Shown: positions 1 through 64,000 of the stretch, one piece after another
How positions within the stretch are numbered: position 1 is the first letter of the stretch
Layout of the letters: every line of letters starts with the position of its first letter
Assembly (NCBI GenBank): GCA_027484965.1
Contig: JAIXRY010000006.1
Location: 130,101 to 194,100 of the forward strand
Length of the DNA stretch: 64,000 bases
From: a bacterium
Lineage (GTDB): Bacteria; Patescibacteriota; Minisyncoccia; Phycocordibacterales; UBA9973
Direction: 5' to 3'
Position numbers and translations under genes: made by a program
Notes under the pieces: model-generated
The model's database searches: none
The model's input: the letters and a program-made list of their open reading frames with translations, nothing else
Told to the model about the DNA's origin: nothing

Positions 1-793
1 CTTCTTTTCTTGAAATACCTTCAAAAGAGAATAGTTTAGTAATTTTTGATTGTCTAGTCTCACCGTTTGGTTTTTTAACAAAAATAGTAGCACCATTCTT
101 AATCACACCTTGGTATACACGAGCAATAGCTAGACGTCCCAAAAAGTTATCATAAGCAAGATTGAAAGCTTGAGCACAACCAGTAAGATCAAGGTCGTGA
201 GCAGCAACAGGAACTTCTTCCAAAATCATTTCTAGAAGAGGTGTCAAATCTTTTCTTTCTTCTTCGAGAGTTTTCATTGCAACACCTTCACGTCCAATAG
301 CGTATATAGTCTTAAAATCGATTTGATGGTCATTTGCGCCAAGTTCTATGAAGAGCTCAAGAACTTCATCATGAACACGTCCTGGATTAGCTGCTGGCTT
401 ATCTACCTTGTTGATAACAACAATAGGTTGGAGACCTAGTTCGAGAGATTTTTTCAAAACAAAGCGAGTTTGTGGCATTGGACCTTCTTGAGCGTCAACA
501 AGCAAAAGCACAGCATCAATAGAACGAAGTACACGTTCAACTTCAGAACCAAAGTCCGCGTGACCTGGAGTATCCACAATATTAATTTTAGTACCTTTGT
601 AATTTACTGAAGTGTTTTTTGAATAAATAGTAATACCACGCTCTTTTTCAAGATCATTTGAGTCCATAGAAACACCTTCACCAACCATTCCACATTGACG
701 CATTAGAGCATCTGTTAGAGTTGTTTTTCCGTGGTCAACGTGAGCAATAATTGCAATATTTCTAATTTCTTTGTTTTGATTTTCATTTTCCAT
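1..793 (-). CDS. typA: GTP-binding protein TypA/BipA, N-terminal part (3' end lies beyond window start)
   Basis: Reverse-strand translation begins [26 protein letters not shown]...[13 protein letters not shown]...[17 protein letters not shown], near-identical in motif order to E. coli BipA G-domain. Confidence 0.88.
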
Positions 794-1050
794 AAAGTGA
801 TTAAAATTCTACCACAAAATCAATAATTGTTCAAATAGCGCTCGGAATTTATTTTTAGAAGACACGTATATTTTTGTGCTCAAAAATTACTATACTCGCT
901 CAAGCTCCGTAATGTCTTCCAAAAATAAATCACTCGCTTAGTGGTAAACGATAGAAAATACATTAGCTGGAAGGTCTTTTCCACAACATATCCTCTCTTA
1001 ATTGGTAAACGGCGCAAATAAAAAGCCATCCAAAATTGGACAGCTTTCAT

Positions 1051-1383
1051 TTAACCAGTTATACCTTTAACATCAGAATCAAAAGCTTCAATCAATTCTT
1101 GTAACTCTTTTTTATCTAAAATATCAGATGAAACAAATTTTTCAAAAAGTTCTTTTGATTTTATAACTGTTTTATTAATTTGTTCTTCAGTAATTTTCAT
1201 TACTTGGTCTCTAGTTGGTCCTGAAGAAATTTTCATTAGTATTTCTATTTTTACATCAACCAACTCAGACAATGTTAAGCAAAGTTGAGTTGCTAGTAAA
1301 TTAATAGTAAACTTAGGTCCAACTTCGGCATTTCTTTTGTAACTGTAACATTTATCTAGAAATGTATTTACTTTTGTTTTCAT
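1051..1383 (-). CDS. hypothetical protein (110 aa)
   Basis: ORF with ATG start; no recognisable motif. Confidence 0.4.
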   Translation of the reverse strand: MKTKVNTFLDKCYSYKRNAEVGPKFTINLLATQLCLTLSELVDVKIEILMKISSGPTRDQVMKITEEQINKTVIKSKELFEKFVSSDILDKKELQELIEAFDSDVKGITG

Positions 1384-1721
1384 TGTATTTTATTTAAATT
1401 TAAATAAATAATACACTTAATATAAGTATTGTCAAAATTAAAAAATAAAACCGCCAAAAGTTGGACGGTTTTCAAACAATAATTAGTTTGATTTGCTTAT
1501 GACTAAAAATTATATCTGATATAAAAAAGATGATTTTCATCAAGAAAGACATCTTCGTCTAATCGCGAATCAATCTTCTTGGGGAAAAATTGATTTTATC
1601 TTTTGTCCATTTTTTCTCAGAACCAATTCTTTTCTTTCTTTTTTTCTTATTCTCTTTGACATTTTGTACATTATTATTTAATTTAAACAATAAATTAAAT
1701 TTTGTATATTGTCAAATATTT

Positions 1722-1952
1722 TTATACTATATTTTCCCTTATAAATAAAAGTTTATTCCCTCTTTTTTGACCTGAAACAATTCTCACTTTATTTCGATCT
1801 AATTTGAAATAATCCGCCACAGCATAGCATACAGCATCATTTGCTAGATTTCTTTCTGTTGGAGCTTTTACCTTTATATGGAAAGAGTTATAACTGACTT
1901 CGGTTATTTCATTTTTCTTTTCATATGGAAAGACTTTAGCTTTTATATACAT
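1722..1952 (-). CDS. YggU/DUF167 family protein
   Basis: HIKVKAPTERNLANDAVCYAVADYFKLDRNKVRIVSGQKRGNKLLFI matches the UPF0235/YggU pattern (VKV.ApP.dGKAN.AL..fLA..l.v.k..V.lvsG..sR.K). Confidence 0.7.
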   Translation of the reverse strand: MYIKAKVFPYEKKNEITEVSYNSFHIKVKAPTERNLANDAVCYAVADYFKLDRNKVRIVSGQKRGNKLLFIRENIV

Positions 1953-1972
1953 GTATATTTATATCATACCAA

Positions 1973-2004
1973 AGAGTGGCGCCGTACGGCGCCACTCTTT
2001 TAAA
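1973..2004. terminator. GC-rich hairpin agagtggcgcc-gtac-ggcgccactct followed by T-run
   Basis: Perfect 11-bp stem, only GC-rich stretch in an AT-rich intergenic region. Confidence 0.6.
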
Positions 2005-2040
2005 ATTACTTATTTTTGTATTTAGTCTATATTCTATTTA

Positions 2041-2439
2041 CTAATCATTTTTAGCTAAATTGCTTTTTTGTTTTAATAAATATTCAACAGTCTCTCTTAA
2101 GTCATTAGTGCGAGTAATATAACTTAAATCTAATTCTCCATCTGTAACTTTTTTTATTACACTAATCAAATATTCAGGTTCGTAAGTATCTTTCTCAGTT
2201 ATAATTTCGCCATTATTTCTTATGAGGGTAAAAAGACTCTCAAAAGCATTATCTATATCTTTTTGATCTTCTATATTTAAATCATCAATTAAAGATTTAA
2301 AACTAGTAAATTCTTCTATCTTATTTTTAATACCAATATACTTGTGAGATTTTAAAACATCACTTTCTTCTTCTCCTTGTGGTTCTTGTTCTAATTTTAT
2401 ACCTCTATACTTAAAACTCTCACCAAAATTTTCATTCAT
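2041..2439 (-). CDS. hypothetical acidic protein (132 aa)
   Basis: ORF only. Confidence 0.4.
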   Translation of the reverse strand: MNENFGESFKYRGIKLEQEPQGEEESDVLKSHKYIGIKNKIEEFTSFKSLIDDLNIEDQKDIDNAFESLFTLIRNNGEIITEKDTYEPEYLISVIKKVTDGELDLSYITRTNDLRETVEYLLKQKSNLAKND

Positions 2440-2522
2440 AAAAAAACATTAGTAGTTTATAATAATCTATATTATACACATTAGGAATATAAATGTACAT
2501 ACAAAAAAGATACTTAATAACT

Positions 2523-2903
2523 CTATTTCTTAGACTTTTTTGGTGAGGCTACAACACCTTTCATTATATTCTTCACTTGTTGGGCTCCGCGTTTCCAAAG
2601 AGAACGAGTTTTGTCTTGGTTTGTGGTTATTTCTCTATAAAGTGAATCTTCTACTCCATCAATCGCAGAATACAAATCATCTCTTTCTACAACTGTATAA
2701 ATTTTTGAACCTTTATATTCTAGAGATACTTCTGCGCGGAATATATCACCACTTTTATGATGATCTGTAGTCTTTCCAATTTCAACATATACAGGAATTC
2801 CTTTTTGTATAATAAATTTTTCTATACTTGAAATTCTCTTTTGTACGTAGTCTCTGATTGGATCTGTGAGTTCGATACCTGTTGCCTTAATGATAATATT
2901 CAT
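2523..2903 (-). CDS. hpf: ribosome hibernation promoting factor / sigma-54 modulation protein family
   Basis: MNIIIKATGIELTDPIRDYVQKRI... typical HPF/RaiA N-terminus and size. Confidence 0.8.
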   Translation of the reverse strand: MNIIIKATGIELTDPIRDYVQKRISSIEKFIIQKGIPVYVEIGKTTDHHKSGDIFRAEVSLEYKGSKIYTVVERDDLYSAIDGVEDSLYREITTNQDKTRSLWKRGAQQVKNIMKGVVASPKKSKK

Positions 2904-2956
2904 ATTTGCTAAAGTAAAAATTATAAACGTTCCGACAAATACATTATATCAAACTA

Positions 2957-4360
2957 TTAAATAGTTTGAACAATCATTGTGTTCGTTGTACCAGGCACAC
3001 CAAATGGAGCTCCAAGAGTTATAACTATTTTTTCACCAGATTTTGCAATTTCCTCTTTTTTGATATAGTTTTTTACTGTTTTCATTGCATCGTCAACAGA
3101 TTTACCTATCTTTATAAATACAGGATAAACACCATAACAAAGAATTAATTGACGGGAAATATTTTCATTTTCTGTAAAAGCATATATAGGCTGTGTAGGA
3201 CGATGACGAGAAATAATACAAGCTGTACCCCCTGAAGCAGTAAGAACAGCAATAGCTTTTGCGTTTATATCTTCAGCATTATGTACAACAGAAGAACACA
3301 CAGAGTCAACAACATTATTTATGTGAACTTCAGCTCTTTTGTGAGTATCAAAAACACTTTCTGTATGGATAGCGACGCGAGACATAAGAGATACTGTTTC
3401 AATAGGATATTCACCTAAAGCTGTTTCTTCAGAAAGCATTACAGCATCAGTACCATCAAAAATAGCATTAGCAATATCAGAAACTTCTGCGCGAGTAGGT
3501 ACAGGACTATGTATCATAGATTCGAGCATTTGTGTTGCTGTAATAACGGGCTTACCCACATGATTACATTTACCAATAATCATTTTTTGAACATAAGGTA
3601 CTTGTTCTGGGCCAATTTCAATAGCTAAATCTCCACGAGCAACCATTATTCCATCAGAAACTTCAATAATTTCATCAATACAAGCAACAGCTTCTGGAGT
3701 CTCTATTTTTGCAATTATTTTTTGAGTTCCCTTTTTTGCATCAATGATTTTTCTCAAATCAAGAATGTCTTTCTTTGTGCGAACAAAAGACAGAGCGAGA
3801 AAATCTGCATTTTGAGATATAGCCCATTCTGCATCTTCTTTATCTTTTTTTGTTAGAGCACTGATTTTAAGATTTGCATTTGGAATATTTACTCCACGGC
3901 GAGATTTTGTTGTACCACCAACAATAACCTTTGTTATTATTTCTGTACCTTTTATATCTACAACTTCGAGCTTTTTCTTACCGTCGTCAAGCATTATTAT
4001 ACATCCAACTTTTATTTCTTTTTCAAGATTTTTGTAATTAATATAAACCTTATCTTTTGTTCCAATACATTTTTCTGTAGTTAGAATAAATTTCTGACCA
4101 ACAACAAGCTCGATTGTTTCAGTAGAAAAATCACCAATACGGATTTTTGGACCAGAAAGATCAACTAAAATCGCAAGAGTTTGTTTTGTTTTCTTTTCTA
4201 CAGACTTTTTTACATCCAACGTTTTTGAATGTGTCACGTGGTCACCATGACTCATATTCAAACGAAGGACATTTAAACCATTCAAAACAAGACTACTCAT
4301 TATTTCAACATTCTGAGTCGCAGGACCTATTGTTGCTACTATTTTTGTTTTTTTCATCAT
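2957..4360 (-). CDS. pyk: pyruvate kinase (full length, with B lid domain)
   Basis: MKKTKIVATIGPAT..., [44 protein letters not shown] motifs. Start moved to the MMKKTK Met because a TACAAT -10 box lies inside the longer ORF-track extension. Confidence 0.9.
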   Translation of the reverse strand: MMKKTKIVATIGPATQNVEIMSSLVLNGLNVLRLNMSHGDHVTHSKTLDVKKSVEKKTKQTLAILVDLSGPKIRIGDFSTETIELVVGQKFILTTEKCIGTKDKVYINYKNLEKEIKVGCIIMLDDGKKKLEVVDIKGTEIITKVIVGGTTKSRRGVNIPNANLKISALTKKDKEDAEWAISQNADFLALSFVRTKKDILDLRKIIDAKKGTQKIIAKIETPEAVACIDEIIEVSDGIMVARGDLAIEIGPEQVPYVQKMIIGKCNHVGKPVITATQMLESMIHSPVPTRAEVSDIANAIFDGTDAVMLSEETALGEYPIETVSLMSRVAIHTESVFDTHKRAEVHINNVVDSVCSSVVHNAEDINAKAIAVLTASGGTACIISRHRPTQPIYAFTENENISRQLILCYGVYPVFIKIGKSVDDAMKTVKNYIKKEEIAKSGEKIVITLGAPFGVPGTTNTMIVQTI

Positions 4361-4380
4361 AATAAATATATTGTAGCACA

Positions 4381-4410
4381 AAAAATAGCACTTTTTTAGT
4401 GCTATTTTTT
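4381..4410 (-). terminator. hairpin aaaaatagcac-tttttt-agtgctattttt, terminator of the NNNW-repeat gene
   Basis: Inverted repeat plus U-run on minus strand directly after stop at 4422. Confidence 0.55.
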
Positions 4411-4421
4411 GTGCTCATTTT

Positions 4422-4796
4422 TTACCAAGTACGATAATTTGTACCCCAAGGCATTACTCCTTGACCCCAAGGAGTTGGAGTATATAAGAATGGAGACGGT
4501 GTTCCATATCCATAAGGATTTACATAAGCAATAGGAGTATAAGAGTTCCAGTTATTATTCCAGTTGTTGTGCCAGTTGTTGTTCCAGTTGTTGTTCCAGT
4601 TGTTGTTCCAGTTGTTGTTCCAGTTGTTGTTATAATTTATAGGATAATAACCAGAATATGTTGTATCAGAATAACTAAAATTAAGGCCCACATTAAAAGA
4701 ACTACCTCCACCATAGTAATATTGCGCTTTTGCACTAGGTGCAAAAATACAAAGTGACATAACTATAAAAAGTGATCCAAAAATAAACTTTTTCAT
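4422..4796 (-). CDS. secreted low-complexity protein with (NNNW)x9 tandem repeat and G/Y/P-rich ends
   Basis: Signal peptide MKKFIFGSLFIVMSLCIFAPSAKA, then NNNWNNNWNNNW... encoded by a 12-nt DNA tandem repeat. Confidence 0.6.
   Translation of the reverse strand: MKKFIFGSLFIVMSLCIFAPSAKAQYYYGGGSSFNVGLNFSYSDTTYSGYYPINYNNNWNNNWNNNWNNNWNNNWHNNWNNNWNSYTPIAYVNPYGYGTPSPFLYTPTPWGQGVMPWGTNYRTW
4547..4632. repeat. tandem 12-nt repeat (ccagttgttgtt)x~7 inside CDS 4422..4796
   Basis: Directly visible perfect tandem copies at 4568-4630. Confidence 0.9.
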
Positions 4797-4907
4797 AATA
4801 TATATTATATCAAATAATAGATAAATTGTAAAGTAGTTAAGTGGTATTCCACTTTTAAGCCCTGATAACTGCAGATGTGAGCTTATTTTTCTGTTATACT
4901 GTATTTT

Positions 4908-5912
4908 ATGAAAACAATATTTTTTGAGACATCAAAAGAAGATCAAGAAAAGTATAGAAAATTATTGCCAGAAAATAATATTACATTTTACGAAGAAAAA
5001 ATTAGTATAGACAACATTTCCCTCGCAAAAGAAGCTGACATTATATCTATATTTATTAATTCCGAAATTAAAAAAGAGATTCTAGATGAACTGCCGAATT
5101 TGAAATATATTGTTAGTCGCTCTACAGGAGTAGATCATATAGATAAAAACTATTGCAAAGAAAAAAACGTTTTAATTTCAAATGTACCTACATACGGAAG
5201 TGTTACTGTTGCAGAATTTACATTTGGATTAATTCTAAGTCTTTCTAGAAATATTTTTAAAGCAACAGATCAAATAAAAGAAACAAATCATTTTAATATA
5301 TTTAATTTAAAAGGTTTTGACTTAAAAGGGAAAACTATAGGTGTGGTAGGTACTGGCCGTATAGGAAAAAATGTTATAAAAATTGCAAAAGGATTTGATA
5401 TGAATGTCATTGCATATGATTTATACAGAGATGAGAAGTGTGCAGAAGAAAACAATTTTCAATATACAACTCTTGAAGATATAGTTTCAAAATCTGACAT
5501 AATCACCCTACACGCTCCATACACAAAAGAAAATCACCACTTAATAAACAGTGCGGCGATTTCAAAAATGAAGAAAGGTGTTTACATAATAAACACAGCA
5601 CGTGGAGAACTTATAGACACAAGTGCTCTTCTTGAGGGTATTCAAAATGGCACAATAAAAGGAGCTGGTTTAGATGTGTTAGAAGGTGAAAGAATTCTTA
5701 AAGAAGAATTTGAAATTACAAAAAATGGAAATATACATACAGTAGACTATAAAACACTCCTAGAAGATCACATTCTTATTAATATTCCAGAAGTAATAAT
5801 TACGCCACATATCGCTTTTTATTCAGAAGAAGCCGAGAATGAAATAGTTCACACAACAGTAAAAAATATTACTAGTTTTAAAAATGGATCAACAGAAAAT
5901 CTTATAAAATAA
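4908..5912 (+). CDS. D-isomer-specific 2-hydroxyacid dehydrogenase (hydroxypyruvate/glycerate dehydrogenase-like)
   Basis: NAD-binding GVVGTGRIGKNVIKIAKGFDMNVIAYD, catalytic-domain layout of the D-2-HDH family. Confidence 0.8.
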   Translation: MKTIFFETSKEDQEKYRKLLPENNITFYEEKISIDNISLAKEADIISIFINSEIKKEILDELPNLKYIVSRSTGVDHIDKNYCKEKNVLISNVPTYGSVTVAEFTFGLILSLSRNIFKATDQIKETNHFNIFNLKGFDLKGKTIGVVGTGRIGKNVIKIAKGFDMNVIAYDLYRDEKCAEENNFQYTTLEDIVSKSDIITLHAPYTKENHHLINSAAISKMKKGVYIINTARGELIDTSALLEGIQNGTIKGAGLDVLEGERILKEEFEITKNGNIHTVDYKTLLEDHILINIPEVIITPHIAFYSEEAENEIVHTTVKNITSFKNGSTENLIK

Positions 5913-5922
5913 ATAAACTCTT

Positions 5923-7197
5923 ATGAATAATAAATGGATTAAGAATTACAATGATTTAGCAGTAACAGAAAATAGAAAAATTGCTCTATCAATTGCAGAA
6001 GCTGGATTGGATGCAATAAACACAGAAACTGTTATTAATCGTTCTATAAAAATAGAAAACAACACCTTACTTGTTAAAGATATTTCTTTTGACCTTTCTA
6101 ATTATAAAAAAATCAAGGTTGTTGGTTTTGGAAAATGTGCTTGTGAGGCAGTTATAGCACTAGAAGGAATATTAAAAGAAAAGATTGATGAGGGTGTTGT
6201 TGTGGGGTTAACAAAAAAAGTTTGCCCTAGAATAAGAACTTTTGCAGGTACTCACCCTAGACCTTCTGGAGCAAACGCAGAATCAGGAAAAGAAATTTTT
6301 GAATTAGTAAAAAGCGCCACAGAAGACGACCTTATTATTGTTATTGTTTCTGGAGGAGGTTCAGCTTTATTGTGCTACCCAGAAAGTGAGTGCGTTCAAG
6401 GAGAAAAATTATATGACGCATTCCTAAAAACAGGTAAGACGATAAATGAATTAAACGCAATAAGAAAACATATATCACTATTAAAAGGTGGCGGATTAGC
6501 AAAAGTTGCATATCCTGCAACAGTTATAGGACTTATATTTTCAGATGTGCCTGGAGACAATTTTGATGAAGTGGCTTCTGGTCCAACATACAAAGACATC
6601 TCAACAAAAGAAGATGTTGAAGAAATAATAAAAAAATATGAATTAGGAGAATTTGATTTACTAGAAACCCCAAAAGAAGATGTGTACTTTGAAAAAGTCA
6701 CAAACTTTGTTTTGGTCTCAAACAAAACAGCGCTGGAAGCAATGTCAAAAAAATCTTTAGAATTAGGGTTTCATTCTCACGTAATATCATCTGAACTATA
6801 TAGCAATGTTGATCATGCTTTAGATTTAATATTTACAAACAAAAAAGACAAGTCAGTAATACTTGCAGCTGGAGAACCAAAATTAACAATAACAAAAAGT
6901 GGAGGTAGTGGCGGAAGAAGTATGTTTATGGGTCTAAAATCAATATCTAAGATTGATAATGATTCTGTGTTTATTCCATTAGCGTCTGACGGTATGGACA
7001 ATTGCCCTGGCGCAGGTGTTGTTATAGATAAAAACACAAAAGAAAGAATTTTAAATAATGATATAGATATTCAAAAATATATAGATGATTTTGATGCTTA
7101 TAATGCATTCAAAACTATCGGAGACATAATAGATACAGGTCCAACAAATGCAAATGTTTCTGATTTAATGATTTTATTTACAAACAAACATGAATAA
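5923..7197 (+). CDS. glycerate kinase, MOFRL family (glycerate 2-kinase type)
   Basis: VSGGGSALL and C-terminal ASDGMDNCPGAGVV motifs typical of MOFRL/TtuD-type glycerate kinases. Confidence 0.7.
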   Translation: MNNKWIKNYNDLAVTENRKIALSIAEAGLDAINTETVINRSIKIENNTLLVKDISFDLSNYKKIKVVGFGKCACEAVIALEGILKEKIDEGVVVGLTKKVCPRIRTFAGTHPRPSGANAESGKEIFELVKSATEDDLIIVIVSGGGSALLCYPESECVQGEKLYDAFLKTGKTINELNAIRKHISLLKGGGLAKVAYPATVIGLIFSDVPGDNFDEVASGPTYKDISTKEDVEEIIKKYELGEFDLLETPKEDVYFEKVTNFVLVSNKTALEAMSKKSLELGFHSHVISSELYSNVDHALDLIFTNKKDKSVILAAGEPKLTITKSGGSGGRSMFMGLKSISKIDNDSVFIPLASDGMDNCPGAGVVIDKNTKERILNNDIDIQKYIDDFDAYNAFKTIGDIIDTGPTNANVSDLMILFTNKHE

Positions 7198-8407
7198 TTA
7201 TCCAATAACAAAAATAGTTTCAGAGGAAATTTTAGATTCTCGAAATAACCCCACAATCGAAGTCACTGTTTACACAGAAAATGCAAGTGATTCTTTTTCT
7301 GTTCCTTCTGGGGCGAGTACTGGAACACATGAGGCTTGCGAACTCCGAGATGAAGACAAAAAAGGTGTAAAGAATGCTATAAAAAATATTAATGAAATAA
7401 TATCACCCGCACTTATAGGACAAAATATTTGTGACCAAAAAAATATAGACAGATTGATGTGTGAATTAGACGGAACCACTCAAAAAACAAAGCTTGGAGG
7501 AAATGCAATTATTGGAGTTAGTATTGCATGTGCAAAAACAGCTGCAAAATCAAACAATCTTGAAGTTTATGAATATCTAAAAACTCTTTCTAATATTAAA
7601 GCATCTAGAACAAATCCCCTACTTTATATGAATCTTATAAATGGAGGTAAACATGCAAAAAATGATTTGGCATTTCAAGAGTATCATATTGTTCCATTTA
7701 CAGAAGATACGGAAGAAGCCGTAGAGATAGGTATAAAAATACAAGATTCTCTAGAAAAAATAATTGAAAATGAATTAGGTAAAGAAGAGCTTGCGCTTGG
7801 TGACGAGGGCGGATTTGCTCCTCATGTAGAGAACATCAAAAAACCTCTAACTTATTTTGCTCAAGCGATAAAAGAAAATAATTTAGAAGACAAAGTAAGA
7901 TTAGCGCTAGATGTTGCTGCCTCATCTTTTTATAACGAAGAACAATATTTTGTAGATGGAAAAAATATATCAAAAGAAGAACTTTTTGATATATATAAAA
8001 ACCTTATACAAGAATTTAATTTACTTTCAATAGAAGATCCTTTCAATGAAGAAGATTTTGAAGGTTTTAAAATGATTAAAAATGAAACTGGTATTTATAT
8101 ACTTGGAGACGATTTAACTGTTACAAATAAAGATTTATTACAAAAAGCAATCAGTAGTGACAGTATAAATGCAATGATAATAAAGCCAAATCAAATAGGC
8201 ACACTATCTGAAACACTAGAAACAATGAAACTTGCAAGAGACAACGATGTTGAATTGGTAATAAGTCACAGAAGTGGAGAAACGGACGATGACTTCATAG
8301 CTGATCTTGCTTATGCATTTGGATGTTTTGGAATAAAATCAGGATCACCAAAGAAAAGTGAGAGAATGATTAAATACCAAAGATTAATCAACATATCTCA
8401 AAAATAA
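7190..8407 (+). CDS. eno: enolase
   Basis: [38 protein letters not shown]..., SHRSGETDD motif; overlaps upstream gene by 8 nt (operon). Confidence 0.92.
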
Positions 8408-8408
8408 A

Positions 8409-9206
8409 ATGGAAAATTCAAGAACACAAATAATAGCAACTATTGGTCCAGTATCTAAAAATATATCTACATTAAAAGAAATGATTTCAAACAATATGGA
8501 TATAGCTAGACTAAATTTCTCTTGGGGTACACACAATGATCACAAAGAATCTATAAACAACATAAGAGAGGTTGAAAAAAGTCTAAGCAAGAAAATTCCT
8601 ATAATACAAGATCTTTCTGGACCAAGAATACAAGAAGAAAAAGAACATACTTACAAAAGAGATGTATTAGAAATAATAACTGAAAAAGATTTGTATGATT
8701 TAAAATTTGGAATAGAACAAAATATTGAGTATGTCGCAATGTCTTTCGTTGGGTGTAAAAACGACGTAGAAGAACTTAGAAATCATATAAAAAAATTTGA
8801 AGGAAATCAAAAAATTATTTCAAAAATAGAGAGGCAAGTAGCCTTTGATAACATTGATGAGATAATCGAAGTCTCTGATGGAATAATGATAGCTCGAGGA
8901 GATCTTGGGAATGAAGTACCTTTAGAACAAATACCTTTTATTGAAAAAAGTATTATAGAAAAATGCAATGAAGCTGGTAAACCTGTCATAGTAGCAACTC
9001 AAATGATGCTCTCAATGACTGAAAACACTCTCCCTACACGCGCAGAAGTAACAGACGTATCATTTGCTGTTATAGAAGGGACTGATGCTGTAATGCTATC
9101 TGAAGAGAGTGCTTCAGGAAAACACCCTGTCGAAGCAATAATAATGATGGAAAAAATACTGAAAGAATCAGAAAAACATACTGAAAGAAAAATAATAAAA
9201 CTATAG
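8409..9206 (+). CDS. pyruvate-kinase-like protein, A (TIM-barrel) domain only (265 aa), lacking B lid and C-terminal domains
   Basis: IIATIGPVS...[46 protein letters not shown] retained; only ~20 aa where the ~100-aa B domain should be, and protein ends right after the barrel. Confidence 0.7.
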
Positions 9207-9215
9207 TAGTCAAAA

Positions 9216-9258
9216 TAAAAATCCCCTCTTTTAAATAATAATTGAGGGGATTTTTTAT
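9216..9258. terminator. bidirectional rho-independent terminator (atcccctc...gaggggat + T-run)
   Basis: 8-bp GC-rich stem flanked by A-run and T-run, between convergent genes. Confidence 0.7.
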
Positions 9259-9264
9259 TACTAA

Positions 9265-9381
9265 CTATTTTGCTTTTTTTGCTGCTCTTTGGGCCAACAT
9301 TTCCTTTTTAATCGCAAGACGTTTTGCAGGCTTGTGAGTATTAGTCTTTTTTGGTCCAAGTGAATTTTTTCTTTTTCCCAT
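9265..9381 (-). CDS. small basic protein (38 aa; MGKRKNSLGPKKTNTHKPAKRLAIKKEMLAQRAAKKAK), possibly ribosome-associated
   Basis: Short ORF not in ORF track; very Lys/Arg-rich; followed by terminator. Confidence 0.3.
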   Translation of the reverse strand: MGKRKNSLGPKKTNTHKPAKRLAIKKEMLAQRAAKKAK

Positions 9382-9433
9382 AATATTTTTAGTATATCAC
9401 AAATACCGAGCAAAAGTCCAAATATAAAATATC

Positions 9434-9820
9434 TTATTTAACTATATTTAAATAATCTTTATTATTTAATCTATCAAAAGAAATGTATGAAGCCATAAGT
9501 ATTCCTATAAATACTATTGGCAGGATTACCATAATTCCAAAACCATAAACAACAATAATACTAACCAATGCTCCAATAAAATCTATCATGAATCCTGCAT
9601 ATGCCCATTCTTTTATACGGCGAGGAATTTTAGGAATTATTAACGCAAGACTTCCTAGCACTTTAAATACAGCAAGCATTGTTCCAAAATACACTGGATA
9701 CCCAAGACTTGTTATACCTTGTACAGCCATTTCACTTTGTGAAGTGAAAGCCACCATCACACCCTCAAACAGGAATATTATACCTGTAGTAATCCAAAAA
9801 AGTATTTTATATTTTTTCAT
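9434..9820 (-). CDS. DoxX-family small membrane protein
   Basis: 4 TM helices; start set at MKKYKIL because a TATAAT box and terminator hairpin occupy the longer extension. Confidence 0.55.
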   Translation of the reverse strand: MKKYKILFWITTGIIFLFEGVMVAFTSQSEMAVQGITSLGYPVYFGTMLAVFKVLGSLALIIPKIPRRIKEWAYAGFMIDFIGALVSIIVVYGFGIMVILPIVFIGILMASYISFDRLNNKDYLNIVK

Positions 9821-9848
9821 ATATGAATTATAGCAGCTTAATAAAAAC

Positions 9849-9878
9849 AAAAAAAATACCACATTGTGGTATTTTTTT
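9849..9878 (-). terminator. hairpin ataccacattgtggtat with flanking A/T runs
   Basis: Perfect 7-bp stem; downstream of gene 9893..10303. Confidence 0.5.
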
Positions 9879-9892
9879 ATGTTTAATATAAA

Positions 9893-10303
9893 TTAAATTA
9901 AATCCATATTAACACTTTCACCTGTTGCTGGAGCTTTACAAGATTTTCTTGCTGTTGAAAATTGTTGCCAAGCAGATTGTCTAGCTGTATTGTAAGTCTT
10001 TTTTGCAGAAATAGAAGAATTTCTAAAACTTTGTCCTGCATTTTTTATAGCAGAATTTCTTGCAATTCTATCAGTTAAAACAGAACCAGTAGCCAGATCA
10101 GAAGCTCTCTTTGTAAAAGCAGAACTCATAGAACTAGAGAAATTAGTGAAAGCAGTTTGGATTGCTGTCTCTCTTACTGCAATAGCAGAAGCAACACAAT
10201 TTGTATTATCTGTCTGACTTGTAGTGGTCACATCTTGAGCAAAAGAAATATTAACAAAAGCAAACAAGAATAGTACCGTCGAAGTAATTACATTTTTTAA
10301 CAT
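9893..10303 (-). CDS. secreted hypothetical protein (136 aa)
   Basis: Signal peptide MLKNVITSTVLFLFAFVNISFAQ; Ala/Ser/Thr-rich. Confidence 0.5.
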   Translation of the reverse strand: MLKNVITSTVLFLFAFVNISFAQDVTTTSQTDNTNCVASAIAVRETAIQTAFTNFSSSMSSAFTKRASDLATGSVLTDRIARNSAIKNAGQSFRNSSISAKKTYNTARQSAWQQFSTARKSCKAPATGESVNMDLI

Positions 10304-10392
10304 ATTTTAATATAAAATATTAACTTATAATTATTTAATTATAACACATTTTTGTATTAATATAATTAAAAATAATTTGGTAAAATAAAAAT

Positions 10393-10644
10393 ATGTTGAA
10401 ACAAAAAATCTCAACTGGCACAGTCCACAAAACACCAATAGATGTACAAGATACTCTTATTTCAAAGCCAAAGTTTTTAGAAATTTGGGAAGATATTACC
10501 CCACTTTCACGTAATGAATGGATATGCTGGATTGAATCCGCAAAGAAATTAGAGACGAGAGAACGTAGAATTAAAATAATGCTTGATAAATTCAACAAAG
10601 GCGAACGTCGCCCATGTTGCTGGGCTGGATGTTCTCACAGATAG
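10393..10644 (+). CDS. YdeI/OmpD-associated family protein
   Basis: SRNEWICWIESAKKLETRERRIKIMLDKF matches the OmdA/YdeI C-terminal pattern. Confidence 0.5.
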   Translation: MLKQKISTGTVHKTPIDVQDTLISKPKFLEIWEDITPLSRNEWICWIESAKKLETRERRIKIMLDKFNKGERRPCCWAGCSHR

Positions 10645-10687
10645 CAAAAAACAGATTCAATTGAATCTGTTTTTTATTTTATACTAA

Positions 10688-11200
10688 TTAAGAATTTTTT
10701 GAATCCAAATAGAACTTCCAAAGCTTTTTCATATCACTTCTGGATAGTATTTCTTCTATTTCGCTTTCATTCACCCATTCAAATCGAGCTATTGCGAGTT
10801 CTTCTTCTGATATAGTCTCCTGCTCCAAATCTTCTAATTGAGCAAATACAAGATGATAGTGCGCGAGTCTATTCACTTTTTTAACAACATGATAAAAGAG
10901 TCCATGAGATACACAATCCATTTCTTCAATGTGTTTTACATTTTTAAATCCTGTTTCTTCTAAAATCTCTTTTTGTACTGTTTCTTCTACAGAATCACCT
11001 GTTTCAATACCTCCTGTCAAAAATCCACACCAGCCATTACTCCATTTTGCAATTAGATAAGTATTTTCCGTTGAATGCTTGATGATTACAGCTATAGGAT
11101 CACGCTCAACAATACCTTCTTCTGGTCTAAAGTTATCTGACCCACCACTTTCATTTACATCAACATCTGAATACATTTTCAATATTTCATCTTTTGTCAT
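10688..11200 (-). CDS. NUDIX hydrolase
   Basis: Nudix box GGIETGDSVEETVQKEILEETGF. Confidence 0.8.
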   Translation of the reverse strand: MTKDEILKMYSDVDVNESGGSDNFRPEEGIVERDPIAVIIKHSTENTYLIAKWSNGWCGFLTGGIETGDSVEETVQKEILEETGFKNVKHIEEMDCVSHGLFYHVVKKVNRLAHYHLVFAQLEDLEQETISEEELAIARFEWVNESEIEEILSRSDMKKLWKFYLDSKNS

Positions 11201-11271
11201 ACAAAAATTATAACATAGGTCCCAAAATTATTTTTAATAAAAAAAAATCTACCATTTAGGTAGATTCAAGG

Positions 11272-11754
11272 CTATTCAACTTTTAAGACTTCTATTAAAT
11301 TATTTTCAAAATAAAATTTATCGCCTTCTTTCTTATTATGTAGCCCAAAGTAGGTCGCTGAGTTCTTTGATACTATAATTATTACATCATTCAGGAAATC
11401 AGGTTTTAACACAAGACCACCACCTTCTTCCAAAAAGAAGTAATGTTTAGTTGTTCCATTTTTAATAGTGACCAAGCTACCTGTCTCAATTACGTTTTTA
11501 CTCTTGAAATTTCCTTGGTCTTTAATTTTTTCTAAAACCCTTATATTGTGGGATATAACCCCAACTTTATGAGCTAAATAATCAGACTCAGTAATTTGTA
11601 TTTCATTTTCTTCTGGATTTTTAACAAGAAGGGACTCTGATAATCCTTCCTGTAACTGAAATTTATTTAAAATTTCAGTGGCGACTTTTCTTTTTTCATA
11701 CAAGTCTTTCAAAGCGAGCTCAAGAAGCTTTAATTTGATTTCTTTACTTTTCAT
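11272..11754 (-). CDS. GreA/GreB-family transcription elongation factor-like protein
   Basis: 160 aa, N-terminal coiled coil, C-terminal VIETGSLVTIKNGTT...GDKFYFENNLIEVLKV resembling the GreA FKBP-like domain. Confidence 0.55.
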   Translation of the reverse strand: MKSKEIKLKLLELALKDLYEKRKVATEILNKFQLQEGLSESLLVKNPEENEIQITESDYLAHKVGVISHNIRVLEKIKDQGNFKSKNVIETGSLVTIKNGTTKHYFFLEEGGGLVLKPDFLNDVIIIVSKNSATYFGLHNKKEGDKFYFENNLIEVLKVE

Positions 11755-11909
11755 GTTTTTAATATTTGTATAATTAATAACATATTAAACAAATAAAGTC
11801 AATAATACGTAATACAAAATAAGACCTTATGTATGTAAGTTTTATTCGGAATCAGGACTACTCTATTTGAATAAAATAAAAAAGGAGCCAAGATGACTCC
11901 TTCTAAAAA

Positions 11910-12815
11910 TTATAATTCATATCCGTAAATATGACTTGCAATTTTTTCAATAAAAAATGGTGACTTCAAGCTTTGTCTTCTATTCATTTCATCTGGACCA
12001 CTAATGAATTCCATAAGAGATTCTGTCTCAATTTCAGTTCTTTGAAATTCCAAACATTTTTGAAGAGAAACCTTCTCAGATTCTGAACCTTCCAAAGAAT
12101 TTTTAAGTACATAATATGCATCCTTAAAATTTGATGCGCTATTCGCTCTATCTAAAGCCAGAAGATTCATTTCCTCATTAAAAATATTATCCATTACTGG
12201 ATCAATATTATAAGGTTTATAAAAATTAAGCACAGAGTAATCTTCTAAAGTTTTTGCTAAATACGAAGCCTCATAAAAACGGGTAAGTTTTTCGGAAGGA
12301 GTAAATCTGTTTGGCATGTCCGGTGCATTTAAATACTTTTCAATAGCTTCATCAAAATTTGTTGGTTCTTTGTCGAAGTCTCTATTATAGATCTTCAACC
12401 ATTTATTCATAAAAGCAGAATAAAGAGCTTTTTCTTCATCTGTTAGATCTTCTTCATAGTCATTGAAAAAAATTACAGAAATCTCAGAATCAAGATCCAA
12501 AACTTCTTTCATAGTATCTAAGAGCTCAATAGCCTTATTACTTGGAATATACACTAACCCCAGATAATCAGGAGCTTTCTGTATTATCTTCATTGCACCC
12601 TCGAATGAAGATGTGAGCTCTACCCATTTTTTAAAACAGATAACTTGTTTCTCGGTCTTTGGCTGACATTCATCAAACATTTTTTCCGCATCTTCAGCAG
12701 TGGTTGCATCGCATACCCCGTCAAGAGGTATACCTAGTAGTGTTTTGATTTCAGGTATTGATATACCTAATTCTTTTGACATAAGTTTTATGTCTAGTTC
12801 TTTTTTTGTTTCCAT
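11910..12815 (-). CDS. hypothetical protein (301 aa)
   Basis: ORF only. Confidence 0.45.
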   Translation of the reverse strand: METKKELDIKLMSKELGISIPEIKTLLGIPLDGVCDATTAEDAEKMFDECQPKTEKQVICFKKWVELTSSFEGAMKIIQKAPDYLGLVYIPSNKAIELLDTMKEVLDLDSEISVIFFNDYEEDLTDEEKALYSAFMNKWLKIYNRDFDKEPTNFDEAIEKYLNAPDMPNRFTPSEKLTRFYEASYLAKTLEDYSVLNFYKPYNIDPVMDNIFNEEMNLLALDRANSASNFKDAYYVLKNSLEGSESEKVSLQKCLEFQRTEIETESLMEFISGPDEMNRRQSLKSPFFIEKIASHIYGYEL

Positions 12816-12902
12816 TTTTTAATGATTTAATTTAATACTATAAGTAAAATATATTTATGTCAATAATAAAAAGCCAATACAAAAGTATCAGCTTTTTTAA
12901 GT

Positions 12903-13673
12903 CTAAAACCAAAAACGCCAAGATGGATAATCTCCGTTTTCATCTAGTCTATAAAGACCTCCCCTAAACTTAATATCTTCTTTTTTTCTAGATATCATTT
13001 GATTCTGGAATTCATTAAAGTTTACAGGTATGTGTAGATATATTACAGCAAAAACATCAGTCCCATTTTTAACTCGTGAGAAATTTTTGATAATATCATT
13101 ATTATCTGACATTATACGATAACCATCTCCTTGTTTACTCTTCCACTTAGAGTGTGGCTGAAATACATTGTCAAAAAGTTGAAATATTACTTCATCCTTA
13201 ATTCCTGTTATCCCTTTTATTAAAGGCAAATTATAAACCTTGCCCACTGGGAATTGGATACTTATCGTAGGTGACATGAAGTGTTTATGAAGATAGCTAT
13301 ACAAACACTTTTTTACCAGCTTCACCTCTACATTATCTTTCCAAGGATAATTTCTCAATTCAAATTCAATCTCTTCCGCAAGAAAATTTATGTTTCGCTT
13401 TAAAGAATGATCATTTCTCTGATCTTTTGAATTGATTTGCAAAGCAGGATCCATTTCTAAAACAATTGGCTGCTGGAAAAGCCTTCTTGGTTTTAAAAAT
13501 ACGAGAGCAGGGTAACTTTCATCGAATTTAAACTGTCCCTCTGGCAATTTTTTCTTACTTAGTTCATCAAGAGCTAATAGCAACTCATCGTAATGAGGTA
13601 AATGTAGTTGTGTTTCCATGTATTTATTTTTAAAGTTTAATTTAATTCTATATATATCAAATATTATTGTCAA
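12903..13673 (-). CDS. hypothetical protein (256 aa)
   Basis: ORF only. Confidence 0.45.
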   Translation of the reverse strand: MTIIFDIYRIKLNFKNKYMETQLHLPHYDELLLALDELSKKKLPEGQFKFDESYPALVFLKPRRLFQQPIVLEMDPALQINSKDQRNDHSLKRNINFLAEEIEFELRNYPWKDNVEVKLVKKCLYSYLHKHFMSPTISIQFPVGKVYNLPLIKGITGIKDEVIFQLFDNVFQPHSKWKSKQGDGYRIMSDNNDIIKNFSRVKNGTDVFAVIYLHIPVNFNEFQNQMISRKKEDIKFRGGLYRLDENGDYPSWRFWF

Positions 13674-13773
13674 ACTATAATTTGAAAAATTAAACAGAGT
13701 GTATTAGAAAAATAAAAGGCTGAACTTTTTGTTCAGCTTTTTTAATATAATTTTAAAAATCATCTTCTTAACT

Positions 13774-14181
13774 CTACAGATTAACAACGATAATATCTTC
13801 ATAGGTTAAGATTTCTAGAGGGACGTCTACAGATAGATATTCAGATTTGAATCCAAATTTTTTGTGTAAAAGACTAACACTAAGCACTCCATCCCTGATT
13901 CCAGGACTAAGGCGATATTCAACTCCCATAGATCCCCACAATCGTGTTAATTTAGTGTCGAATCCACTACTGATCATATCGTGTATCCCTCCGTATACTT
14001 CATAGTGAAGTATCTCACGGGTTAAATTAACACCATTAGGTTCAATCTGAATCCTGACTGGTTGAGAAAATTTTTCTGATTTTTGAATCATCAGAATGGT
14101 TAGCTTTTTGGTAAAATCATTGGCATCGGGAGAATTTCGCACTGCGGCAAAAATTAGCTCCATTTGTTCGTCTGTAATCAT
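13774..14181 (-). CDS. hypothetical protein (135 aa)
   Basis: ORF only. Confidence 0.4.
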   Translation of the reverse strand: MITDEQMELIFAAVRNSPDANDFTKKLTILMIQKSEKFSQPVRIQIEPNGVNLTREILHYEVYGGIHDMISSGFDTKLTRLWGSMGVEYRLSPGIRDGVLSVSLLHKKFGFKSEYLSVDVPLEILTYEDIIVVNL

Positions 14182-14311
14182 ATTTTTAAGGGTTTATTTA
14201 CCTACATAATACCATACTTTTATTTATTTTTATACAAGAGAAAGATCACACATGGCGTCTGGATAATTTTTTTAGTACAATTATTATATTAAAAGTCATT
14301 AAAATAATATT

Positions 14312-14662
14312 ATGAATACACAAGAGATAGCAAATAGATTGGTAGAACTTTGTAGAGCAAATAATTTTGAAGGAGCATGGGATGAACTTTTTGCACCAAA
14401 TTGGGAGACTCACGAGCTTGCTGAATGGGGTGGAGCAATACGACACGGTAAAGAAGAAGCGAAAGCTTCGTCAGAAGAATGGCAGTCAGATATTCAAGAA
14501 ATGCATGAAATGACCATCAGTGACCCTATTGTTGCAGATGATAGTTTCGCTTGTGTTATGACTATGGATATTACTAGCAAGACTCGCGGACGAAACAAAG
14601 AATCAGAAATCTGTGTATACAAAGTTAAAGACGGCAAAATAATCATTGAAAGATTCTTTTAG
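14312..14662 (+). CDS. SnoaL-like/NTF2-fold small protein
   Basis: Size and pattern (RLVELCRANNFEGAWDELFAPNW...VKDGKIIIERFF) typical of the NTF2-like superfamily. Confidence 0.45.
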   Translation: MNTQEIANRLVELCRANNFEGAWDELFAPNWETHELAEWGGAIRHGKEEAKASSEEWQSDIQEMHEMTISDPIVADDSFACVMTMDITSKTRGRNKESEICVYKVKDGKIIIERFF

Positions 14663-14669
14663 AATACTG

Positions 14670-14699
14670 AAAAACTCCACATTTATGTGGAGTTTTTTT
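14670..14699 (+). terminator. rho-independent terminator aaaaactccacatttatgtggagttttttt
   Basis: 8-bp stem + 7-T run immediately after stop at 14662. Confidence 0.75.
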
Positions 14700-14884
14700 A
14701 GTATACATACATAATGAGGAGGGATGGCATTTATGAATAAAAACCAATTAAAACAAGAGTTTATATTATATTATGAATAAATATAGTTTAATGCTAGTAT
14801 TTATTCATAAACAGTTCTTTTGAATCTTATTTACTGGTCCCCTGAGAAGGCTATTTATCCTATTCAGGAAACCAGTAAATAAAT

Positions 14885-15319
14885 ATGAAGAAAATTCTAA
14901 TTCTAACCTCAAATGAGGTACTAGGCACTATCAATAATGACAAAAAATATTTGTCTCAAGATGCACACCTTCCAGATCTGTGGATAAATTACCCAGAACA
15001 ATGTTCAGGTCCTTGTGGTATGGTACAAACAATATCAGAAACAAATGGGGATCAATTCCATTGTGTTATATACGATAATAATGGTATCTCTATAATTCTT
15101 GGACAAATATTTGATAATGATGAGTGGAATCAAGAATCAATAGAAGTATGGCCTGATGCATTTACATTATTGATTAAAAAAGATGTGGCAGACAAGTTTG
15201 TCCCTATGGTAACAAAGTATGGAACAATAGAGGTAACTACTTTATTTTCAGATAAAACTTTAGGTAGACCTGATACAGAAGAAGAACTATCTTCAGGTGG
15301 ATCCTGTAATTTAAGGTAG
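14885..15319 (+). CDS. hypothetical protein (144 aa)
   Basis: ORF; preceded by leader hairpin. Confidence 0.45.
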   Translation: MKKILILTSNEVLGTINNDKKYLSQDAHLPDLWINYPEQCSGPCGMVQTISETNGDQFHCVIYDNNGISIILGQIFDNDEWNQESIEVWPDAFTLLIKKDVADKFVPMVTKYGTIEVTTLFSDKTLGRPDTEEELSSGGSCNLR

Positions 15320-15451
15320 AAGCAAGAATAGCTAGATTAAACTAGCTATTTTTTTATACCAGATTCGAACGCAGACTAGATTTGAGTTTAAATATTAGGA
15401 TTTTTGAGATGTAATAATAAAAGGCTGAATGCGTTTGCAGACAGCCTTTTT

Positions 15452-15760
15452 TCAATTTGTCACCCCCACTTTAACTCCCCCCATAACTAAATCTGTTCTT
15501 CCTATGTTTTCAAATATACCAGCAAGAATTAAATCTATATTCGATAAATATTCTGTACGTAATTTAAAACTTAATAAGTATTGATCTTCTTTTTGTTTTA
15601 TACAGGGGTCAATTTTAATACCTCTACATTGTAAAAAAATAACCTTCAGAGAGTCTATTATTCTTTCTTTTTCTATTTCAGATATAGAATCTTTTACAAT
15701 TTTAGTAATTGGAATCACTACCGAAACAGAGGTATCTAAGTTAATAATTGTCATTTCCAT
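15452..15760 (-). CDS. hypothetical protein (102 aa)
   Basis: ORF; first gene of the repeat-punctuated array. Confidence 0.4.
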   Translation of the reverse strand: MEMTIINLDTSVSVVIPITKIVKDSISEIEKERIIDSLKVIFLQCRGIKIDPCIKQKEDQYLLSFKLRTEYLSNIDLILAGIFENIGRTDLVMGGVKVGVTN

Positions 15761-15789
15761 AATTATTTATATGTTTTATATTTCCCCTC

Positions 15790-15885
15790 ATATTACATTT
15801 TTAAACTTGTAAAGTCAATATGTTCGAACTTCATATAAGGTAACAAAAAATCACTTTACTGATTAAGGTGATTTTTTTAAGACTC
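15790..15885. repeat. intergenic repeat family copy R1 (promoter extension + GTTCGAAC bracket + hairpin AATCACTTTA/TAAGGTGATT)
   Basis: Aligns with copies at 20121, 21629, 23597, 24234. Confidence 0.8.
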
Positions 15886-15916
15886 TTTAGATATCCCTAT
15901 TAGTCACACTTCAAGA

Positions 15917-16387
15917 CTAAGATAGCTTTTCTAAAATTGGAGTATCATCAGTATTAAGAGGTTCTAGATTTTTTTCTTTATGTATCTTTTGGATTAAATC
16001 AAACGCTTCATCTTCTGTTCCAGAAAAATTACTTATTGCTTCTTTAATATAATTAGTTCTGATATCAAATTCTTTTTCTATGTTTTGCAACACGTCAATC
16101 ATTGGTTTATGTTGTATGTTTGCTAATATAATATCTTTTAAGTCCAAACTCCAATTATCAAGATTTCTATGCCCCCAAGGAATTACTCGAAAATTTGTAA
16201 AAGTTTCATCAATTGGACCGTATTTATAAAGAGCTTTTCTGATAGAATCATTATTGTTTACAATTTCAGTAATTTCTTCCAAAAATTGTTTGTTTTTATT
16301 AACAAGATTATTTGAAATAGTAATAGCTTCTTCTCGAAGATTATTAATGTCTTCTTGTCTATTTTGATTAAAATCTATGTTTTCCAT
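15917..16387 (-). CDS. hypothetical protein (156 aa)
   Basis: ORF only. Confidence 0.4.
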   Translation of the reverse strand: MENIDFNQNRQEDINNLREEAITISNNLVNKNKQFLEEITEIVNNNDSIRKALYKYGPIDETFTNFRVIPWGHRNLDNWSLDLKDIILANIQHKPMIDVLQNIEKEFDIRTNYIKEAISNFSGTEDEAFDLIQKIHKEKNLEPLNTDDTPILEKLS

Positions 16388-16548
16388 ACTTTTAATTATA
16401 TCATTTTTATAAAAAATATAAACTCTACTGTGGTAACAAAAAACTTAAATATGTATAAATAAAGAGGTGATAATCGTTTTACATTTTTATACCTATAAAG
16501 TTAGTAGGACATTTAATCTATATAAATAATAGATAGATTAATAAACTT

Positions 16549-17595
16549 GTGTATAATATCCTTATGAATTATAAATTTTTTACAAATTCTGAAAAAACAT
16601 GGGAAGCCATGTTCAAGTCCATCTCTGGAGCACAAAAATCTATATACCTAGAGATGTATATTTTTCAGGGCAATATAGGTAAATACAATTTCTCAAAAAT
16701 CTTGGCGGAAAAATCAAGTGAAGGTCTACAAGTAAAATTAGTTCTGGACTCATTCGGTAGTCTTAGTCTAAATAATCTTGAAATCTCAGAAATGAAAAAA
16801 TCAGGGGTAGAAATATTGTTCACGAGTTATCTAATACATCGTACACATAGGAAAATACTGATTATAGACGAGAAATATGCATTTATGGGTGGGGTGAATA
16901 TTCATAAAAAATCACAATGGTGGAATGATTTGTCCGTCAGGATTCGTGGCAAATTGGTAAAAAATATAGTTGAATCGTTTATAAAATCATACATAAATGC
17001 TGGTGGAAATGACTCTGTATTGATTGAGAAAAAAAGAAAGAATGTTTTAGTAGAAGTGAATGCATGGATAATAGAACACTCCCCAATCAAAAAAATTTTT
17101 AATCTTAAAAAAATATATAAATACCACCTAGGAAAGACAGAGAAGCGTATAGTATTGGTGACCCCATATTTCATGCCGAGACGCTGGATGCAAGCACTCT
17201 TTCACAATGCTGTATTGCGCAATATTGCTGTAGATATATTAATACCTCGAGAAACTGATCATTTTATAATTGATAGGGTTAATTATTTTTACATGTACAA
17301 GATGTCCGAATTAGGTGTCAATTTTTATATGGAGAAAGATATGAATCATGCAAAACTTATGATACTAGATGAAGATGAGTGTATGGTGGGGTCACAGAAT
17401 CTAGATTTCCTTTCTTTTGATTACAATTCGGAAGTAGGAGTATTCTTTAAAGATCAAAAAGTAGCGTCGGTATTGATCGATATTACGGAAAAATGGAAAA
17501 AGGATTCTGTTCTGTTTGATCATAAAAAGCACAAGCCACAGTGGTTTGATTATATCCTTTCTCCATTTATTAAAGTATTCTTTAGAATTTTTTAA
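16549..17595 (+). CDS. phospholipase D-like / cardiolipin synthase-like protein with two HKD motifs
   Basis: HRKILIIDEKYAFMGGVNI and HAKLMILDEDECMVGSQNLD. Confidence 0.75.
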   Translation: MYNILMNYKFFTNSEKTWEAMFKSISGAQKSIYLEMYIFQGNIGKYNFSKILAEKSSEGLQVKLVLDSFGSLSLNNLEISEMKKSGVEILFTSYLIHRTHRKILIIDEKYAFMGGVNIHKKSQWWNDLSVRIRGKLVKNIVESFIKSYINAGGNDSVLIEKKRKNVLVEVNAWIIEHSPIKKIFNLKKIYKYHLGKTEKRIVLVTPYFMPRRWMQALFHNAVLRNIAVDILIPRETDHFIIDRVNYFYMYKMSELGVNFYMEKDMNHAKLMILDEDECMVGSQNLDFLSFDYNSEVGVFFKDQKVASVLIDITEKWKKDSVLFDHKKHKPQWFDYILSPFIKVFFRIF

Positions 17596-17688
17596 GAAAA
17601 TTAAAAATTGTATGTTAATAAAATAACCTTATTTATAAGGTTATTTTATTAACACGAATATGAGAGGATCTTCGATTGAGTATTTTTA

Positions 17689-18282
17689 TTATTTTAGATT
17701 TTTTCCTAGTTTATATACTTCATCTAGAAATTTTTTCCTTTTTTCATCAGTTGAAGATTGAATAGGTCCAAAATGAGAAATCTTAACTGGAGAAATACCA
17801 CAAAATTTCAAAGTTCTATCTTTAAGTTGATTTATACTAGGTGATCCAAAAAAATAATTGTAAATAAAATATGGAGTATCCATCGTAGTTATTATACGAG
17901 CAGTTCTTCCTTTTAAAAGTTTTTCAGGTATTGGAGAACCTTCTTTATATTTAAACGCAAAACCAGCAGAAAAGACCATATCGATAAAACATTTTAAAAT
18001 TGCAGGCATGCTTCCCCACCATACAGGATGAACAAAAATTATATGTTCAGCCCAAGCAATACTATCTCTCGCATCTTTTATTTCTTGCCCAACATCATTA
18101 CCACTATAGTGATCATATCGCAAATAATTTTCTATTGGCATATCAGTTACAACAATCTCTCTTACTTCTGCTCCACCTTCTATTGCACCTTTTTTATAAT
18201 TACTTGCAAGCGCACTACTAAAACTGTTCTTTTTAGGATGTCCATTTATAATTAATATTTTTTTCATAATATTATTATACAC
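17689..18282 (-). CDS. NAD(P)H-dependent FMN oxidoreductase (flavodoxin-like, KefG/YwrO-type)
   Basis: MKKILIINGHPKKNSFSSALA... flavodoxin_2 N-terminus. Confidence 0.65.
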   Translation of the reverse strand: MYNNIMKKILIINGHPKKNSFSSALASNYKKGAIEGGAEVREIVVTDMPIENYLRYDHYSGNDVGQEIKDARDSIAWAEHIIFVHPVWWGSMPAILKCFIDMVFSAGFAFKYKEGSPIPEKLLKGRTARIITTMDTPYFIYNYFFGSPSINQLKDRTLKFCGISPVKISHFGPIQSSTDEKRKKFLDEVYKLGKNLK

Positions 18283-18288
18283 TAAATA

Positions 18289-18345
18289 TATAGGTTCGAA
18301 CTCCTAGAAAGGTAACAAAATATTGCCTTTATTTACAAAGTGATT
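18289..18345. repeat. intergenic repeat family copy R2 (degenerate)
   Basis: ataGGTTCGAACtcctagaAAGGTAACAAAAtatt... shares 5' bracket and GGTAACAAAA core. Confidence 0.55.
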
Positions 18346-18855
18346 TTAATTTAAAACAGCCCTGCTGAATGGTACAGAGAAAGCTTTACACCATACCCAC
18401 ACTTCTTCTACACTTTTGGGGTCGACACCTTGAGGCAATTCATAATTTTGGGAACCAATATTACCTTTCAATTTACCAAGCTCACTCCCCTTCAAGTAAC
18501 TTCCATTTTTACCCAAACCTACATACAGATCAGGCCCATTATTTACATTAAAATCTTCCTCAAAACGAATATAATTCTTACCATTTATACTAACAATTCG
18601 TGCAGTGCCCGAGCCAGTATGCACCCTATCAAAACCAGTAAAATTTCCTTTTTTAATCTCTTCGAATTGATCAGACAGGCTTGATACAACAGCAGATTGT
18701 ACATCTTTATCAACTTGAATATCGGGGACTTGTGCAGCATTTTTAGTAACAGGCAAATCCTCAGAAACTTTTTTATTAATGAAAAATGGAGATATCAGCC
18801 AGTATCCAATTATCAAGACAACAAGGACGCAAATAAAAATTATATTTTTTTTCAT
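18346..18855 (-). CDS. membrane-anchored secreted protein, tentatively DM13-domain-like
   Basis: N-terminal TM; GSGTARIVSINGKNYIRFEEDFNVNNGPDLYVGL resembles DM13 signature (assignment from memory, tentative). Confidence 0.35.
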   Translation of the reverse strand: MKKNIIFICVLVVLIIGYWLISPFFINKKVSEDLPVTKNAAQVPDIQVDKDVQSAVVSSLSDQFEEIKKGNFTGFDRVHTGSGTARIVSINGKNYIRFEEDFNVNNGPDLYVGLGKNGSYLKGSELGKLKGNIGSQNYELPQGVDPKSVEEVWVWCKAFSVPFSRAVLN

Positions 18856-19043
18856 ATATTCTGATTATATCAAATTTAGAATTAAAATCGTTGCACAAAA
18901 GTAAAGCAGTTTACTTGCTCCCTCTAGCGAAAGTGTTCAGCCTGCCCACCTTTGGCAGGAACTCTAAATTGGGTTTCAAATGAGTATTGTTGAGGGAAAA
19001 TAAAAAGCCCTTCACATCATAATGATATGTGGGCTTTCAAAAA

Positions 19044-19646
19044 TCACTTACTCTTCATTACATTTGGAATTTGCGCCAAGAAATCTGGAACCCAAAAATC
19101 ATCAAACCAATACATTATGGCAAATAAAGATCTCTTGATTACATCTTTAGCAGATTCTTGGTCTAATACATTTTTATGATCTGCATCTTCTAAGATGGTA
19201 GCTAAAAGTTCGATTAAATATTGAACTGAATCTGTAAAAGTAGGGACAATACGTTGCCCCATATTTTTTACAGGCACATACGTTACCATTTCATCATCTA
19301 TAGGAATTTTAAATTCAGAAACTTGTTCTTTTGTAATCCCTACAGTGTTTGCAAGTGAAAGAATGTTAACAATCATCTTTAATGTAGCGGTTTTTTGAAT
19401 CAAAGCAAGACTTCCCAACTTTTCATCGGGTTGAGCTATCCATTGCATTTTACGAATACCACTCTTTTCAAAAGGGATATCGTCTTTAATTTTATTAACG
19501 GATTTTAAAATATGAAGCAGTCCGTGTTTTAATGCAAATATTATTTTCTGATCACCTTCTAATCTTCCTATAACAGGATAGTTTTCTTCATTAAAAACAT
19601 ACTTTGAGTTTACGTATTCAAAAGCATCTGTGAGATTTTTTATCAT
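19044..19646 (-). CDS. hypothetical protein (200 aa)
   Basis: ORF only. Confidence 0.4.
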   Translation of the reverse strand: MIKNLTDAFEYVNSKYVFNEENYPVIGRLEGDQKIIFALKHGLLHILKSVNKIKDDIPFEKSGIRKMQWIAQPDEKLGSLALIQKTATLKMIVNILSLANTVGITKEQVSEFKIPIDDEMVTYVPVKNMGQRIVPTFTDSVQYLIELLATILEDADHKNVLDQESAKDVIKRSLFAIMYWFDDFWVPDFLAQIPNVMKSK

Positions 19647-19710
19647 TTTATTTATTTTTAAATTTAGTTAAATACTACACTATTTAATCTAGGTGTCAAC
19701 TTAGATATTT

Positions 19711-19768
19711 AGGTTCGAACTTCATATAAGGTAACAAAAAATCACCCTATTCTGGAGTGATTTTATTA
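19711..19768. repeat. intergenic repeat family copy R3 (5' bracket + hairpin, lacks 3' module)
   Basis: aGGTTCGAACTTCATATAAGGTAACAAAAAATCACcctattctggaGTGATTTT. Confidence 0.75.
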
Positions 19769-19789
19769 AAATTACTTATGAATTTAAGA

Positions 19790-20089
19790 CTAGAGTCTAT
19801 AGTATCCTACAGGCTGTGAATTATCATCTGGCCAATTGACCCCATAACCACGCTCTTTCCACCACGCTTCTGCAATGGGTGTTATATATTTATCCCAACG
19901 GTTAATATGATTTTCTATTTGTTCTCTCTCGTGTGGGCGTAATACCTCCAAAACATCTCTAAACTCAGGTGGACTATTGTCATTTGTCCATTCTATTTTT
20001 AGTTTACCGATATGTGTTTCAAATTCTTTACATAATGATTTAAAAGTTTCTAAATCAGGTTGTTCATTTTCGATATTATTTGTTTCCAT
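19790..20089 (-). CDS. hypothetical protein (99 aa)
   Basis: ORF only. Confidence 0.4.
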   Translation of the reverse strand: METNNIENEQPDLETFKSLCKEFETHIGKLKIEWTNDNSPPEFRDVLEVLRPHEREQIENHINRWDKYITPIAEAWWKERGYGVNWPDDNSQPVGYYRL

Positions 20090-20120
20090 TTTTTAATTAT
20101 TTAATTGTTTAACATTTTTC

Positions 20121-20200
20121 TTTACATTACATTTTTCAACTTGTAAAGTCAATAGGTTCGGACTTCATATAAGGTAGCAAAAAATCACTTATACATTTAA
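20121..20200. repeat. intergenic repeat family copy R4 (promoter extension + 5' half)
   Basis: Near-identical to R1 over acatttttMaacttgtaaagtcaataGGTTCGRACTTCATATAAGGTARCAAAAAATCAC. Confidence 0.8.
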
Positions 20201-20281
20201 GATATCTACATACATTGACAAATCAAATATTATATGATAATATTTTTTTAAATAAACATTCACAATTTAAAAAATCAACTA

Positions 20282-20893
20282 ATGAAAAATTCAACAAAAA
20301 ACAAAGATTCAAAACACGGAATTACTTACGAGCAATTAATGGAATCTAATTTCCTCAAACACCCAACGCACAACGAAGTCGTTCACGCCATTTTCAACCC
20401 AATTATCATTGCCATAATTATTTTAGTAACAACTACAACCTATGTAAAAATTACTGATGGTGACTGGATTTTCAGTCTAATGGTTGGATTCATTACAAGC
20501 ATTTTAATGTCGATTAAACTCGCCATGGCAACAATGATAATTCCTGCTGGACACGGTGTTGGAATTGTTAAAAAAGGCAAACTTTCAGTGCTTGGATTAC
20601 CAAATTCGGCTGTAATAATGTTTAGTATTATTCTTTTATTAATATTAGCACTCAACTACATTACCATTACGTACAATTATTCTTTTGAAACATTTACAAG
20701 AATAAGGATGTTTAGCTTATCTATGTTGTTCGGTTTTATTTTATCAATTTGTTCATGGAGATTTCATACTTACTACAATACATGGTATGGAAGCGAGTAT
20801 GACGCTAGACTGGAATTCAAGAATAAAGGCTATGATGACGAATTGATTGAAAATAAAATTACGAAATTAAAGAAGCAAGGAATCTTGTTTTAA
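20282..20893 (+). CDS. integral membrane protein (203 aa)
   Basis: Multiple hydrophobic helices. Confidence 0.45.
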   Translation: MKNSTKNKDSKHGITYEQLMESNFLKHPTHNEVVHAIFNPIIIAIIILVTTTTYVKITDGDWIFSLMVGFITSILMSIKLAMATMIIPAGHGVGIVKKGKLSVLGLPNSAVIMFSIILLLILALNYITITYNYSFETFTRIRMFSLSMLFGFILSICSWRFHTYYNTWYGSEYDARLEFKNKGYDDELIENKITKLKKQGILF

Positions 20894-20954
20894 CGGAATT
20901 AATCAAGGTTAAGTATTGAGGTACTTTTTATCAAGTGCCTCATTTTTTATTTTA

Positions 20955-21040
20955 GATTCGAACTTGATATAAGGTATCAAAAAATCACCTTACAAATTAA
21001 GGTGATTTTTCTGTTTCTGAACGCGAGAGGATGATCCTGA
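20955..21040. repeat. intergenic repeat family copy R5 (variant 3' module)
   Basis: GATTCGAACTTGATATAAGGTATCAAAAAATCACCTTAcaaaTTAAGGTGATTTTT... Confidence 0.75.
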
Positions 21041-21102
21041 TTTTTTAGACTATAATCAGTCTATTAAATTGCAGTCCCCTTGTGGAGTTTTGTTGAGTAT
21101 AA

Positions 21103-21600
21103 TTATAAGCTATTCAGAAATAATGCAGCCTGTTTTGGTGATTTAAGTCTTATTATTTTATTGTCATACACACCCTCATTTAATAATTTATTCAAAGAAT
21201 AAGATTCACCTTTTGTATAAACAAGTTTTAGAAATTTAAAACTAAATTTTTCAGGACTACCAACAAGTTCTGGTCTTGGTAATTTTCTGTGTTTCCACCA
21301 TCTTTTTATATATCTTATAGCAGAAATAAAACCAGGATAGTCTAAATAAATTAAAGTATCAGCCTCATCAAAAAGTTTTTTCCTAGCATTTTTTGTAATA
21401 TAACCTTCTAATATATATTCATCTCCTGTACTTATTTTTTCGATACTTTTTTGAATCTCTTCATCACCAACATATTTCCAACCAGGTTTCCACATAATTG
21501 AATCAATTAAAGTTAAAGGAATATTTAGTTTTATAGATAACTTTCTAGCAAATGTTGATTTACCTGAAGCGCTTACACCTAGTACTACGATTTTTTTCAT
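21103..21600 (-). CDS. P-loop nucleoside/nucleotide kinase-like protein (adenylate-kinase/topology-modulation FlaR-like)
   Basis: Walker A VVLGVSASGKSTFARKL at N-terminus; 165 aa. Confidence 0.55.
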   Translation of the reverse strand: MKKIVVLGVSASGKSTFARKLSIKLNIPLTLIDSIMWKPGWKYVGDEEIQKSIEKISTGDEYILEGYITKNARKKLFDEADTLIYLDYPGFISAIRYIKRWWKHRKLPRPELVGSPEKFSFKFLKLVYTKGESYSLNKLLNEGVYDNKIIRLKSPKQAALFLNSL

Positions 21601-21628
21601 ATTTTATATTATATATTAAATCTATTTA

Positions 21629-21715
21629 GGTTCGAACTTTATATAAGGTAACAAAAAATCACCTTAGAGATTAAGGTGATTTTGAGGGCTCCGAATGTGG
21701 GAGGAAGTTCGGACG
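21629..21715. repeat. intergenic repeat family copy R6 (full length)
   Basis: GGTTCGAACTTTATATAAGGTAACAAAAAATCACCTTAgagaTTAAGGTGATTTTgagGGCTCCGAAtgtgggaggaagTTCGGAcg. Confidence 0.85.
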
Positions 21716-21719
21716 TCAA

Positions 21720-22277
21720 TTATACAAGAAAAACTTTATATTCATATTCCTTAAGATACACACTTTCTAGATCTAACCCAACGTCTTTGAATACATTTTT
21801 ATATTCTTCTTTATAATGAGGAATAGTCTTAATAGGTAGTATACCTAATCCTTCAAATACATCATTAGCACTGGGGCTAAAAAAATACTTTGCCAATACA
21901 TTCATACCTGCTGATTCACCAGCAACTATCTTACCTGTAAGTAAATCCTTAAACGAAGGAAGTCTTTTTAGTATCTCTAGTATTTTTAGTGTTGTACCAC
22001 CTTGAAAATATATAATGTCTGTAGATTTTATTTGCTCAATAAAAGATCCTTCATTTGCAACCTTAAACTCAAGTTTCTTTTGTCCTCTGTTTTGATTAAA
22101 CTCATTTGTAACTCTTATTGTAGTCGGGACTATTCGTTCAGTATCTTTTGCAAACGGAACGATAAGTATATTAACTTTTTCAGGAGTATCTTTTAAAATT
22201 TCTTTATAAAAATCTGAAAGGTCTTCGTCTTCATTTTTAGGAGTAAATCCTCCATGTAGTATGAATTTTGTTTTCAT
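21720..22277 (-). CDS. peptidase S51 (dipeptidase E/cyanophycinase-like) family protein
   Basis: GGTTLKIL...AGESAGMNVL nucleophile-elbow motif GxSAG. Confidence 0.55.
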   Translation of the reverse strand: MKTKFILHGGFTPKNEDEDLSDFYKEILKDTPEKVNILIVPFAKDTERIVPTTIRVTNEFNQNRGQKKLEFKVANEGSFIEQIKSTDIIYFQGGTTLKILEILKRLPSFKDLLTGKIVAGESAGMNVLAKYFFSPSANDVFEGLGILPIKTIPHYKEEYKNVFKDVGLDLESVYLKEYEYKVFLV

Positions 22278-22295
22278 AGTGTTGATTATATCAAA

Positions 22296-22380
22296 GGTTT
22301 GAACTTCGTATAAGGCATCAAAAAATCACCTTACAGATTAAAGTGATTTTGAGGTCTCCGAACCTGGGATAAGGTTCAAA
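22296..22380. repeat. intergenic repeat family copy R7 (full length, diverged)
   Basis: GGTTTGAACTTCGTATAAGGCATCAAAAAATCACCTTAcagaTTAAAGTGATTTTgagGTCTCCGAACctgggataagGTTCAAAA. Confidence 0.8.
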
Positions 22381-22449
22381 AATAAATTTAGAGAAATAGA
22401 AAAAGCCCTGTTAGGGGCTTTTAAAAAATTAAAGGAGGACTTAATACTA

Positions 22450-22824
22450 CTAGAATCCTTGGTAAGGAATGCGCACAAAGATTGAGCAAGGTTTGTCCAT
22501 TTTTTTTGTTATTGGTATCCGTGATGATGGTCGCTGCTTTGCATACTTTTCTGCTCTAATCATAAATGCCCTGATTCCTTTTTCGTTCTGCACAAAAAAA
22601 AGATTGTTCCCTAAATTCAGAAAAGAAGTAAGTCCTACGTGTCCTTGTTTCTTGAATGCTTTTAGTGTCTCTTTGGGATTTAAAAGTGTGATTTCTCTGA
22701 AGCCCTTTTTCTGAGCATAAGTAAGTATCTCTTTAGGTGTTGTACCAGACTTCGCGGTAAGTAGTTGAAATGATTCCTTAGAGAGAGTAGTAAAGTTTTG
22801 ATGGATTTTTATTTTAGTTGCCAT
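22450..22824 (-). CDS. hypothetical protein (124 aa)
   Basis: ORF only. Confidence 0.4.
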   Translation of the reverse strand: MATKIKIHQNFTTLSKESFQLLTAKSGTTPKEILTYAQKKGFREITLLNPKETLKAFKKQGHVGLTSFLNLGNNLFFVQNEKGIRAFMIRAEKYAKQRPSSRIPITKKMDKPCSIFVRIPYQGF

Positions 22825-22943
22825 GTTATTTATTTAATTGGTTTTCGTAAAAGCCAAAAGCTCCTCTGAAAACCAATCAAATACAATTTAAAAGAACCGT
22901 ATTAAGTGAATAATACAGTTCTTTTAAATTTTGTCAATATATA

Positions 22944-22976
22944 CCCCGAATGTAAGGTGAAGTTCGAATGAGTGTC
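22944..22976. repeat. intergenic repeat family copy R8 (3' module only)
   Basis: CCCCGAATGTaaggtgaaGTTCGAATG matches the CTCCGAAtgtggga..GTTCGRA module. Confidence 0.6.
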
Positions 22977-22988
22977 AAAGAAAATAAA

Positions 22989-23579
22989 CTATAAATTATT
23001 AGCACCTTCTTTCCCTTCAAAAACTATTTCATCAAGGTTTTTTCTTTGACTCGGCTTTTCTCTTTCTTGAAGCTTCTCTGGTAAGTCCTCTATTTTTCCT
23101 GGTTTACCTATTGCGATCATAAGTTCAACCTGATAATCATTTTGAATTTGTAATTCTTTTCTTATTATTTCTTCATTGTATCCACCCATACCATGGACAA
23201 CTAATCCCATGTTAGCACCTTGCAATGCTAAGTTTTCCCATGCTGACCCTGTATCGAGAGAGTGTTTAATGTTAACAGTTCCATCACTTGAAGTTTTCTT
23301 TGAAAGTCCAATTGAAAGAACTCCTGCATTTTTACACCATGTTTGATTACTTTCTAATAAGAATGAAAGGAATAAATCAAAATCAGATGTTCCTTTAATT
23401 GCATAGAGAAATCTCCACGGTTGTTCATTACGAGAAGATGGAGCCCATCTAGCGGCTTCAAACATAGTCATGAGTTCTTCTGTTGAAACACTTTCACCAG
23501 ACATTGCGCGTGGAGAGTAGCGATTTAGAAAAATATCATTGATATCATAGTTAGTCGTTCTATTGTTTATAGTTTTCAT
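22989..23579 (-). CDS. nitroreductase family protein
   Basis: NRYSPRAMSGESVSTEELMTMFEAARWAPSSRNEQPWRF. Confidence 0.75.
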   Translation of the reverse strand: MKTINNRTTNYDINDIFLNRYSPRAMSGESVSTEELMTMFEAARWAPSSRNEQPWRFLYAIKGTSDFDLFLSFLLESNQTWCKNAGVLSIGLSKKTSSDGTVNIKHSLDTGSAWENLALQGANMGLVVHGMGGYNEEIIRKELQIQNDYQVELMIAIGKPGKIEDLPEKLQEREKPSQRKNLDEIVFEGKEGANNL

Positions 23580-23596
23580 ATTAAAATTCTACCATA

Positions 23597-23684
23597 GTTT
23601 CGAACTTGATATAAGGTAACAAAAAATCACCTTATAGGTTAAGGTGATTTTCAGAGCTCCGAATGTGGGACGATGTTCGGAGGG
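23597..23684. repeat. intergenic repeat family copy R9 (full length)
   Basis: GTTTCGAACTTGATATAAGGTAACAAAAAATCACCTTAtaggTTAAGGTGATTTTcagaGCTCCGAAtgtgggacgatgTTCGGAGgg. Confidence 0.85.
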
Positions 23685-23739
23685 AAATAATAAAAGGCTG
23701 AACCATATTGGTCAGCCTTTTAGTTTTAATTTGAAAAAA

Positions 23740-24171
23740 TTATTTTTCATAGAGATAAATTTTATCTGAATGACATACAGTTAAAAATTTTATTTCACTT
23801 GTCATCTTTATTTGAATTTCTTCTCTTGTTATTCCTAATAAATAAGCAGAGTTAGTATTATCTCCTTTTTCAATGTTGTAACTTGAATTCAGTAACACTG
23901 ACATTTCAAGCAATATCAATTCCTCATCAACTTTATTTATATGAAAATATATTCTCGTATCTAACCAGTCTTGTATTAGATATCTCTGACTATCCTTAAG
24001 TTTAGAAGTGGAGTAATCATCTCCATCATACTTTAATTTATATTTTATCTTTCCCTTAAAGTTATCCGATTTTAGTTTTCCCATAGGACTATCTCCAAAC
24101 TTTTTAAAAAGCTCAAGACAAAAAGAAGATAATTTATCAATTTGATCTGCGTTTAAAAATTCTCTTTCCAT
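23740..24171 (-). CDS. hypothetical protein (143 aa)
   Basis: ORF only; own TTGACA-N15/17-TATAAT promoter between gene start and repeat R10. Confidence 0.4.
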   Translation of the reverse strand: MEREFLNADQIDKLSSFCLELFKKFGDSPMGKLKSDNFKGKIKYKLKYDGDDYSTSKLKDSQRYLIQDWLDTRIYFHINKVDEELILLEMSVLLNSSYNIEKGDNTNSAYLLGITREEIQIKMTSEIKFLTVCHSDKIYLYEK

Positions 24172-24233
24172 TTTTTGTATTTGTTTTTCTTTATATTATA
24201 ACAAATATATCTTTTTGTCAATAGGTTCTTATG

Positions 24234-24317
24234 GGTTCGAACTTGATATAAGGTAGCAAAAAATCACCTTACAGATTAAGGTGATTTTTCTGGCTCCGAA
24301 CTTGGGACGATGTTCGA
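24234..24317. repeat. intergenic repeat family copy R10 (full length)
   Basis: GGTTCGAACTTGATATAAGGTAGCAAAAAATCACCTTAcagaTTAAGGTGATTTTTctgGCTCCGAACttgggacgatGTTCGAAtg. Confidence 0.85.
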
Positions 24318-24372
24318 ATGAATATAAAATAAAAAGCCACCAAAAATGGTGGCTTTAAAAGATAAATTCTCT

Positions 24373-24903
24373 TTAACATTCAAACATCTTCATCCATACC
24401 TTACGAAGCAAACAGGCATCGCCAAGAGCATTATGTAGCTCAAACTCAGATAGATCTACCCCTATTTCTTTGTAGAATATGTCGGCCCCTTCAGTATCTG
24501 GAAGAAACAAATATGGATTACGCCCCATACCAAAAAGAATAGATGAGAAATCAACAGTCATCCAGTTAAAGGGGAGTTCATCTTCGGCGAACAATTTATC
24601 CGAATAGATTTTGTCGTAATTATCAACAAATGCTACAGCGAATGGTTTAACAGATCCAATAAATCCTTTTATTATTTTTACAGCTTCTACTCTTGACACT
24701 TTTGGTTCCTTGAGTTTAGGAATGATATGTTGCCTAGTCCAATCATCCACTGGGCCGTCATATTCGAGTTCAAGATAGAGGGATTCGCCACTGACTTTAA
24801 TAGCTCCAAACGAAAGAATTTCGCCTAAGTATGGGTTAAGGCTTGAAAATTCAGTGTCAAAAAACAATAAATTGTCTGACACAAAGCTTTTTAACTTTTG
24901 CAT
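24373..24903 (-). CDS. DEDDh 3'-5' exonuclease (DnaQ/RNase T-like)
   Basis: Exo I-like FFDTEFSSLNPYLGEILSFGA and Exo III-like HNALGDACLLRKVW. Confidence 0.5.
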   Translation of the reverse strand: MQKLKSFVSDNLLFFDTEFSSLNPYLGEILSFGAIKVSGESLYLELEYDGPVDDWTRQHIIPKLKEPKVSRVEAVKIIKGFIGSVKPFAVAFVDNYDKIYSDKLFAEDELPFNWMTVDFSSILFGMGRNPYLFLPDTEGADIFYKEIGVDLSEFELHNALGDACLLRKVWMKMFEC

Positions 24904-24952
24904 TATTTAATTTTTTTTTAAAATTCAATATATAATACTACAAAAAATAAAT

Positions 24953-25894
24953 TTAGTCAATATAGGATATTTTACTAGTATCTATAACAAAATCAGTGTA
25001 TTTTTTTGGGGTTGAAACTGACAATGATTCGGCCAGAAGATGAAATTGTTTGTTTTTTTCCTCAGTATTGAGTCGGTGTATAACTTCTGACAATAAATAC
25101 GAAATATTTTCTTCATATGAACCTAGATCTTTAATTTGTAGTTCATGTGTAGATTGGATAGATAAACCAGACTGGTTTGCATAAAAGGCAACAAACTCTT
25201 CAAATAGTCCTGTCTGATTTAAATAAGTGAAATATTTTAGTGGATCTGACTTTAAACCCTTAAAGATATTTCCTAAAAATAGTTCAACAAAAATCCCTTC
25301 TTTTTGAGCGTTGATAAGATTGAACGTATCCTGAACATGAGATTTATTCTTATGAATGGCAGCTAGAGTACTTTCTTCAATATCAAAGTTTAGCTGGCAA
25401 GCGAACTTCAGAGCTCTAAACATTATGTGAGGTTCTTCTTTGAACTGTGTATTAGGTTCCTTAACGGTCTTTATCAGTTTTTTATCTAAATCGCTTAGAC
25501 CGTTATAAGTATCCAAAATTTTCTCTTTCTTTAAATCGAAGAATACAGCGTTAATAGTAAAGTCGGGAACATTATCATTTAGTGTTGGTACGAGACTCAG
25601 ATCAATCTCAGCATCAGTGATGCTACCCTGTGGTAAAAATCTGTAGACAGTTAAATTCAAATGTTCAATTTGTGTTTTTCCTTCAAGATCAAAGTCTTTA
25701 AACAGCTCTTCAATTTTATATTCTCGCTCATCTCGTGACTTGTTGTACACAATTCGTGCATCAATCTCTTTCCATTCACGGTCAAGATATATATCACGAA
25801 TAGCACCACCAAAAACATAGATATCTATATCTGGCTCTTGTGTAAGTTTTTCTAAAAACGATAGGTTATACTTTTCTTTAAATTTCTCTAACAT
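24953..25894 (-). CDS. nucleotidyltransferase of the CCA-adding/poly(A) polymerase head-domain family (313 aa, shorter than CCA enzymes)
   Basis: IYVFGGAIRDIYLDREWKEIDARIV resembles the GGaVRD...D.D head motif. Confidence 0.45.
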   Translation of the reverse strand: MLEKFKEKYNLSFLEKLTQEPDIDIYVFGGAIRDIYLDREWKEIDARIVYNKSRDEREYKIEELFKDFDLEGKTQIEHLNLTVYRFLPQGSITDAEIDLSLVPTLNDNVPDFTINAVFFDLKKEKILDTYNGLSDLDKKLIKTVKEPNTQFKEEPHIMFRALKFACQLNFDIEESTLAAIHKNKSHVQDTFNLINAQKEGIFVELFLGNIFKGLKSDPLKYFTYLNQTGLFEEFVAFYANQSGLSIQSTHELQIKDLGSYEENISYLLSEVIHRLNTEEKNKQFHLLAESLSVSTPKKYTDFVIDTSKISYID

Positions 25895-25913
25895 TAAGAC
25901 TATTATATCCCAG

Positions 25914-26000
25914 GTTTGAATTTATACTAAGGTATAAAAAATATACCTTAGTATGTAAGACTTTTCTATGATGCTCCGAATGTGGGAGGATGTTCGAAAA
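25914..26000. repeat. intergenic repeat family copy R11 (full length, alternative central hairpin)
   Basis: GGTTTGAATTTATACTAAGGTATAaaaaaTATACCTTAGTatgtaagacttttctatgatGCTCCGAAtgtgggaggatgTTCGAAaag. Confidence 0.75.
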
Positions 26001-26133
26001 GTAATTATTAAAGAATAATAGTCAAAATAAATAAATGCCATTTTAATACAAAACCCAAATATCTAAATATAATGTATATTTTTATATATCTAAAGCAATC
26101 AATTCAAACCTCAGCTTATGTTATAATTATCTA

Positions 26134-26835
26134 ATGACAGCGATAAATATTTATTGTGACGAGAGTAATCATCTTGAAAGTGACAAAAAACCTATGGTCT
26201 TAGGGGCTCTTTATTGCCCTCGAGAAAAAACTAAAATCGTAAATAAAAGAATAAGAGAGATAAAAAAAGAACATGGATTGTCAGAGGATTTTGAAATTAA
26301 ATGGGCAAAAGTTAGTAGTAAAAGGATACCTTTTTATATAGATATTATAAGTTACTTTTTTGATCTCGATTATTTAGGAATAAGAGCTATAGTTGCCGAT
26401 AAAAGCAATCTTAATCACGCTAAATATAATCAAACTCACGATGAGTGGTATTACAAGATATATTATCAACTTTTAACAAAGATTATTCGCTCAGAATCAA
26501 CCTATAAAATTTGTTTAGACAAAAAAGATACTTTAGGGAAAGCTCGTATAGATAAATTAAGAGAATATTTATGTAATACAGAATTTGACTATAAAAAAGA
26601 TATTATTAAAGAAATTAGAGAAGTTCACTCTAGTCAAGTTCAAATGATACAAGTAATTGATCTCATAATAGGAGCTATACAATTTAACTTATGCAACAAG
26701 GGCGAGATTAAAGAAAGTAAGGCAAAAAGACAGATTGTCGAACATCTAAAAAAGAAAAGCGGTCGAACTCTTAGAGTAAATACTCTACCTTCCGAGTTTA
26801 AATTAAATTTATTTTTTTGGAATGCTCATGAATAA
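26134..26835 (+). CDS. DUF3800-family protein
   Basis: N-terminal INIYCDESNH resembles the YIDESG signature of DUF3800. Confidence 0.45.
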   Translation: MTAINIYCDESNHLESDKKPMVLGALYCPREKTKIVNKRIREIKKEHGLSEDFEIKWAKVSSKRIPFYIDIISYFFDLDYLGIRAIVADKSNLNHAKYNQTHDEWYYKIYYQLLTKIIRSESTYKICLDKKDTLGKARIDKLREYLCNTEFDYKKDIIKEIREVHSSQVQMIQVIDLIIGAIQFNLCNKGEIKESKAKRQIVEHLKKKSGRTLRVNTLPSEFKLNLFFWNAHE

Positions 26836-26845
26836 TTAGAATTTT

Positions 26846-27325
26846 ATGAATAATAACCCATCCTGGTTACCCACTTTGTTCACTCTATCTAGTTGTAGTG
26901 GTGATATAATATACTACACTGATAAACTTTATGAGATATTTCTTAATGATTTAGTGAACGGAAACCTGACTTTATCAAATAAAAAAATAATAATATCTTC
27001 AAAATTAGAAAATGATGGTCGCCATGAACGTTTTTGGCATACAATAACAGATCCACACAATCCTTCAATTTCTGATATTAAATTAGAAAGAGCAGAAAAG
27101 CTTCCATGGATTAAACCTATCATAATAAATGTTCCTAAGACTGAAATTCTTATTTATGAGAGAACTAAGAATAATGAGAAACGTCTTTATTTATTGCTCC
27201 CTAATAGTAATTATATTGTAGTTCTTTCAGTTAAAAAACAATCTTATTACTATGTTACAGCATTTCATATTGATTATTCATACAAAATAGCGGAGTATAA
27301 AAAGGAATACGAAAAATATAAGTAG
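26846..27325 (+). CDS. hypothetical protein (159 aa), likely co-transcribed with the DUF3800 gene
   Basis: 10-nt gap from upstream gene. Confidence 0.4.
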   Translation: MNNNPSWLPTLFTLSSCSGDIIYYTDKLYEIFLNDLVNGNLTLSNKKIIISSKLENDGRHERFWHTITDPHNPSISDIKLERAEKLPWIKPIIINVPKTEILIYERTKNNEKRLYLLLPNSNYIVVLSVKKQSYYYVTAFHIDYSYKIAEYKKEYEKYK

Positions 27326-27476
27326 AAACAAAAACAGCCCCGTGAAGGGCGAGTTTTCGGGCTCCTTCTACTAGAAGTAGATGAGATATTTACATTATAC
27401 CTAATTTTACATCTTTTTCAATAGTATCTGTGGAAAACCTTCTTGGATAAATTAAAATATTTTTAGACTCAAAAAA

Positions 27477-27869
27477 TTAATTATTTTTAAGTAATTTATC
27501 TATTTTATCCCAATCTTCTTCTTGTATATATATTTTTTTTACTTTTTCAAGTATAAATTCCTCATTTTTAATAAAATCATCTACGTATTTATAGTCTTTA
27601 ATGTAATTAACATCTTCTTCTTTTTCTTTATCAAAATGACAATCCAATAAAGAATTAATCAATCTCCCTAGTTTCCTTTTTTCTGCTTTTGTTGAATCTG
27701 ATGTATATGATGGGAGGTTTGACTCCTCAAGAACAGAGATAAACTCAGAAAACTTATGAACTCTTTTCCAAAGTCTTTTAATTTGAGCTTTTGGGGAATA
27801 GTAGTAATTATCTAAAATTAACCAAGTCATTAAAGAAACTACGATAACTAAAAATATTATTCTAATCAT
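27477..27869 (-). CDS. hypothetical protein with N-terminal TM helix (130 aa)
   Basis: ORF only. Confidence 0.4.
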   Translation of the reverse strand: MIRIIFLVIVVSLMTWLILDNYYYSPKAQIKRLWKRVHKFSEFISVLEESNLPSYTSDSTKAEKRKLGRLINSLLDCHFDKEKEEDVNYIKDYKYVDDFIKNEEFILEKVKKIYIQEEDWDKIDKLLKNN

Positions 27870-27873
27870 AAAT

Positions 27874-28040
27874 TATCTATTTTTATAATGATAATGATAC
27901 TGTCCAGTCTTTAATCCCCACTTAGCACAATTTGTACGACATGTATGACCACCTCTTTTATCTGTTCTTCCAGGATGAGCAAAAGATACACTTGGTGCAA
28001 TTAAGGCTACAGCTATTAAAATAAGTGTTATTTTTTTCAT
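27874..28040 (-). CDS. small secreted YHYH-motif protein (55 aa)
   Basis: Not in ORF track; MKKITLILIAVALIAPSVSFAHPGRTDKRGGHTCRTNCAKWGLKTGQYHYHYKNR: signal peptide plus HPGRTD...GGH and YHYH motifs. Confidence 0.5.
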
Positions 28041-28041
28041 A

Positions 28042-28266
28042 TTAATCAAATAATCCTTTTTCTTTTAAGCATTCTGAATAACTTTTACCAATAGAACCAT
28101 CCTTATTTTCGTAAATCATTTTATCCCAATTTATTTTTCGAGTACTAGATATTTTATGGCAATTTTTTTTAATTTGCATAGGTCTTAATTCATACCAATA
28201 AAAAGCACCTGAAATTAAGATAAAGATGATTATAATTATTCCTTTGAATTCTTTTATTTTTTTCAT
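28042..28266 (-). CDS. small membrane protein (74 aa)
   Basis: ORF with one TM. Confidence 0.35.
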   Translation of the reverse strand: MKKIKEFKGIIIIIFILISGAFYWYELRPMQIKKNCHKISSTRKINWDKMIYENKDGSIGKSYSECLKEKGLFD

Positions 28267-28282
28267 TATTTAATAGTTTAAA

Positions 28283-29011
28283 TTATTGTACAGATTTTTT
28301 ACTTCCAAAAGCTATGTACAAAACAACTTTATAGTAAAAAATTAAGATAAATATAAAAGAAATTATTATCACTATAAATGGTAATAAAATATTTATAGTG
28401 GTATTTAAAATAGATATTTTATATATATTCAAATCTTTTACTTCACTATTATAAAATAAAATATTTTCTGTTTTTATTATTTTATCAGAATTAATTACAG
28501 GAGTGCTGGATTTATTCCAATCATAATCACTGATAGAATGTTTTTTATCAACAATGTTTAAAACACTTAATTTAACACATTTAGCCTTGTGTTGGTAAAG
28601 ACCTTCCTTAAATTCTTTAATACCAACAGAAGTATCTCCAAAAACATAAGAATTAATATTAAGATCTTGTTCAATTTTTTCTATATTTTTAGAAATATCG
28701 CTAGAACAATAGTAATCTAAAGCTGAAATTGACCCCTGATCTGATATGTAGCCAATTTTATTGTTATATATAATTTCTTTATCTTCTGTATTTACAAGAT
28801 ATTTTATGTGTTTATATGTTTCAGCAACTCTTTCAGACAGTATATCTGTTTCTTTATATTTAATTATTTTATCATTACCATACAAATCTAAAGCTGTAAG
28901 AGTGGTTGTAATAATAAATAACAACACAAACAAAACAGAGAGTAGCCGGTGCCACCATTTTTTGTTTAAATCTAAGTCATTTCTTAATAGTTTTGTAAGA
29001 TGTTTTTTCAT
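28283..29011 (-). CDS. membrane protein (242 aa; N- and C-terminal TM helices)
   Basis: ORF; overlaps helicase gene end by 4 nt. Confidence 0.4.
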   Translation of the reverse strand: MKKHLTKLLRNDLDLNKKWWHRLLSVLFVLLFIITTTLTALDLYGNDKIIKYKETDILSERVAETYKHIKYLVNTEDKEIIYNNKIGYISDQGSISALDYYCSSDISKNIEKIEQDLNINSYVFGDTSVGIKEFKEGLYQHKAKCVKLSVLNIVDKKHSISDYDWNKSSTPVINSDKIIKTENILFYNSEVKDLNIYKISILNTTINILLPFIVIIISFIFILIFYYKVVLYIAFGSKKSVQ

Positions 29012-32000
29012 AAATTATTTTTAATATTATTTACTATAAGTTCTTTGTTATCATCACTCTCTATCCACTCTGAGTATCCAATTCTAAAGAATGACCAACC
29101 AGCACTTTCAAGTACTCGCTGTCTTTGTATATCACTTTCAACATAAATACCATAAGCTTCATCTATATGATCTTTAAAGTGAGTTGGGCCATCACATTCA
29201 ATAGCTAGTTGTTTACCAGTGCTTAAGTTTGTTGCAACAAAATCAATCTTGAAACCACAACTCTCTACTTGATTTTGGATAGTATACCCCTTACCCAGTT
29301 TTTTCTTTAATAGATGATAGAATTCTTCTTCAAAATAACTATCAAACTTCTTAAGTATAAGTTTTGAGGCTGATACCTCTCCGTTATCTCTAACATACTC
29401 TAGGTATTTTTTTATCCAAATGCCAGAAGGTACTTTTTCTACAGGTAAACTCAAAATACAATGTACTTGTAGCTTCGCACGAGAGAATGCAACATTTACT
29501 CTACCAGCATTTATATCAGCTTGTATATCACCAGTTTCGCCAGTGAGAGGGCGATACTGCCTTTTTTGAGAAGGATCTCTTATAACAAAAGAATATATAA
29601 TAATATCTTTCTCGTCTCCTTGTATACCTTCGATGACTGAAATTTTTAACCTATCCCCCTCTTTTATTCTGTTGTCTTCAAAGACTTTTCTAATCAGCTC
29701 TGCTTGATCGTTAAAGAATGTAAGAACACCAAAAGTCTTACCTTCGTACTTTGGATCATTAACCATTTCTTGATATAGACTTAAAGCTTTAAGAGCTTCA
29801 GCGTAGTTAGTATTATCACTTATTTCTCCTACACCAGTATTTTCAATATTATGAATAACCATTATGCGGTTAGTATCTTGATATGTTAAATATTTATTAT
29901 TTAAAGCTATCAAACGCTTACCTTTAGGCTCGTAAAAATATTTATTACTAAATCCTATAAGTTCCATTGGGGAACGATAATGATATTGAAGTATTTTTGG
30001 TATACCAAATCTAGTTTTTGCAATATCTAGAACAGATTGCACAGCTGTGCCTGTAGGTTTTATCTGTAGACTTTCTGGTACTTTGTAACGACTAGCAAGT
30101 TGATCAAATGCTTGATTTGATTTAAACATAACAGTACTATCTCTCATTTGTTCTGGATCTCCAACAAATATAGCTTTTTTTGCTCTGTACATTGAAGGTA
30201 TTGTATAAGCAATATTACACTGAGACGCCTCGTCAAAGACTACGTAATCAAACAAGTTAGCCACTAGGGGTATGAGACGACTAGCGTCGTCTAGATCCAT
30301 AATCCAAATAGGCACTATGTTTAATATAGTTTCAAAGTTTGAGGGATCGTTTTTTAATTTATCAAAAGTTTTAAAAGCTTTCTTTGATTTTTTAAATGCT
30401 TTTTGTAGCTCTTGAAGTTTTCTCCATATTTTTACCTGTGAGGCATTTTTATTTATATTGTCTTCAATAATTGCAGATAAGTATTGAGAAATGATTTCTT
30501 TTCTACTAATTTGATTCTTATCAGTTACTTCTTTTTTTAGTTTAGATATTTCATTAATTAGATTGTTTTGATTGTGATTTAAAGTAATTCTTTCTGATAG
30601 TTTCTCTAATAATTCTGAAACTGTAAGGGACTTATCTTTCAAAAAACTAAATAGATTAGAAATTTCATCTTTTGAGAGTTCTAGATTTGTCTCTATTTCT
30701 ACGAGCGACTTCTCTAATTTCTCGTTTTCAATAATTAGTTCCCAATATGTACAAAAACCTAGAAGTTCCTCTAGTTCTTTTATTGCATTATGTCTAGAAA
30801 TATCTTTTGATAAAACACTGTTTATTTCATCATATATCTCTTTAGGTAATCGACTTAAGTGTTCTTTAAGTCGTAACTTTCTACTAAAATTATTTATGTA
30901 TCTTCCTAGATTAAAAGATCTATCAAAACCTGTTTTTTTAACATCAACAATAACTGTTTTAATCAAATCTGAAAAAGTATAATCTGAAAAAATTTCTTTT
31001 TCTAATGAATATCTTTTTGAAATACTTTCTAAGTCTTTTAAGAATTTATTATTTTGAGATATTTTTTCTTCTGTTTTTAAATACAATCTATATAAATCAT
31101 CAGTAAAATTAGTTAATATAGTCTGCTCACTTATATCTGGAAGTCCTTCTAAAAAAATATACTCTTTTTTCTTTTCTTCAATTTCGTACACACTTCGTTG
31201 TAAAGAAATAACTTTATCTCTTTTAGTAAGACTATTATTAATATTTTGAGTGAAGTCATCTAAGTTTACACTATCTTTTGAAATACCTTTATAAGCACCA
31301 TATGTATCTAGTGAAGATAATTGAGAAGATATTGTGTCTGCCTCCTCATCATTTACTTGCTCAAACTTCACACTAGGAATATATCCGAACAATAGAGGTA
31401 CCTCAAGTGTCTTAAGTTTATCTTTTACAACACGCAAAGCTTGAGGTTTTTGACTTACGAAGAGTACTTTATTTTTATTAACAGCTAAGTGTGAGATTAT
31501 GTTAGAAATAGTCTCTGATTTACCTGTACCTGGAGGCCCTTGTATAATAGAGGCTTTATTGCCTAAAAGAGTGGTGGTGGCCCGTTGAAATTTGTCGTAT
31601 GGAAATGGAAAGTATAGAGCTTTTTCTTCACAAACATCAGAGTTTACATTCAAACCTTCTTCTGAAAACCAACCCGATAACGATGTATCCTCTAAAAGTT
31701 CTTCCTTTTCTCTTGATAGTTTTGTAAGATCTTCAACAAGAAAGAAGTTTGCTCGTGGAGCAAGTGTTAGTCTTAAATCTTCAAGATTAAACGATTCTTC
31801 ATTAAATGTCGCATCTGTCAGTCTTAGTTTTGCTTTAAGCATGTGCCACAAATCTAAAAATATTTGTTCAGAAGAAATAGGTATAGAAAATCCACCATCA
31901 CTTTCTAGTTTTACATAATCATTTAAAAACTCGTAAACCAAATCTTCTTTTTTGTAAGTTCTAAATATTTCATAAAGAGGAGGTAAATTGAGACGAACTT

Positions 32001-32577
32001 CAAAATCAACAGGTACTACAGAGTATATGTCTATATTGTTTTTATCCTTTTCTTTCTCAACTCTAACCGGCAGTGAAAATAAATAAAATTGTTTTGATAC
32101 TAATTTTACTACTTCTTTTTCCTCAGTATTTTGTTTAATTTCTATATCTTCTTCCGTTTCAACTACTGCTTCTTCTAATACCTCAAAATCAAAACGACCA
32201 AAACGTAGTATGGTCTCTTTAGTGAAAGTATCATTTTTAGCTTTGCTATACACTTCATCTATTTGTAAAGCAAGATTTTTTTCTAATTTGTATTGATCAG
32301 CTATTTCCTCAGTAACATCTTTAGGGTCTGTGTTGTAATAGCAGTCGAGATTAACAATTTCTTTTAAGTTACCATCTATATCTCCATTAATAAGACTAGG
32401 TAAAGAGAAGTATTTTTGTGGTAATTTAACATCAATTGCAGTACCTCTATTAAAACCAGTTGGTTTTGTAAGACTAAGATATCCTAGACAATATTTAATA
32501 TACGAATTAAGTGAGAAGTTCATAATGATAATTATAGCAAAAAAAACCCTAAAGATGGAGTAGAAAGAACGACTCAC
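29008..32577 (-). CDS. superfamily-1 (Upf1/DNA2-like) helicase with long coiled-coil insertion, fused to C-terminal DUF559 endonuclease-like domain
   Basis: Walker A IIQGPPGTGKSETISN, Walker B VVFDEASQ ~430 aa later, motif YRSPMELIGFSN (AAA_12), C-terminal GFKIDFVATN...AIECDGPTHF...ESAGWSFFRIGYSEW (DUF559/Vsr-like fold). Confidence 0.75.
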   Translation of the reverse strand: MSRSFYSIFRVFFAIIIIMNFSLNSYIKYCLGYLSLTKPTGFNRGTAIDVKLPQKYFSLPSLINGDIDGNLKEIVNLDCYYNTDPKDVTEEIADQYKLEKNLALQIDEVYSKAKNDTFTKETILRFGRFDFEVLEEAVVETEEDIEIKQNTEEKEVVKLVSKQFYLFSLPVRVEKEKDKNNIDIYSVVPVDFEVRLNLPPLYEIFRTYKKEDLVYEFLNDYVKLESDGGFSIPISSEQIFLDLWHMLKAKLRLTDATFNEESFNLEDLRLTLAPRANFFLVEDLTKLSREKEELLEDTSLSGWFSEEGLNVNSDVCEEKALYFPFPYDKFQRATTTLLGNKASIIQGPPGTGKSETISNIISHLAVNKNKVLFVSQKPQALRVVKDKLKTLEVPLLFGYIPSVKFEQVNDEEADTISSQLSSLDTYGAYKGISKDSVNLDDFTQNINNSLTKRDKVISLQRSVYEIEEKKKEYIFLEGLPDISEQTILTNFTDDLYRLYLKTEEKISQNNKFLKDLESISKRYSLEKEIFSDYTFSDLIKTVIVDVKKTGFDRSFNLGRYINNFSRKLRLKEHLSRLPKEIYDEINSVLSKDISRHNAIKELEELLGFCTYWELIIENEKLEKSLVEIETNLELSKDEISNLFSFLKDKSLTVSELLEKLSERITLNHNQNNLINEISKLKKEVTDKNQISRKEIISQYLSAIIEDNINKNASQVKIWRKLQELQKAFKKSKKAFKTFDKLKNDPSNFETILNIVPIWIMDLDDASRLIPLVANLFDYVVFDEASQCNIAYTIPSMYRAKKAIFVGDPEQMRDSTVMFKSNQAFDQLASRYKVPESLQIKPTGTAVQSVLDIAKTRFGIPKILQYHYRSPMELIGFSNKYFYEPKGKRLIALNNKYLTYQDTNRIMVIHNIENTGVGEISDNTNYAEALKALSLYQEMVNDPKYEGKTFGVLTFFNDQAELIRKVFEDNRIKEGDRLKISVIEGIQGDEKDIIIYSFVIRDPSQKRQYRPLTGETGDIQADINAGRVNVAFSRAKLQVHCILSLPVEKVPSGIWIKKYLEYVRDNGEVSASKLILKKFDSYFEEEFYHLLKKKLGKGYTIQNQVESCGFKIDFVATNLSTGKQLAIECDGPTHFKDHIDEAYGIYVESDIQRQRVLESAGWSFFRIGYSEWIESDDNKELIVNNIKNNL

Positions 32578-32590
32578 AAGACACTATTCT

Positions 32591-33112
32591 TTAGTATTTA
32601 AAAGCGGTACTTTTTTCAATTTTACTTAAATCAGATATATTTAAAATTTCATTTTTTGATTGTTTTTCTTTTAGATATTTACAGATAACTTCATCATCTT
32701 CTATCAAAACAATAAACTGTGGTAAAAAAGATTCTGAAAGAATTTTGTAAGCGCTTTTGCTCGGACAATGATTCATAACGAGACCTATATATCCTAACCA
32801 ATCAGGAAACTTAGTAACCACTTGAATATCTGTCAGCTTTGCTTCTACCACAATAGAGACTAATTTAATTTGATTTTCTTCACTTGTGTTTCTAAGGAAG
32901 TTACTATAATCATTCATTTCCTTTAGAGATGAGTTATTTTCTTTACCATTAGGCCAAAAAGAAGTATGGTCTGGATGCACACCTTGAATTAGTTTAGAAA
33001 AAGAAACTTTAAAAGCGTTGTGTCCACAAGTTGTACAATTTATATTCCAGCACCAATTATTTTGTGAGGCTATTTCACATAGGGCTACAAATGAGTTTCT
33101 TTGTTTTTTCAT
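32591..33112 (-). CDS. Cys-rich small protein (WCWNINCTTCGH), partner of the helicase-nuclease
   Basis: 13-nt gap to helicase gene. Confidence 0.45.
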   Translation of the reverse strand: MKKQRNSFVALCEIASQNNWCWNINCTTCGHNAFKVSFSKLIQGVHPDHTSFWPNGKENNSSLKEMNDYSNFLRNTSEENQIKLVSIVVEAKLTDIQVVTKFPDWLGYIGLVMNHCPSKSAYKILSESFLPQFIVLIEDDEVICKYLKEKQSKNEILNISDLSKIEKSTAFKY

Positions 33113-33147
33113 TATTGTTTATTTTTATTAATTTTCTATTATAAATT

Positions 33148-33180
33148 TTTAAGCTTTTCAACGCTTTGTAACGCTTTGTA
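33148..33180. promoter_or_regulatory. direct repeats (aacgctttgt)x3 plus nearby palindrome tagtagtttttactact in the helicase operon upstream region
   Basis: Seen directly; operator/iteron-like. Confidence 0.35.
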
Positions 33181-33318
33181 ACGCTTTTGAACCAAACTTT
33201 TTTCACTACTTTTTAGTAGTTTTTACTACTTTCTAATCACATTTTTTAATGTTAATTACTGTTAATTAATGTTTTCTATTGTTTTTGAAACAAGTATTTT
33301 GCAATATAAATTAATTTA

Positions 33319-33921
33319 TTAGACAACTTGTAAAAGTGTAGAGAATACGAAATGCATTCTATGGTTTTGAAACATGAAATTTGGATACATAAGCAACTCA
33401 AGAGCCATAATATATTCTTTGTTATAACCTATAAGATCGGCTATTTTATCTAAAAAACGTGCACCAACCGCATTGTTACCAATATTCAAAGGTTTGAACA
33501 TTAAACTATATATAGGATATGAGAGATAATCTTCGTATAGTTCATCAAATAACTCTTCTGCATTTAGAGAATATTTTTCTGTTGCATAAGATAATATATT
33601 TGATTTTAAGAATATATATTGTTCGTTTGTTAGATATTTATCTATTACAACACTTCTAAGTCTCTCTAAAATACATAAATTGGATACAAAAGTATATAAC
33701 TCAACTTTATTCCTTAATTCCCTATTATCTTCTTTAACATAGTGATAGAAAAGCTGATTTGTAAAGTCTAAAGACATACACGAAAGAATACCTGAAATAA
33801 TATTACTCTTTTCAATTAGAGCAGATTCAGAATTGTTTGAACCTTTAAGCTTTGAAATACCCTCTTCTATGTAGTACATTCTAAAACTATCTTTAATAGA
33901 CATTGATTTTTCTTTAGACAT
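33319..33921 (-). CDS. hypothetical protein (200 aa), third gene of a three-gene operon
   Basis: 4-nt gap to upstream gene. Confidence 0.45.
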   Translation of the reverse strand: MSKEKSMSIKDSFRMYYIEEGISKLKGSNNSESALIEKSNIISGILSCMSLDFTNQLFYHYVKEDNRELRNKVELYTFVSNLCILERLRSVVIDKYLTNEQYIFLKSNILSYATEKYSLNAEELFDELYEDYLSYPIYSLMFKPLNIGNNAVGARFLDKIADLIGYNKEYIMALELLMYPNFMFQNHRMHFVFSTLLQVV

Positions 33922-33924
33922 ATA

Positions 33925-34536
33925 TTATTTCTTACCTGAAGATTTAATTTCATGAAAACGATCTATTATCATATATCCAAGTGCAACCAATCTATCAGAA
34001 GGTTTAATCCATAGTTGTTTTTGAAATTTATCAGAATTGAAACTAAAAGTATTTAAAGAATTTTCTAAAATAGATAATTTATTATCTATCACCTCTTTTT
34101 TATATGTATAGTAATTTATAGACTCTCGCAGACCATCCATCAACATAATTCTATAGTCTTGGTCTTTACAGTGTTTTGTTATGTTTGGGAATTTTTCAGG
34201 ATTCAATTCATCAAGATATGTAAAGATATAATTCTCTTCTTCCTGTATATTTTTATATTCTTCATCTCTTTCACCATTTACATATCCTTCATCGTAAATA
34301 TGCTTTACACTTTCTTTTAGAGAAGAAACTATAGACTTGGTTATAATAAAAAATATAAGGAATATTGAAGCTAGAGATATAGAGCCAAATATCAATATAT
34401 TTTTAATACTAGTAAAATCAGAAGAGTTTATAACTAGAAAAGATATAGCGAGACAAGGTATTATCAGAAATAAAAATACAAATGATAGTATGTTTAATTT
34501 CTTTATTGTTCTATCTACTCCTCTTAAAATATACAT
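33925..34536 (-). CDS. membrane protein (203 aa, two N-terminal TM helices)
   Basis: ORF. Confidence 0.45.
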   Translation of the reverse strand: MYILRGVDRTIKKLNILSFVFLFLIIPCLAISFLVINSSDFTSIKNILIFGSISLASIFLIFFIITKSIVSSLKESVKHIYDEGYVNGERDEEYKNIQEEENYIFTYLDELNPEKFPNITKHCKDQDYRIMLMDGLRESINYYTYKKEVIDNKLSILENSLNTFSFNSDKFQKQLWIKPSDRLVALGYMIIDRFHEIKSSGKK

Positions 34537-34567
34537 ATTTGTATTCTTAGCTAATGTTATTAATTAT

Positions 34568-35173
34568 TTATGTAAAATTACCAGCAAGTTTTACTTTTTT
34601 AATTTTCTCAATATGATCAAATGGTCTAACAAACTTAGAACGATCTACAACAATTTCTTCATATTTTTTTGCAATTCTAACACCTAGAGTACCCCCTATT
34701 TGATCTTCAATTGGTTTTGATAGTCCGAAAGGAAAATCTGAGTCAAAAGAATTTACACCGTATCCAATCAAAGACCTACTAAAAATCTCATGGAAATCAC
34801 TGAAAACATATCCTTCAGGAATATTTATTGATCTACGAGGATGGTACATGTCTAAATAAAGAATGTCCCACACATTTCCTCCACAGGAAACGACTTCGTA
34901 TATATCTATATTTCCATCAGATCCAAGTCTGTGAAATATAAGCCCACCTTCATCAGTACGCAGTCTATTTAGATATTTAATTTCACCAATTGGCCCATTA
35001 ACGGGTACAGGATTTGTAGCAACTTTTCCAAATTCCCCTTTTGCGTTTGGTAGAACATTACAATCTAGACCATTAATAGATTCTTTACTTAGAAAATCTG
35101 GAAATCTTTCTAGATCTTTGATTTGATCTTCAATAGATTCGTCTTTAAATTTTTTCTTAAAAAAATTAAACAT
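34568..35173 (-). CDS. hypothetical protein (201 aa), first gene of the three-gene operon
   Basis: ORF. Confidence 0.45.
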   Translation of the reverse strand: MFNFFKKKFKDESIEDQIKDLERFPDFLSKESINGLDCNVLPNAKGEFGKVATNPVPVNGPIGEIKYLNRLRTDEGGLIFHRLGSDGNIDIYEVVSCGGNVWDILYLDMYHPRRSINIPEGYVFSDFHEIFSRSLIGYGVNSFDSDFPFGLSKPIEDQIGGTLGVRIAKKYEEIVVDRSKFVRPFDHIEKIKKVKLAGNFT

Positions 35174-35414
35174 ATTTTATAGTTTATTTAACAATTAAAA
35201 ATCACAATCTTGTTCCCATCGGCAAGAAGCACTGTTATCATGTTGCGGTAATGAATCTCTAAAACTTTGTGAAAATATAGATAAAAATAAAAATATAATA
35301 TTTACAAAAACTATTACAAACATAACAACATTATCGAATGATATAGATTTTAATAATTTATTATTTTTCATAAAAGTTTAAAGAATTAGCTAATAACCCT
35401 GCAATAGTGTTCCA

Positions 35415-35600
35415 AACAAAAATCCCATCACAAGGGTGATAGCTTTCGCTATCCATGCAAGTTTCCTTGCACGGCCGATCAGAGCAAGCCCTTTATGATG
35501 GGGTTTTTGCTCTGATCGGACTTTCGACCATATCCTATATATAAATATAGGGGTTAGGTCTCGTATTAAGTTGTAGTGTAATTATATATTATTTCTTATA
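35415..35600 (+). ncRNA. candidate structured 5' leader/cis-regulatory RNA, copy A
   Basis: ~75-80% identical to the reverse complement of 43030..43255; perfect 13-bp stem ccgatcagagcaa/ttgctctgatcgg and stem gatagc/gctatc whose counterparts in copy B carry fully compensatory changes; ends ~12 nt before ATG 35612. Confidence 0.55.
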
Positions 35601-35611
35601 TAATTTAAAAT

Positions 35612-36421
35612 ATGAAGAAAGCTACACCAAAGAATAGTAATATTCAATCAAATAAAACAAAAGAGTACAGAAAACTAAAACTTAAAGATTTTAACAAAAG
35701 CGAATTAGAGAAAACTTTATTGTTACTAAAACAATTAAAAAGACCTGGTATTGGTCATTACAAAATAAAAGAGAATGAGATACAAGGATTAACTAATGCA
35801 GATATTACATGGATTCTTAATGTAATAAATCCTATATATTCTGACCGTATAGATTCTATAGATATAACTGAATATGAAAAATATGCAGAAGGAGTAGAGG
35901 TGATTAAAACAAAAGATAAAATTACAATTAAAACTCCTGCTAATTTAATAGCAAATCCTGTATTTTTCTTCAGTGGTTTAGAGGATGGTGGTGGTAGATA
36001 TCTAGAAAGAACTTTTATGGTTGGGCCCCTACTTGATTCAGCTTTAGGTGATATTGAAAAATTATTAAAAAAATCAAAATATTATTTAACCATAAAAGAT
36101 GATATTTTTTATTATAACAACTCGCCTTTGAAAATTAGTAATCAAACTATTTTATATAGAGTTATAAAATGCGTATATGATTATTTTGAAGGTAAAAATG
36201 GTGAAATTCAATTTAAAGATCTACATAAAGAATTGAAGAAAATTAAAGGATTTAGTAGAAAAACAAAACCAGAATTATCTTTACTAATAAGACAAAATCT
36301 TACAAGTAAAAGTTCTGGTATTGGTAAGAAGATAGGATTAAGAAAAAGTGATGTAAATAATTTATTTAAAACAGAAGATTCAAAGAAATTAATATTTAAA
36401 AATGAAAAAGTAAACGATTAA
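35612..36421 (+). CDS. hypothetical protein (269 aa)
   Basis: ORF directly downstream of leader copy A. Confidence 0.5.
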   Translation: MKKATPKNSNIQSNKTKEYRKLKLKDFNKSELEKTLLLLKQLKRPGIGHYKIKENEIQGLTNADITWILNVINPIYSDRIDSIDITEYEKYAEGVEVIKTKDKITIKTPANLIANPVFFFSGLEDGGGRYLERTFMVGPLLDSALGDIEKLLKKSKYYLTIKDDIFYYNNSPLKISNQTILYRVIKCVYDYFEGKNGEIQFKDLHKELKKIKGFSRKTKPELSLLIRQNLTSKSSGIGKKIGLRKSDVNNLFKTEDSKKLIFKNEKVND

Positions 36422-36444
36422 GTGAAAAATTAAGATTTTTATAC

Positions 36445-36479
36445 AAAAAATAACCTTATTTTATAAAGGTTATTTTTTA
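36445..36479 (+). terminator. hairpin aaaataacctta-ttttat-aaaggttatttt with T-run
   Basis: Perfect inverted repeat after stop 36421. Confidence 0.6.
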
Positions 36480-36707
36480 TTGTCTCAAAAACTTATACAT
36501 TCGTTTACATTTAATCAGTTGAGTAACAATGGAGTTGTGCAACTATCAGACAAAGCAATTAAAGATCTACGAAATGAACTCATAAACAAATATGGGAGCG
36601 ATTTTAATTTGTCTGATCAGGAGCTAAATGAAATAGGATTATTACTTCTCACTTGTCTAGCTGAGAGTTTAAAACTTGAAGTTAGCAAGAAGAATAAATT
36701 CCTATAG
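36480..36707 (+). CDS. doubtful small ORF (TTG start flush against terminator)
   Basis: No ATG, no RBS space. Confidence 0.2.
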   Translation: MSQKLIHSFTFNQLSNNGVVQLSDKAIKDLRNELINKYGSDFNLSDQELNEIGLLLLTCLAESLKLEVSKKNKFL

Positions 36708-36709
36708 GA

Positions 36710-37075
36710 ATAGATACTGAGAGGATTAGGTAGGCGAACTCTATAAGCCCCCTCTTGGACGCCATTAAATTATAGAGACTTCATAGTCTAGATGCCTAGA
36801 GACAGCATTCTCTAGCCTCGGGAATAAGGAGACAAGCGGGACAAACAGGAACATTGTAAAACTATAATCCTGCCCGACACCATATAACTACGCACGTGAG
36901 GTAATGGTTAAAGCACGGTAAGAGTGACTTTTATGTAGGGAAAATATAGTTTCTGCGTTTGAAGCAAGAGTAAAAAGAATTGCTGAGCAGTTAGGTATAA
37001 AAGTTTTATTTCATAGGCTTTTAGTCTTTCTTTTTCCTCAAAAATAAGTTAGGAGGTATTCCGGTTAAAAATTTT
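36710..37075. ncRNA. GC-elevated ~360-nt non-coding stretch with nested palindromes, candidate structured RNA
   Basis: tctagatgcctaga, ctagaga...tctctag, no ORF, GC clearly above flanks. Confidence 0.3.
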
Positions 37076-37104
37076 ATTATAAGTTAACTTTAAAATTACA
37101 AATT

Positions 37105-37350
37105 ATGAAAAGTATAGAAAAGAGATTTAAGAAAATAGAAAAAAATAATAAGTTTTTAGGATCTTGTGTGGTTTTAGCAAAAGCCGTAGAAGGACAAAAT
37201 TTTGAACAAAGTGCAATAACAAGAGCTTTCGGTAAATTAGTACCAAAAGATGAATATTTAAGAAAAGAAAGAAGAGGTATAATAAAGTTCTTGACCAATC
37301 TTTCAACCCCCCTTGAGGACGACACGATAATGAAGAAAAATGACCTATAA
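37105..37350 (+). CDS. hypothetical small protein (81 aa)
   Basis: ORF with ATG. Confidence 0.35.
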   Translation: MKSIEKRFKKIEKNNKFLGSCVVLAKAVEGQNFEQSAITRAFGKLVPKDEYLRKERRGIIKFLTNLSTPLEDDTIMKKNDL

Positions 37351-37446
37351 GGAGTGTTAAATAGCAAATTTGACACGACGTACCAGTGACACAAAAAAAA
37401 TTCTTAGAAATGAAAAAATCTTGTAAATATGATAAAGTATAAGAGC

Positions 37447-37542
37447 TACACCAAAGGAAATATAAAAATGCATATCTAGATATTGTTTTAATGCATTTTT
37501 GTATATAAAAACGAGGTAATGACTTTCCTTTGGTGTAGCAAC
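37447..37542. promoter_or_regulatory. perfect 16-bp inverted repeat gctacaccaaaggaaa...tttcctttggtgtagc (plus gaggtaa/ttacctc) immediately upstream of serine recombinase gene
   Basis: Seen directly; candidate recombination/att site or operator. Confidence 0.4.
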
Positions 37543-37576
37543 TAAAAGCAACGTCGTTACCTCATTTTTATTTATT

Positions 37577-39370
37577 ATGGACAAAAACAATTTTGACGCA
37601 GAAAAATTAAATTATATTATCTACTGTCGTAAATCAAGTGATACAGAGGATAAACAAGTTCAATCACTTGAGACTCAACATAGAGAATTAACAGATTATG
37701 CATTACGCAATAATCTTAATGTTGTAAAAATTATTCAAGAAAGTAAAAGTGCTTTCACTGTTGGTAGACAAGGTTTTGAAGAAATGCTTAAACTTATAAA
37801 GAGTAAAAAAGCAAATGCAATTTTAGTTGTTCGAGCAAATCGTATTTCAAGAAATGTTATGGATTCTGCATATATTATTTCTCTTATGGATGAGAAAATG
37901 TTGATGTATGTTAGAACTCCTTCATCTTCATGTTATACCTGTTTCGGTAACGATAGATTTATGCTTGGTCTAGAATTTATTATTTCCAAGAAAGATAGTG
38001 ATGATAAAGGTGAAGCTGTAAAAGAAGGACAAAAAACAAAAGCGTTAAAAGGAACCCCTCACGGATTAGCTTCTTTAGGCTTTCTTAATGATCGATCAGA
38101 AGAAAAAGGAAATAGAAAATGGTTAGTAGATCCAGAGAGACTATGGAAAATAGAGAAGCTTTTAAAAATGTTCCTGACTGGTACATACTCTGCTGGTAAA
38201 CTACATAGATACGCGATAAATGAGCTCAAATTAACCACTGTTAGTAGAAAAAGAAGTGGTGGTGCTCTAATAGTAAGTTCCCGTATTTATGAAATTTTAA
38301 AAGATCCTATCTATGCAGGATTCTTTGTTTATGGAGAAAAAAGATACGAATTAGATAAAAATTTACCTAGACTTATAACAGAATCTGAACACAATAAAAT
38401 TAAACAATTACTCTCTAGAAATAACATTCCTAAATCACAACACCATGAAGCTACATATTCTGGATTTATACAGTCTGCTGAAGGAAACTTTATGGGGCCT
38501 GATACTAAGTTTCAAGTAATATGTGATTGTAAGAAAAAGTTTGCATACAGAAATAAAAATCACTGTCCTCAATGTGGAATTAACATTGATCAAATGGAGA
38601 GTCCTAAATACTTGGATTACACTCACTACTACAATGTTAAGAGAAAGAAGGCTTCTCTACCATATAAGTCTATTTCAGAAAAAGATATTCTAAAAGAAAT
38701 GGTTGAATATATTGACCAAAATTTACAGTTTTCCAACGATCTCTTGGAGTGGTCTAAAAAAAATATACACGAAATGAAAGACAAAGAAGTGAGCGAAAAA
38801 GTTTTAATATCAAAAGACAGAGAGAACAGAAAAGAAGAATATGAATTAAAGAAATCTAAATTGAGAGGGTTACTTCGTGATGATAAAATTATAGAAGACG
38901 ATTATAAAATTGATCTAGCACTATTGAATAAAGAATATGCTGATATAAACATAGATGCGCAGAGTGTCGATTGGTATCAAGAGATGATGGATATCACTGA
39001 TTTAACTCAAGGTGTTATAGAAGTATTACAAAACGGCTCCTTTCAAGCAAAAAGAGATATACTTTCAAAGCTTGGTTCGAACCTAGTATGGAACGACGAA
39101 AAACTTAGTATTTACAACAGAAAATCAATAGAAGTACTTGTGAAAGGGATAAAAGGTATTAAGTCAGAATTTCCAAAGTTCGAACCTAAATTAAGCTTTG
39201 CAGAACAAGGCTTAAATGAAAAAACTAGCGAGTTTTCGCCAGTTTTTTCTACAATGCTCCATCTAGTGGACAAGTTCAGAACTGCTAATTGGACTGGTAT
39301 TAAAAGTGATTTACAGTTTAGTGGTGTTTTAGAGCTGTTAACTTCAGAATCAATAGATTGCTTACTTTAG
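37577..39370 (+). CDS. large serine recombinase (resolvase catalytic domain + recombinase domain + zinc ribbon)
   Basis: YIIYCRKSSDTEDKQVQSLETQ catalytic-Ser motif; CDCKKKF...HCPQCG zinc ribbon; 597 aa. Confidence 0.8.
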   Translation: MDKNNFDAEKLNYIIYCRKSSDTEDKQVQSLETQHRELTDYALRNNLNVVKIIQESKSAFTVGRQGFEEMLKLIKSKKANAILVVRANRISRNVMDSAYIISLMDEKMLMYVRTPSSSCYTCFGNDRFMLGLEFIISKKDSDDKGEAVKEGQKTKALKGTPHGLASLGFLNDRSEEKGNRKWLVDPERLWKIEKLLKMFLTGTYSAGKLHRYAINELKLTTVSRKRSGGALIVSSRIYEILKDPIYAGFFVYGEKRYELDKNLPRLITESEHNKIKQLLSRNNIPKSQHHEATYSGFIQSAEGNFMGPDTKFQVICDCKKKFAYRNKNHCPQCGINIDQMESPKYLDYTHYYNVKRKKASLPYKSISEKDILKEMVEYIDQNLQFSNDLLEWSKKNIHEMKDKEVSEKVLISKDRENRKEEYELKKSKLRGLLRDDKIIEDDYKIDLALLNKEYADINIDAQSVDWYQEMMDITDLTQGVIEVLQNGSFQAKRDILSKLGSNLVWNDEKLSIYNRKSIEVLVKGIKGIKSEFPKFEPKLSFAEQGLNEKTSEFSPVFSTMLHLVDKFRTANWTGIKSDLQFSGVLELLTSESIDCLL

Positions 39371-40015
39371 CAAGCAATTTTTATAACGACATTTATGAGT
39401 AATCATTAAACCACTATCTTCAATCTTTCTAGCACCTAGAGCTTCTGCTTTAAAAATATTTTCGGTTATACCACCAGAAAAATGCATACCTACTCCATCA
39501 ATACTTAATATAGCTTTCAGTGTCCAGAACAACTTTGCTGTTTTTAGACGAACCCTATTACATATACAAGGATTCAGTATATAAGCATAACTAAATTGCT
39601 GTGTGGGATACCAATCTCCCAATTGTGAATTATAATTTGTTTCGTGATGAGCAACCACTTTGTTTCTATGCAATATAATTATTTCTGCATCTTTTCTTAG
39701 TTTATCAAGTTGTAATTCCATCTTCCTTCTTTTTTCCTTGTCTTTAATTTTTACTATAAGAGAGTGTAATGTATTTCCATTACGGTCTTTATCTAGTATG
39801 TGATAGAAGGTTATAAGAGTGTCTCTTGAAAACCTATCAATTTGCTCTATATAAAATCTTTCCGATATGTCTCGTATCTTAGTGTTTTTTCTAATAAAAA
39901 CTATATGCTCTATGTTATCTTCAATTCTATTCAGACATTGAAAAATATGATCAGTGATTTGACGTAAAACTATTGGACTATTTTGTCCTTCTTTGGTAGG
40001 AGTTATTAAGGGCAT
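39362..40015 (-). CDS. HEPN-like (Abi_2/AbiD-F-type) protein, putative
   Basis: RNKVVAHH fits the HEPN Rx4-6H motif; operon-terminal gene. Confidence 0.35.
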   Translation of the reverse strand: MPLITPTKEGQNSPIVLRQITDHIFQCLNRIEDNIEHIVFIRKNTKIRDISERFYIEQIDRFSRDTLITFYHILDKDRNGNTLHSLIVKIKDKEKRRKMELQLDKLRKDAEIIILHRNKVVAHHETNYNSQLGDWYPTQQFSYAYILNPCICNRVRLKTAKLFWTLKAILSIDGVGMHFSGGITENIFKAEALGARKIEDSGLMITHKCRYKNCLLK

Positions 40016-40809
40016 AGTTTTATCAGTTCATTTATGTACTTAGAGAAACTTTTATAAAAATTGTCTGCAGAAGTATAGTATTTCTCAAAATACTCTTTCG
40101 TATCAGAAGAAGGGATATTATCAACAAAGTTCAAATTGCGATAGTTCATTCTTAAACGCATTAAGTGGAAGAAATCAAAAATTGAAACACTAATTTTTTT
40201 CTTAAAACCATCAATTCTAATTTTGTCCTTATGTCTTTTGCCTGACAGACCATTTACTATTTTGTAGTTATCAATTTTACCATTAGCAACCTTTTTCATA
40301 ATGAGCTGGTAAACAATATCATCTGACGCACCTCTTCTAAGGTGTTCCCCTGATTGAGAGGTAAAAGCTAAAATCTTTTCATCAAAGACAGAGTTCAGTA
40401 AGGGTTTATTAAATTGCAGATCTGAACCGCCAAGCATTTTAGTAAAAATATCAATACAGTCGTGATGTCCAGCCGTAAGGGAGGATAATTTTCCTGTTAT
40501 GAGACAATCTGTTATACAGAGCAGATGATATAGGAGATAGTAGGTTTTTATCGGTAACCACAGCACTGACGCAGAGGAGTAATCCTTATCAAAAGATACA
40601 ATTTGATACTCTTGGTCAATTGATGCTTTCGTTAGTTTTACAAGCTGTATTTTATCTTTGAGCTTCACAACGTCAGCTGAAGAGAGTTTTGGGGTAATAG
40701 TAGAAATGATTTTCAGATTATCAGAAAGTTCCGCAATAAGGGTTGCGTATTTTAGGTGTGTTTCAAAATCTAATCGGTCACTCGGTGTACGGCGAAATAG
40801 GAAATCCAT
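40006..40809 (-). CDS. hypothetical protein (267 aa)
   Basis: Overlaps downstream gene by 10 nt. Confidence 0.45.
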   Translation of the reverse strand: MDFLFRRTPSDRLDFETHLKYATLIAELSDNLKIISTITPKLSSADVVKLKDKIQLVKLTKASIDQEYQIVSFDKDYSSASVLWLPIKTYYLLYHLLCITDCLITGKLSSLTAGHHDCIDIFTKMLGGSDLQFNKPLLNSVFDEKILAFTSQSGEHLRRGASDDIVYQLIMKKVANGKIDNYKIVNGLSGKRHKDKIRIDGFKKKISVSIFDFFHLMRLRMNYRNLNFVDNIPSSDTKEYFEKYYTSADNFYKSFSKYINELIKLCP

Positions 40810-40906
40810 AACTTAAATTATATTCCAATATAAAGCAAAGTAAAGAAAAACAATAGTTTTGATAACAGTACGAGGGAGTTTTGTCATCATTACGTGTACT
40901 TAAACA

Positions 40907-41353
40907 CTAAAATGATAGCTTATGTAATATTTTAGTCCAAAGACTGACAGATAACTCATTTTTTCTAGAATAAATCTCAAGAAAAATAGAATGAATGTAC
41001 TCCTTACGGTAAATAGATTCTTTATCCCATTCTATTGAATCTAGGTATTTTTTTATAAATACTTCAACGGTATCTGTTTTATTTTTATCTAACGCATCAA
41101 ATATATGGAAAACAACCTCTTGAATATATTCTGTAAATGAGCCAGTATACCAAGCATCTGGTAAATATCTACCACAATTTAACTTGTTTATTCTAAGACT
41201 TATAATCAACTCATCAATAAAACCAAGATACTCTTGTGATATATTGTCAGATATTTTTTTACAATTAGGACAAGGTATATCTACCTTATATGGAACATAT
41301 AAGGCATTACAGTTTGGGCAATTATATTCTTTTAATCTGATATGGTGTGACAT
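40907..41353 (-). CDS. zinc-ribbon protein (CPNC...CPNC)
   Basis: Two CxxC pairs in first 32 aa. Confidence 0.45.
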   Translation of the reverse strand: MSHHIRLKEYNCPNCNALYVPYKVDIPCPNCKKISDNISQEYLGFIDELIISLRINKLNCGRYLPDAWYTGSFTEYIQEVVFHIFDALDKNKTDTVEVFIKKYLDSIEWDKESIYRKEYIHSIFLEIYSRKNELSVSLWTKILHKLSF

Positions 41354-41569
41354 TATTCCATTATACTAAGCAAATTATTCTAAAGATAATTATATGTTAA
41401 TTTTATTACCTTTTAACATATTTATCTAATTCACTTTTAATTATATTTCTTAAAAATCCTTTTAAATAATTAAGTCTTCTGACAATAATTTCATCAGAAG
41501 ATATATTGTCTTTCATTAAAACACGATACTCTTTTATAGTCATAATATTATTCCCAATTGAGTTATTCT

Positions 41570-43009
41570 TTAATATCTATCATTTTGATCTTTAATATAT
41601 TTTTTTTGTTTTATGTATTCGATCAAAAGATCACAGAATAAAGATTCCTCATTGCCTTCTGCTACAGTAATAAAATCTGAACCTGTTATATCTTGACTTA
41701 TTGCATATTTATTCCAAGTTATAATAGGATTTGATTCACTAGGCATTTGTACACCAAAAGACTTTAGCATTGTAACTATATATTTACCATAAGGCATTCG
41801 TTTGCCTGTTTTTAATTTAGATTTTTTTATAATTTCTAATTTTTCTAAAAAAACATTAGTATTTGAAAAACTGTGTATAGCTATTTTTATCGCAATGTTA
41901 AATATTTTTTGAAAATTATCAGCAAAATGATCTTCATAATAACTACCTTTTTTTAATTCAGTTAATTGATACCTAGTTGCTTTTAATAATGATCTTAAAT
42001 TTACGATCTCATAGTTAACTGATTGTGAAAATATATACCAAAGAAAAAGCTTGATGTATCCACTATCTGCAATTGCTGGGGATAAATTAGGCTCCTCATT
42101 TTTTATATTCCTAGATATCTCTTCAACCATACTTAATACTGCTTTTTTATTGTCAAAATAAAATGGACTTATAGTAAAAAATTTATCCATATAACCCGAG
42201 AAATCAGTATTGGATCCGTATCTATGATGAAAAAAATGTTTTAAATTTGTATAATCTCCAACTATAATTATTAAATCAAAGCCGAATTTGTTTTCGTGTT
42301 CTTTTTCAAAATAAGAAGATAATATATTTAATATTCTAAATACGTGTTCTGGGTCTAATCTATCTAAATCATCTAAAATTAAGATACTTTTTTTATCTTG
42401 TTTTTCTAGTTTAATTTTTTCCCGTAATAAATGACTAAAAAAATCCGTCTCAGAGATATTTTTCTTTTTTACCTCTTTAATATATTCTTCAACTAAAGCT
42501 TTTTCTCCACCGATATAATCTTCCTTAAACTTTTGAAATTTTTTATCTAATTCAAGTAAATCTTTTAAAGATTTGCCTAATTTTCCAACAAAACCAGATA
42601 TTGGATTTGGAATCATACCAGAAAAAGATTCGCCTAAAGATAGTGATTGTTGAAGTGCAGAATTTAATGAAATATTATCTTTAGCCCAAGAATAAAAAAG
42701 GAGGGATGATTCTTCAATTCCATTGACTTCATTCGTTGTAAAAATATTATTATTCTTTTTCATAAGTTCAACAAGAATATCGTATTTAATCAATTCCAAA
42801 ATATCTTCATTACTACTAATCTGATAGTTGATTGGGTACAAGTGAAAAACTTCATAATTATTTTTTTTCAATTCAAAAAATTCATTTAAAAAATATGTTT
42901 TACCCACACCAAATTGACCAGAAAAAAATATTCTGGAATTTTCTTCCATATTTAAAAAGGATTCAAAATCACCCAATACACTATCAATCGGTATCTTAAT
43001 ATTTGACAT
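41570..43009 (-). CDS. KAP-family P-loop NTPase
   Basis: Walker A SGQFGVGKTYFLNEF and hallmark Walker B ILILDDLDRLDPEHVF. Confidence 0.7.
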   Translation of the reverse strand: MSNIKIPIDSVLGDFESFLNMEENSRIFFSGQFGVGKTYFLNEFFELKKNNYEVFHLYPINYQISSNEDILELIKYDILVELMKKNNNIFTTNEVNGIEESSLLFYSWAKDNISLNSALQQSLSLGESFSGMIPNPISGFVGKLGKSLKDLLELDKKFQKFKEDYIGGEKALVEEYIKEVKKKNISETDFFSHLLREKIKLEKQDKKSILILDDLDRLDPEHVFRILNILSSYFEKEHENKFGFDLIIIVGDYTNLKHFFHHRYGSNTDFSGYMDKFFTISPFYFDNKKAVLSMVEEISRNIKNEEPNLSPAIADSGYIKLFLWYIFSQSVNYEIVNLRSLLKATRYQLTELKKGSYYEDHFADNFQKIFNIAIKIAIHSFSNTNVFLEKLEIIKKSKLKTGKRMPYGKYIVTMLKSFGVQMPSESNPIITWNKYAISQDITGSDFITVAEGNEESLFCDLLIEYIKQKKYIKDQNDRY

Positions 43010-43029
43010 AATTACAATAATATCATTTT

Positions 43030-43255
43030 AAAAAACTTAAGTTAAGAACAATTTATGATATAATGATTACACAACTCAATAAGAGACCTACCCCTTAGAG
43101 AATCTCTAAGGCACGGTCGCAAGATAGTCCAACCAAGACAAAAACCCCATCATATAGGGCTGTCTTGGTTGGCTACATCGGGAAACTGGTGTAAAGAGCG
43201 CAAGCTCTTACCCTTGTGGTGGGATTTTTGTCGCCCAAATACACAAAGGATTATA
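43030..43255 (-). ncRNA. candidate structured 5' leader/cis-regulatory RNA, copy B (inverted relative to copy A)
   Basis: Stem ccaaccaagaca/tgtcttggttgg with conserved loop gccctatatgatggggttt; ends ~20 nt before start 43009. Confidence 0.55.
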
Positions 43256-43273
43256 ACCCAACCAAGCAATCCT

Positions 43274-44377
43274 ATGAAAAATAAAATTAACATTGTTTTT
43301 GTATTTTTACTCCTAATAATTTTAATACCTCAAGTAACATATGCTTCGTGGTGGAATCCATTAACGTGGAAAATATTTAAAAAAACACCACAACAGCAAT
43401 CTATTCAAATCACTACTCCTAATTCTTCTACAAAAGATGATGAATTAACTACAGAAAATTCAGAATGGAGCTTTTCTAAAAATACTAATAAATCAAAATC
43501 TATTGAATTTTTAGAAACATTAAAAAAAGAAAAAAATACCAGTGACGTAAAAAGTAAAAAAGACACTTTTACTCAAAGCGATATAGATCAGTATAAATCA
43601 AAGGCAACTGAAATAATCGAACTCATTCAAAAAGATAAAACGGATTTTGAAAATCTTAAAAAGATAATGGTGGAGCATAAGCAAAAAACCACTGATACAG
43701 CTAATGACCTTTTTAAGAAGTATAGTGATCTCTATGATTCTGCTTCGTTATCAAGAAGCAATACAGATAAAGACTATTTAATGGCTGGTAAAAAATATGT
43801 TTCATCTAGTCTTGACGAGGTGCTTAAGAAAATTGAAAAATATAATTCTCTGATTGATTTTTATACTTTCAATTCTGTTCAAAATAAAGATGTCAGTGAA
43901 GTTATTGAATCTAATATAAATATACTTAAAAAATGTACAGGAATGTCTCTTGAGCAGTGGTCAAAAGATTCCGATTGCACTATGCAGTCTTTAGAGTTTG
44001 CTACAGAAGATCACACCTCCAATCAGAAGACACTGAGCGATGCACAAAAATCACTTAAAGAAATTGATACTCTTTCGCTTAATCTCATTAAGAGCAAACT
44101 AGATTCCATTGATGACGACTTAACTTCAAGAAAAGAGAGTTTATCTTTGTCAGACCAAATACAAGCACGAGGCAGTAACTTTACTATTCCACCATATCAA
44201 GCTCCTGTTACAGCACCAAAATTAACCTGCACAACAACAGCTACTGGGGGTATTTTTAATAAAGAATATAAAACAACTTGTTTACCAGAGACACCTAGAA
44301 CACCAGAACAAATATGTGCTAGTAAAAAAGCACACGCTGCTGCAATAGGATCATACACTAAGGTGATTTGTGATTAA
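43274..44377 (+). CDS. secreted hypothetical protein
   Basis: Start moved to MKNKINIVFVFLLLIILIPQVTYA (signal peptide) because upstream extension overlaps the conserved leader element. Confidence 0.5.
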   Translation: MKNKINIVFVFLLLIILIPQVTYASWWNPLTWKIFKKTPQQQSIQITTPNSSTKDDELTTENSEWSFSKNTNKSKSIEFLETLKKEKNTSDVKSKKDTFTQSDIDQYKSKATEIIELIQKDKTDFENLKKIMVEHKQKTTDTANDLFKKYSDLYDSASLSRSNTDKDYLMAGKKYVSSSLDEVLKKIEKYNSLIDFYTFNSVQNKDVSEVIESNINILKKCTGMSLEQWSKDSDCTMQSLEFATEDHTSNQKTLSDAQKSLKEIDTLSLNLIKSKLDSIDDDLTSRKESLSLSDQIQARGSNFTIPPYQAPVTAPKLTCTTTATGGIFNKEYKTTCLPETPRTPEQICASKKAHAAAIGSYTKVICD

Positions 44378-44384
44378 GTAAATT

Positions 44385-44672
44385 ATGTATATGAAAACGC
44401 AGAAAGAAAAAATTAAGAATATATTCAAATTTCTGTTTTATTTTCTAATTTTTCCAGTAATACCTATTGGTTTAATGTATCTAATTAGATCTAATATTGG
44501 ATGGTATTCAAATGATGGAGAATATAATTTATTAAACGACAAAATAATATTGGCTGGATATTTTCTGTTTGTATGGCTGTCTTGGTTTTATTGGGAGGAA
44601 AGAAAAAAAGTAAAAATATTAAAGAATGTATTAGAAATACATAACATAAATTACAGTATGTTTATTGATTAA
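44385..44672 (+). CDS. small membrane protein (95 aa)
   Basis: ORF. Confidence 0.4.
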   Translation: MYMKTQKEKIKNIFKFLFYFLIFPVIPIGLMYLIRSNIGWYSNDGEYNLLNDKIILAGYFLFVWLSWFYWEERKKVKILKNVLEIHNINYSMFID

Positions 44673-44677
44673 ATATT

Positions 44678-44869
44678 ATGAAATACGAACCAATAAAAAT
44701 ACTAGATACTGAGATAAACAAGGAACACTTCCCAATACTTTATGATTGGGCTTTAAAAGATAAGGAGGGTTTAGAACAAAGAATTCTATCTGACCTACAA
44801 CCAAATGAGAAACCCATAACTCTTTTGGTAATGCTTGAGATGGACTTAGAAGAACAACAATTAAAATAA
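44678..44869 (+). CDS. hypothetical small protein (63 aa)
   Basis: ORF. Confidence 0.3.
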   Translation: MKYEPIKILDTEINKEHFPILYDWALKDKEGLEQRILSDLQPNEKPITLLVMLEMDLEEQQLK

Positions 44870-44870
44870 T

Positions 44871-45188
44871 ATGGCTTCAGTATCTAAATTAAAATGTAAT
44901 AATAGCGAATGCTCGTTCCAGACAGTAAGGGAGAGTAACTTTCCTATTTGGAAGTCAGATAGTCCTAAGGTAATGCGTAAATTGCCTGTTGGAATAAGAT
45001 TTAAAGCGTTTGTGGCTGGATATATAACAAGACAGTATTGCGTTGAGTGTAAAGCATTACAGCCCTTTTTAAAGGGTTCTGATATGTGTTTAATGTGCAA
45101 GAAAGAAGGGCTTTTTCTACAGGAAGGAAGCACTTGCCCATCTTGTAATACTGGAGTAATTGAATCAATGAATGATTTGTGGTTCTAA
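44871..45188 (+). CDS. Cys-rich zinc-ribbon-like protein (105 aa)
   Basis: CNNSEC, CVEC, CLMC, CPSC pairs. Confidence 0.4.
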   Translation: MASVSKLKCNNSECSFQTVRESNFPIWKSDSPKVMRKLPVGIRFKAFVAGYITRQYCVECKALQPFLKGSDMCLMCKKEGLFLQEGSTCPSCNTGVIESMNDLWF

Positions 45189-45253
45189 TTTGGTGAATCT
45201 AACTATAAAAGCTTAATTTATATAGCTTTATTGAAATATGTCAGTTAATAAAT

Positions 45254-45327
45254 AAGGTTGGAAAATGGTGGATATACAGATAATTTTATGGGGGCAAAAG
45301 GGTGGTATTGAGGTTGGTAAAAGGTGG
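45254..45327. promoter_or_regulatory. two direct repeats AGGTTGGwAAAAkGGTGG (iteron/operator-like)
   Basis: 45254-45271 and 45310-45327. Confidence 0.35.
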
Positions 45328-45408
45328 CACTAATTGTAATATTGAACCTGCTTTATTTGTGGTCCCCTAAACATTGATATGTAATGTAAACTACTATAAA
45401 GTGTAGTT

Positions 45409-46482
45409 ATGGACGCCAAGAAACTTATCTCAAAAATAGAAGTGGTTTATGATTTACTCCAAAAACTACCACTGGATCTAGATTTTTATGAAAAATATCA
45501 CGAGTATAAACTTCTTGCTATTGAAATTGAAAATCTAACTAAAATTGATAAAAAGACTTCTACAGACGGTAAAGATAACTCATTTGAGTCTTTTATGGTT
45601 AATAGCCTGTACGGATATGTGCATTTTAAGTTATTTCCCTTACTTAATTTTATCGAAGAAAAAAAGGATATACTCTTTATAGAATTTCCTGATGAGAACC
45701 TATTTAAGGAAATAAAATATAATTTTCTAAAATTAGGGAAAATGGAAGGTGATGAAAGGTATGGCTACTGGCTTGCAAAAACAGAGAATAATTTCAACGA
45801 TTTTTTGGATAGTATCAAGACAACAAAAAAAGGTAATGATTTTTTTATTAAGACAAATATAATGAATGCTATCCAAGAAATAGATACTTTATATAAACAC
45901 AGAGAGAAAGATAAGAAGATCAAAAAATCATATATAGAAAGAATTGATGATAATGATACCTATGGATTAGTTAAGCAAATTAAAGAATTAGAACCAGATA
46001 AAAAACCTAAGTTTACGATTTCTCTAAGGAACAAGGGAGAGACTGATTATATTGGTCTTTATGATAGAAATAACCTCACAAAAGAAGAGATTCTAGAACC
46101 AGTATTATTGTTTCAGGGTCTCGTAAGTACTAACTTTAAAAACGGAGAACAAATTTTTGACGAAGAAAATATTATTTATTTTAATAATGAAACTTCAAAA
46201 ATTATATGCAATGGAAAAGAAATTAAAATAATGAAAGGTAAAGATATTTATTACACAATTAAGTATTTATTTGAACGAGAAGACATCTATGAGGAATGTT
46301 TTTACGATGAAATTAGAGACAATTCTAAATTAGATAGCAATAAAAAAAGAACAGATAAAAATATGTACGATGCTTTAATTCAATTTAATGGAAGACTTAT
46401 AGATAAAGGTATTGATGATATATTCATTATCAATTTTCGCTCAATAACCATAAGAAATAAATATAAAATAGTTACACTATAA
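45409..46482 (+). CDS. hypothetical protein (357 aa)
   Basis: ORF. Confidence 0.45.
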   Translation: MDAKKLISKIEVVYDLLQKLPLDLDFYEKYHEYKLLAIEIENLTKIDKKTSTDGKDNSFESFMVNSLYGYVHFKLFPLLNFIEEKKDILFIEFPDENLFKEIKYNFLKLGKMEGDERYGYWLAKTENNFNDFLDSIKTTKKGNDFFIKTNIMNAIQEIDTLYKHREKDKKIKKSYIERIDDNDTYGLVKQIKELEPDKKPKFTISLRNKGETDYIGLYDRNNLTKEEILEPVLLFQGLVSTNFKNGEQIFDEENIIYFNNETSKIICNGKEIKIMKGKDIYYTIKYLFEREDIYEECFYDEIRDNSKLDSNKKRTDKNMYDALIQFNGRLIDKGIDDIFIINFRSITIRNKYKIVTL

Positions 46483-46706
46483 AACACTATAAGTAAAACA
46501 AAGTAAACAATAAATTATCCTGAAGTTAATCCTTCGGGATTTTTTATGCAGGAAATTGTCTCACTACAAGAAACTAAAAAGAGTTTCAAAATAGACGAAC
46601 TACCTCTTGAAGACAAGCAAAGGCTGGTCGGTGCTTTTGTATGGCTCATAGAGGAAGACAAGAAACAAAATCCTGCACTTTATAAGAAAATTAAAACAGT
46701 AAAAAA

Positions 46707-46982
46707 ATGAAAAAATATTTAAAATTTATTGAAGAAAATAGTATTGAAGATAATGAAATACTACTCTACCCCATAACATCAGAAGACGTGAACTTGCAGA
46801 CAAAAAAAATATTAGATGAAAAATATCTATTTAGAATCTACATAGCATTGTCTTCTATGGAAGAGTTTAGAGAAAGAATAAATAACATTATTGATGAAGC
46901 TATCAAAATTGCCCTAAATGACAAAGAGCCTCATTGGGTAGAGATTGATGATGTATATAAGAATTATCAAATCGATGATTGA
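46707..46982 (+). CDS. hypothetical protein (91 aa)
   Basis: ORF. Confidence 0.35.
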   Translation: MKKYLKFIEENSIEDNEILLYPITSEDVNLQTKKILDEKYLFRIYIALSSMEEFRERINNIIDEAIKIALNDKEPHWVEIDDVYKNYQIDD

Positions 46983-48093
46983 TACAATATGTCTTTTAAT
47001 ACCCAAAGGTTATATGACTTACCTTTCAGAAATTGCTAGCTGGGAAATGTATTCCAAAACAGATCAGTATGAAAAATATGTTCGTAATCCAAGTAAGGCA
47101 CAAAAAGAAACTGGAAAATACTTTCCACGACTTACTGGATACAAACGCAAGTTCTCACAAGAAGCGAATGTGCGAATGGAGTTTTCAGTACCTAAACTTC
47201 TTTACCTCAACAATCTAGAAGAAATGGAAGATAAAGACTTTCCAGAAGTAATTGAAGCCCTGCAGGACCGACTAAAAACTATGGGTGTAATAGTTACAAA
47301 ATTAGTACTTGAAAATGCTTCTGTAAGCTCGATCCACTTCTCAAAGAACATAGTGCTTCAGGACGGCTATACAGCAAATCATTTGATTTCAGAAATGAAT
47401 AAGGTGGACTTAAGAAAGAGTTTTGATTTTGCTAAGACCAGATTTATGAATGACGGACAGAGTTTATACGCTCATACTACCTCACATCAAATGGTTATCT
47501 ATGACAAAGTATCTGATTTGAATAAGGATAAGAAACGAGCGATAGACAAGGATCAAACACTATATCAAAGAAGTTTATTTGCAGAACTAATAAAGGAAGA
47601 TGAGCAGCAAGAAATAATACGCTTTGAAATACGCTTGAGCCAAAAGCAGAAAATGAACAAGGTATTAGAGGGTTTTGGGTATCAGAAAAATCCAACTTTC
47701 AGACAAGTATTCAATACTGAAATGAGTAAAAAGGTAGTAACTGATTACTGGAAAAAACTTATCAAAGAACGTAATCTTGGACTATTTTCTTTGTCAGTAA
47801 GTATTAAAGATATATTACAAACTTTGTTTCTAGCTAATAAAAAACTCAAACCGAAGCAAGCGATATACCTACTTGGATTGTTTATGCTTGCAAAAGATGA
47901 GAATGGAATGAGACAACTAAGAACTATTGTTTCAAAGCGATCCCACGATAGGACTTGGTATAGGATTGTTAAAGATATGCAGGAAGCTAGCGAGCTTATA
48001 ACCAAGAATAAGCTACGAGATTGGGTTACGCAGATAGATAAAGCGTTAGAAGATTATAAACCATATAAAATTAAAAACTATGAAAAACAATAA
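46945..48093 (+). CDS. hypothetical protein (possibly mobile-element replication/recombination function); likely true start at 47014 (MTYLSEIAS, AAAGG RBS)
   Basis: ORF; context in mobile-element remnant. Confidence 0.45.
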   Translation: MMMYIRIIKSMIDTICLLIPKGYMTYLSEIASWEMYSKTDQYEKYVRNPSKAQKETGKYFPRLTGYKRKFSQEANVRMEFSVPKLLYLNNLEEMEDKDFPEVIEALQDRLKTMGVIVTKLVLENASVSSIHFSKNIVLQDGYTANHLISEMNKVDLRKSFDFAKTRFMNDGQSLYAHTTSHQMVIYDKVSDLNKDKKRAIDKDQTLYQRSLFAELIKEDEQQEIIRFEIRLSQKQKMNKVLEGFGYQKNPTFRQVFNTEMSKKVVTDYWKKLIKERNLGLFSLSVSIKDILQTLFLANKKLKPKQAIYLLGLFMLAKDENGMRQLRTIVSKRSHDRTWYRIVKDMQEASELITKNKLRDWVTQIDKALEDYKPYKIKNYEKQ

Positions 48094-48604
48094 ACAAAAA
48101 TTAAGTGCAACAAAACAGTTTCAAAAAGGTATAAATATAGCTATGGCAAAATACTACAATCAAGCCATTTCAGATAATGTAAAGCGTGCTTTTGAACAAA
48201 AAAGAAGGAACGGAGAATGGATAGGTATTGCACCTATTGGATACCTAAATACTTCTATAAATAAAAAAACACAAACACAGAAAACAATAATTATTGATAA
48301 AAAGAGAGGTCCTATAATACAAAAAATGTTTGAATTATTGGCTAGCGGTAAAGAAACAATTAAAACAATAAAAGAGGAAGCATCAAGAATGGGATTAAAG
48401 GGTCGTAATGGTTCAAAATTATCAATGGCTTGTGTTAATAATATTCTCAAAGATTCTTTTTATTGTGGTATAGCTGTATCAAAAAAATATGGTTCTTATA
48501 AACACAAGTATCCAAACCTCATTAGTAAAGAGCTTTTTGATAGATGTCAGTCTGTTCTATCTAAAACAATTCTCTACTCAAGACAAAGTTGCTATGTAAA
48601 GTAG
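48080..48604 (+). pseudogene. serine recombinase fragment (recombinase domain only, no catalytic N-terminal domain)
   Basis: AKYYNQAISDNVKRAFEQKRRNGEWIG...ILKDSFYCGIAVSKKYGSYKHKYPNLISKELFDRCQ is a diverged copy of residues ~125-260 of the recombinase at 50443..52026. Confidence 0.6.
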
Positions 48605-48641
48605 AGTAAAGTATAATTATTAAGTAAACAAAGATAAAATT

Positions 48642-48818
48642 ATGAAAGATAAAACATTTTATAAAGCAGAAGACCTTGCAAAATTATTAGAGGTAAACAT
48701 TATGACTATTTACCGCTACATTGATGCTAAGAAAATTAAGGCATACAAAATTGGTCGCCAATATAGAATTGATAAAAGTGAGTTTGATGCTTTTCTTGAG
48801 AAAGTAAGAACTAAATAA
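48642..48818 (+). CDS. excisionase-family helix-turn-helix DNA-binding protein (58 aa)
   Basis: Not in ORF track; LAKLLEVNIMTIYRYIDAKKIKAYKIGRQYRI pattern of HTH_17/Xis-like proteins. Confidence 0.55.
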   Translation: MKDKTFYKAEDLAKLLEVNIMTIYRYIDAKKIKAYKIGRQYRIDKSEFDAFLEKVRTK

Positions 48819-48819
48819 T

Positions 48820-49803
48820 ATGAAAGATAAAAAACAAAAAAAGTATACATTGGTTTCTTTATTTGCTGGATGTGGCGGATTGGATTTAGGTTTTACTGGC
48901 GGATTTGAAGTGTTAGGTAAAAAATATACAAAGAGAAATTTTGATTTAATATGGGCTAATGATTTTGAAAAAAATGCTTGTTTAACTTTCTCAAAATATT
49001 TTGATAAAGAAATTGTTTGTGCCGATATAGTAGAGGTTTTGAAAGGAAATTACCCAGATTTATTTTCGTCTCGTATGCCTAAAAAAGCTGACGTTGTTAT
49101 AGGTGGATTTCCTTGCCAAGATTTCAGTTTAGCTGGTAAGAGAAGAGGTTTTAATTCAAAAAGAGGAAATCTATATCAAAGTATGGTTGAAACTGTTAAA
49201 AGATTAGAACCAGCCCTATTTATCGCTGAAAATGTTAAGGGGCTTTTGAGTATGAATGGTGGAGATGCAATTGAAACAATTAAAAAAGATTTTGCCGAGC
49301 TTGGTTACAATGTCGAATATAAACTTTTTCACGTAGCGGATTACGGAGTACCTCAAAATAGAGAGCGAGTTATTATTGTTGGTACAAGTAAAAAGAAGAA
49401 AATGCCACCATTTGTTTTTCCAAAACCAACACATACTAAAGATAAATGGGTTTCAGTCGGAGAAGCTATTAAAGACTTAGAAAAAATTGAAGAAAATAAT
49501 TTCCCTAACCATAGTTGGTCAAGAGCGAAAATGTTTGAAGGTACTCAAGGAAACTCAATAATTAAAAAAGATAAAATAGCTCCGACAATGAGAGCTGAAC
49601 ATCACGGGAACATAGAGTGGCATTGGAATAAAAAGAGAAGATTATCCGCAAGAGAAGCAGCAAGAATACAAACATTTCCAGATAACTTTATCTTTTATCC
49701 TTCTACCTCAAGTGCTTATAAGCAAATTGGTAATGCAGTCCCTCCTGTTTTTGGTTGGCATATAGCTAAAGCAGTTGAAAATTATTTAACTAAGAATATA
49801 TAA
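48820..49803 (+). CDS. DNA (cytosine-5)-methyltransferase
   Basis: LFAGCGGLDLGF (motif I), GGFPCQDFSLAGKR (IV), ENVKGL (VI), QNRERV (VIII), YKQIGNAV (X). Confidence 0.9.
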   Translation: MKDKKQKKYTLVSLFAGCGGLDLGFTGGFEVLGKKYTKRNFDLIWANDFEKNACLTFSKYFDKEIVCADIVEVLKGNYPDLFSSRMPKKADVVIGGFPCQDFSLAGKRRGFNSKRGNLYQSMVETVKRLEPALFIAENVKGLLSMNGGDAIETIKKDFAELGYNVEYKLFHVADYGVPQNRERVIIVGTSKKKKMPPFVFPKPTHTKDKWVSVGEAIKDLEKIEENNFPNHSWSRAKMFEGTQGNSIIKKDKIAPTMRAEHHGNIEWHWNKKRRLSAREAARIQTFPDNFIFYPSTSSAYKQIGNAVPPVFGWHIAKAVENYLTKNI

Positions 49804-49807
49804 ATTT

Positions 49808-50440
49808 ATGAGTGCTGATTTAACTACACTTTTTACAGACAGTAAAACAATAAAGAAAATACAAGAAAAATTACCTGATCTTTTTCAGCTTGCTGAACTA
49901 GATAATTCAAGAGACGGGAAACTTGGTATGGAAATTGGCTCAGCAAGGGAACGTATAATTATCGCTCTTTTAATATATAAGTTTGGTGAATTAAATGTTA
50001 AAACTAATATAGCTATTACATTTGCTGAGACTGATGCTATTGTTTTTGAAAAACCTGTATCAATAAAAACTATAACTGGAAAGAAAATTAACGGAGTAAA
50101 ACTTATTTGGACTGTAGATGCTCAAAAAGCTTTATCATTCAGTCAAAATTATATACCGAGTTGTGATATTTTATTAGTACAAATAAATTGGAATAGTAAA
50201 GGATTTTTTTACTTATTTCCTAAAAAAGCACAAGAGGATGTATTAACTAAAATTAGTAGATCTGAATACATTAAACTTCCAAAAGCAGGAACTAACCCCC
50301 GAGGTGTTGAATTGTCTGGTAAAGCAATTGAAGAACTATCTAAACATCCTCAAACTATGAAAATTGAGATTGATTGGAAAAGAAGTGATATTAAACATAA
50401 TCCATATGAAAGATGGGTTGAACATTGGCTTGAAGAATAA
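49808..50440 (+). CDS. putative cognate type II restriction endonuclease
   Basis: Immediately downstream of the C5-MTase in the same orientation; no recognisable family motif. Confidence 0.4.
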   Translation: MSADLTTLFTDSKTIKKIQEKLPDLFQLAELDNSRDGKLGMEIGSARERIIIALLIYKFGELNVKTNIAITFAETDAIVFEKPVSIKTITGKKINGVKLIWTVDAQKALSFSQNYIPSCDILLVQINWNSKGFFYLFPKKAQEDVLTKISRSEYIKLPKAGTNPRGVELSGKAIEELSKHPQTMKIEIDWKRSDIKHNPYERWVEHWLEE

Positions 50441-50442
50441 TT

Positions 50443-52026
50443 ATGAAAGCAATAAATATATCAAGAGTATCAACAGAGGAACAAAAAGATAATTCGCCAC
50501 TCGCTCAAGAGAACAGGTTAATTAACTATTGCAAAAGCAAATCTTTTGAGATAATAAAAAATTATAACTTCCAAGAAAGTGCTTACAAGGAAAAGAGAGA
50601 TGAGTTCGATGTTATAGTTGAACATATCCAAGAAGTAGCTAAAAAAGAAAAAATAGCTGTATGTTTTGATAAAGTAGACCGTCTTTCACGAAGTGTGTTT
50701 GATAAAAGAGTTGGAATGCTTTACGAAATGGCTTTAGCAGACAAAATAGAACTTCACTTTGTTTCAGACGGACAGATTATCAATAATCAAATGTCTGCTG
50801 TTGAAAAATTCCAATTTGGTATGAGTCTAGGATTAGCTAAATACTACTCTGACGCTATTGGTGATAATGTAAAAAGAGCATTTGAACAGAAACGAAGGAA
50901 CGGCGAGTGGACAGGAGCGGTCCGTTTAGGTTATTTGAATGTGCAACTAGACGCAGAAAAAAGATTACGTAAGGATATTATTATCGATCCAGAACGAGGA
51001 CATTTGATACAAAAAATGTTTGAGTTGTACGCAACGGGTCAATATTCACTTGAAACTATAAGAAACAAGATGACCGAGCTTGGATTACAAACCCTCAAAG
51101 GAAATAGTTTATCAAAAAGCGGAGTTGAAAATATCCTAAAGGATAGCTTTTACTGTGGAATAGCAATTACAAAAAAGTATGGTTCTTATGCTCATAAATA
51201 CCCTAGATTGATTACAAGAGAACTCTTTGATAAGTGCCAACAGATACGCAATAAACGCAATAATCATAAATCAAAAGCACTCACAAAAAAACAGTATATT
51301 TTTGGTGATGGTTTCTTAAAATGCCATAATTGTGGTTGTTCAATTACCGCAGAAAATCATAAGGGTATAAATTACTATTCTTGTACTAATGCTAAAGGCA
51401 TTTGTAAAAGAGTATATATCACAGAAAAGGACCTTTTGAAGCACATATACGAGGTTTTAGAGCGATTTGAGGGTATTACAGAAGAGGCACAGAATCAACT
51501 CGTATCAGAACTAAGAAAGAACACAGAAAGTGAGGTTGTATTCCATAAAGCACAAATAAGTCGCATACAGACCGATTACAACAATTTGAAAGCAAAACAG
51601 GACAGATTACTTGATGCTTATATTGACCAGAGTATTACTAAGGACATCTATGACAAAAAGCATCAAGAGTATCAAGACCAAATACAAGTACTTGAAATTG
51701 AAATGTCTGAACACTCAAAAGCAGATTACGATTACCAAACTACTGTTGCTACAGTGCTTTCTGTAGCACGCAGAGCAAAAACAATATTTGATAATAGTTC
51801 TGAACCTGCTAGAAAAAGACAGTTTTTGAATTACATACTTCAGAACCCGACTGTAAACGAAAAGAAGCTATATTTTACAATAGCTTCTCCGTTTAATTTG
51901 GTACTAGAATTAGCTAGTACCCCTAACTGGCTCGCTTTGACAGACGATTTCCGAACAATAGATTGGGCAAAAGAATATCCATATCCAACAATAAGTTTGG
52001 GTGAAATTAAAGCTCTGGTTTGTTAA
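50443..52026 (+). CDS. large serine recombinase
   Basis: MKAINISRVSTEEQ catalytic motif, recombinase domain, CHNCGC...C zinc ribbon; 527 aa. Confidence 0.8.
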   Translation: MKAINISRVSTEEQKDNSPLAQENRLINYCKSKSFEIIKNYNFQESAYKEKRDEFDVIVEHIQEVAKKEKIAVCFDKVDRLSRSVFDKRVGMLYEMALADKIELHFVSDGQIINNQMSAVEKFQFGMSLGLAKYYSDAIGDNVKRAFEQKRRNGEWTGAVRLGYLNVQLDAEKRLRKDIIIDPERGHLIQKMFELYATGQYSLETIRNKMTELGLQTLKGNSLSKSGVENILKDSFYCGIAITKKYGSYAHKYPRLITRELFDKCQQIRNKRNNHKSKALTKKQYIFGDGFLKCHNCGCSITAENHKGINYYSCTNAKGICKRVYITEKDLLKHIYEVLERFEGITEEAQNQLVSELRKNTESEVVFHKAQISRIQTDYNNLKAKQDRLLDAYIDQSITKDIYDKKHQEYQDQIQVLEIEMSEHSKADYDYQTTVATVLSVARRAKTIFDNSSEPARKRQFLNYILQNPTVNEKKLYFTIASPFNLVLELASTPNWLALTDDFRTIDWAKEYPYPTISLGEIKALVC

Positions 52027-52050
52027 ACCAGCTTTTACTTTTTTTATACT

Positions 52051-52542
52051 ATGACAAAAAATACTAAAACAAACCCACACGGAGCAAACGCTACATTGCT
52101 TGATCCACGTCAGCAATACTGTTGGGATTATTATATAGATATACGCTCAGATACCTTCTCAAACGCCTTACAATCGGCAATAAAGGCTGGTTACAGTGCA
52201 AACTCAGCTACTCACATAACAAGCCAGAAGTGGTTTGTAGAAAAGGTGCGAAAATTAGGGTTTTTAAGCAAAGCTGAACAGATAATAGAAGATATTCTAG
52301 ATATGCCGGTTATGACTGCTGAGTGGCAAGGTACAGGCAAAGAGAGACGACAATACGTTGTTACTGACGCCTCACTGATAAAGATTAAACAAGATACTGC
52401 GAAGTTTATCTGCGAGCGTCTTGGTAAGAATGAAGGATACACTACCAAGCAAGAACTATATCATTCCGGTAAACTGGATTTAGTTACTGGAAATAAAGCG
52501 TTAGATGATTTGTTTGAGGAAGAAGAAATTACCAATCTCTAG
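52051..52542 (+). CDS. phage terminase small subunit-like protein
   Basis: LLDPRQQYCWDYYIDIRSDTFSNALQSAIKAGYSANSA matches the Terminase_2 HTH pattern (L.p.q..Fc..Y....n.t.Aa..AGYS). Confidence 0.55.
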   Translation: MTKNTKTNPHGANATLLDPRQQYCWDYYIDIRSDTFSNALQSAIKAGYSANSATHITSQKWFVEKVRKLGFLSKAEQIIEDILDMPVMTAEWQGTGKERRQYVVTDASLIKIKQDTAKFICERLGKNEGYTTKQELYHSGKLDLVTGNKALDDLFEEEEITNL

Positions 52543-54598
52543 CAGGAGGATTTCTAAATAGATTTATTGCCTCTTTGTCCTTTTCGTTCATAAGAGCAAT
52601 CTCTTCGTCGGTAATGTCTTTTACAAGAGCCTCAATTTCTTCTATTGGATACAAGGGCTCAATACCTTTTTTGTCTAATCTATTATAGTTACCATTTGTA
52701 GACATCACTCGCCCCACAAACCCTTTTAATAAGCTTAGAAGACCCTCTCTGGTGCTAATAAGATTTTTTATATATTCTTTTACTTTATCTTCTCCCTCCC
52801 ATTCTTTCCAGCGATATAATGCGAACACAAGAGATTTTTCCTCGTGGAGTTTATTATCACTAGCAAGCTTGTTGATATCTGCCAATGATATTACTTTGAG
52901 TTTTTCTGCCTCCTCAGCTGTGATCAATGGTTCTTCTGTACGCTGTTGATTATTTTGTTGGTCTATAAGCATTGCTACAAATCTAGTAGAAGGGTAAAAG
53001 GTTTTACTCGTCTTTACTAATTCTTCAAGAATAGCAAAACGTTGCTCTTTAACTAGGTGTTTTATTGCGTGGTAAGTAATGCGTGAAGACTGGGTTTCTA
53101 TGTCATCAAAATCAAACATTGCACTTCGTTCATCTCCAATATCTTTTTCTAAATCCCATAGTGTAGAGATAACAACCTTCATTTTTGTTTCGTCCAATGT
53201 ATCTACTCTATCAAGGATTTTAACGAGCATAGGACGTAGACGTTTATCTTTCGCTAGTTCAAGTATCTTTTCTGAAAAAACTGCCTTATCTCCAAAGCTT
53301 TCTGCGAGAGCATTGCCTTCTACTTCTGATATAGCACCTTCTGGGATACCTAGCTGGAAATAAAAACCAAAGCGTTCAGCTACACACATACGTCGCTCAC
53401 GTTTCCATATCTGATCCCAATCACTGCCATAGTGTGCATTATCAAGATTAGGAAAGAGTACCTCGCAAATACCTTGCATTGGTTTCCTTAAGTCTACAGG
53501 CAATGCGTCTATGAGCTCTTTAAGTTTGGCTTGTAGATTTTTCTTATTGTTCTCTCCATAATCGGTAAGGCCGTGTGATCCTAGAAACAAATTAGGGTTT
53601 GCAGAAATACCAGAGTATAGCGTAGGTGCAAATACTCGTACGGCCTCAATCGCCATAAAATCAATCTGGTTTACATCTTCTTTCTCTACGATTGACCAGT
53701 TAAGGCGAAGAGAACTTATATAACGCTTTATATCTCTAACAGTTTTGAATGGCTTTTGAAAACCCTTATATTGCAAATCGCCCCATCTCTTCTCATCATT
53801 TCCTTCAAGCTTTACCTCTGTGTATACGCCTTTTATGGTCTCATCTAAATCAGCAAAAAGTATTTTTTGTAGTCCTTGTTCATCTGGCATTGGAAGAGTA
53901 AAAGATACTTGTATTATCTTTTTAAGATACTCCTCGCCAGAGCCTTCAGTGTTTAATTTTTCAGCAACTTTCTCTCTGTCATAACAAAGCACAAACACAG
54001 TATTTGGAAAGTTAGCTGTCATTTTAACTAGTTTCATTACAAGTCTAGTTTCTTCTGTATCAAGACGGTCTATATCGTCTATAACGATAACAACTTTCTT
54101 ACCGAGATGTTTGAATAAATCATCTACGTCTCTTCGCTCTTCTTCAAGAGTTTTTTCTCCTCCTTTTAACTTAAATAAATCATTTGCCTTTAGATTTACT
54201 AAACCTCCAAGAACTGTAATCTCTGGGCTAAAAGCAAGCTCACTTTTCTTTGTAAGCTTAGAGACAATTGACCTTACTTTTTTTACCTTATCTTTATCTT
54301 CAATAAATGGTGCTATTTTGGCAAGAAGTGTAGAAAAGAAATCTGTTATAAGTTCATTTTGTCCAGAAAAGTTCCAAGGGTTAAAGTTTATAAAAATCAG
54401 ATTGGGATCATCTTTTATTTCTTTAAGTGCAAGATTTATAAATGATGTTTTACCAGAACCCCAGACACCCTCAATACCGATAACAAAACTTTCTTTACCT
54501 TGAAAAGTGGCAATGAGCTCAGCTACTTTTTTAGCGAGTGGAGCTCTACGAAGTTTATCGTCGTCCTTATCTTCAATTGGGTAATCTGGCATTATCAT
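52529..54598 (-). CDS. KAP-family P-loop NTPase
   Basis: IGIEGVWGSGKTSFINL Walker A and VVIVIDDIDRLDTEE Walker B hallmark. Confidence 0.75.
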   Translation of the reverse strand: MIMPDYPIEDKDDDKLRRAPLAKKVAELIATFQGKESFVIGIEGVWGSGKTSFINLALKEIKDDPNLIFINFNPWNFSGQNELITDFFSTLLAKIAPFIEDKDKVKKVRSIVSKLTKKSELAFSPEITVLGGLVNLKANDLFKLKGGEKTLEEERRDVDDLFKHLGKKVVIVIDDIDRLDTEETRLVMKLVKMTANFPNTVFVLCYDREKVAEKLNTEGSGEEYLKKIIQVSFTLPMPDEQGLQKILFADLDETIKGVYTEVKLEGNDEKRWGDLQYKGFQKPFKTVRDIKRYISSLRLNWSIVEKEDVNQIDFMAIEAVRVFAPTLYSGISANPNLFLGSHGLTDYGENNKKNLQAKLKELIDALPVDLRKPMQGICEVLFPNLDNAHYGSDWDQIWKRERRMCVAERFGFYFQLGIPEGAISEVEGNALAESFGDKAVFSEKILELAKDKRLRPMLVKILDRVDTLDETKMKVVISTLWDLEKDIGDERSAMFDFDDIETQSSRITYHAIKHLVKEQRFAILEELVKTSKTFYPSTRFVAMLIDQQNNQQRTEEPLITAEEAEKLKVISLADINKLASDNKLHEEKSLVFALYRWKEWEGEDKVKEYIKNLISTREGLLSLLKGFVGRVMSTNGNYNRLDKKGIEPLYPIEEIEALVKDITDEEIALMNEKDKEAINLFRNPPARDW

Positions 54599-54606
54599 AA
54601 TGGGTA

Positions 54607-55752
54607 TTATTTTTCTTGTTCTTCAAACTCATCATATGAGCCGATTTTAGCAAAATCAATTTTGTATTTGCCGTCTGGAAGTTTATAAATAACAACAGCG
54701 TCAAGACCTATGTCTTCTAGTTTTTTATAAGTAACAACTTCTCCTTGTGGAATAGATAAGATATCTCTCAATATCCATTTACCGAGTTCTTTATTTGATT
54801 TAGACATAAGGGCTTTACCACCAGCTTGGCAGATTTTGGCACTCATAGTTTGTTTATTTGGTAACATAAGTTCAAAAGGAGTTTCTCTGTCTGGAAAGAA
54901 GTCTGGAAACTTTCTATGTATCCACGCTGGAACAGGTATATATGCCTCATCTAAATCTCTTTTTCTTCCTGCGGCGTTCCATTGATTAAGTCCACTACCT
55001 ACACCAACTTCTTTTTCTTCTCCAGATCTAGTTGAATACAGTGGTAAAAATACGTGGGGGTACTCAGTTTCAATTGGAGAAAACGCAAGATCTGCGATAG
55101 CAGGTAATTCTATAGACGTCAGTCCAGCTAAAACATCAAAAGGGTCTTCAAGTATTTTTATTGAAACTTCTGTAACTGTATCTTTTATGATAAATCTCTT
55201 AAACAGAGTGTTCTTTGAAAAATTAAAAGAATACTCCTCGTGCTTATCTTTGAAAGAAACTGAGGTCTTACTTTCGTCTAGTATTTTAATACTCGCTGTA
55301 TCAATAAGACGCATTGGTGTTTCTAGCACGTGCATTTTTCCTTTAGTTCTTGTAACACAGTGATACATCATCTGTTCAAGGGCGTAGATCTTCATTGTAG
55401 TTTCAATTCTCTCATTTCTTAAACGAGCAATTTCCTGTACAAGCCCTTTCATATCAAAGTCCTTAAAAGAAGAGCTTTTTGCATTAAACTCAGCAACTTT
55501 TTCCATTGTATTACCACGTTTTTCGCCAAAAGTTTTTATTCCAAAACCAATACCGTTTAATGAGGCGTCTGCAGATGTACAGTCTCTTGAGAGATTGTCA
55601 GCATTGAAACTTTTACAGAACAGATTTTCAGCTACTCTATAATCAAGATATGGTTCATCACTCTCAGAATATAGACGAGAAAGAGAGCCCATAATGGCTA
55701 ACATTTTTTTGTAGTATTCTTTATTCTCTTTACTTTGGCTATCTATAAACAT
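54607..55752 (-). CDS. putative type II restriction endonuclease (partner of HhaI-like MTase)
   Basis: Sits between MTase and KAP NTPase with 6- and 8-nt gaps; no recognisable motif. Confidence 0.4.
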   Translation of the reverse strand: MFIDSQSKENKEYYKKMLAIMGSLSRLYSESDEPYLDYRVAENLFCKSFNADNLSRDCTSADASLNGIGFGIKTFGEKRGNTMEKVAEFNAKSSSFKDFDMKGLVQEIARLRNERIETTMKIYALEQMMYHCVTRTKGKMHVLETPMRLIDTASIKILDESKTSVSFKDKHEEYSFNFSKNTLFKRFIIKDTVTEVSIKILEDPFDVLAGLTSIELPAIADLAFSPIETEYPHVFLPLYSTRSGEEKEVGVGSGLNQWNAAGRKRDLDEAYIPVPAWIHRKFPDFFPDRETPFELMLPNKQTMSAKICQAGGKALMSKSNKELGKWILRDILSIPQGEVVTYKKLEDIGLDAVVIYKLPDGKYKIDFAKIGSYDEFEEQEK

Positions 55753-55758
55753 ATAGAT

Positions 55759-56712
55759 TTAATTCATTGCCTTTACAATGTTCTTAGCTACTTTTTCAAT
55801 CACAGTAACAGTAACAGAGTTGCCGGCTTGTTTGTATAATTTACTATCAGATAGATTTTTTGGGATTTTGTATTTTTTAGGAAAGCCTTGAGCGTTCAAA
55901 CACTCTTTTGGTGTTAGTTTTCTAATACCTTTTTTATCTAAAATAAGAGGCACATTATGTCCACCAGTACCCATATTTGCAGTTAATGTTGGAACAACAC
56001 CTCTTTTATTCTCACGAACATATTGTCTACGCCACTGATAAACTGTATCTTTTTTTGTAATACTTTCCTTTAGTTTAGGGTAGAGAGCAGAGTTTTTATA
56101 GTAGTATTTTTCCGGCACATCAGTCTCTAAAATATCAGCAATGGTAACATTTAATTTTGTCGGTTTTGGAAACTCAAAATTATCTATAAACTTTTTATTC
56201 TTGAAACCAACGATATAAATACGCTCACGATTTTGTGGCACATTACCATAGTCAGCACTATTCATAACTTGAGATTTTATATGATAACCAAGAGCAGTTA
56301 GGGCGTCCTCAATAACCTTAAAAGTTTTCCCTCCGTCGTGGTTTTTTAAGTTTTTTACATTCTCCAAAAGAAAACCCATAGGTTTTTTTTCTTTAAGTAT
56401 TTTTACTATATTCAAAAACTGGTTTCCTCTCTCAGTGTCTTCAAATCCTTTTCTGTATCCGGCTATAGAAAAAGGCTGACAAGGAAATCCTGCCAAAAGA
56501 AAATCAAAATTAGGTAGACTTGAAGGTTTTATAGCACCAATATCTCCAACAGTTAGAGGTACAGTATTAAAATTAAGATCAAAAGTTATCTTACAAGCAG
56601 GCTCAATATCGTTTGAAAAAACAGTCTGAAAACCAGCGTTTTCAAATCCAAGTCTTATTCCTCCTATGCCAGCATAAAGATCTAATGTCTTTAGGTGTAC
56701 CTTATTCTTCAT
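55759..56712 (-). CDS. DNA (cytosine-5)-methyltransferase, M.HhaI-like
   Basis: LDLYAGIGGIRLGF, LLAGFPCQPFSIAGYRKGFEDTERGNQF (close to M.HhaI FPCQAFSISGKQKGFEDSRG), ENVKNL, QNRERI, YKQAGNSV. Confidence 0.9.
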   Translation of the reverse strand: MKNKVHLKTLDLYAGIGGIRLGFENAGFQTVFSNDIEPACKITFDLNFNTVPLTVGDIGAIKPSSLPNFDFLLAGFPCQPFSIAGYRKGFEDTERGNQFLNIVKILKEKKPMGFLLENVKNLKNHDGGKTFKVIEDALTALGYHIKSQVMNSADYGNVPQNRERIYIVGFKNKKFIDNFEFPKPTKLNVTIADILETDVPEKYYYKNSALYPKLKESITKKDTVYQWRRQYVRENKRGVVPTLTANMGTGGHNVPLILDKKGIRKLTPKECLNAQGFPKKYKIPKNLSDSKLYKQAGNSVTVTVIEKVAKNIVKAMN

Positions 56713-56791
56713 AAGAGTTATTATATCAAAAAAATACTCTAAAAACTACGCTGTTCTGCACATACAAGAGTATGCGATAGAGTGTCAAATA

Positions 56792-57163
56792 CTAGTCAAT
56801 TATGTTTTTGCTCATCATCTCAGACAAAGCCTTAAGTTTTTGATAGAAAGGGCTCAAATATCGTTCGTATCTTTCTTTATCAAACTTACTGCACATATCA
56901 TCTAAGGCACTGTCTAATTTTGGTTTCATTTGCTTGAGTACCCAAGAGGCATATTCTTCTTTTCCTTTTTCAATGTTGCTAAAGCGTGCTCTCACTAATA
57001 AATCATAGATAACAATACCAGATATAACAGCAAACGGTGTAAGGGCTATAGTCTTAAAACTCCACTGATCAGCCGGTGGTAAATGGGTAAAAAAGTATTG
57101 TAAAAAAATAAAAGACGCTACAACAAGTATTAAATTATATTTTCTATAAAAACTATTTTGCAT
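56792..57163 (-). CDS. small membrane protein (123 aa)
   Basis: Two TM segments. Confidence 0.4.
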   Translation of the reverse strand: MQNSFYRKYNLILVVASFIFLQYFFTHLPPADQWSFKTIALTPFAVISGIVIYDLLVRARFSNIEKGKEEYASWVLKQMKPKLDSALDDMCSKFDKERYERYLSPFYQKLKALSEMMSKNIID

Positions 57164-57210
57164 AGAGATTTTGGTTAATAATAAAACCTCTATGTGTGGT
57201 TAAAAACTAA

Positions 57211-57345
57211 ATAAGCACCACTGAGAGAGGTGCTGACAAACCAATAGCCCTAGAGCTGTTGATTATGTTTCCTCAAACAATGGTGCTTATTTAGCACGTA
57301 ATCAACAGTAAAAGACGTCGGTCTTTTAGGGTGCGATATTGGTTT
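57211..57345. other. interleaved perfect inverted repeats (aaataagcaccac/tggtgcttattt; gacaaaccaata/tattggtttgtc; ctgttgatta/taatcaacag) in pseudoknot-like order
   Basis: Seen directly; order A1-B1-C1-A2-C2-B2. Confidence 0.5.
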
Positions 57346-57879
57346 GTCAGCGAAGTCATTATAGCAAAATTGACCCATAATTGAAATAGTAAGTGCGAGA
57401 AAAATTGACACAGATATTTATTATTGTTGTATTTATATTTTATTAAAAAATACTTTCCTTAATAATTCTTTTATATAAGCATAACTACTTTGCACTTCAC
57501 TAATGCATAAATACTATGTACTCTTATCCTTCAAAATACTCAATTTTATGTTGATACGTATAGGTATTACGTGATATACTGTACCTGTACAGAGATGTAC
57601 TGGGATCGTTATTAACCGGATTGAAGAGATGTGTTTTAACAAACAAAGCTCTTTTCAAAAAATCTTCAATCAAAGATAACCCAGTAAGTAGGCTGAAATA
57701 TGACCCTACTGACTAGATGTAATTACAACCACATACCTTGTATGTTTAAGTAAGTACATAAACAAATAAATTGCTCAACCGGATACCGGACGAGCCTGTG
57801 GCGTAGATTTTTCTACTGCTCACAGACCACCTTTCAGGTGTAATTTATTTTTTATGATTTACTCAAGCATATAAAAACT

Positions 57880-57908
57880 AAAGCGACCTGAAATGGTCGC
57901 TTTTTTGT
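57880..57908 (+). terminator. rho-independent terminator aagcgacc-tgaaa-tggtcgctttttt
   Basis: 7-bp GC-rich stem + T-run in a long non-coding region. Confidence 0.7.
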
Positions 57909-57970
57909 TTGTTCTGAAATGTCTATTTAATAAAGAGATATTTCAGAGCTAAGAAATTGGCTCTGAACTT

Positions 57971-58213
57971 ATGATAGACATTAACCGTTCAAAATTATCT
58001 GACCAAGATATCACAGACCTTTCAGGTCTCTTTGATATGTTTGCAATGTTTGATTTTGAAGATACTCAAAAAGTATCACGTCTCTCACAGGAAATTGGTA
58101 AAGACTTCTCTTCGGTTAAGGGGAAGTCTTTACCAGCGTCTTGTGATCAAGACAAAACAAACGAATTAGAAAATCCTTCTTCTAAGGGCACAGAAGTAAA
58201 ACGGCTCTTATAA
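57971..58213 (+). CDS. hypothetical acidic protein (80 aa)
   Basis: ORF. Confidence 0.35.
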   Translation: MIDINRSKLSDQDITDLSGLFDMFAMFDFEDTQKVSRLSQEIGKDFSSVKGKSLPASCDQDKTNELENPSSKGTEVKRLL

Positions 58214-58545
58214 AATCTTTGAAATTGGCTCATATTCAAAGGCAAAACAAGGATACTTCAGGTGCAAATGTGAAAGCTGGGAAAATGGTTGTCCAGACTT
58301 ACCACCCAGCCGTCTGATTTGTACCGGATGTATTCAGATAAAAACTAAAGATATAAAAAGAAAAGTGAACTGCCGAGTTTTTATAAAACTAGCTTTTCTT
58401 AAGGGGGTCATTAGTTGGTTATCATATTCTAATTCCATACAAGAGCACCAAATTAGTCATTTGTTACTCTTACCAACATTCACTTATAGATATTTATCAT
58501 AAGGGGAAGTCTGGATTATTATCAAAAAATGTTAGAATAGTATTT

Positions 58546-60117
58546 ATGAAAGGCTCAAACATAAACAATTGTGTTTTATATTGCCGAGTATCTTCAAAAG
58601 AACAAGAAGAAACTGGGTACTCTCTTCCTTCACAGGAAAAGCTCTTAAAAGAATATGCAGAACGTAGAAATAATTTTACTGTTGTAAAAGTTTTCTCTGT
58701 TGCTGAAAGTGCTAGTGGCTCAAAGCAAAGAAAAGTGTTTGCTGAAATGATGTCATTTATATCAAAGCACGATATAAAAAATCTAGTAGTAGAAAAAGTT
58801 GATCGCCTTACTCGCAACCTAAAAGAGGCTGTATTTGCTAATGATTGGTTAGATGAAGACAAGGAAAGAAAAATACATTTCGTAAAACAAAACCTAGTAT
58901 TACACGTAGGTGCTAAGTCAGACGAAAAGTTTCGCTGGGATATTGAAATTGTTTTAGCTAAGAAGTTTATATCAAACCTCTCAGAAGAAGTACGAAAGGG
59001 TCAAGCTGAAAAATTAGCTCAAGGTTGGCTACCTACAACACCTCCAATTGGATACAAAACTATTGGAGAAAAAGGGCACAAGATACACGTAATAGATACT
59101 AATTTCTCTGGTTTTATTAAGAAGGCTTTTGAAATGTATGCTAGTGGTAATTATTCAATGGAGGCACTGAGACAACAACTCTACAAAGAGGGCTTTAGAA
59201 CTCGTAATGGTAATAAACCAGCAAAAAGTGCAATTGAAAATCTACTTAACGAAGTATTTTATTATGGTGCTATGAAATGGAACGGAGTACTTTATAAGGA
59301 CGGCAAACAAGAGCCAATAATTACAAAAGAATTATTTGATAAAGCTCAAGAGGTACGCCAGAGACATCTAGCACCAACTTACAGCCGGCATAACTTCCAA
59401 TTTAAGAAACTAATGAAGTGTGGCGAATGTAATGGCACAATCACAGCTGAAGTACAGAAAGGCATAGTGTACTACCATTGTAGCCACTATAACGATTGCA
59501 CTCAAAAACCATATACACCAGAGAAAGAGATTGAAGAACAACTCTTTGGAGTATTCAAGTTTTTTGAGAACATAACACCAGAAGAGGCTGAGGCTATTAA
59601 GGAGAAAATTAAAGCAAACCACGCTCAAGAAATTACTTACAAGGAAAATACTCTTAAATCTCTCAACGCTCGCTATTTACAGCTACAGAGCCGATTAGAC
59701 ATACTCTATAACGACAGATTAGATCAGAAGATTACTACAGATAGCTGGGAGAAGAAACAGAGCGAAATAAATAAAGAACAGGAAAATATCCTTGAACAAA
59801 TTGAGAGAATTAAAAATGTTGAGACGAAGTACTTTGAGATATGGTTGAACATCTTAGACCTTGCACACAGAGCAAAAGAAATATATGAAAAAAGAAGTCC
59901 GGAAGAACGCCGAACACTTTTATCTCATATTTTTCTGAACTTAACTTTAACTGACAAAAAAGTCATACCTACATTGAAGAAACCAGTTGAAGTGCTTGCT
60001 CAACGTGTCCAAGAGAAAATAGACGCTCAAAAGATTTTCGAACAGAAGAAAACCGTTGCTATAAAACGACAAAAGAGCTCTTACGAGCCCCTTTGTCCTT
60101 CTTTGCTCCCCCGGTAG
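58546..60117 (+). CDS. large serine recombinase (integrase) overlapping the 3' end of tRNA-Asn
   Basis: VLYCRVSSKEQEETGYSLPSQ catalytic motif; recombinase domain; CGECNG...C zinc ribbon; last 12 nt overlap tRNA. Confidence 0.8.
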   Translation: MKGSNINNCVLYCRVSSKEQEETGYSLPSQEKLLKEYAERRNNFTVVKVFSVAESASGSKQRKVFAEMMSFISKHDIKNLVVEKVDRLTRNLKEAVFANDWLDEDKERKIHFVKQNLVLHVGAKSDEKFRWDIEIVLAKKFISNLSEEVRKGQAEKLAQGWLPTTPPIGYKTIGEKGHKIHVIDTNFSGFIKKAFEMYASGNYSMEALRQQLYKEGFRTRNGNKPAKSAIENLLNEVFYYGAMKWNGVLYKDGKQEPIITKELFDKAQEVRQRHLAPTYSRHNFQFKKLMKCGECNGTITAEVQKGIVYYHCSHYNDCTQKPYTPEKEIEEQLFGVFKFFENITPEEAEAIKEKIKANHAQEITYKENTLKSLNARYLQLQSRLDILYNDRLDQKITTDSWEKKQSEINKEQENILEQIERIKNVETKYFEIWLNILDLAHRAKEIYEKRSPEERRTLLSHIFLNLTLTDKKVIPTLKKPVEVLAQRVQEKIDAQKIFEQKKTVAIKRQKSSYEPLCPSLLPR

Positions 60118-60177
60118 GGATCGAACCTACGACCAATCGATTAACAGTCGATTGCTCTACCGCTGAGCTACAGGGGA
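60106..60177 (-). tRNA. tRNA-Asn (anticodon GUU)
   Basis: Sense strand UCCCCUGUAGCUCAGCGGUAGAGCAAUCGACUGUUAAUCGAUUGGUCGUAGGUUCGAUCCCUACCGGGGGAG: cloverleaf with U1-A72 as in E. coli tRNA-Asn, anticodon loop CUGUUAA, T-loop UUCGAUC. Confidence 0.88.
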
Positions 60178-60497
60178 ATGTTTTATTCCCCACTATAATT
60201 TATAGGGGCAATCAACTGTAAAAGTCGATCTCCTTACAGGAGCTGTACACCTTTTGGATATTAGTAAAATATCTCAAAAGGTCTTGCGAAATGGATTTAC
60301 CATTTCTCACTCCACCGCTAAACTATAAAGGGGGATGAATTTGCCTTATATAGGATAACCGAAGCTAAACTACATAAGACTTATCCAATTAGTTCTTAAT
60401 TAAAAGAACTCCGTCTATTATACCAATTTATTTTTTCTCTGCAACTAAATTTAATTTTAAAATATGATTTTTAATATTTGACTTTTAATATTAAATA

Positions 60498-61004
60498 TTG
60501 TATTATGTATACAAACATATAGAAAAAATGAGAACATTTGAAAAAGTATTTACCACAGAAAAAAAGTTATGGATTCCTGAAAATACAGAGAAATTTATAA
60601 GAGAATCTGAAACAAAGTTTGAAAGCATCGAATCATACTTAAAAATGAGACCCAGGGTTTTATTACCTCTAGAAACAGAGAAATCTGTTGTAGTATGCAA
60701 AATAAACAAGCAAATAAATTTTAATGATTCCGTTGAATTTATTGAATCAGAGAAAGGTATTTTCCCTAATGCAGAAGGTCTTACTATTGCAAAATTTTTA
60801 CTAAGAGGAAAGGTTCCTGAAAATAAAGCTGTTTATGGTTTTGATAAAAAAGAAAATCTTTGGGACCCTTGGCAAGAAGAGAGTTTATTTATTCCTTTTA
60901 TAAGCAACAAAAAAACCAATTTTTATTTCGGATTATCTTCTTTTTCTAAAACATCATTTTCTGCAAAAACAGAAGGATCTTATCTTATTTATTTTTCGAA
61001 TTAA
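60498..61004 (+). CDS. hypothetical protein (168 aa)
   Basis: ORF. Confidence 0.4.
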   Translation: MYYVYKHIEKMRTFEKVFTTEKKLWIPENTEKFIRESETKFESIESYLKMRPRVLLPLETEKSVVVCKINKQINFNDSVEFIESEKGIFPNAEGLTIAKFLLRGKVPENKAVYGFDKKENLWDPWQEESLFIPFISNKKTNFYFGLSSFSKTSFSAKTEGSYLIYFSN

Positions 61005-61051
61005 AAACAAAGGTTGTCATATATAGTATGACAACCTTTTATTATTTTTGA

Positions 61052-61474
61052 TTATTTCTTCACTTCCAATTTTTTGAAACAATCTTCACATCTACATCCG
61101 TGAGGAGCGATGAATTCTTCAAAATACTCCTTCCCATAGTCATAAAAAAACTCTTCCTCTTCTTTGATGTTCTTGATAGCTTTTACAAATACGCGCGCAG
61201 AGATTATTTCTACTTCACAGTTTGGATAACATGCATGATTAATATATCTTGCAGTATTATTGTGGTCTTTACCATCAATAGTGATTTTATTATTAACTTC
61301 AAAAAGATATTTTGTTGTATTATCTTCAACTTCAGCATTAGGACGACGTTCGCCGGTATATTCAATAATCCAAGTTCCCTTCTTTATTGGTTCTGTTGCG
61401 AATAGTCCGAGACCTGATTTTGAACGCTTCACTTTGTATGCTGTTTTTGGTAATACTGTTGGGATTTTTGCCAT
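61052..61474 (-). CDS. SET-domain protein (putative protein-lysine methyltransferase)
   Basis: GLGLFATEPIKKGTWIIEYTGE, ARYINHACYPNC, FFYDYG; post-SET Cys cluster CRCEDC. Confidence 0.75.
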   Translation of the reverse strand: MAKIPTVLPKTAYKVKRSKSGLGLFATEPIKKGTWIIEYTGERRPNAEVEDNTTKYLFEVNNKITIDGKDHNNTARYINHACYPNCEVEIISARVFVKAIKNIKEEEEFFYDYGKEYFEEFIAPHGCRCEDCFKKLEVKK

Positions 61475-61539
61475 AGGTACAGATTATATCACAAAATATA
61501 TTCGATAATAAATTGATTAAAATGTGATACTATATTCTT

Positions 61540-62220
61540 ATGAAAATTCACCGCTTCATTACCAAAAACTATAAAAAAGAAGGAAATATTATATTTATCT
61601 TGGATGAAAATATTATTCATCAAATAAAACAAGTTCTTAAAATAATTCCGGGAGAACAAATAAAGCTTATAGACTCAGAAGCTCTTACAGAAACTCTTAT
61701 CCTTATTAAACAAATAGACAAGAAAGAAATACGCGGAGATATTATTTCTACAGAAAAGATAGAGGGAGAATTTGGAGGGACTCTTGCTTGTGCAATATTA
61801 AAAGGTGACCATTTTGATCTGGTAGTAGAAAAATCAACAGAGCTTGGAATACAGAAAATCATACCCTTGATCACAGATAGAGTTATAAAGAAATCTATAA
61901 ATAAAGAAAGACTCCAAAAAATAGCCACAGAAGCAAGTGAACAATCAGGAAGAATAAGTGTCCCAGAAATTACAGAACCACAAAAACTAAAAGATTTTCT
62001 TGAAGAAAATAAAGGTAAGAAAATTTATTTTGCTCATATAAGTGAAAAAGAGCAAACAAATCTAGATAAAGAAAGTATTGTCTGTGTGGGACCTGAAGGA
62101 GGATGGACCGATGGCGAAATATCTTTATTTGAAGAACATAATGGAATCCCCTTATCTCTTGGAAAAAATGTCCTAAGAGCTGAAACAGCAGCCATTGTAG
62201 CTAGCTTTAAAATGCAATAA
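61540..62220 (+). CDS. rsmE: 16S rRNA (uracil1498-N3)-methyltransferase
   Basis: MKIHRFI N-terminus; VEKSTELGIQKIIPLITDR and CVGPEGGWTDGE motifs. Confidence 0.8.
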   Translation: MKIHRFITKNYKKEGNIIFILDENIIHQIKQVLKIIPGEQIKLIDSEALTETLILIKQIDKKEIRGDIISTEKIEGEFGGTLACAILKGDHFDLVVEKSTELGIQKIIPLITDRVIKKSINKERLQKIATEASEQSGRISVPEITEPQKLKDFLEENKGKKIYFAHISEKEQTNLDKESIVCVGPEGGWTDGEISLFEEHNGIPLSLGKNVLRAETAAIVASFKMQ

Positions 62221-62225
62221 CAAAT

Positions 62226-62987
62226 ATGAATATAGCACACTCAATCATTCTCGGCATAGTAGAAGGCTTTACAGAATTCCTTCCTATTTCATCTACTGGA
62301 CACCTAATCATTGCAAGTAAAATACTCGGCATAGCAGATAGTAACTTCTTATCAAGTTTTGAAATAATAATTCAACTCGGAGCAATACTTGCTGTTATAA
62401 CACTATTTTTCAAAGAACTTTGGGGTAAATGGGATATTATTAAAAAAGTCTTTATAGCATTCATTCCCACTATAGTAATAGGACTCACAGCATATAGTTT
62501 TGTCAAAAAATATTTAATAGGAAATATTACTCTTGTTCTCTGGTCACTTCTTATTGGCGGAATTATCATTGTACTTTTTGAAAAATATTTTAAAAGTGAT
62601 GATAATACAAAAAATATAAATTTTAAAAATGCATTTTGGCTTGGAGTATTCCAAACACTCGCATTCATTCCTGGAGTATCACGTTCTGGAGCAACTATTA
62701 TTGGTGGAATAGCGTTGGGCTTAGAAAAAAAAGCTGTAGTGCTGTTTAGTTTCTTCTTGGCTATCCCTACAATGTTCGCTGCGAGCGCTCTTGATATATA
62801 TAAAAGCAATTTTAGTTTTACAAATAAGGAAGTATTAATTATAAGTATAGGATTCATAACAGCATACATTACAGCCATAATTGCAATGAAAAGCTTTCTA
62901 AAATTTATACAAAATAATTCATTTACATCGTTTGGTATCTATAGAATTATTATAGGGATTATCGGACTTATGATTTTATATTTCTAA
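62226..62987 (+). CDS. uppP: undecaprenyl-diphosphatase
   Basis: ILGIVEGFTEFLPISSTGHLI and GVSRSGATIIGG motifs. Confidence 0.88.
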   Translation: MNIAHSIILGIVEGFTEFLPISSTGHLIIASKILGIADSNFLSSFEIIIQLGAILAVITLFFKELWGKWDIIKKVFIAFIPTIVIGLTAYSFVKKYLIGNITLVLWSLLIGGIIIVLFEKYFKSDDNTKNINFKNAFWLGVFQTLAFIPGVSRSGATIIGGIALGLEKKAVVLFSFFLAIPTMFAASALDIYKSNFSFTNKEVLIISIGFITAYITAIIAMKSFLKFIQNNSFTSFGIYRIIIGIIGLMILYF

Positions 62988-63002
62988 ACAAAGATTCGCA
63001 AA

Positions 63003-63036
63003 TAAAAAGCCTGAGTTATTACTCAGGCTTTTTCTT
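63003..63036. terminator. bidirectional terminator aaaagcctgagt-tatt-actcaggcttttt
   Basis: 10-bp stem between convergent genes. Confidence 0.7.
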
Positions 63037-63526
63037 AAAAATGTTCATCAGGAACTTTTCTGTAAGAAATTTTTGGGCCACTTTTCTCTTTTTCTGGAAG
63101 AGTTTCTAAAACTCCCCAATTAAAGACAATGAGCCCAACGTTCTTTGGAGGATTGTTTACATCCTTTGGTGGAGTTACAGGCTTGTAACCTTTTTTAGTT
63201 ACCTCTACCCAAGCAGCCTCTACCCAATGAGCTTTTTTAACTTTAAAAAATTCGGCATTAGACTGACCAGAGGAATTTGATCCTCCTACTGGCAATCTTA
63301 CAAACAAGTTGTAAATGCGAGCAGTGTCACCATTCTCCTTCACTTCAAAGAATGAAGGAAGTATTGGGTACATTGGACGTTTCAATGTATTATCAATATC
63401 GACAGCTTCAATAGATAATTCCATAATTCCGCGAATACGGTCATCTTTTGGACGAGGACGTTCTTGACCAAACACTACCGAACATGTCGATAATAGTAAG
63501 GCTAAAATAATTAACTTGGTTTTCAT
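63035..63526 (-). CDS. secreted hypothetical protein (163 aa)
   Basis: Signal peptide MKTKLIILALLLSTCSVVFGQ. Confidence 0.5.
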   Translation of the reverse strand: MKTKLIILALLLSTCSVVFGQERPRPKDDRIRGIMELSIEAVDIDNTLKRPMYPILPSFFEVKENGDTARIYNLFVRLPVGGSNSSGQSNAEFFKVKKAHWVEAAWVEVTKKGYKPVTPPKDVNNPPKNVGLIVFNWGVLETLPEKEKSGPKISYRKVPDEHF

Positions 63527-63725
63527 TTTTTTATTTTTGTTTGTACGTTTTTTGTTATTATATAAATAAAGTTCATATTTGTCAATAACGCTCGGACATA
63601 TCTCCTAAAAAACACAAAAATATTCTGCTGAATATTTTCTCCTTCCGCCACCAGTCGCGGCTTTAGAGGTCTTTCAGGATATATATCCTCGCTTAGTAAT
63701 TAATACAAAAAAATACCACAAAAAC

Positions 63726-63758
63726 AAAAAGAGTAGCTCTTATGCTACTCTTTTTGTT
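63726..63758 (-). terminator. hairpin agagtagc-tcttat-gctactct + U-run
   Basis: Follows rseP stop on minus strand. Confidence 0.65.
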
Positions 63759-63774
63759 GATACATAATATAAAT

Positions 63775-64000
63775 TTAGAACAAATGGAGTATATCTCTCA
63801 CAGTTACAAAAACCATAAGTAATATAAGAATAAGGAATCCTGACCCATTAATAATCCCAAGAACTTTAGTAGGAATTTTCTTTCGTGTTATAGCCTCCCC
63901 TAAAACCATAACCAACCTACCACCATCTAAAGCTGGAAAAGGAATCAAGTTCATAACAGCAAGATTTATAGATATGAGAGCTGCAAAAGATATAATATAC
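63775..64000 (-). CDS. rseP: RIP metalloprotease RseP/site-2 protease, C-terminal part (5' end beyond window)
   Basis: ...INLAVMNLIPFPALDGGRLVMVLGEAITRKKIP... (NLLPIPALDGG signature). Confidence 0.75.
   Translation of the reverse strand, partial: YIISFAALISINLAVMNLIPFPALDGGRLVMVLGEAITRKKIPTKVLGIINGSGFLILILLMVFVTVRDILHLF

What the first reader, a model, noticed from the sequence alone, without database searches (positions are those of the whole stretch)
33319..35173. Compact three-gene operon of unknown proteins (201 aa soluble, 203 aa two-TM membrane, 200 aa soluble) inside the defence island
- Gaps of 31 and 3 nt indicate an operon.
- No recognisable motifs in any of the three.
- Located between the helicase-nuclease module and the structured-leader element.
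- A soluble + membrane + soluble trio of ~200-aa proteins is a frequent layout of membrane-effector abortive-infection systems.
Basis: inference. Interest (0 to 1): 0.5.

Follow-up and report, generated by a model that had tools for sequence, protein, structure and literature searches.

The report
Mosaic cargo genes, not one system
The three tightly packed unknown genes are real, but they are a patchwork: a widespread, unnamed mobile gene swapped in next to a lineage-specific membrane-plus-soluble gene pair, all sitting behind a structured RNA leader in a mobile island of a tiny uncultured bacterium.

Summary
Observation confirmed. Three minus-strand ORFs of 201, 203 and 200 aa have gaps of 31 and 3 nt. 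The middle one has two TM segments. None matches Pfam, NCBIfam, PHROGs or PADLOC.

- gA (201 aa) belongs to a family of at least 109 protein clusters. It occurs in 20 species of 10 or more phyla, 9 IMG/VR contigs and 5 plasmids. gB or gC is never beside it.
- gB-gC recur as a pair in related contigs without gA. All recurrences that extend far enough lie behind a LOOT RNA (RF03000).
- Alignment with a sister contig shows that a 58-aa ORF plus gA form an 875-bp cassette. It is swapped in between the LOOT 3' end and the gB start.

gA gives a confident AF2 model (pLDDT 93.7) with no PDB or BFVD neighbour and an invariant His/Arg/Ser/Tyr set. It lies in tRNA- or recombinase-linked islands beside R-M, helicase-nuclease and RT/GmrSD genes. 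In Proteobacteria it lies in an Hsp70/AAA+ cluster next to Tn7-like TnsE.

gC is an orphan under strong purifying selection (dN/dS about 0.1).

Functions remain unknown. A conflict-related role is inferred from context only.

The parts
35581..35609 (-). Promoter-like site (TTTAAA, 17 nt, TATAAT) about 20 nt upstream of the LOOT RNA
   Evidence: It matches the consensus at 10 of 12 positions. The -10 TATAAT is conserved in 4 of 5 aligned LOOT loci. The consensus match alone is not evidence of function.
35438..35560 (-). LOOT RNA (Rfam RF03000), the 'structured leader'
   Evidence: cmscan gives 91.4 bits against a gathering score of 46.4, over the full model 1-121.
35417..35430 (-). Conserved 3' extension of LOOT: a UGAUGGG tail followed by A, U5 and G. 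The tail can pair with the P2 apical loop CCCAUCA (35496-35502).
   Evidence: The pairing is kept in 5 of 5 LOOT copies, with one compensatory C-G to U-A change. A terminator-like hit also lies at 35442-35425.
34541..35415 (.). 875-bp swapped cassette (58-aa ORF + gA). Homology to sister locus L003 stops right after the LOOT U-tract and resumes 4 nt before the gB ATG.
   Evidence: blastn of L003 against the window aligns L003 3724-3916 with window 35609-35416, and L003 5339-5573 with window 34540-34309. Nothing aligns in between.
35195..35371 (-). Small ORF of 58 aa with one TM segment. It is the first ORF after LOOT. Its reality is uncertain.
   Evidence: ORF list and hydropathy. Similarity to the 65-aa TM protein of L003 is weak (E 0.002). 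It has no family hits.
34568..35173 (-). gA: 201-aa soluble protein. It belongs to a widespread unannotated family with the motifs NPxPVNGxxGEIxYL, FHRLGS, YHPRRS and FPFG.
   Evidence: 109 homologous clusters. Alignment A1 gives the invariant columns N59, G63, Y67, H81, F147 and P148. AF2 gives pLDDT 93.7. There is no structural neighbour. There are no Pfam or PDB sequence hits.
33925..34536 (-). gB: 203-aa membrane protein with an N-terminal 2-TM hairpin and a faster-evolving C-terminal domain of about 130 aa
   Evidence: Hydropathy. The only homologues are in related contigs: P0111/L034, the 89-aa truncated form in L003, the 199-aa form in L035 (70% identity) and L036. dN/dS is 0.31-0.33.
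33319..33921 (-). gC: 200-aa soluble protein predicted to be all-alpha. It is a lineage-restricted orphan that is highly conserved (96-98% aa).
   Evidence: phmmer against 1.84 billion representatives finds only its own cluster plus one spurious FN3-repeat hit. dN/dS is 0.07-0.12. Single-sequence AF2 gives pLDDT 51 and an all-helical model.
33113..33318 (.). Conserved non-coding spacer after gC. It holds the hairpin AGTAG-N6-CTACT and three tandem AAAGCGTTAC units (33160-33188).
   Evidence: It is about 92% identical to L003 as far as about 33146, where homology ends. The repeat has 2 matches against 0.04 expected.
29008..33112 (-). Downstream genes on the same strand: a 173-aa unknown (32591-33112) and a 1189-aa SF1 helicase + MTES_1575 nuclease (29008-32577)
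   Evidence: Pfam AAA_11, AAA_12 and MTES_1575. PADLOC PDC-S37 at 218 bits and Hhe at 111 bits. An orthologue (43% identity) lies directly upstream of a gA homologue in L037.
37577..39370 (+). Large serine recombinase of the element that carries the operon
   Evidence: Pfam Resolvase and Recombinase. A 61%-identical recombinase lies next to a gA homologue and a 91%-identical tRNA-Asn in Parcubacteria locus L009.

Best explanation
The three genes are real and probably co-transcribed. They are not one three-component system. They form the proximal part of a LOOT-RNA-led cargo operon. The operon lies in a serine-recombinase integrative element within a tRNA-Asn-linked island. The host is a low-GC bacterium, probably Parcubacteria or another CPR lineage. 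The operon is a mosaic of two independent modules.

Module 1 is an 875-bp cassette holding a 58-aa TM ORF and gA.
- It was swapped in immediately after the LOOT 3' end.
- gA is a self-contained, horizontally mobile single-domain protein of an undescribed family.
- The family is found in many phyla, in tRNA- or recombinase-linked islands, on plasmids and on prophage-like contigs.
- In Proteobacteria it is one gene of an 11-gene Hsp70/AAA+ cluster that sits next to Tn7-like TnsE.
- Its confident compact alpha/beta model has no known structural relative.
- Its invariant polar set is N59, Y67 and H81, with R82, S85, D90, E93, Y110, H111, R113, R114 and S115 at 90% or more.
- From this I infer an enzyme or small-ligand (phosphate or nucleotide) binding pocket.
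- The C-terminal TPR, ANK or REC fusions seen in homologues would supply partner recognition or regulation.
- I infer that gA acts on its own in inter-genome conflict, either as defence or counter-defence.

Module 2 is gB-gC, a lineage-restricted pair.
- gB is a 2-TM membrane anchor with a fast-evolving cytoplasmic tail.
- gC is a very conserved all-alpha soluble protein.
- The 3-nt spacing suggests translational coupling. Its recurrence suggests the two proteins act together as a membrane-anchored complex.
- The pair is a regular component of LOOT-led operons.

Shown: gene reality, the mosaic structure, the lack of co-conservation, the distribution and the contexts. Inferred: co-transcription, complex formation and any conflict-related function.
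For: Reality of the genes and selection on them.

gA is independent of gB-gC.
- gA has 109 homologous clusters.
- It occurs in 20 species across Saccharibacteria, Falkowbacteria, Parcubacteria, Omnitrophota, Bacteroidota, Verrucomicrobiota, Planctomycetota, Actinomycetota and delta-, beta- and gamma-Proteobacteria.
- It occurs on 9 IMG/VR contigs and 5 plasmids.
- blastp and tblastn with gB, gC, w173 and w242 find none of them beside any gA homologue.

gB-gC recur without gA: L003, L035, L036 and L034.

LOOT lies upstream of gB-gC in 3 of the 3 loci that extend far enough. It lies near no other gA homologue.

Cassette junctions.

gA structure and conservation.

gA fusions to TPR and REC (Pfam) and to ANK-like repeats (read by eye).

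Mobile-element and defence contexts of gA homologues:
- large serine recombinases and tRNAs;
- type I R-M;
- an orthologous helicase-nuclease, a reverse transcriptase and GmrSD;
- SocA/Panacea;
- a Tn7-like TnsE-adjacent Hsp70/AAA cluster.

The window's island holds three serine recombinases, two C5 methyltransferases, an NgoFVII-like restriction enzyme and two KAP NTPases.
Against: - No experiment or transcript data exist, so the operon status is inferred from spacing only.
- A terminator-like U-tract sits between LOOT and the genes. Transcription from the LOOT promoter may therefore stop before them.
- gA and the helicase-nuclease co-occur in two related lineages (window and L037). Full independence of gA from its neighbours is therefore not proven.
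- Only 4-5 contigs carry gB-gC, all closely related. 'Conserved pair' rests on a shallow sample.
- The biochemical reading of gA rests only on residue conservation.
- Neighbours of gA homologues also include ordinary housekeeping genes. No formal test of defence-island enrichment was done.
Confidence: 0.62

Rival explanations
1. gA, gB and gC form one three-component abortive-infection system: a soluble sensor, a 2-TM membrane effector and a soluble regulator.
For: The genes share a strand and have 31-nt and 3-nt gaps. gB has a 2-TM hairpin. The genes lie in an island with R-M, KAP NTPase and helicase-nuclease genes.
Against: gA is never found with gB or gC elsewhere. gB-gC occur without gA. 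The gA segment is a discrete swapped cassette. No PADLOC model hits any of the three.
Confidence: 0.07
2. gA is an accessory subunit or regulator of the neighbouring Hhe/PDC-S37-like SF1 helicase + MTES_1575 nuclease. The relevant unit would then be gA plus the helicase-nuclease, not the trio.
For: In L037 a 64%-identical gA lies 21 nt downstream of a 1397-aa helicase-nuclease. That protein is 43% identical over nearly its full length to the window's 1189-aa protein. In the window the two lie on one strand, 2 kb apart.
Against: No helicase-nuclease homologue lies near gA in the other 20 genome loci. None appears in the Pfam or annotation listings of the further contexts. The gene order differs between the two cases, and both come from closely related island types.
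Confidence: 0.12
3. gB-gC, and the LOOT-led operon in general, encode core envelope or host-interaction functions of the mobile element or of the episymbiotic CPR cell. Examples are surface remodelling, exclusion or transfer. They would not be immunity genes, and gA would be an unrelated hitch-hiker.
For: Other LOOT-led operons start with a signal-peptide coiled-coil protein, followed by several small TM proteins and a zinc-ribbon protein before gB-gC. gC is far more conserved (96-98%) than its flanking genes.
Against: No homology links these genes to any envelope, secretion or transfer family. The distal genes of the same strings are defence-like: a helicase-nuclease in the window and an SNF2-like helicase plus Eco57I-like methyltransferase in L035.
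Confidence: 0.2
4. gB is a holin-like or toxin-like small membrane protein and gC is its antagonist, making a two-gene toxin-antitoxin or lysis-type pair.
For: gB has a 2-TM hairpin with a charged tail. The 89-aa form in L003 has holin-like size. The 3-nt spacing suggests coupled synthesis.
Against: No endolysin, toxin or antitoxin family matches either gene. L003 keeps an intact gC next to a truncated gB, which a strict addiction pair would not predict. gB at 203 aa is large for a holin.
Confidence: 0.12

Closest known systems
Variable cargo or defence regions of tRNA-targeting integrative elements with large serine recombinases (defence islands)
   Same: The locus lies in an island ending at tRNA-Asn. 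The island holds three large serine recombinases, two C5 methyltransferases, a restriction enzyme, two KAP NTPases and an Hhe-like helicase-nuclease. Cargo differs between sister elements on the same backbone.
   Different: The cargo string is led by a structured RNA (LOOT). The swap junctions sit exactly at the RNA's 3' end and at the next gene's start. No att repeats were found. The cargo genes belong to no described family.
Kiwa (KwaA membrane protein + KwaB) and other membrane-plus-soluble defence pairs
   Same: gB-gC is a small multi-TM protein followed by a soluble protein, in a defence-rich neighbourhood.
   Different: Neither gB nor gC hits the KwaA or KwaB models, or any other PADLOC model. 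gB has 2 TM segments. No phenotype is known.
Cargo clusters of Tn7-like transposons next to tnsE
   Same: In Shewanella and Aeromonas plasmids a gA homologue lies in a conserved 11-gene cluster directly beside TnsE. The same cluster occurs in Thiobacillus and Accumulibacter genome loci and in 6 IMG/VR contigs.
   Different: In the window gA stands without any of those partners (Hsp70-like, AAA+, PG-binding, RDD). The cluster itself matches no known defence system, apart from a generic IetA/TRIP13-like AAA hit.
Riboswitch or attenuator-type 5' leaders (comparison for the LOOT RNA in front of the operon)
   Same: The elements are a conserved promoter, a structured RNA and a U-tract. In three other copies, a segment just before the start codon can pair with the P2 3' strand, and it covaries with P2.
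   Different: Rfam lists LOOT as an sRNA gene and no ligand is known. The copy in front of this operon lacks the alternative pairing (-7.5 kcal/mol, reached by 16% of shuffles).

Membership tests
Single multi-gene defence system (any PADLOC-catalogued or candidate system) | The components are co-conserved as a unit across genomes | tested here: not met
   gA homologues in 20 genomes, 9 viral contigs, 5 plasmids and about 8 metagenome contigs never have gB or gC beside them. gB-gC occur without gA.
Single multi-gene defence system (any PADLOC-catalogued or candidate system) | Proteins match the profile HMMs of a known system | tested here: not met
   PADLOC gives 0 families for gA, gB and gC at E up to 1.
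Single multi-gene defence system (any PADLOC-catalogued or candidate system) | Protects a host against phage, or aborts infection | not testable with these tools
   This needs cloning and phage challenge.
Operon | Same strand with short intergenic gaps and no internal terminator | tested here: met
   The gaps are 21, 31 and 3 nt. The only terminator-like site in 32400-35800 lies upstream, at the LOOT 3' end.
Operon | A single transcript covers the genes | not testable with these tools
   No transcript data are available.
LOOT RNA (Rfam RF03000), the upstream element | Covariance-model score at or above the gathering threshold, with a full-length match | tested here: met
   91.4 bits against 46.4, over model positions 1-121.
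gA family (undescribed; defined here from alignment A1) | The motifs NPxPVNGxxGE, FHRLGS, YHPRRS and FPxG, and the invariant residues N59, G63, Y67, H81, F147 and P148 | tested here: met
   The window protein carries all of them. phmmer E-values against homologues run from 1e-96 to 1e-13.
Kiwa (KwaA/KwaB) | A KwaA-type membrane protein plus a KwaB (DUF4868) partner | tested here: not met
   Neither gB nor gC hits any PADLOC or Pfam model.
Holin-endolysin lysis cassette | A small holin (usually under 150 aa, 2-3 TM) next to a muralytic enzyme | tested here: not met
   gB is 203 aa. gC has no lysozyme, amidase or peptidase domain hit.
Type II toxin-antitoxin pair | Both partners match known toxin or antitoxin families and are always retained together | tested here: inconclusive
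   There are no family hits. L003 has a truncated gB with an intact gC, but only 4-5 loci are available.

The most novel reading that the evidence does not exclude
gA founds a new protein fold or enzyme family that acts as a self-sufficient conflict module (defence or counter-defence). It would have spread across at least 10 bacterial phyla on integrative elements, plasmids, Tn7-like transposons and prophage-like contigs. It stands alone in CPR bacteria and is recruited into an uncharacterised 11-gene Hsp70/AAA+ cargo cluster in Proteobacteria. In this window it would be plugged, as a cassette, into an operon led by the LOOT RNA. Other LOOT copies show signs of being a cis-acting translational switch.
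Probability: 0.25. Interest if true: 0.7.

Novelty: new variant of a known kind. Interest (0 to 1): 0.42.

Why it matters
The result removes a false lead, since the trio is not a new three-gene Abi system. It replaces that lead with three concrete and testable objects.

1. gA is an unannotated protein family that is widely distributed and clearly mobile. It has a high-confidence predicted structure with no solved relative and an obvious candidate active site. This makes it a good target for structural and phage-defence or anti-defence screening.

2. gB-gC is a lineage-specific membrane-plus-soluble pair that marks LOOT-led operons in CPR mobile elements. Mobile elements and immunity in these bacteria are poorly known.

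3. The orphan LOOT RNA gains a genomic setting. It sits behind a conserved promoter at the head of exchangeable cargo operons, which suggests what it might regulate.

Tried and rejected
Family searches
- Pfam, NCBIfam, PHROGs and PADLOC on all three proteins gave nothing significant.
- Pfam on 73 gA family members gave only scattered hits at E of 0.013 or weaker.
- A PDB sequence search with the gA profile gave 0 hits at E up to 10. gB and gC gave only noise.

Fold searches with the gA model
- Foldseek against PDB: best E 0.8.
- BFVD: best E 0.067.
- The afdb50 library was unavailable.

gC
- phmmer against 1.84 billion representatives found only its own cluster. The second hit, P0113, is an FN3-repeat protein scoring by summed weak repeats, and I rejected it.
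- Single-sequence AF2 of gC was too poor to use (pLDDT 51).
- An apparent disruption of gC in L035 turned out to be an N-run in the assembly, not a pseudogene.

Collection scans
- gC in viral contigs: none.
- gA in GenBank phages: none.
- An exact-pattern scan for LOOT in metagenomes found one contig with LOOT at its end, which was uninformative. The viral scan found none.

Other
- A search for tRNA-derived att repeats at the recombinase ends found nothing convincing.
- I considered a link between the Hsp70/AAA cluster and CoCoNuT/McrBC systems and dropped it. No McrB-type gene was detected in the cluster, and the paper describes different architectures.
- The local terminator hairpin at 35442-35425 is not conserved in other LOOT copies. 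The conserved feature is the loop-tail pairing.
Full report
**1. Observation**

The window holds three minus-strand ORFs.
- gA: 34568-35173, 201 aa.
- gB: 33925-34536, 203 aa.
- gC: 33319-33921, 200 aa.
- They are separated by 31 nt and 3 nt.

Hydropathy gives two TM-like segments in gB (about residues 10-42 and 43-74). It gives none in gA or gC.

The ORFs are not chance. At this base composition, 200 stop-free codons have P of about 2e-8.

None of the three proteins reaches significance in Pfam, PADLOC, NCBIfam or PHROGs.

- Downstream lie a 173-aa unknown and a 1189-aa SF1 helicase with an MTES_1575 nuclease domain. The latter hits PADLOC PDC-S37 at 218 bits and Hhe at 111 bits.
- Upstream, the 'structured leader' is a LOOT RNA (RF03000, 91.4 bits against a gathering score of 46.4) at 35438-35560 on the same strand.
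- A 10-of-12 promoter-like site precedes the LOOT RNA.
- A 58-aa single-TM ORF (35195-35371) lies between LOOT and gA. A 58-codon ORF is not improbable by chance, so it remains uncertain.

**2. Setting**

The left part of the window is housekeeping: pyruvate kinase, a DUF4147/MOFRL protein and enolase.

From about 25 kb to 60 kb the window is an island with these genes:
- three large serine recombinases, at 37577-39370, 50443-52026 and 58546-60117;
- two C5 methyltransferases;
- an NgoFVII-like restriction enzyme;
- two KAP NTPases;
- a DUF3800 protein;
- the helicase-nuclease.

The last recombinase overlaps tRNA-Asn (60105-60177) on the opposite strand.

A Parcubacteria genome (L009) carries a 61%-identical recombinase abutting a 91%-identical tRNA. 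It also has a gA homologue 3 kb away. I infer a CPR or Parcubacteria-like host and tandem accretion of integrative elements at tRNA-Asn. I found no att repeats.

**3. Are the three genes co-conserved? No.**

gA has 109 homologous clusters. The family occurs in:
- 20 species-level genomes from Saccharibacteria, Falkowbacteria, Parcubacteria, Omnitrophota, Bacteroidota, Verrucomicrobiota, Planctomycetota, Actinomycetota and delta-, beta- and gamma-Proteobacteria;
- 9 IMG/VR contigs;
- 5 plasmids of cultured bacteria.

Searching those loci with gB, gC, the 173-aa protein and the 242-aa protein found none of them next to any gA homologue.

gB and gC are nearly orphans.
- gB has one partial relative.
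- For gC, an exhaustive phmmer search of 1.84 billion representatives found only its own cluster and one spurious FN3-repeat hit.

The few related contigs are informative.

| Locus | Gene order after LOOT (where visible) |
|---|---|
| L003 | LOOT, 216-aa signal-peptide protein, 65-aa TM, 156-aa zinc ribbon, 89-aa gB (TM hairpin only), gC (97%) |
| L035 | LOOT, 247, 71, 159, 86, 155-aa zinc ribbon, full-length gB (70%), gC, SNF2-like helicase, Eco57I-like methyltransferase |
| L036 | gB C-terminus, gC (96%), with the same 3-nt gap |
| L034 | zinc ribbon, gB-like |

So gB-gC is a recurring pair and gA is not part of it.

LOOT precedes gB-gC in all three loci that extend far enough. It lies near no other gA homologue.

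**4. Mosaic junctions**

I aligned L003 to the window by blastn.
- Homology covers the recombinase side and LOOT, down to window position 35416. That position is just after the LOOT U-tract.
- Homology is absent across 34541-35415, which holds the 58-aa ORF and gA.
- It resumes 4 nt before the gB ATG at 75% identity.
- It rises to 92% through gC and the spacer beyond it, and ends at about 33146.

The 58-aa ORF plus gA therefore form an 875-bp replacement cassette. It stands where L003 has its 216-aa, 65-aa and 156-aa genes.

gB is itself mosaic. A 47-residue stretch is identical between the window and L035, while the rest of the protein is about 65% identical.

Selection analysis shows that both genes are functional.

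| Gene | dN/dS | dS |
|---|---|---|
| gC | 0.07-0.12 | about 0.2 |
| gB | 0.31-0.33 | 0.6-0.7 |

**5. What is gA?**

The family alignment A1 (73 sequences) shows these conserved motifs:
- NPIPVNGxxGEIKYLNRL;
- FHRLGS;
- (D/H)MYHPRRS;
- FPFG.

Invariant columns are N59, G63, Y67, H81, F147 and P148. Residues R82, S85, D90, E93, W102, Y110, H111, R113, R114 and S115 are conserved at 90% or more.

AF2 with this alignment gives pLDDT 93.7 and pTM 0.89. The model has two N-terminal helices, a helix followed by an antiparallel beta sheet, a long ordered loop region carrying YHPRRS and FPFG, and C-terminal helices.

No structural relative was found.
- Foldseek against PDB: best E 0.8.
- BFVD: best E 0.067.
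- The AlphaFold-database library could not be searched.

Some homologues carry extra domains: C-terminal TPR repeats, a receiver domain, or ankyrin-like repeats plus a TM segment (the ankyrin and TM assignments are by eye).

The cluster of invariant His, Arg, Ser and Tyr residues suggests an enzyme or a phosphate or nucleotide-binding pocket. This is inference only.

**6. gA contexts**

No partner gene is conserved across the family. Recurrent themes are mobile elements and immunity genes.

- **Recombinases and tRNAs.**
  - Large serine recombinases lie nearby in the window, L004, L009 and L041.
  - tRNA genes lie within about 2.5 kb in L005, L006, L007, L038, L039/L040 and L043/L044.
  - In L004 and L009 the tRNA lies about 5 kb away, at the recombinase end.
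- **Restriction-modification.** Type I R-M genes are adjacent in L005 and L041.
- **L037.**
  - gA lies 21 nt after a helicase-nuclease that is 43% identical to the window's.
  - Proteins that look HEPN-like and DUF3800-like by eye follow it.
  - A reverse transcriptase and GmrSD come after those.
- **L043.** SocA/Panacea and NACHT-like genes lie nearby.

The only conserved neighbourhood is proteobacterial.
- Its gene order is 124 aa, Hsp70-like (830 aa), AAA+ (478 aa), PG-binding (481 aa), 676 aa, gA, 164 aa, 349 aa, 217 aa, RDD membrane protein and 95 aa.
- It occurs in Thiobacillus and Accumulibacter genome loci and in 6 IMG/VR contigs.
- On Shewanella and Aeromonas plasmids it lies directly beside TnsE of a Tn7-like element.
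- PADLOC recognises only a generic IetA/TRIP13-like AAA domain in it.

gA is absent from GenBank phage genomes.

**7. Expression**

All five LOOT copies I hold share a 7-nt tail (UGRURGG) just 3' of the Rfam model.
- The tail can pair with the P2 apical loop (CCYAUCA).
- The pairing holds in 5 of 5 copies and includes one compensatory C-G to U-A change.
- A U5G run follows it.

In three copies (window 43085-43209, L003 and L035), a segment 3-6 nt before the first ORF's ATG repeats the P2 5' strand.
- It can pair with the P2 3' strand at -14.4 to -15.1 kcal/mol. None of 500 shuffles reaches that energy.
- It covaries with P2.
- This points to a cis-acting switch that occludes the translation start.

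The copy in front of gA-gB-gC lacks this pairing (-7.5 kcal/mol, reached by 16% of shuffles). That fits the swap junction lying right after the U-tract.

Whether transcription from the LOOT promoter reads through into gA-gB-gC cannot be decided here.

**8. Verdict**

The operon-like arrangement is plausible. The interpretation as a three-component membrane-effector Abi system is not supported, and its stated refutation criterion is met.

The best reading is a mosaic cargo string with two parts:
- a mobile stand-alone gene (gA) of an undescribed family with a confident model that has no known structural relative;
- a lineage-specific membrane-plus-soluble pair (gB-gC) that belongs to LOOT-led operons of CPR mobile elements.

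Any role in defence or counter-defence is inferred from context. Interest is moderate. The trio as such is ordinary island cargo, but gA and the LOOT setting are worthwhile leads.

Noticed in passing
window 35417-35430 and 35496-35502 (-); also window 43085-43235 (+), L003 3773-3920, L035 6708-6850, L033 60-206 (-): LOOT RNA has a conserved 3' extension outside the 121-nt Rfam model. A UGRURGG tail pairs with the P2 apical loop CCYAUCA in 5 of 5 copies, with one compensatory C-G to U-A change. A U5G run follows. This looks like a pseudoknot or terminator-like end.
   Followed up: partly
window 43236-43278 (+); L003 3930-3965; L035 6865-6890: In three LOOT copies the 9-13 nt just upstream of the first ORF's ATG repeat the P2 5' strand. 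They can pair with the P2 3' strand at -14.4 to -15.1 kcal/mol, which 0 of 500 shuffles reach. The segment covaries with P2. This suggests LOOT is a cis-acting translational switch. The feature is absent from the copy upstream of the finding's operon.
   Followed up: partly
window 35416-35592 vs 43055-43231: The two LOOT regions form an inverted repeat (72% identity over 184 nt). It brackets a 7.5-kb segment that holds a large serine recombinase, a weak HEPN/AbiU2-like ORF and a KAP NTPase. I did not test whether this segment can invert.
   Followed up: no
window 37577-39370, 50443-52026, 58546-60117, tRNA-Asn 60105-60177: Three large serine recombinase genes all point toward tRNA-Asn. The last ORF overlaps the tRNA on the opposite strand. 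The same recombinase-tRNA overlap occurs in L004 and L009. This suggests tandem integration at one tRNA. No att repeats were found.
   Followed up: partly
L030 13-11652; L047 1017-12643 (Shewanella plasmid NZ_CP091834.1); L048 (Aeromonas plasmid NZ_AP026371.1): A conserved 11-gene cluster holds, among its genes, an Hsp70-like protein (830 aa), an AAA+ protein, a PG-binding protein, a gA homologue and an RDD membrane protein. It lies next to Tn7-like TnsE on two plasmids. It also occurs in Thiobacillus and Accumulibacter genome loci and in 6 IMG/VR contigs. It matches no known system apart from a generic AAA hit.
   Followed up: partly
window 33113-33318: The spacer after gC is conserved with L003 (about 92%). 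It contains a hairpin (AGTAGTAAAAACTACT) and three tandem AAAGCGTTAC units at 33160-33188. Homology between the two loci ends just beyond them. The spacer could be a terminator, a protein-binding site or a recombination junction.
   Followed up: partly
window 48080-48604 vs 50818-51232: A 174-aa ORF resembles the central part of the nearby 527-aa serine recombinase (65% nt identity over 418 nt). It is probably a recombinase gene fragment left by rearrangement.
   Followed up: no
L037 199-10195 compared with window 26134-35173: A related metagenome contig repeats much of the window's gene repertoire in a different order. It has the helicase-nuclease orthologue, gA, proteins that look HEPN-like and DUF3800-like by eye, a reverse transcriptase and GmrSD. 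This hints at a shared, reshuffled island gene pool in these bacteria.
   Followed up: partly
window 43276-45188 (+): The operon behind the second LOOT copy starts with a 367-aa signal-peptide coiled-coil protein, a 95-aa 2-TM protein, a 63-aa ORF and a 105-aa zinc-ribbon protein. It resembles L035's 86-aa protein by eye. This has the same architecture as the LOOT-led operons of L003 and L035, but it lacks gB-gC.
   Followed up: no

What the first reader, a model, noticed from the sequence alone, without database searches (positions are those of the whole stretch)
35415..35600. Covarying structured ~200-nt element present twice, in inverted orientation, as the 5' leader of two different operons
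Positions 35415-35600 (+) and 43030-43255 (-) align over ~190 nt at ~75-80% identity. Each ends 12-20 nt before a start codon (35612 on +, 43009 on -). Two helices show fully compensatory substitutions between the copies:
- ccgatcagagcaa/ttgctctgatcgg versus ccaaccaagaca/tgtcttggttgg, around a conserved loop gcccttTatgatggggttt.
- gatagc-tttc-gctatc versus aagagc-ttgc-gctctt.

Stem covariation with loop conservation is the classical signature of a functional RNA structure rather than drifting duplicated DNA. Both downstream operons are in a defence/mobile context, one unknown and one KAP NTPase with a HEPN-like gene. The element may be a riboswitch-like or protein-bound regulatory leader, or a small RNA gene. 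Strand of function is not determined by sequence alone.
Basis: seen in the sequence. Interest (0 to 1): 0.8.

Follow-up and report, generated by a model that had tools for sequence, protein, structure and literature searches.

The report
Known LOOT RNA, read on wrong strand
The repeated structured element is real, but it is two copies of the already catalogued LOOT RNA (Rfam RF03000) lying on the strand opposite to the one assumed; comparison with eight related copies suggests it is a switchable leader controlling the outward-facing cargo operons of a mobile element in a candidate-phyla-radiation (Patescibacteria) bacterium.

Summary
The two regions align at 79% identity, and 13 base pairs change on both sides while staying paired.

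Both copies are full-length matches to the known Rfam family LOOT (RF03000; 91 and 76 bits against a threshold of 46). So they are not leaders of the ORFs at 35612(+) and 43009(-). They point outward, away from those ORFs.

Eight further LOOT copies were recovered from metagenomic and viral contigs. All ten lie within about 7 kb of a large serine recombinase gene, on integrative elements. The host chromosome looks Patescibacterial.

Features outside the Rfam model:
- A -10 box 6 nt before a conserved ACAAC in 8 of 10 copies.
- A co-oriented gene after every copy, 21-48 nt away in the seven copies measured apart from copy A (245 nt).
- A 3' tail that pairs with the apex of the long hairpin: 21 pairs, 19 of them covarying. 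It includes the U-tract and cannot form together with the hairpin stem.
- In five of ten copies, complementarity between the hairpin's 3' strand and the downstream start-codon region.

Best reading: a cis-acting bistable leader. This is inferred, not shown. The family is known; the context and the switch are new leads.

The parts
35581..35586 (-). LOOT-A promoter -10 box (TATAAT), 6 nt before the conserved ACAAC
   Evidence: Sequence. The promoter scan lists TTTAAA-17-TATAAT at 35609-35581 on the minus strand. A TAnnnT hexamer sits at the same 6-nt spacing in 8 of 10 copies. Coordinates.
35564..35574 (-). Conserved 5' leader ACAACUUAAUA of LOOT-A (predicted transcript start region; lies outside the Rfam model)
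   Evidence: Conserved in A, B and L128 (alignment) and recognisable in all ten copies. Coordinates.
35438..35560 (-). LOOT-A core: full-length match to Rfam RF03000 (helices P1-P5, two GAAA tetraloops)
   Evidence: cmscan 91.4 bits, gathering threshold 46.4, E = 4e-16, model positions 1-121 of 121. All 42 pairs form.
35489..35512 (-). LOOT-A apex of hairpin P3 (GAGCAAAAACCCCAUCAUAAAGGG), which is the 5' strand of the alternative long-range helix P7
   Evidence: RNAalifold consensus. Duplex energy -26.1 kcal/mol, reached by 0 of 500 shuffles. P7 covariation. Coordinates.
35414..35436 (-). LOOT-A 3' tail (CCCUUGUGAUGGGAUUUUUGUUU): the 3' strand of P7, including the U-tract; lies outside the Rfam model
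   Evidence: Flagged as terminator-like. Complementary to the apex. P3-forced and P7-forced folds are -63.7 and -61.2 kcal/mol.
28042..35173 (-). Operon downstream of LOOT-A on the same strand: proteins of 201, 203, 200 and 173 aa, a 1189-aa SF1 helicase with a restriction-endonuclease-like domain (PDC-S37/Hhe-like), then 242 and 74 aa
   Evidence: ORFs. Pfam and PADLOC matches. The first start codon is 245 nt after the U-tract.
35209..35223 (-). Weak copy of the LOOT-A P3 5' strand (GCCGAUGGGAACAAG), followed by a UUGUGAUUUUU tail-like segment, 36 nt before the 201-aa gene start
   Evidence: RNAduplex with the P3 3' strand gives -12.6 kcal/mol; 2% of shuffles reach this.
43059..43064 (+). LOOT-B promoter -10 box (TATAAT preceded by TGA, an extended -10), 6 nt before ACAAC
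   Evidence: Sequence. Alignment. Coordinates.
43071..43081 (+). Conserved 5' leader ACAACUCAAUA of LOOT-B
43085..43209 (+). LOOT-B core: full-length match to Rfam RF03000
   Evidence: cmscan 76.1 bits, gathering threshold 46.4, E = 1.6e-12, model positions 1-121 of 121.
43136..43159 (+). LOOT-B apex of P3, which is the 5' strand of P7
   Evidence: Duplex with the tail gives -29.7 kcal/mol, reached by 0 of 500 shuffles. Coordinates.
43211..43233 (+). LOOT-B 3' tail with U-tract, which is the 3' strand of P7
   Evidence: P3-forced and P7-forced folds are -63.3 and -63.0 kcal/mol.
43257..43269 (+). Segment CCCAACCAAGCAA, a near-copy of the P3 5' strand; it is complementary to the LOOT-B P3 3' strand and ends 4 nt before the start codon at 43274 (helix P8)
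   Evidence: RNAduplex -15.1 kcal/mol; 1.3% of shuffles reach this. Cognate pairings beat non-cognate ones across ten copies, permutation p < 5e-5.
43274..44377 (+). First gene downstream of LOOT-B: a 367-aa protein with a signal peptide and no family match. Co-oriented genes follow, up to the recombinase at 50443-52026.
36480..39370 (+). Recombinase module between the two LOOT copies: two conserved small proteins (75 aa at 36480-36707, 81 aa at 37105-37350) and a 597-aa large serine recombinase (37577-39370)
   Evidence: Pfam Resolvase and Recombinase domains. Homologues of the small proteins precede the recombinase in L144, L146 and L148. Recombinase homologues carry Nomurabacteria, Parcubacteria and Paceibacterota names.

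Best explanation
The element is two copies of the LOOT RNA motif (Rfam RF03000), encoded on the minus strand at about 35574-35414 and on the plus strand at about 43071-43233. The genome is that of a Patescibacteria (candidate phyla radiation) bacterium, and the copies sit inside a mobile and defence island built from large-serine-recombinase integrative elements.

Shown:
- Family membership, strand and covarying helices.
- Carriage on serine-recombinase elements.
- A conserved promoter-like -10 box.
- A conserved 3' tail that covaries with the apex of hairpin P3.

Inferred mechanism. Each copy is transcribed outward from its own sigma-70-type promoter as the 5' leader of the operon that follows it (35173 leftward; 43274 rightward). 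It acts in cis as a bistable switch.
- In the Rfam fold, the P3 stem is closed. The tail and the start-codon region are free, so transcription reads through and the first gene is translated.
- Alternatively, the P3 apex pairs with the 3' tail to form a helix of about 21 bp (P7) that runs into the U-tract. This would act as an intrinsic terminator.
- In about half of the copies, the freed P3 3' strand can also pair with the 10-14 nt just upstream of the start codon (P8), which would block translation initiation.

The signal that chooses between the folds is unknown. It could be a metabolite, an element-encoded protein, or RNA polymerase itself.
For: Identity and strand:
- Full-length Rfam hits at 91.4 and 76.1 bits against a threshold of 46.4, on the minus strand for A and the plus strand for B.
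- An independent copy scores 100.6 bits on the LOOT strand and 20.3 on the other.
- GAAA tetraloops and G-U pairs exist only on this strand.
- Folds are more stable on this strand in the three copies tested, A, B and L122.

Transcription unit:
- A TAnnnT hexamer lies 6 nt before the conserved ACAAC in 8 of 10 copies.
- A U-tract follows directly.

Cis role:
- 10 of 10 copies have a co-oriented gene downstream. The measured gaps from the U-tract are 21-48 nt for B, C, D, E, F and L128 and 245 nt for A; in H, I and J the start codon lies within the 80-nt flank.
- The P3 3' strand is complementary to the segment ending 0-4 nt before the ATG in B, F, H, I and J (-13 to -23.5 kcal/mol). Cognate pairings beat non-cognate ones, permutation p < 5e-5.

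Bistability:
- P7 has 21 pairs, 97.1% of cells paired, 19 pairs with changes on both sides, 0 of 500 shuffles reaching this, and slid controls at 47-57%.
- P3 has 10 of 12 pairs compensated in seven copies.
- P3-forced and P7-forced energies differ by 0.3-10 kcal/mol, and either one is the minimum depending on the copy.
- Cognate apex:tail duplexes give -20 to -35 kcal/mol and are better than non-cognate ones in the diverged copies.

Context:
- In L128, LOOT lies on a 3.0-kb insertion (LOOT, a staphylococcal-type nuclease gene, a serine recombinase gene) at the 3' end of tRNA-Gly. The insertion is absent from relatives.
- All ten copies, in eight elements, lie within about 7 kb of a large serine recombinase.
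- Named homologues of the host enolase are Nomurabacteria, Paceibacterota and Minisyncoccia.
Against: - There are no expression data, so the promoter, transcript ends and read-through are all predictions.
- The genes downstream of LOOT are unrelated to one another. No common regulated function points to a ligand.
- P8 is absent or weak in A, C, D and E.
- The gap after LOOT-A is 245 nt, which leaves room for an independent promoter.
- The short AT-rich spacers often contain -10-like hexamers. Promoter-like matches occur at chance frequency in this AT-rich DNA (46 found against 47.9 expected), so separate promoters or leaderless mRNAs cannot be excluded.
- The P7 alignment was anchored by hand on the pairing (N used for bulges), which favours the structure.
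- That P3 and P7 exclude each other rests on a steric argument and on predicted energies, not on probing.
- Ten copies from eight elements is a small sample, and the copies are related.
- Rfam and its source study type LOOT as an sRNA gene.
Confidence: 0.55

Rival explanations
1. Stand-alone, trans-acting small RNA genes, as Rfam types the family. Each LOOT copy would be made from its own promoter and ended by its own terminator, with P7 serving only as the terminator or 3' structure. The RNA would act elsewhere, on mRNAs or on a protein encoded by the element or the host.
For: Rfam types RF03000 as 'Gene; sRNA'. Each copy has its own -10 box and a U-tract. The downstream genes are unrelated to one another. 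The apex loop and the 5' leader are strongly conserved, as a seed or protein-binding site would be. Copy A is 245 nt from the next gene.
Against: A plain terminator does not need a 21-bp long-range helix that competes with a covarying stem of the same RNA. 10 of 10 copies are co-oriented with a downstream gene, and the measured gaps of 21-48 nt leave little room for another promoter. The P3 3' strand covaries with the start-codon region of the adjacent gene in five copies, which is a cis relationship.
Confidence: 0.27
2. A processive antitermination element of the put/nut kind. The LOOT RNA would stay bound to the RNA polymerase that made it, alone or with an element-encoded factor, and let the polymerase read through downstream terminators in the two outward operons. 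This resembles putL/putR of phage HK022 or nutL/nutR of lambda. It is a special case of the cis-acting reading.
For: Two homologous RNAs lie in inverted orientation, point outward from the recombinase module, sit close to a promoter and are followed by a terminator-like site. This holds in the window and again in L146. Conserved small proteins are encoded next to the recombinase. The properties of put and nut elements are from my own knowledge, not from a paper read here.
Against: There is no sequence or structural similarity to put (two stem-loops of about 70 nt). Six of the eight elements carry only one LOOT. The covarying P7 and P8 helices are not explained by binding to RNA polymerase. In L146 both copies sit in the middle of co-oriented gene strings, not next to a divergent promoter.
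Confidence: 0.1
3. One reading: the element is the 5' leader, on the other strand, of the ORFs at 35612(+) and 43009(-, KAP NTPase).
For: The conserved block ends 15 and 38 nt before those start codons. A promoter-like match exists on the minus strand at 43278-43250. Both strands fold well, because most pairs are Watson-Crick.
Against: Rfam matches the opposite strand only. The tetraloops would read UUUC. Conserved U-G pairs in P4 and P7 would become A-C mismatches. The conserved -10 box and the U-tract belong to the LOOT strand in 8 of 10 and 10 of 10 copies. In other elements the divergent genes are unrelated to one another, and L128 has no divergent gene at all. Promoter-like matches occur at chance frequency in this AT-rich DNA.
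Confidence: 0.02
4. A DNA-level feature: the two copies are terminal inverted repeats or recombination or inversion sites of a 7.5-kb mobile segment carrying the serine recombinase.
For: An inverted pair flanks a recombinase gene in the window and in L146.
Against: The arms are only 79% identical, and the differences are compensatory within each arm. That is selection on a single-stranded fold, not on a protein-binding duplex. G-U pairs are conserved. Six of the eight elements have a single copy. In L128 the copy lies 330 nt inside the insertion, and the junction is at the tRNA. Near-identical assemblies show the same orientation, with no inverted variant.
Confidence: 0.03

Closest known systems
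LOOT RNA motif (Rfam RF03000; Weinberg et al. 2017, Nucleic Acids Res 45:10811, PMC5737381; shown in the Rfam 14 paper, PMC7779021)
   Same: Both window copies and all eight relatives match the model end to end above its gathering score. They share the same five or six helices, the GNRA tetraloops, the conserved CCUAA...GCAUGG junction and the A-rich linker.
   Different: Rfam types the family as an sRNA gene, and the Rfam 14 paper calls it a metagenomic-based RNA. From my memory of its public description, it had no assigned organism. Here the copies are placed in Patescibacteria chromosomes and on serine-recombinase integrative or viral elements. They carry features outside the model: a -10 box, an ACAAC leader, a 3' tail that covaries with the P3 apex (P7), and a P3 look-alike at the next start codon (P8). 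Whether the Rfam seed sequences also have these could not be checked.
Terminator/antiterminator leaders (transcription-attenuating riboswitches, T-box leaders and protein-dependent attenuators)
   Same: A structured 5' domain, then a U-tract whose upstream helix competes with a helix of the folded domain. A second alternative pairing covers the translation start region.
   Different: No ligand or binding protein is known. The regulated genes are unrelated cargo genes of a mobile element, not one pathway. The terminator helix is long-range, enclosing P4 and P5, rather than a local hairpin.
putL/putR of phage HK022 and nutL/nutR of lambda (antitermination RNA sites)
   Same: Paired homologous RNA elements on a mobile element, in inverted orientation, pointing outward from the integration and regulation module, each followed by a terminator.
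   Different: No similarity in sequence or fold. Most elements carry only one LOOT. No test of RNA polymerase binding was possible. This comparison rests on my own knowledge of those systems.
Other structured RNAs of unknown function found on mobile elements by the same comparative approach (for example ROOL and GOLLD)
   Same: Orphan structured RNAs with strong covariation, found mainly in metagenomes and on phage-like or mobile DNA (one search lists the papers).
   Different: LOOT is small (about 150 nt). No multimeric assembly is known or was tested. Its position before genes suggests cis regulation.

Membership tests
LOOT RNA (Rfam RF03000) | Score at or above the family's curated gathering threshold (46.4 bits) with the Rfam covariance model, over the full model length | tested here: met
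   A scores 91.4 bits and B 76.1 bits, both over positions 1-121 of 121. The relatives score 76-95 bits.
LOOT RNA (Rfam RF03000) | Consensus secondary structure (P1/P2, long hairpin P3, two tetraloop hairpins) kept by compensatory changes | tested here: met
   42 of 42 pairs form in A and B, with 13 double changes. In seven copies 96.9% of cells are paired and 31 pairs show double changes.
LOOT RNA (Rfam RF03000) | GNRA tetraloops on the modelled strand | tested here: met
   The P4 loop is GAAA in A, B and the eight relatives. The P5 loop is GAAA or GCAA in A, B, L128 and E, and UUCG-like in some others.
LOOT RNA (Rfam RF03000) | Acts in trans as a small RNA (the type given by Rfam) | tested here: inconclusive
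   An own promoter and a U-tract fit this type. Co-oriented adjacent genes and the covarying P7 and P8 helices point to cis action instead. No expression data are available.
Riboswitch or attenuator-type cis-regulatory leader | Located in the 5' untranslated region of the regulated gene, on the same strand | tested here: met
   10 of 10 copies are followed by a co-oriented gene. The measured gaps are 21-48 nt for six copies and 245 nt for A, and a -10 box lies upstream of the RNA. That LOOT and the gene share one transcript is inferred.
Riboswitch or attenuator-type cis-regulatory leader | Mutually exclusive conserved helices, one of which forms a terminator or hides the translation start | tested here: met
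   P3 and P7 both covary and have similar predicted energies. P8 is present in five of ten copies. This was tested by computation only.
Riboswitch or attenuator-type cis-regulatory leader | A defined ligand or binding factor, and a coherent set of regulated genes | tested here: not met
   The downstream genes are unrelated: nucleases, secreted proteins, unknowns and a helicase operon. Ligand binding cannot be tested with these tools.
put-type processive antitermination RNA | Two-stem-loop put fold and direct modification of RNA polymerase | not testable with these tools
   There is no put family hit in Rfam at the permissive threshold. The LOOT fold has six helices. RNA polymerase binding cannot be tested here.
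Terminal inverted repeats or recombination sites of a mobile element | Near-identical inverted DNA repeats lying exactly at the ends of the element | tested here: not met
   Identity is 79%, with compensatory differences. Six of the eight elements have a single copy. In L128 the copy lies 330 nt inside the 3.0-kb insertion, whose junction is the 3' end of tRNA-Gly.

The most novel reading that the evidence does not exclude
LOOT is not a free small RNA. It is a widespread cis-acting three-state riboregulator used by integrative elements and phages of Patescibacteria to gate their cargo and defence operons. The folded LOOT domain would be the ON state, a long-range apex:tail helix would be the terminator, and a P3-3':start-codon helix would block translation. 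The choice of state would be set by a signal still unknown: a metabolite, an element-encoded small protein, or the polymerase. If so, an orphan metagenomic RNA becomes a new class of riboswitch-like leader, and the first regulatory RNA mechanism proposed for mobile elements of candidate-phyla-radiation bacteria.
Probability: 0.4. Interest if true: 0.7.

Novelty: new member of a known kind. Interest (0 to 1): 0.45.

Why it matters
What this analysis adds could still be useful.

LOOT has been an orphan motif known from lake and ocean metagenomes, with no published function. Here it gets:
- A probable host group, Patescibacteria.
- A genetic vehicle: small integrative elements and viral contigs carrying large serine recombinases that insert at tRNA genes.
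- A transcription unit.
- Two covarying alternative helices outside the Rfam model, which turn "sRNA of unknown function" into a concrete hypothesis that can be tested by mutation.

If that hypothesis holds, it would show how mobile elements of these small-genome bacteria switch cargo and defence operons on and off. It would also give RNA biologists a compact bistable RNA of about 160 nt to study.

Tried and rejected
1. The genome-contig scan with AACCCCATCATN{2,5}GGGC was too degenerate.
2. Viral scans with the apex block, the tail block and a P4/P5 pattern of the A/B subfamily found nothing. A later pattern taken from copies C and E found three.
3. The metagenome scan with the apex block gave one true LOOT (L122) and four matches that Rfam does not call LOOT.
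4. I first read the tail as a local terminator hairpin (CCC-loop-GGG). I dropped this because copy F has no such hairpin while its complementarity to the P3 apex is kept.
5. I tested whether the genes downstream of, or divergent from, LOOT are homologous. They are not. Only two small protein families next to the recombinase are conserved.
6. Pfam, PHROGs and PADLOC gave no match to the proteins next to LOOT.
7. A recombinase-based search of viral contigs gave three loci without LOOT.
8. The Kaiserbacteria locus L158 and the Nomurabacteria locus L144 have no LOOT. In L144 the contig ends 1.7 kb upstream of the recombinase.
9. The supplement of the LOOT source paper is not held in the library, so its original description could not be read.
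10. Near-identical assemblies show no alternative arrangement of the 7.5-kb segment.
Full report
**1. Observation**

The two regions are real repeats in inverted orientation. A local alignment pairs 35416-35597 (+) with 43231-43047 (-), giving 139 identities in 176 ungapped columns, or 79%. MAFFT over wider flanks gives 77%. The repeat finder also reports the pair (I2, I3).

On a seven-helix structure, 42 of 42 pairs are standard in both copies. 13 pairs differ on both sides and 3 differ by a G-U wobble. None of 500 shuffles reaches this, and slid controls give 22-41% paired.

**2. Identity**

A scan of the whole window against Rfam 15 at gathering thresholds gives two hits to RF03000, LOOT RNA, both full length (positions 1-121 of 121):
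- 35560-35438 on the minus strand: 91.4 bits, E = 4e-16.
- 43085-43209 on the plus strand: 76.1 bits, E = 1.6e-12.

The family threshold is 46.4 bits. The only other hit is tRNA-Asn at 60105-60177.

LOOT comes from the comparative study of Weinberg et al. 2017 (PMC5737381). The main text held in the library does not mention LOOT by name, and its supplement is not held. LOOT is shown as a "metagenomic-based RNA" in the Rfam 14 paper (PMC7779021). Rivas 2020 (PMC7657543) notes its many covarying positions, and Rfam 15 refined its structure (PMC11701678). From memory, the public description says it was known only from lake and ocean metagenomes, with no assigned organism, and was presumed to act in trans. 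I found no paper on its function.

**3. Strand**

- The Rfam match is strand-specific.
- The P4 and P5 loops read GAAA or GCAA on this strand, and UUUC on the other.
- The single-sided changes between A and B are G-U wobbles.
- For an independent copy, a model built from A and B scores 100.6 bits on the LOOT strand against 20.3 on the other.
- Folding is somewhat better on the LOOT strand in the three copies tested: z = -8.2 against -6.5, -6.2 against -5.9, and -4.6 against -3.4.

So the copies point away from the ORFs at 35612(+) and 43009(-). They point toward the gene strings that start at 35173(-) and 43274(+).

**4. Genomic setting in the window**

The window is chromosomal, with about 30% G+C. 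It carries pyruvate kinase, enolase and glycerate kinase at 3-8.4 kb. Named homologues of the enolase (68-70% identity) are almost all Candidatus Nomurabacteria, Paceibacterota or Minisyncoccia. The host is therefore a Patescibacteria (candidate phyla radiation) bacterium.

From about 28 to 60 kb lies a mobile and defence island:
- An SF1 helicase with a restriction-endonuclease-like domain (PDC-S37/Hhe-like, 29008-32577).
- A KAP NTPase (41570-43009).
- A weak AbiU2-like HEPN protein.
- Two Dcm methyltransferases.
- A protein whose N-terminal ~100 residues weakly resemble QatA (55 bits, far below the model's cutoff).
- Three large serine recombinases (37577-39370, 50443-52026, 58546-60117) and one recombinase fragment (48080-48604).
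- tRNA-Asn.

The same arrangement is found in near-identical assemblies.

**5. Related copies**

A metagenome scan with the apex block found one more LOOT (L122, extended as L128). Comparison with a relative (L131) shows that L128 8659-11659 is a 3.0-kb insertion at the 3' end of tRNA-Gly(TCC). It consists of 330 nt, then LOOT(+), then a staphylococcal-type nuclease gene, then a 540-aa serine recombinase whose stop codon overlaps the tRNA. Five relatives have the same flanking gene next to a tRNA and no LOOT. LOOT is therefore cargo of a small integrative element.

Homologues of the window's 597-aa recombinase are abundant in Parcubacteria-type genomes. Of five loci with enough upstream sequence, four carry LOOT:

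| Locus | LOOT copies |
|---|---|
| window | two (A, B) |
| L146 | two, again inverted and pointing outward around the recombinase |
| L148 | one |
| L155 | one |
| L158 (Kaiserbacteria) | none |

A pattern taken from copies C and E found three more on IMG/VR viral contigs that carry ParB-methyltransferase, terminase-like and serine recombinase genes. All eight extra copies pass Rfam's own threshold.

In six of the eight elements the layout is the same. One LOOT heads, or sits in, a leftward cargo gene string. A divergent rightward string ends in the recombinase, usually next to a tRNA. Two small protein families precede the recombinase in several elements.

**6. Features outside the Rfam model**

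(a) Promoter and leader. A TAnnnT hexamer (TATAAT three times, plus TATACT, TATTAT, TAGGAT, TACAAT and TATCAT) lies exactly 6 nt before a conserved ACAAC/ACAAU in 8 of 10 copies. A conserved leader ACAACUnAAUA follows.

(b) Downstream gene. All ten copies are followed by a co-oriented gene. Measured from the U-tract, the gaps are 21-48 nt for B, C, D, E, F and L128 and 245 nt for copy A. In H, I and J the start codon lies within the 80-nt flank shown. These genes are unrelated to one another.

(c) Helix P7. A 3' tail ending in a U-tract is complementary to the apex of the long hairpin P3. RNAalifold proposed this helix on its own.
- Cognate duplexes give -20 to -35 kcal/mol, reached by 0 of 500 shuffles.
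- They beat non-cognate combinations in the diverged copies.
- They are weaker on the opposite strand in 6 of 7 copies.
- On an ungapped, hand-anchored alignment of ten copies, P7 has 21 pairs, 97.1% of cells paired and 19 pairs with changes on both sides. None of 500 shuffles reaches this, and slid controls give 47-57% paired with 2-4 such pairs (seven copies).
- The helix contains conserved U-G pairs and extends into the A-tract/U-tract, where A-U changes to G-C in D and E.

P3 itself has 10 of 12 pairs compensated.

A hairpin loop closed by a 12-bp stem cannot form about 20 bp with an outside strand, so P3 and P7 must alternate. This is a steric argument of my own. Forced-fold energies are close, and either fold is the minimum depending on the copy:

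| Copy | P3-forced (kcal/mol) | P7-forced (kcal/mol) |
|---|---|---|
| A | -63.7 | -61.2 |
| B | -63.3 | -63.0 |
| C | -58.6 | -56.8 |
| D | -51.9 | -59.6 |
| E | -64.6 | -66.7 |
| F | -50.3 | -58.7 |
| L128 | -59.2 | -49.0 |

(d) Helix P8. In B, F, H, I and J the 10-14 nt that end 0-4 nt before the downstream start codon are a near-copy of the P3 5' strand. They are therefore complementary to the P3 3' strand (-13 to -23.5 kcal/mol). This segment changes together with P3 from copy to copy. Cognate pairings beat non-cognate ones in a permutation test, p < 5e-5. The pairing is moderate in L128 and absent in A, C, D and E.

**7. Most likely mechanism (inferred)**

LOOT is transcribed from its own promoter as the leader of the operon behind it, and it can take alternative folds.
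- With P3 closed (the Rfam fold), the tail and the start region are free. Transcription reads through and the first gene is translated.
- If the apex pairs with the tail (P7), a strong helix sits directly on the U-tract. That is the geometry of an intrinsic terminator.
- After read-through, the P3 3' strand can instead cover the start region (P8).

The conserved core may be the sensor: the P1/P2 junction CCUAA...GCAUGG, the A-rich linker and the two tetraloop hairpins. The signal is unknown.

In the window this would put two operons under LOOT control: the helicase-nuclease operon (35173 to about 28042, minus strand) and the rightward cargo string (from 43274, plus strand). I give this reading about 0.55.

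The main rival, at about 0.27, is a free small RNA for which P7 is only the terminator. A put/nut-like antitermination role (about 0.1) is a variant of the cis reading; it is suggested by the outward-facing pairs in the window and in L146.

**8. Novelty and verdict**

New here, as leads rather than facts, are:
- The host group.
- The link with serine-recombinase integrative and viral elements (ten of ten copies).
- The transcription unit.
- The covarying P7 and P8 helices, which argue for a cis-acting switch.

I file it as a new member of a known kind, with moderate interest.

Noticed in passing
window 15815-26018: Nine copies of an intergenic repeat of about 100 nt. Each has the outer arms GGTTCGAACTT...AAGTTCGGA and a central palindrome AAAAATCACCTTAnAGATTAAGGTGATTTTT. 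They are spaced 440-1300 nt apart and separate short, mutually unrelated ORFs that are mostly on the minus strand. This looks like a gene-cassette array with attC-like or terminator-like repeats. Rfam gives no hit at gathering threshold.
   Followed up: partly
window 58546-60117 with tRNA-Asn 60105-60177; also L128 10048-11670 with tRNA-Gly 11658-11731, L144 1767-3461 with tRNA 3450-3521, and L155 10001-11701 with tRNA 11690-11761: The 3' end of the large serine recombinase gene overlaps the 3' end of a tRNA gene on the opposite strand by about 10-13 nt. These elements seem to insert into tRNA genes and to supply the tRNA's 3' end from the recombinase reading frame.
   Followed up: partly
window 36480-36707 and 37105-37350: Two small proteins (75 and 81 aa) upstream of the 597-aa recombinase have homologues in the same position in L144, L146 and L148 (33-61% identity). 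They have no Pfam or PHROGs family. They could be recombination directionality factors or regulators.
   Followed up: partly
window 48080-48604: A 174-aa ORF is a fragment of a serine recombinase, 56% identical to residues 116-271 of the recombinase at 50443-52026. It is probably a remnant of an earlier insertion in the island.
   Followed up: partly
window 35190-35223 (minus strand): GCCGATGGGAACAAGATTGTGATTTTT is a degenerate copy of the LOOT-A P3 5' strand followed by a tail-like UUGUGAUUUUU. It lies 17-50 nt before the start of the 201-aa gene. It may be the counterpart of the start-region segment seen in other copies, or a decayed partial duplicate.
   Followed up: partly
window 3392-3730 and 8802-9140: A 339-nt inverted repeat at 71% complementarity. 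One arm is inside the pyruvate kinase gene (minus strand) and the other inside the 265-aa ORF at 8409-9206 (plus strand). It probably reflects a shared protein domain.
   Followed up: no
window 4545-4643: A tandem repeat with a 12-nt period (GTTCCAGTTGTT, about 8 copies) inside the ORF at 4422-4796.
   Followed up: no
L146 1-21728: The element carrying LOOT copies C and D is abundant: its recombinase is indexed in 68 blocks of the collection. It encodes an S49/head-maturation-like protease, a DNA methyltransferase, a DEAD helicase and a Prim-Pol primase. It may be a prophage or a phage-like plasmid of Patescibacteria.
   Followed up: partly

What the first reader, a model, noticed from the sequence alone, without database searches (positions are those of the whole stretch)
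52529..56712. HhaI-like C5-methyltransferase + putative endonuclease co-operonic with a KAP-family NTPase
- M.HhaI-like MTase (FPCQPFSIAGYRKGFEDTERG), a 381-aa motif-less protein, and a 689-aa KAP NTPase (GVWGSGKTS, IDDIDRL) lie on one strand.
- Gaps are 6 and 8 nt.
- This suggests a three-component R-M-associated system in which a KAP NTPase accompanies or replaces a conventional REase function.
- A second KAP NTPase 10 kb upstream reinforces that this family is defence-linked here.
Basis: partly seen in the sequence, partly recalled or inferred. Interest (0 to 1): 0.55.

Follow-up and report, generated by a model that had tools for sequence, protein, structure and literature searches.

The report
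Restriction-modification pair beside PifA-like defence gene
The three genes are real, but they are two separate and already-known kinds of anti-phage defence (a complete two-gene restriction-modification system and a PifA-like "abortive infection" NTPase) that ended up back to back in a mobile defence island, not a new three-part restriction system.

Summary
The three minus-strand ORFs, the quoted motifs and the 6- and 8-nt gaps are all present. The 381-aa protein is not motif-less. It belongs to a large Type II restriction endonuclease family, with a PD-(D/E)XK-fold N-terminal half and an NgoAVII-type B3-like DNA-binding C-terminal half. In 84 other loci this REase travels with a co-diverging homologue of the C5-MTase. 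It is never followed by a KAP gene (0 of 85 loci). The 689-aa KAP NTPase is a full-length homologue of F-plasmid PifA, the phage T7 exclusion protein. Its closest relatives (72-83% identity) have no C5/B3 R-M next to them. Homology breakpoints fall inside the 8-nt gap. The closest R-M relative (L170) matches the window on both sides of the KAP gene but carries an unrelated 528-aa gene in that slot. About one third of close KAP relatives do sit beside restriction genes, but these are unrelated types (Type I, several Type II, methyl-directed), which is defence-island behaviour. The region is rich in recombinase genes, abuts tRNA-Asn and holds a second R-M pair of the ThaI family. Pooled site avoidance suggests GCNGC rather than HhaI's GCGC. 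Verdict: an ordinary defence island; low interest.

The parts
55759..56712 (-). C5 cytosine DNA methyltransferase, 317 aa (M subunit of the Type II R-M)
   Evidence: PF00145 1.2e-87 over the full length; TIGR00675 9.6e-98; the best solved relative is M.HhaI, 1.8e-62 over aa 6-317. Motifs visible in the sequence: DLYAGIGG, FPCQPFS, LLENVKNL, QNRERIY, GNSVTV. The target-recognition region (about aa 190-270) aligns poorly with M.HhaI.
54607..55752 (-). Type II restriction endonuclease, 381 aa: N-terminal PD-(D/E)XK-fold nuclease half and C-terminal NgoAVII-type B3-like DNA-binding half
54599..54606 (-). 8-nt junction between the R-M module and the KAP module
   Evidence: R-M-only loci L004/L005/L006/L170 match the window down to 54606-54608. 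KAP-only loci L001/L171/L172/L173 match from 54599-54607 downwards. No terminator-like hairpin lies here. There is a weak promoter-like site at 54659->54631.
52529..54598 (-). PifA-like KAP-family P-loop NTPase, 689 aa (single-gene abortive-infection-type defence module)
   Evidence: PF07693 1.7e-53; PADLOC PifA PDLC02361 3.3e-96 covering positions 6-715 of 720. BLASTP against the F-type plasmid 'phage T7 exclusion protein': 24% identity over aa 5-650 vs 14-707, E 6e-36. Walker A GSGKT and Walker B DDIDR are invariant in 24 homologues. The model shows a P-loop core plus an all-helical C-terminal region; best folds are RdrA, ORC/Cdc6 and STAND; no nuclease domain. No TM helix.
56792..57163 (-). 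123-aa ORF with two predicted TM helices, upstream of the MTase; function unknown
   Evidence: Hydropathy peaks of 2.1 and 1.8. Conserved and syntenic in L170 (window 57281->54608 = L170 1-2682). Absent from the other R-M loci (homology starts at about 56738). No Pfam, PADLOC or PHROG family.
52051..52542 (+). 163-aa convergent ORF whose 3' end overlaps the KAP stop; the conserved right flank of the variable slot
   Evidence: Weak Terminase_2 / phrog_51 N-terminal match (2.5e-4; 5.7e-4). Window 52531->51921 = L170 4308-4916 at 81% nt identity.
50443..52026 (+). Large serine recombinase, 527 aa
   Evidence: Resolvase 9.7e-18, Recombinase 4.3e-15, Zn_ribbon_recom 1.6e-5. 71% nt identity to a recombinase on the KAP-carrying contig L171.
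58546..60117 (+). Large serine recombinase, 523 aa; its 3' end overlaps tRNA-Asn
   Evidence: Resolvase 3.5e-19, Recombinase 1.3e-14, Zn_ribbon_recom 1.4e-7. About 52% aa identity to a recombinase beside the R-M pair in L008.
60105..60177 (-). tRNA-Asn (GTT), probable edge or integration target of the mobile region
   Evidence: ARAGORN; Rfam tRNA 70.8 bits.
48820..50440 (+). Second, independent Type II R-M pair: C5-MTase (48820..49803) and ThaI-family REase (49808..50440)
   Evidence: PF00145 4.6e-75; PF15514 ThaI 3.4e-83; PADLOC MTase_II 6e-101 and REase_II 1.6e-72.

Best explanation
Two independent defence modules lie end to end on the minus strand, inside a recombinase-rich, probably mobile defence island next to tRNA-Asn. 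Module 1 is an ordinary, self-sufficient two-gene Type II restriction-modification system. The C5-methyltransferase marks host DNA at its site, which is predicted to be GCNGC rather than HhaI's GCGC. The 381-aa endonuclease reads the unmethylated site with an NgoAVII-type B3-like C-terminal domain and cuts with a PD-(D/E)XK-fold N-terminal domain. No NTPase is needed. Module 2 is a single-gene PifA-like KAP P-loop NTPase. By analogy with F-plasmid PifA, it would sense a phage product and use an NTP-dependent switch or oligomerisation to shut down the infected cell (abortive infection). The 8-nt spacing and the lack of a terminator mean the KAP gene is probably co-transcribed with the R-M genes here. 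That is a local consequence of which gene occupies a variable slot, not a sign of a shared mechanism. Shown here: the gene identities, the fold assignments, the independent distribution of the modules, the junction position and the slot swap. Inferred: GCNGC specificity, the catalytic residues (candidates E42, D62, K73), co-transcription, and the abortive-infection mode of the KAP protein.
For: REase identity and architecture. R-M pair is self-contained: a related C5-MTase (36-94% identity, tracking REase divergence) is present in 61 of 61 REase loci with at least 1 kb of upstream sequence, and KAP in 0 of 84 (0 of 48 with at least 2.2 kb downstream). The only recurrent extra genes are Vsr (24 loci), an HTH protein (10) and serine recombinases (11); no NTPase recurs. 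KAP is PifA-type. F pifA sits next to pifC, with no R-M. The closest KAP relatives (83, 80, 79, 72% identity) have their own upstream intergenic regions and no C5 MTase or NgoFVII_C REase as a neighbour. None of 80 genome loci has this MTase or REase within 8 kb. No neighbour family is shared by more than 5 of 84 KAP loci. Junction: R-M homology ends at 54606-54608 and KAP homology starts at 54599-54607. Slot swap: L170 (REase 96% aa identity) matches the window on both flanks but has an unrelated 528-aa gene in place of KAP. Island context: two full serine recombinases, a recombinase fragment, tRNA-Asn and a second R-M pair. The KAP model has no nuclease domain. PifA as a stand-alone abortive-infection system: PMC8594841.
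Against: There is no terminator between the REase and KAP genes, and the 8-nt gap looks operonic. Among 21 close KAP relatives (at least 38% identity), 7 of the 21 assessable loci counting the window have restriction or modification genes as near neighbours. In window, L013, L018, L030 and L011 the order is R-M genes then KAP on one strand, so some non-random attraction of KAP genes to the 3' end of R-M clusters cannot be excluded. Nothing here was tested experimentally. Identity to F PifA is only 24%. GCNGC specificity rests on site avoidance alone.
Confidence: 0.8

Rival explanations
1. [not shown]
For: The R protein carries an NgoAVII-type B3-like domain. CglI and NgoAVII are M+R+N systems with exactly this gene logic (PMC4267653, PMC4267654, PMC5861437). 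The spacing is tight and there is no terminator.
Confidence: 0.03
2. Facultative functional coupling. The PifA-like NTPase would be a co-transcribed second line of defence, or a guard of R-M systems, in the way PrrC is embedded in and controlled by the EcoprrI Type I R-M (from my own knowledge, not tested here). It would preferentially insert at the 3' end of R-M operons of any type.
For: R-M genes then KAP on one strand occurs in window, L013, L018, L030 and, with one gene between, L011. The R-M systems involved are unrelated to one another. R-M lies upstream of KAP in about 6 cases and downstream in about 1. The gaps are 2-178 nt.
Against: Two thirds of close relatives have no restriction neighbour, including the four closest found with exact contexts. 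The partners range from Type I to a methyl-directed enzyme that has no MTase (L009), which argues against any physical partnership. Same-strand upstream neighbours are the local norm (14 of 20 loci). Other neighbours are different defence candidates (PDC-S11, PDC-M51A). The sample is small.
Confidence: 0.12
3. The KAP NTPase is not a defence protein at all. It would be a mobile-element or housekeeping NTPase whose similarity to PifA reflects only a shared fold.
For: Only 24% identity to F PifA. There is no effector domain in the model. PifA's own natural role has been questioned (PMC8594841).
Against: The similarity is collinear over about 650 residues, beyond the P-loop domain. Neighbours in other genomes are repeatedly defence genes: Type I, II and IIM restriction genes, PDC-S11, PDC-M51A, and AbiEii within 7 kb. 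Distribution is patchy across phyla and on recombinase-bearing contigs.
Confidence: 0.05

Closest known systems
PifA of the E. coli F plasmid (phage T7 exclusion; founding bacterial member of the KAP NTPase family)
   Same: Full-length collinear homology (aa 5-650 vs 14-707). KAP P-loop domain with intact Walker A and B motifs. Similar size (689 vs 741 aa). A single-gene module carried on mobile DNA.
   Different: Only 24% identity. There is no pifC-like repressor gene next to it. Here it abuts an R-M operon. The host is a low-GC lineage, and the nearest relatives come from Patescibacteria/CPR MAGs. The phage trigger is unknown.
[quoted passage not shown]
M.HhaI (GCGC C5-methyltransferase)
   Same: The best solved relative across the whole length (1.8e-62), and all catalytic motifs are conserved.
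   Different: The target-recognition region is poorly conserved. Pooled site avoidance points to GCNGC and not GCGC.
PrrC anticodon nuclease embedded in the EcoprrI Type I R-M locus (an abortive-infection NTPase coupled to an R-M; from my own knowledge)
   Same: A P-loop abortive-infection-type protein is encoded inside or next to an R-M operon.
   Different: PrrC is conserved with, and physically regulated by, its R-M. Here the KAP gene and the R-M pair are inherited independently, and the slot is occupied by another gene in a close relative.
Defence islands (clustering of unrelated defence systems on mobile DNA)
   Same: Within about 12 kb there are two R-M pairs, a PifA-like gene, three serine-recombinase genes or fragments and a tRNA edge. 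KAP relatives elsewhere have varied defence neighbours.
   Different: Nothing essential differs. This is a typical example, probably in a CPR-like genome.

Membership tests
C5 cytosine DNA methyltransferase (PF00145 / Dcm superfamily) | Full-length profile match above the curated cut-off | tested here: met
   PF00145 294.9 bits (cut-off 22), positions 2-324 of 324; TIGR00675 327.8 bits (cut-off 100.65).
C5 cytosine DNA methyltransferase (PF00145 / Dcm superfamily) | Catalytic motifs I (FxGxG), IV (PCQ, with the catalytic Cys), VI (ENV), VIII (QxRxR) and X (GNxV) | tested here: met
   DLYAGIGG, FPCQPFS, LLENVKNL, QNRERIY and GNSVTV read directly from the translation and aligned to M.HhaI.
M.HhaI isospecific enzymes (GCGC) | Conserved target-recognition domain, and GCGC as the protected or avoided site | tested here: not met
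   The TRD segment aligns poorly. GCGC is not specifically depleted in 84 loci carrying this R-M (ratio to GC-matched control 0.87 and 1.01), whereas GCNGC ranks first (0.65 and 0.66). This evidence is indirect.
Type II restriction-modification system (two-gene) | REase and cognate MTase adjacent and co-inherited across genomes | tested here: met
   A related MTase is present in 61 of 61 loci with enough sequence. Its identity falls in step with that of the REase. Several gene orders are seen (tandem and convergent).
Type II restriction-modification system (two-gene) | Site-specific, NTP-independent cleavage of unmethylated DNA | not testable with these tools
   This needs enzyme assays.
PD-(D/E)XK restriction endonucleases | Alpha/beta core fold shared with solved PD-(D/E)XK REases | tested here: met
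PD-(D/E)XK restriction endonucleases | Catalytic D...(D/E)xK signature | tested here: inconclusive
   The family-invariant residues E42, D62, K73 (in G71-I72-K73) and E88 are candidates. The middle acidic residue of the motif is not obvious, and no structural superposition of active sites was possible.
CglI / NgoAVII-type ATP-dependent R+N(H) restriction enzymes | [quoted passage not shown] | tested here: not met
   No Pfam RE_NgoFVII/PLD hit. Full-length R.NgoAVII 4rct aligns over only 136 residues, the B3 domain.
CglI / NgoAVII-type ATP-dependent R+N(H) restriction enzymes | [quoted passage not shown] | tested here: met
KAP-family P-loop NTPases (PF07693) | KAP P-loop domain above the cut-off, with Walker A and B motifs | tested here: met
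   182.3 bits (cut-off 20), positions 1-287 of 293. G46, G48, K49, T50 and D173, D174, D176 are invariant in 24 homologues.
KAP-family P-loop NTPases (PF07693) | Transmembrane helices inserted in the P-loop domain (described for many KAP members; from my own knowledge) | tested here: not met
   The maximum 19-residue Kyte-Doolittle hydropathy is 1.14, and the only low-confidence insert is at aa 118-146. This feature is not universal in bacterial members.
PifA-type phage exclusion proteins | Full-length collinear homology to F-plasmid PifA | tested here: met
   PADLOC PifA 3.3e-96, positions 6-715 of 720. BLASTP against the annotated 'phage T7 exclusion protein': 24% identity, E 6e-36, aa 5-650 vs 14-707.
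PifA-type phage exclusion proteins | Abortive-infection phenotype triggered by a phage protein | not testable with these tools
   This needs phage challenge in a tractable host.
R-M-embedded abortive-infection guard (PrrC/EcoprrI-like) | The abortive-infection gene is conserved together with one particular R-M system | tested here: not met
   0 of 85 REase loci have KAP, and 0 of 80 KAP loci have this R-M. The adjacent R-M types elsewhere are unrelated to one another.

The most novel reading that the evidence does not exclude
The position just 3' of R-M operons is a preferred, gene-exact exchange slot for second-line defence genes. PifA-like KAP NTPases, and the unrelated 528-aa orphan gene found in the same slot in L170, would be alternative occupants, transcribed by read-through from the R-M promoter. 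This would give a co-regulated restriction-plus-abortive-infection unit, possibly with the NTPase responding when restriction fails or is inhibited.
Probability: 0.1. Interest if true: 0.5.

Novelty: new member of a known kind. Interest (0 to 1): 0.2.

Why it matters
As it stands, this is a routine annotation result: a defence island with two Type II R-M pairs and a PifA-like gene, probably in a CPR-like genome. Three by-products have modest value. (1) A very large REase family (more than 4,600 sequences) combines a PD-(D/E)XK-fold nuclease with an NgoAVII-type B3-like reader and works as a plain two-gene system. This shows the B3 reader has been paired with two different nuclease folds. I found no paper describing this family. 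(2) A testable specificity prediction (GCNGC) comes from pooled site avoidance. (3) A clean two-allele slot swap nominates the 528-aa orphan protein of L170 as a candidate defence gene. If the mild bias of KAP genes towards the 3' end of R-M clusters proved real, it would bear on how layered defences are assembled and co-regulated.

Tried and rejected
1. Sequence search of the REase and the KAP protein against solved structures: no usable hit, so predicted structures were needed. 2. Site avoidance in the 64-kb window alone: inconclusive. GCNGC is at 0.57 and GCGC at 0.76, but CATG (0.48) and CCWGG (0.46) are equally depleted. Only pooling 84 loci gave a ranked signal. 3. Search for att-like repeats of the tRNA-Asn end: only a T-rich 14-mer at 39982-39995 (E 0.03), not convincing. 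Serine recombinases are not expected to leave long repeats. 4. Repeats flanking the KAP cassette or the R-M module: only short AT-rich chance-level matches. 5. Viral/proviral contig scan for more KAP loci: only distant or partial relatives, no use for the census. 6. My first linkage screen used only the window's C5-MTase and REase as probes, so it missed other R-M types next to KAP relatives. 7. Literature search for a GCNGC enzyme with a B3-like domain: nothing found. 8. Rfam scan of 44-64 kb: only the tRNA. 9. Look-up of the window's own record by exact protein: the proteins are in the collection (NCBI, one 238,858-bp contig), but no name, accession or contig DNA was retrievable.
Full report
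OBSERVATION. They are separated by 6 and 8 nt, and the quoted peptide strings are present. All three are real genes. The first matches the C5 DNA methylase profile over its full length (PF00145 1.2e-87; TIGR00675 9.6e-98), and its best solved relative is M.HhaI (1.8e-62, aa 6-317). The third matches KAP_NTPase (PF07693 1.7e-53). The middle protein is not motif-less. It matches a full-length Type II REase profile (PADLOC PDLC03479, 1.5e-98, aa 9-376) and the Pfam NgoFVII C-terminal B3-like domain (2.5e-11, aa 247-357).

I collected 84 other loci that encode this REase at 44-89% identity. A related C5-MTase was present in all 61 loci with at least 1 kb of upstream sequence. Its identity (36-94%) falls in step with that of the REase, and the pair occurs in tandem and convergent arrangements. 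This is the signature of a cognate two-gene system. Clustering all ORFs in those loci found only three recurrent extra genes: Vsr (24 loci), an HTH protein (10 loci) and serine recombinases (11 loci). No NTPase recurred.

THE KAP PROTEIN. It matches the PADLOC PifA model across nearly the whole profile (3.3e-96, positions 6-715 of 720). It aligns collinearly with the annotated 'phage T7 exclusion protein' of F-type plasmids (24% identity, aa 5-650 vs 14-707, pairwise E 6e-36). In the F-type plasmid that gene follows pifC and has no R-M neighbour. Walker A and B residues are invariant in 24 homologues, and no transmembrane segment is predicted. An AlphaFold model (pLDDT 83) shows a P-loop core followed by an all-helical region. 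Its best Foldseek matches are the RADAR ATPase RdrA, ORC/Cdc6 and STAND/NLR proteins, at low TM-scores, and there is no nuclease-like domain. PifA is described as a stand-alone abortive-infection protein of the F plasmid that responds to T7 Gp1.2 and Gp10 and is thought to trigger membrane depolarisation (PMC8594841).

ARE THE TWO LINKED? There are four lines of evidence.

(a) KAP was found in none of the 84 REase loci (0 of 48 with at least 2.2 kb downstream), nor in L170.

(b) None of 80 genome loci encoding KAP relatives has this MTase or this REase within 8 kb. The closest relatives with exact contexts (83, 80, 79 and 72% identity) have their own upstream intergenic regions and no such neighbour. 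No neighbour family is shared by more than 5 of 84 KAP loci.

(c) Breakpoints. R-M-only loci match the window from about 56738 (L170: 57281) down to 54606-54608, which is the REase stop codon. KAP-only loci match from 54599-54607 down to about 52530. The two modules therefore meet inside the 8-nt gap.

(d) Slot swap. L170 carries the nearest R-M pair (REase 96% aa, 86% nt identity). It matches the window on both sides of the KAP gene: L170 1-2682 corresponds to window 57281->54608, and L170 4308-4916 to window 52531->51921. Between those flanks it has a 528-aa gene that is unrelated to KAP (best BLASTP E 1.7, no Pfam family).

A CAVEAT FOUND LATE. My first screen probed only for the window's own MTase and REase. 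Neighbour clustering then revealed N4/N6 methyltransferases next to some KAP relatives, so I did a census of the 21 close relatives (at least 38% identity). Counting the window, restriction or modification genes are near neighbours in 7 of the 21 assessable loci.
- Window: Type II, C5-MTase plus the B3-domain REase.
- L013: N4/N6 MTase plus a 589-aa nicking-type REase.
- L018: two MTases plus a weak REase match.
- L030: an MTase plus a 267-aa REase.
- L011: a complete Type I hsdM-hsdS-hsdR set, then a PDC-S11 gene, then KAP.
- L021: an 888-aa double MTase on the opposite strand.
- L009: a methyl-directed REase with no MTase.

Other neighbours are PDC-S11 (L010), two PDC-M51A-like genes (L016), a weak Cas4-like match (L023) and a large helicase (L002). 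Ten loci have no recognisable defence neighbour. The partners are mechanistically unrelated. One has its own translocating HsdR subunit, and one has no methyltransferase at all. This fits type-agnostic defence-island clustering, not a shared mechanism. Same-strand upstream neighbours are the local norm (14 of 20 loci). A mild bias remains unexplained: R-M lies upstream of KAP in about 6 cases and downstream in about 1. With this sample I cannot tell whether that bias is real.

SPECIFICITY. The catalytic core aligns well with M.HhaI, but the target-recognition segment (about aa 190-270) does not. Site avoidance in the window alone is uninformative. I pooled the 84 R-M-bearing loci (0.6 Mb) and used the KAP loci (1.16 Mb) as control. 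GCNGC was the most specifically depleted of 84 short palindromes (observed/expected 0.59 vs 0.95). It stayed first in both GC-matched bins (0.58 vs 0.90 and 0.60 vs 0.92). GCGC showed no specific depletion. I therefore predict GCNGC, an Fnu4HI/Bsp6I-type site, and not GCGC. This is an inference.

CONTEXT. The locus sits in a recombinase-rich stretch. There are large serine recombinases at 50443..52026 and 58546..60117, and a recombinase fragment at 48080..48604. The 3' end of the second recombinase gene overlaps tRNA-Asn at 60105..60177. A second complete R-M pair, a C5-MTase with a ThaI-family REase, lies at 48820..50440. Relatives of both recombinases occur on contigs carrying the KAP gene (L171) or the R-M pair (L008). 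About 10% of loci of either kind have a serine recombinase nearby. No terminator-like hairpin separates the REase from the KAP gene, and a weak promoter-like site lies at 54659->54631. Co-transcription here is therefore plausible but untested. No repeats flank the cassette. The nearest KAP relatives come from Patescibacteria/CPR MAGs, and the window has about 30% GC.

VERDICT. The gene identities and the defence context are right, but the proposed three-component system is not supported. The best explanation (confidence about 0.8) is a self-sufficient Type II R-M placed next to an independently mobile PifA-like abortive-infection gene in a defence island. Both belong to known kinds. Interest is low (0.2). 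There is a small residual possibility (about 0.1) that the 3' end of R-M operons is a preferred exchange slot for second-line defence genes.

Noticed in passing
window 48820-50440 (+): A second complete Type II R-M pair: a C5-MTase (327 aa, PF00145 4.6e-75) followed after 4 nt by a ThaI-family REase (210 aa, PF15514 3.4e-83). ThaI recognises CGCG (from my own knowledge).
   Followed up: partly
window 60105-60177 (-) and 58546-60117 (+): The tRNA-Asn(GTT) gene overlaps the last 13 nt of a large serine recombinase gene. This looks like the edge or integration site of the mobile region. No convincing second att copy was found.
   Followed up: partly
L170 2724-4310 (+): A 528-aa orphan protein (no Pfam or PHROG family; only a weak PADLOC PDC-S09 match, 1e-4) occupies exactly the slot that the KAP gene fills in the window, between conserved flanks. 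It is a candidate defence gene by position.
   Followed up: partly
window 41570-43009 (-): The 'second KAP' (479 aa) passes the Pfam KAP threshold modestly (3.3e-11) and has weak PADLOC PDC-S20 and PifA hits. It is unrelated to the first KAP beyond the P-loop (BLASTP E 0.12). Its neighbours have no PADLOC hits.
   Followed up: partly
window 29008-32577 (-): A 1189-aa protein matches the candidate defence helicase/nuclease models PDC-S37 (3.6e-65), Hhe (8.4e-33) and MkoA/MkoC. This suggests further defence content about 20 kb from the finding.
   Followed up: no
window 46945-48604 (+): A 382-aa ORF of unknown function (about 75% aa identity to an ORF on the KAP-carrying contig L171) is followed by a 174-aa fragment carrying only the 'Recombinase' domain. 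This is probably a decayed serine-recombinase element.
   Followed up: partly
whole window: CATG (observed/expected 0.48) and CCWGG (0.46) are the most depleted short palindromes in the 64 kb. This hints at other active R-M specificities in this genome.
   Followed up: no
L010 4792-5727 and L011 6935-7987: PDC-S11 candidate defence genes (E about 1e-118 to 1e-123) lie one or two genes upstream of the KAP gene in two relatives (72% and 61% identity). In L011 the gene sits between a Type I R-M and KAP.
   Followed up: no
window 39982-39995 and 60092-60105: An exact 14-nt direct repeat (TTTGTCCTTCTTTG), with one copy abutting the 3' end of tRNA-Asn. It is T-rich and of borderline significance (E 0.03). 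It would bracket about 20 kb, but it is probably chance.
   Followed up: no
REase loci L092 and 23 others: A Vsr very-short-patch repair endonuclease gene (PF03852 2.8e-20) accompanies this R-M family in 24 of 85 loci, as is common for C5-MTase systems. It is absent from the window.
   Followed up: partly
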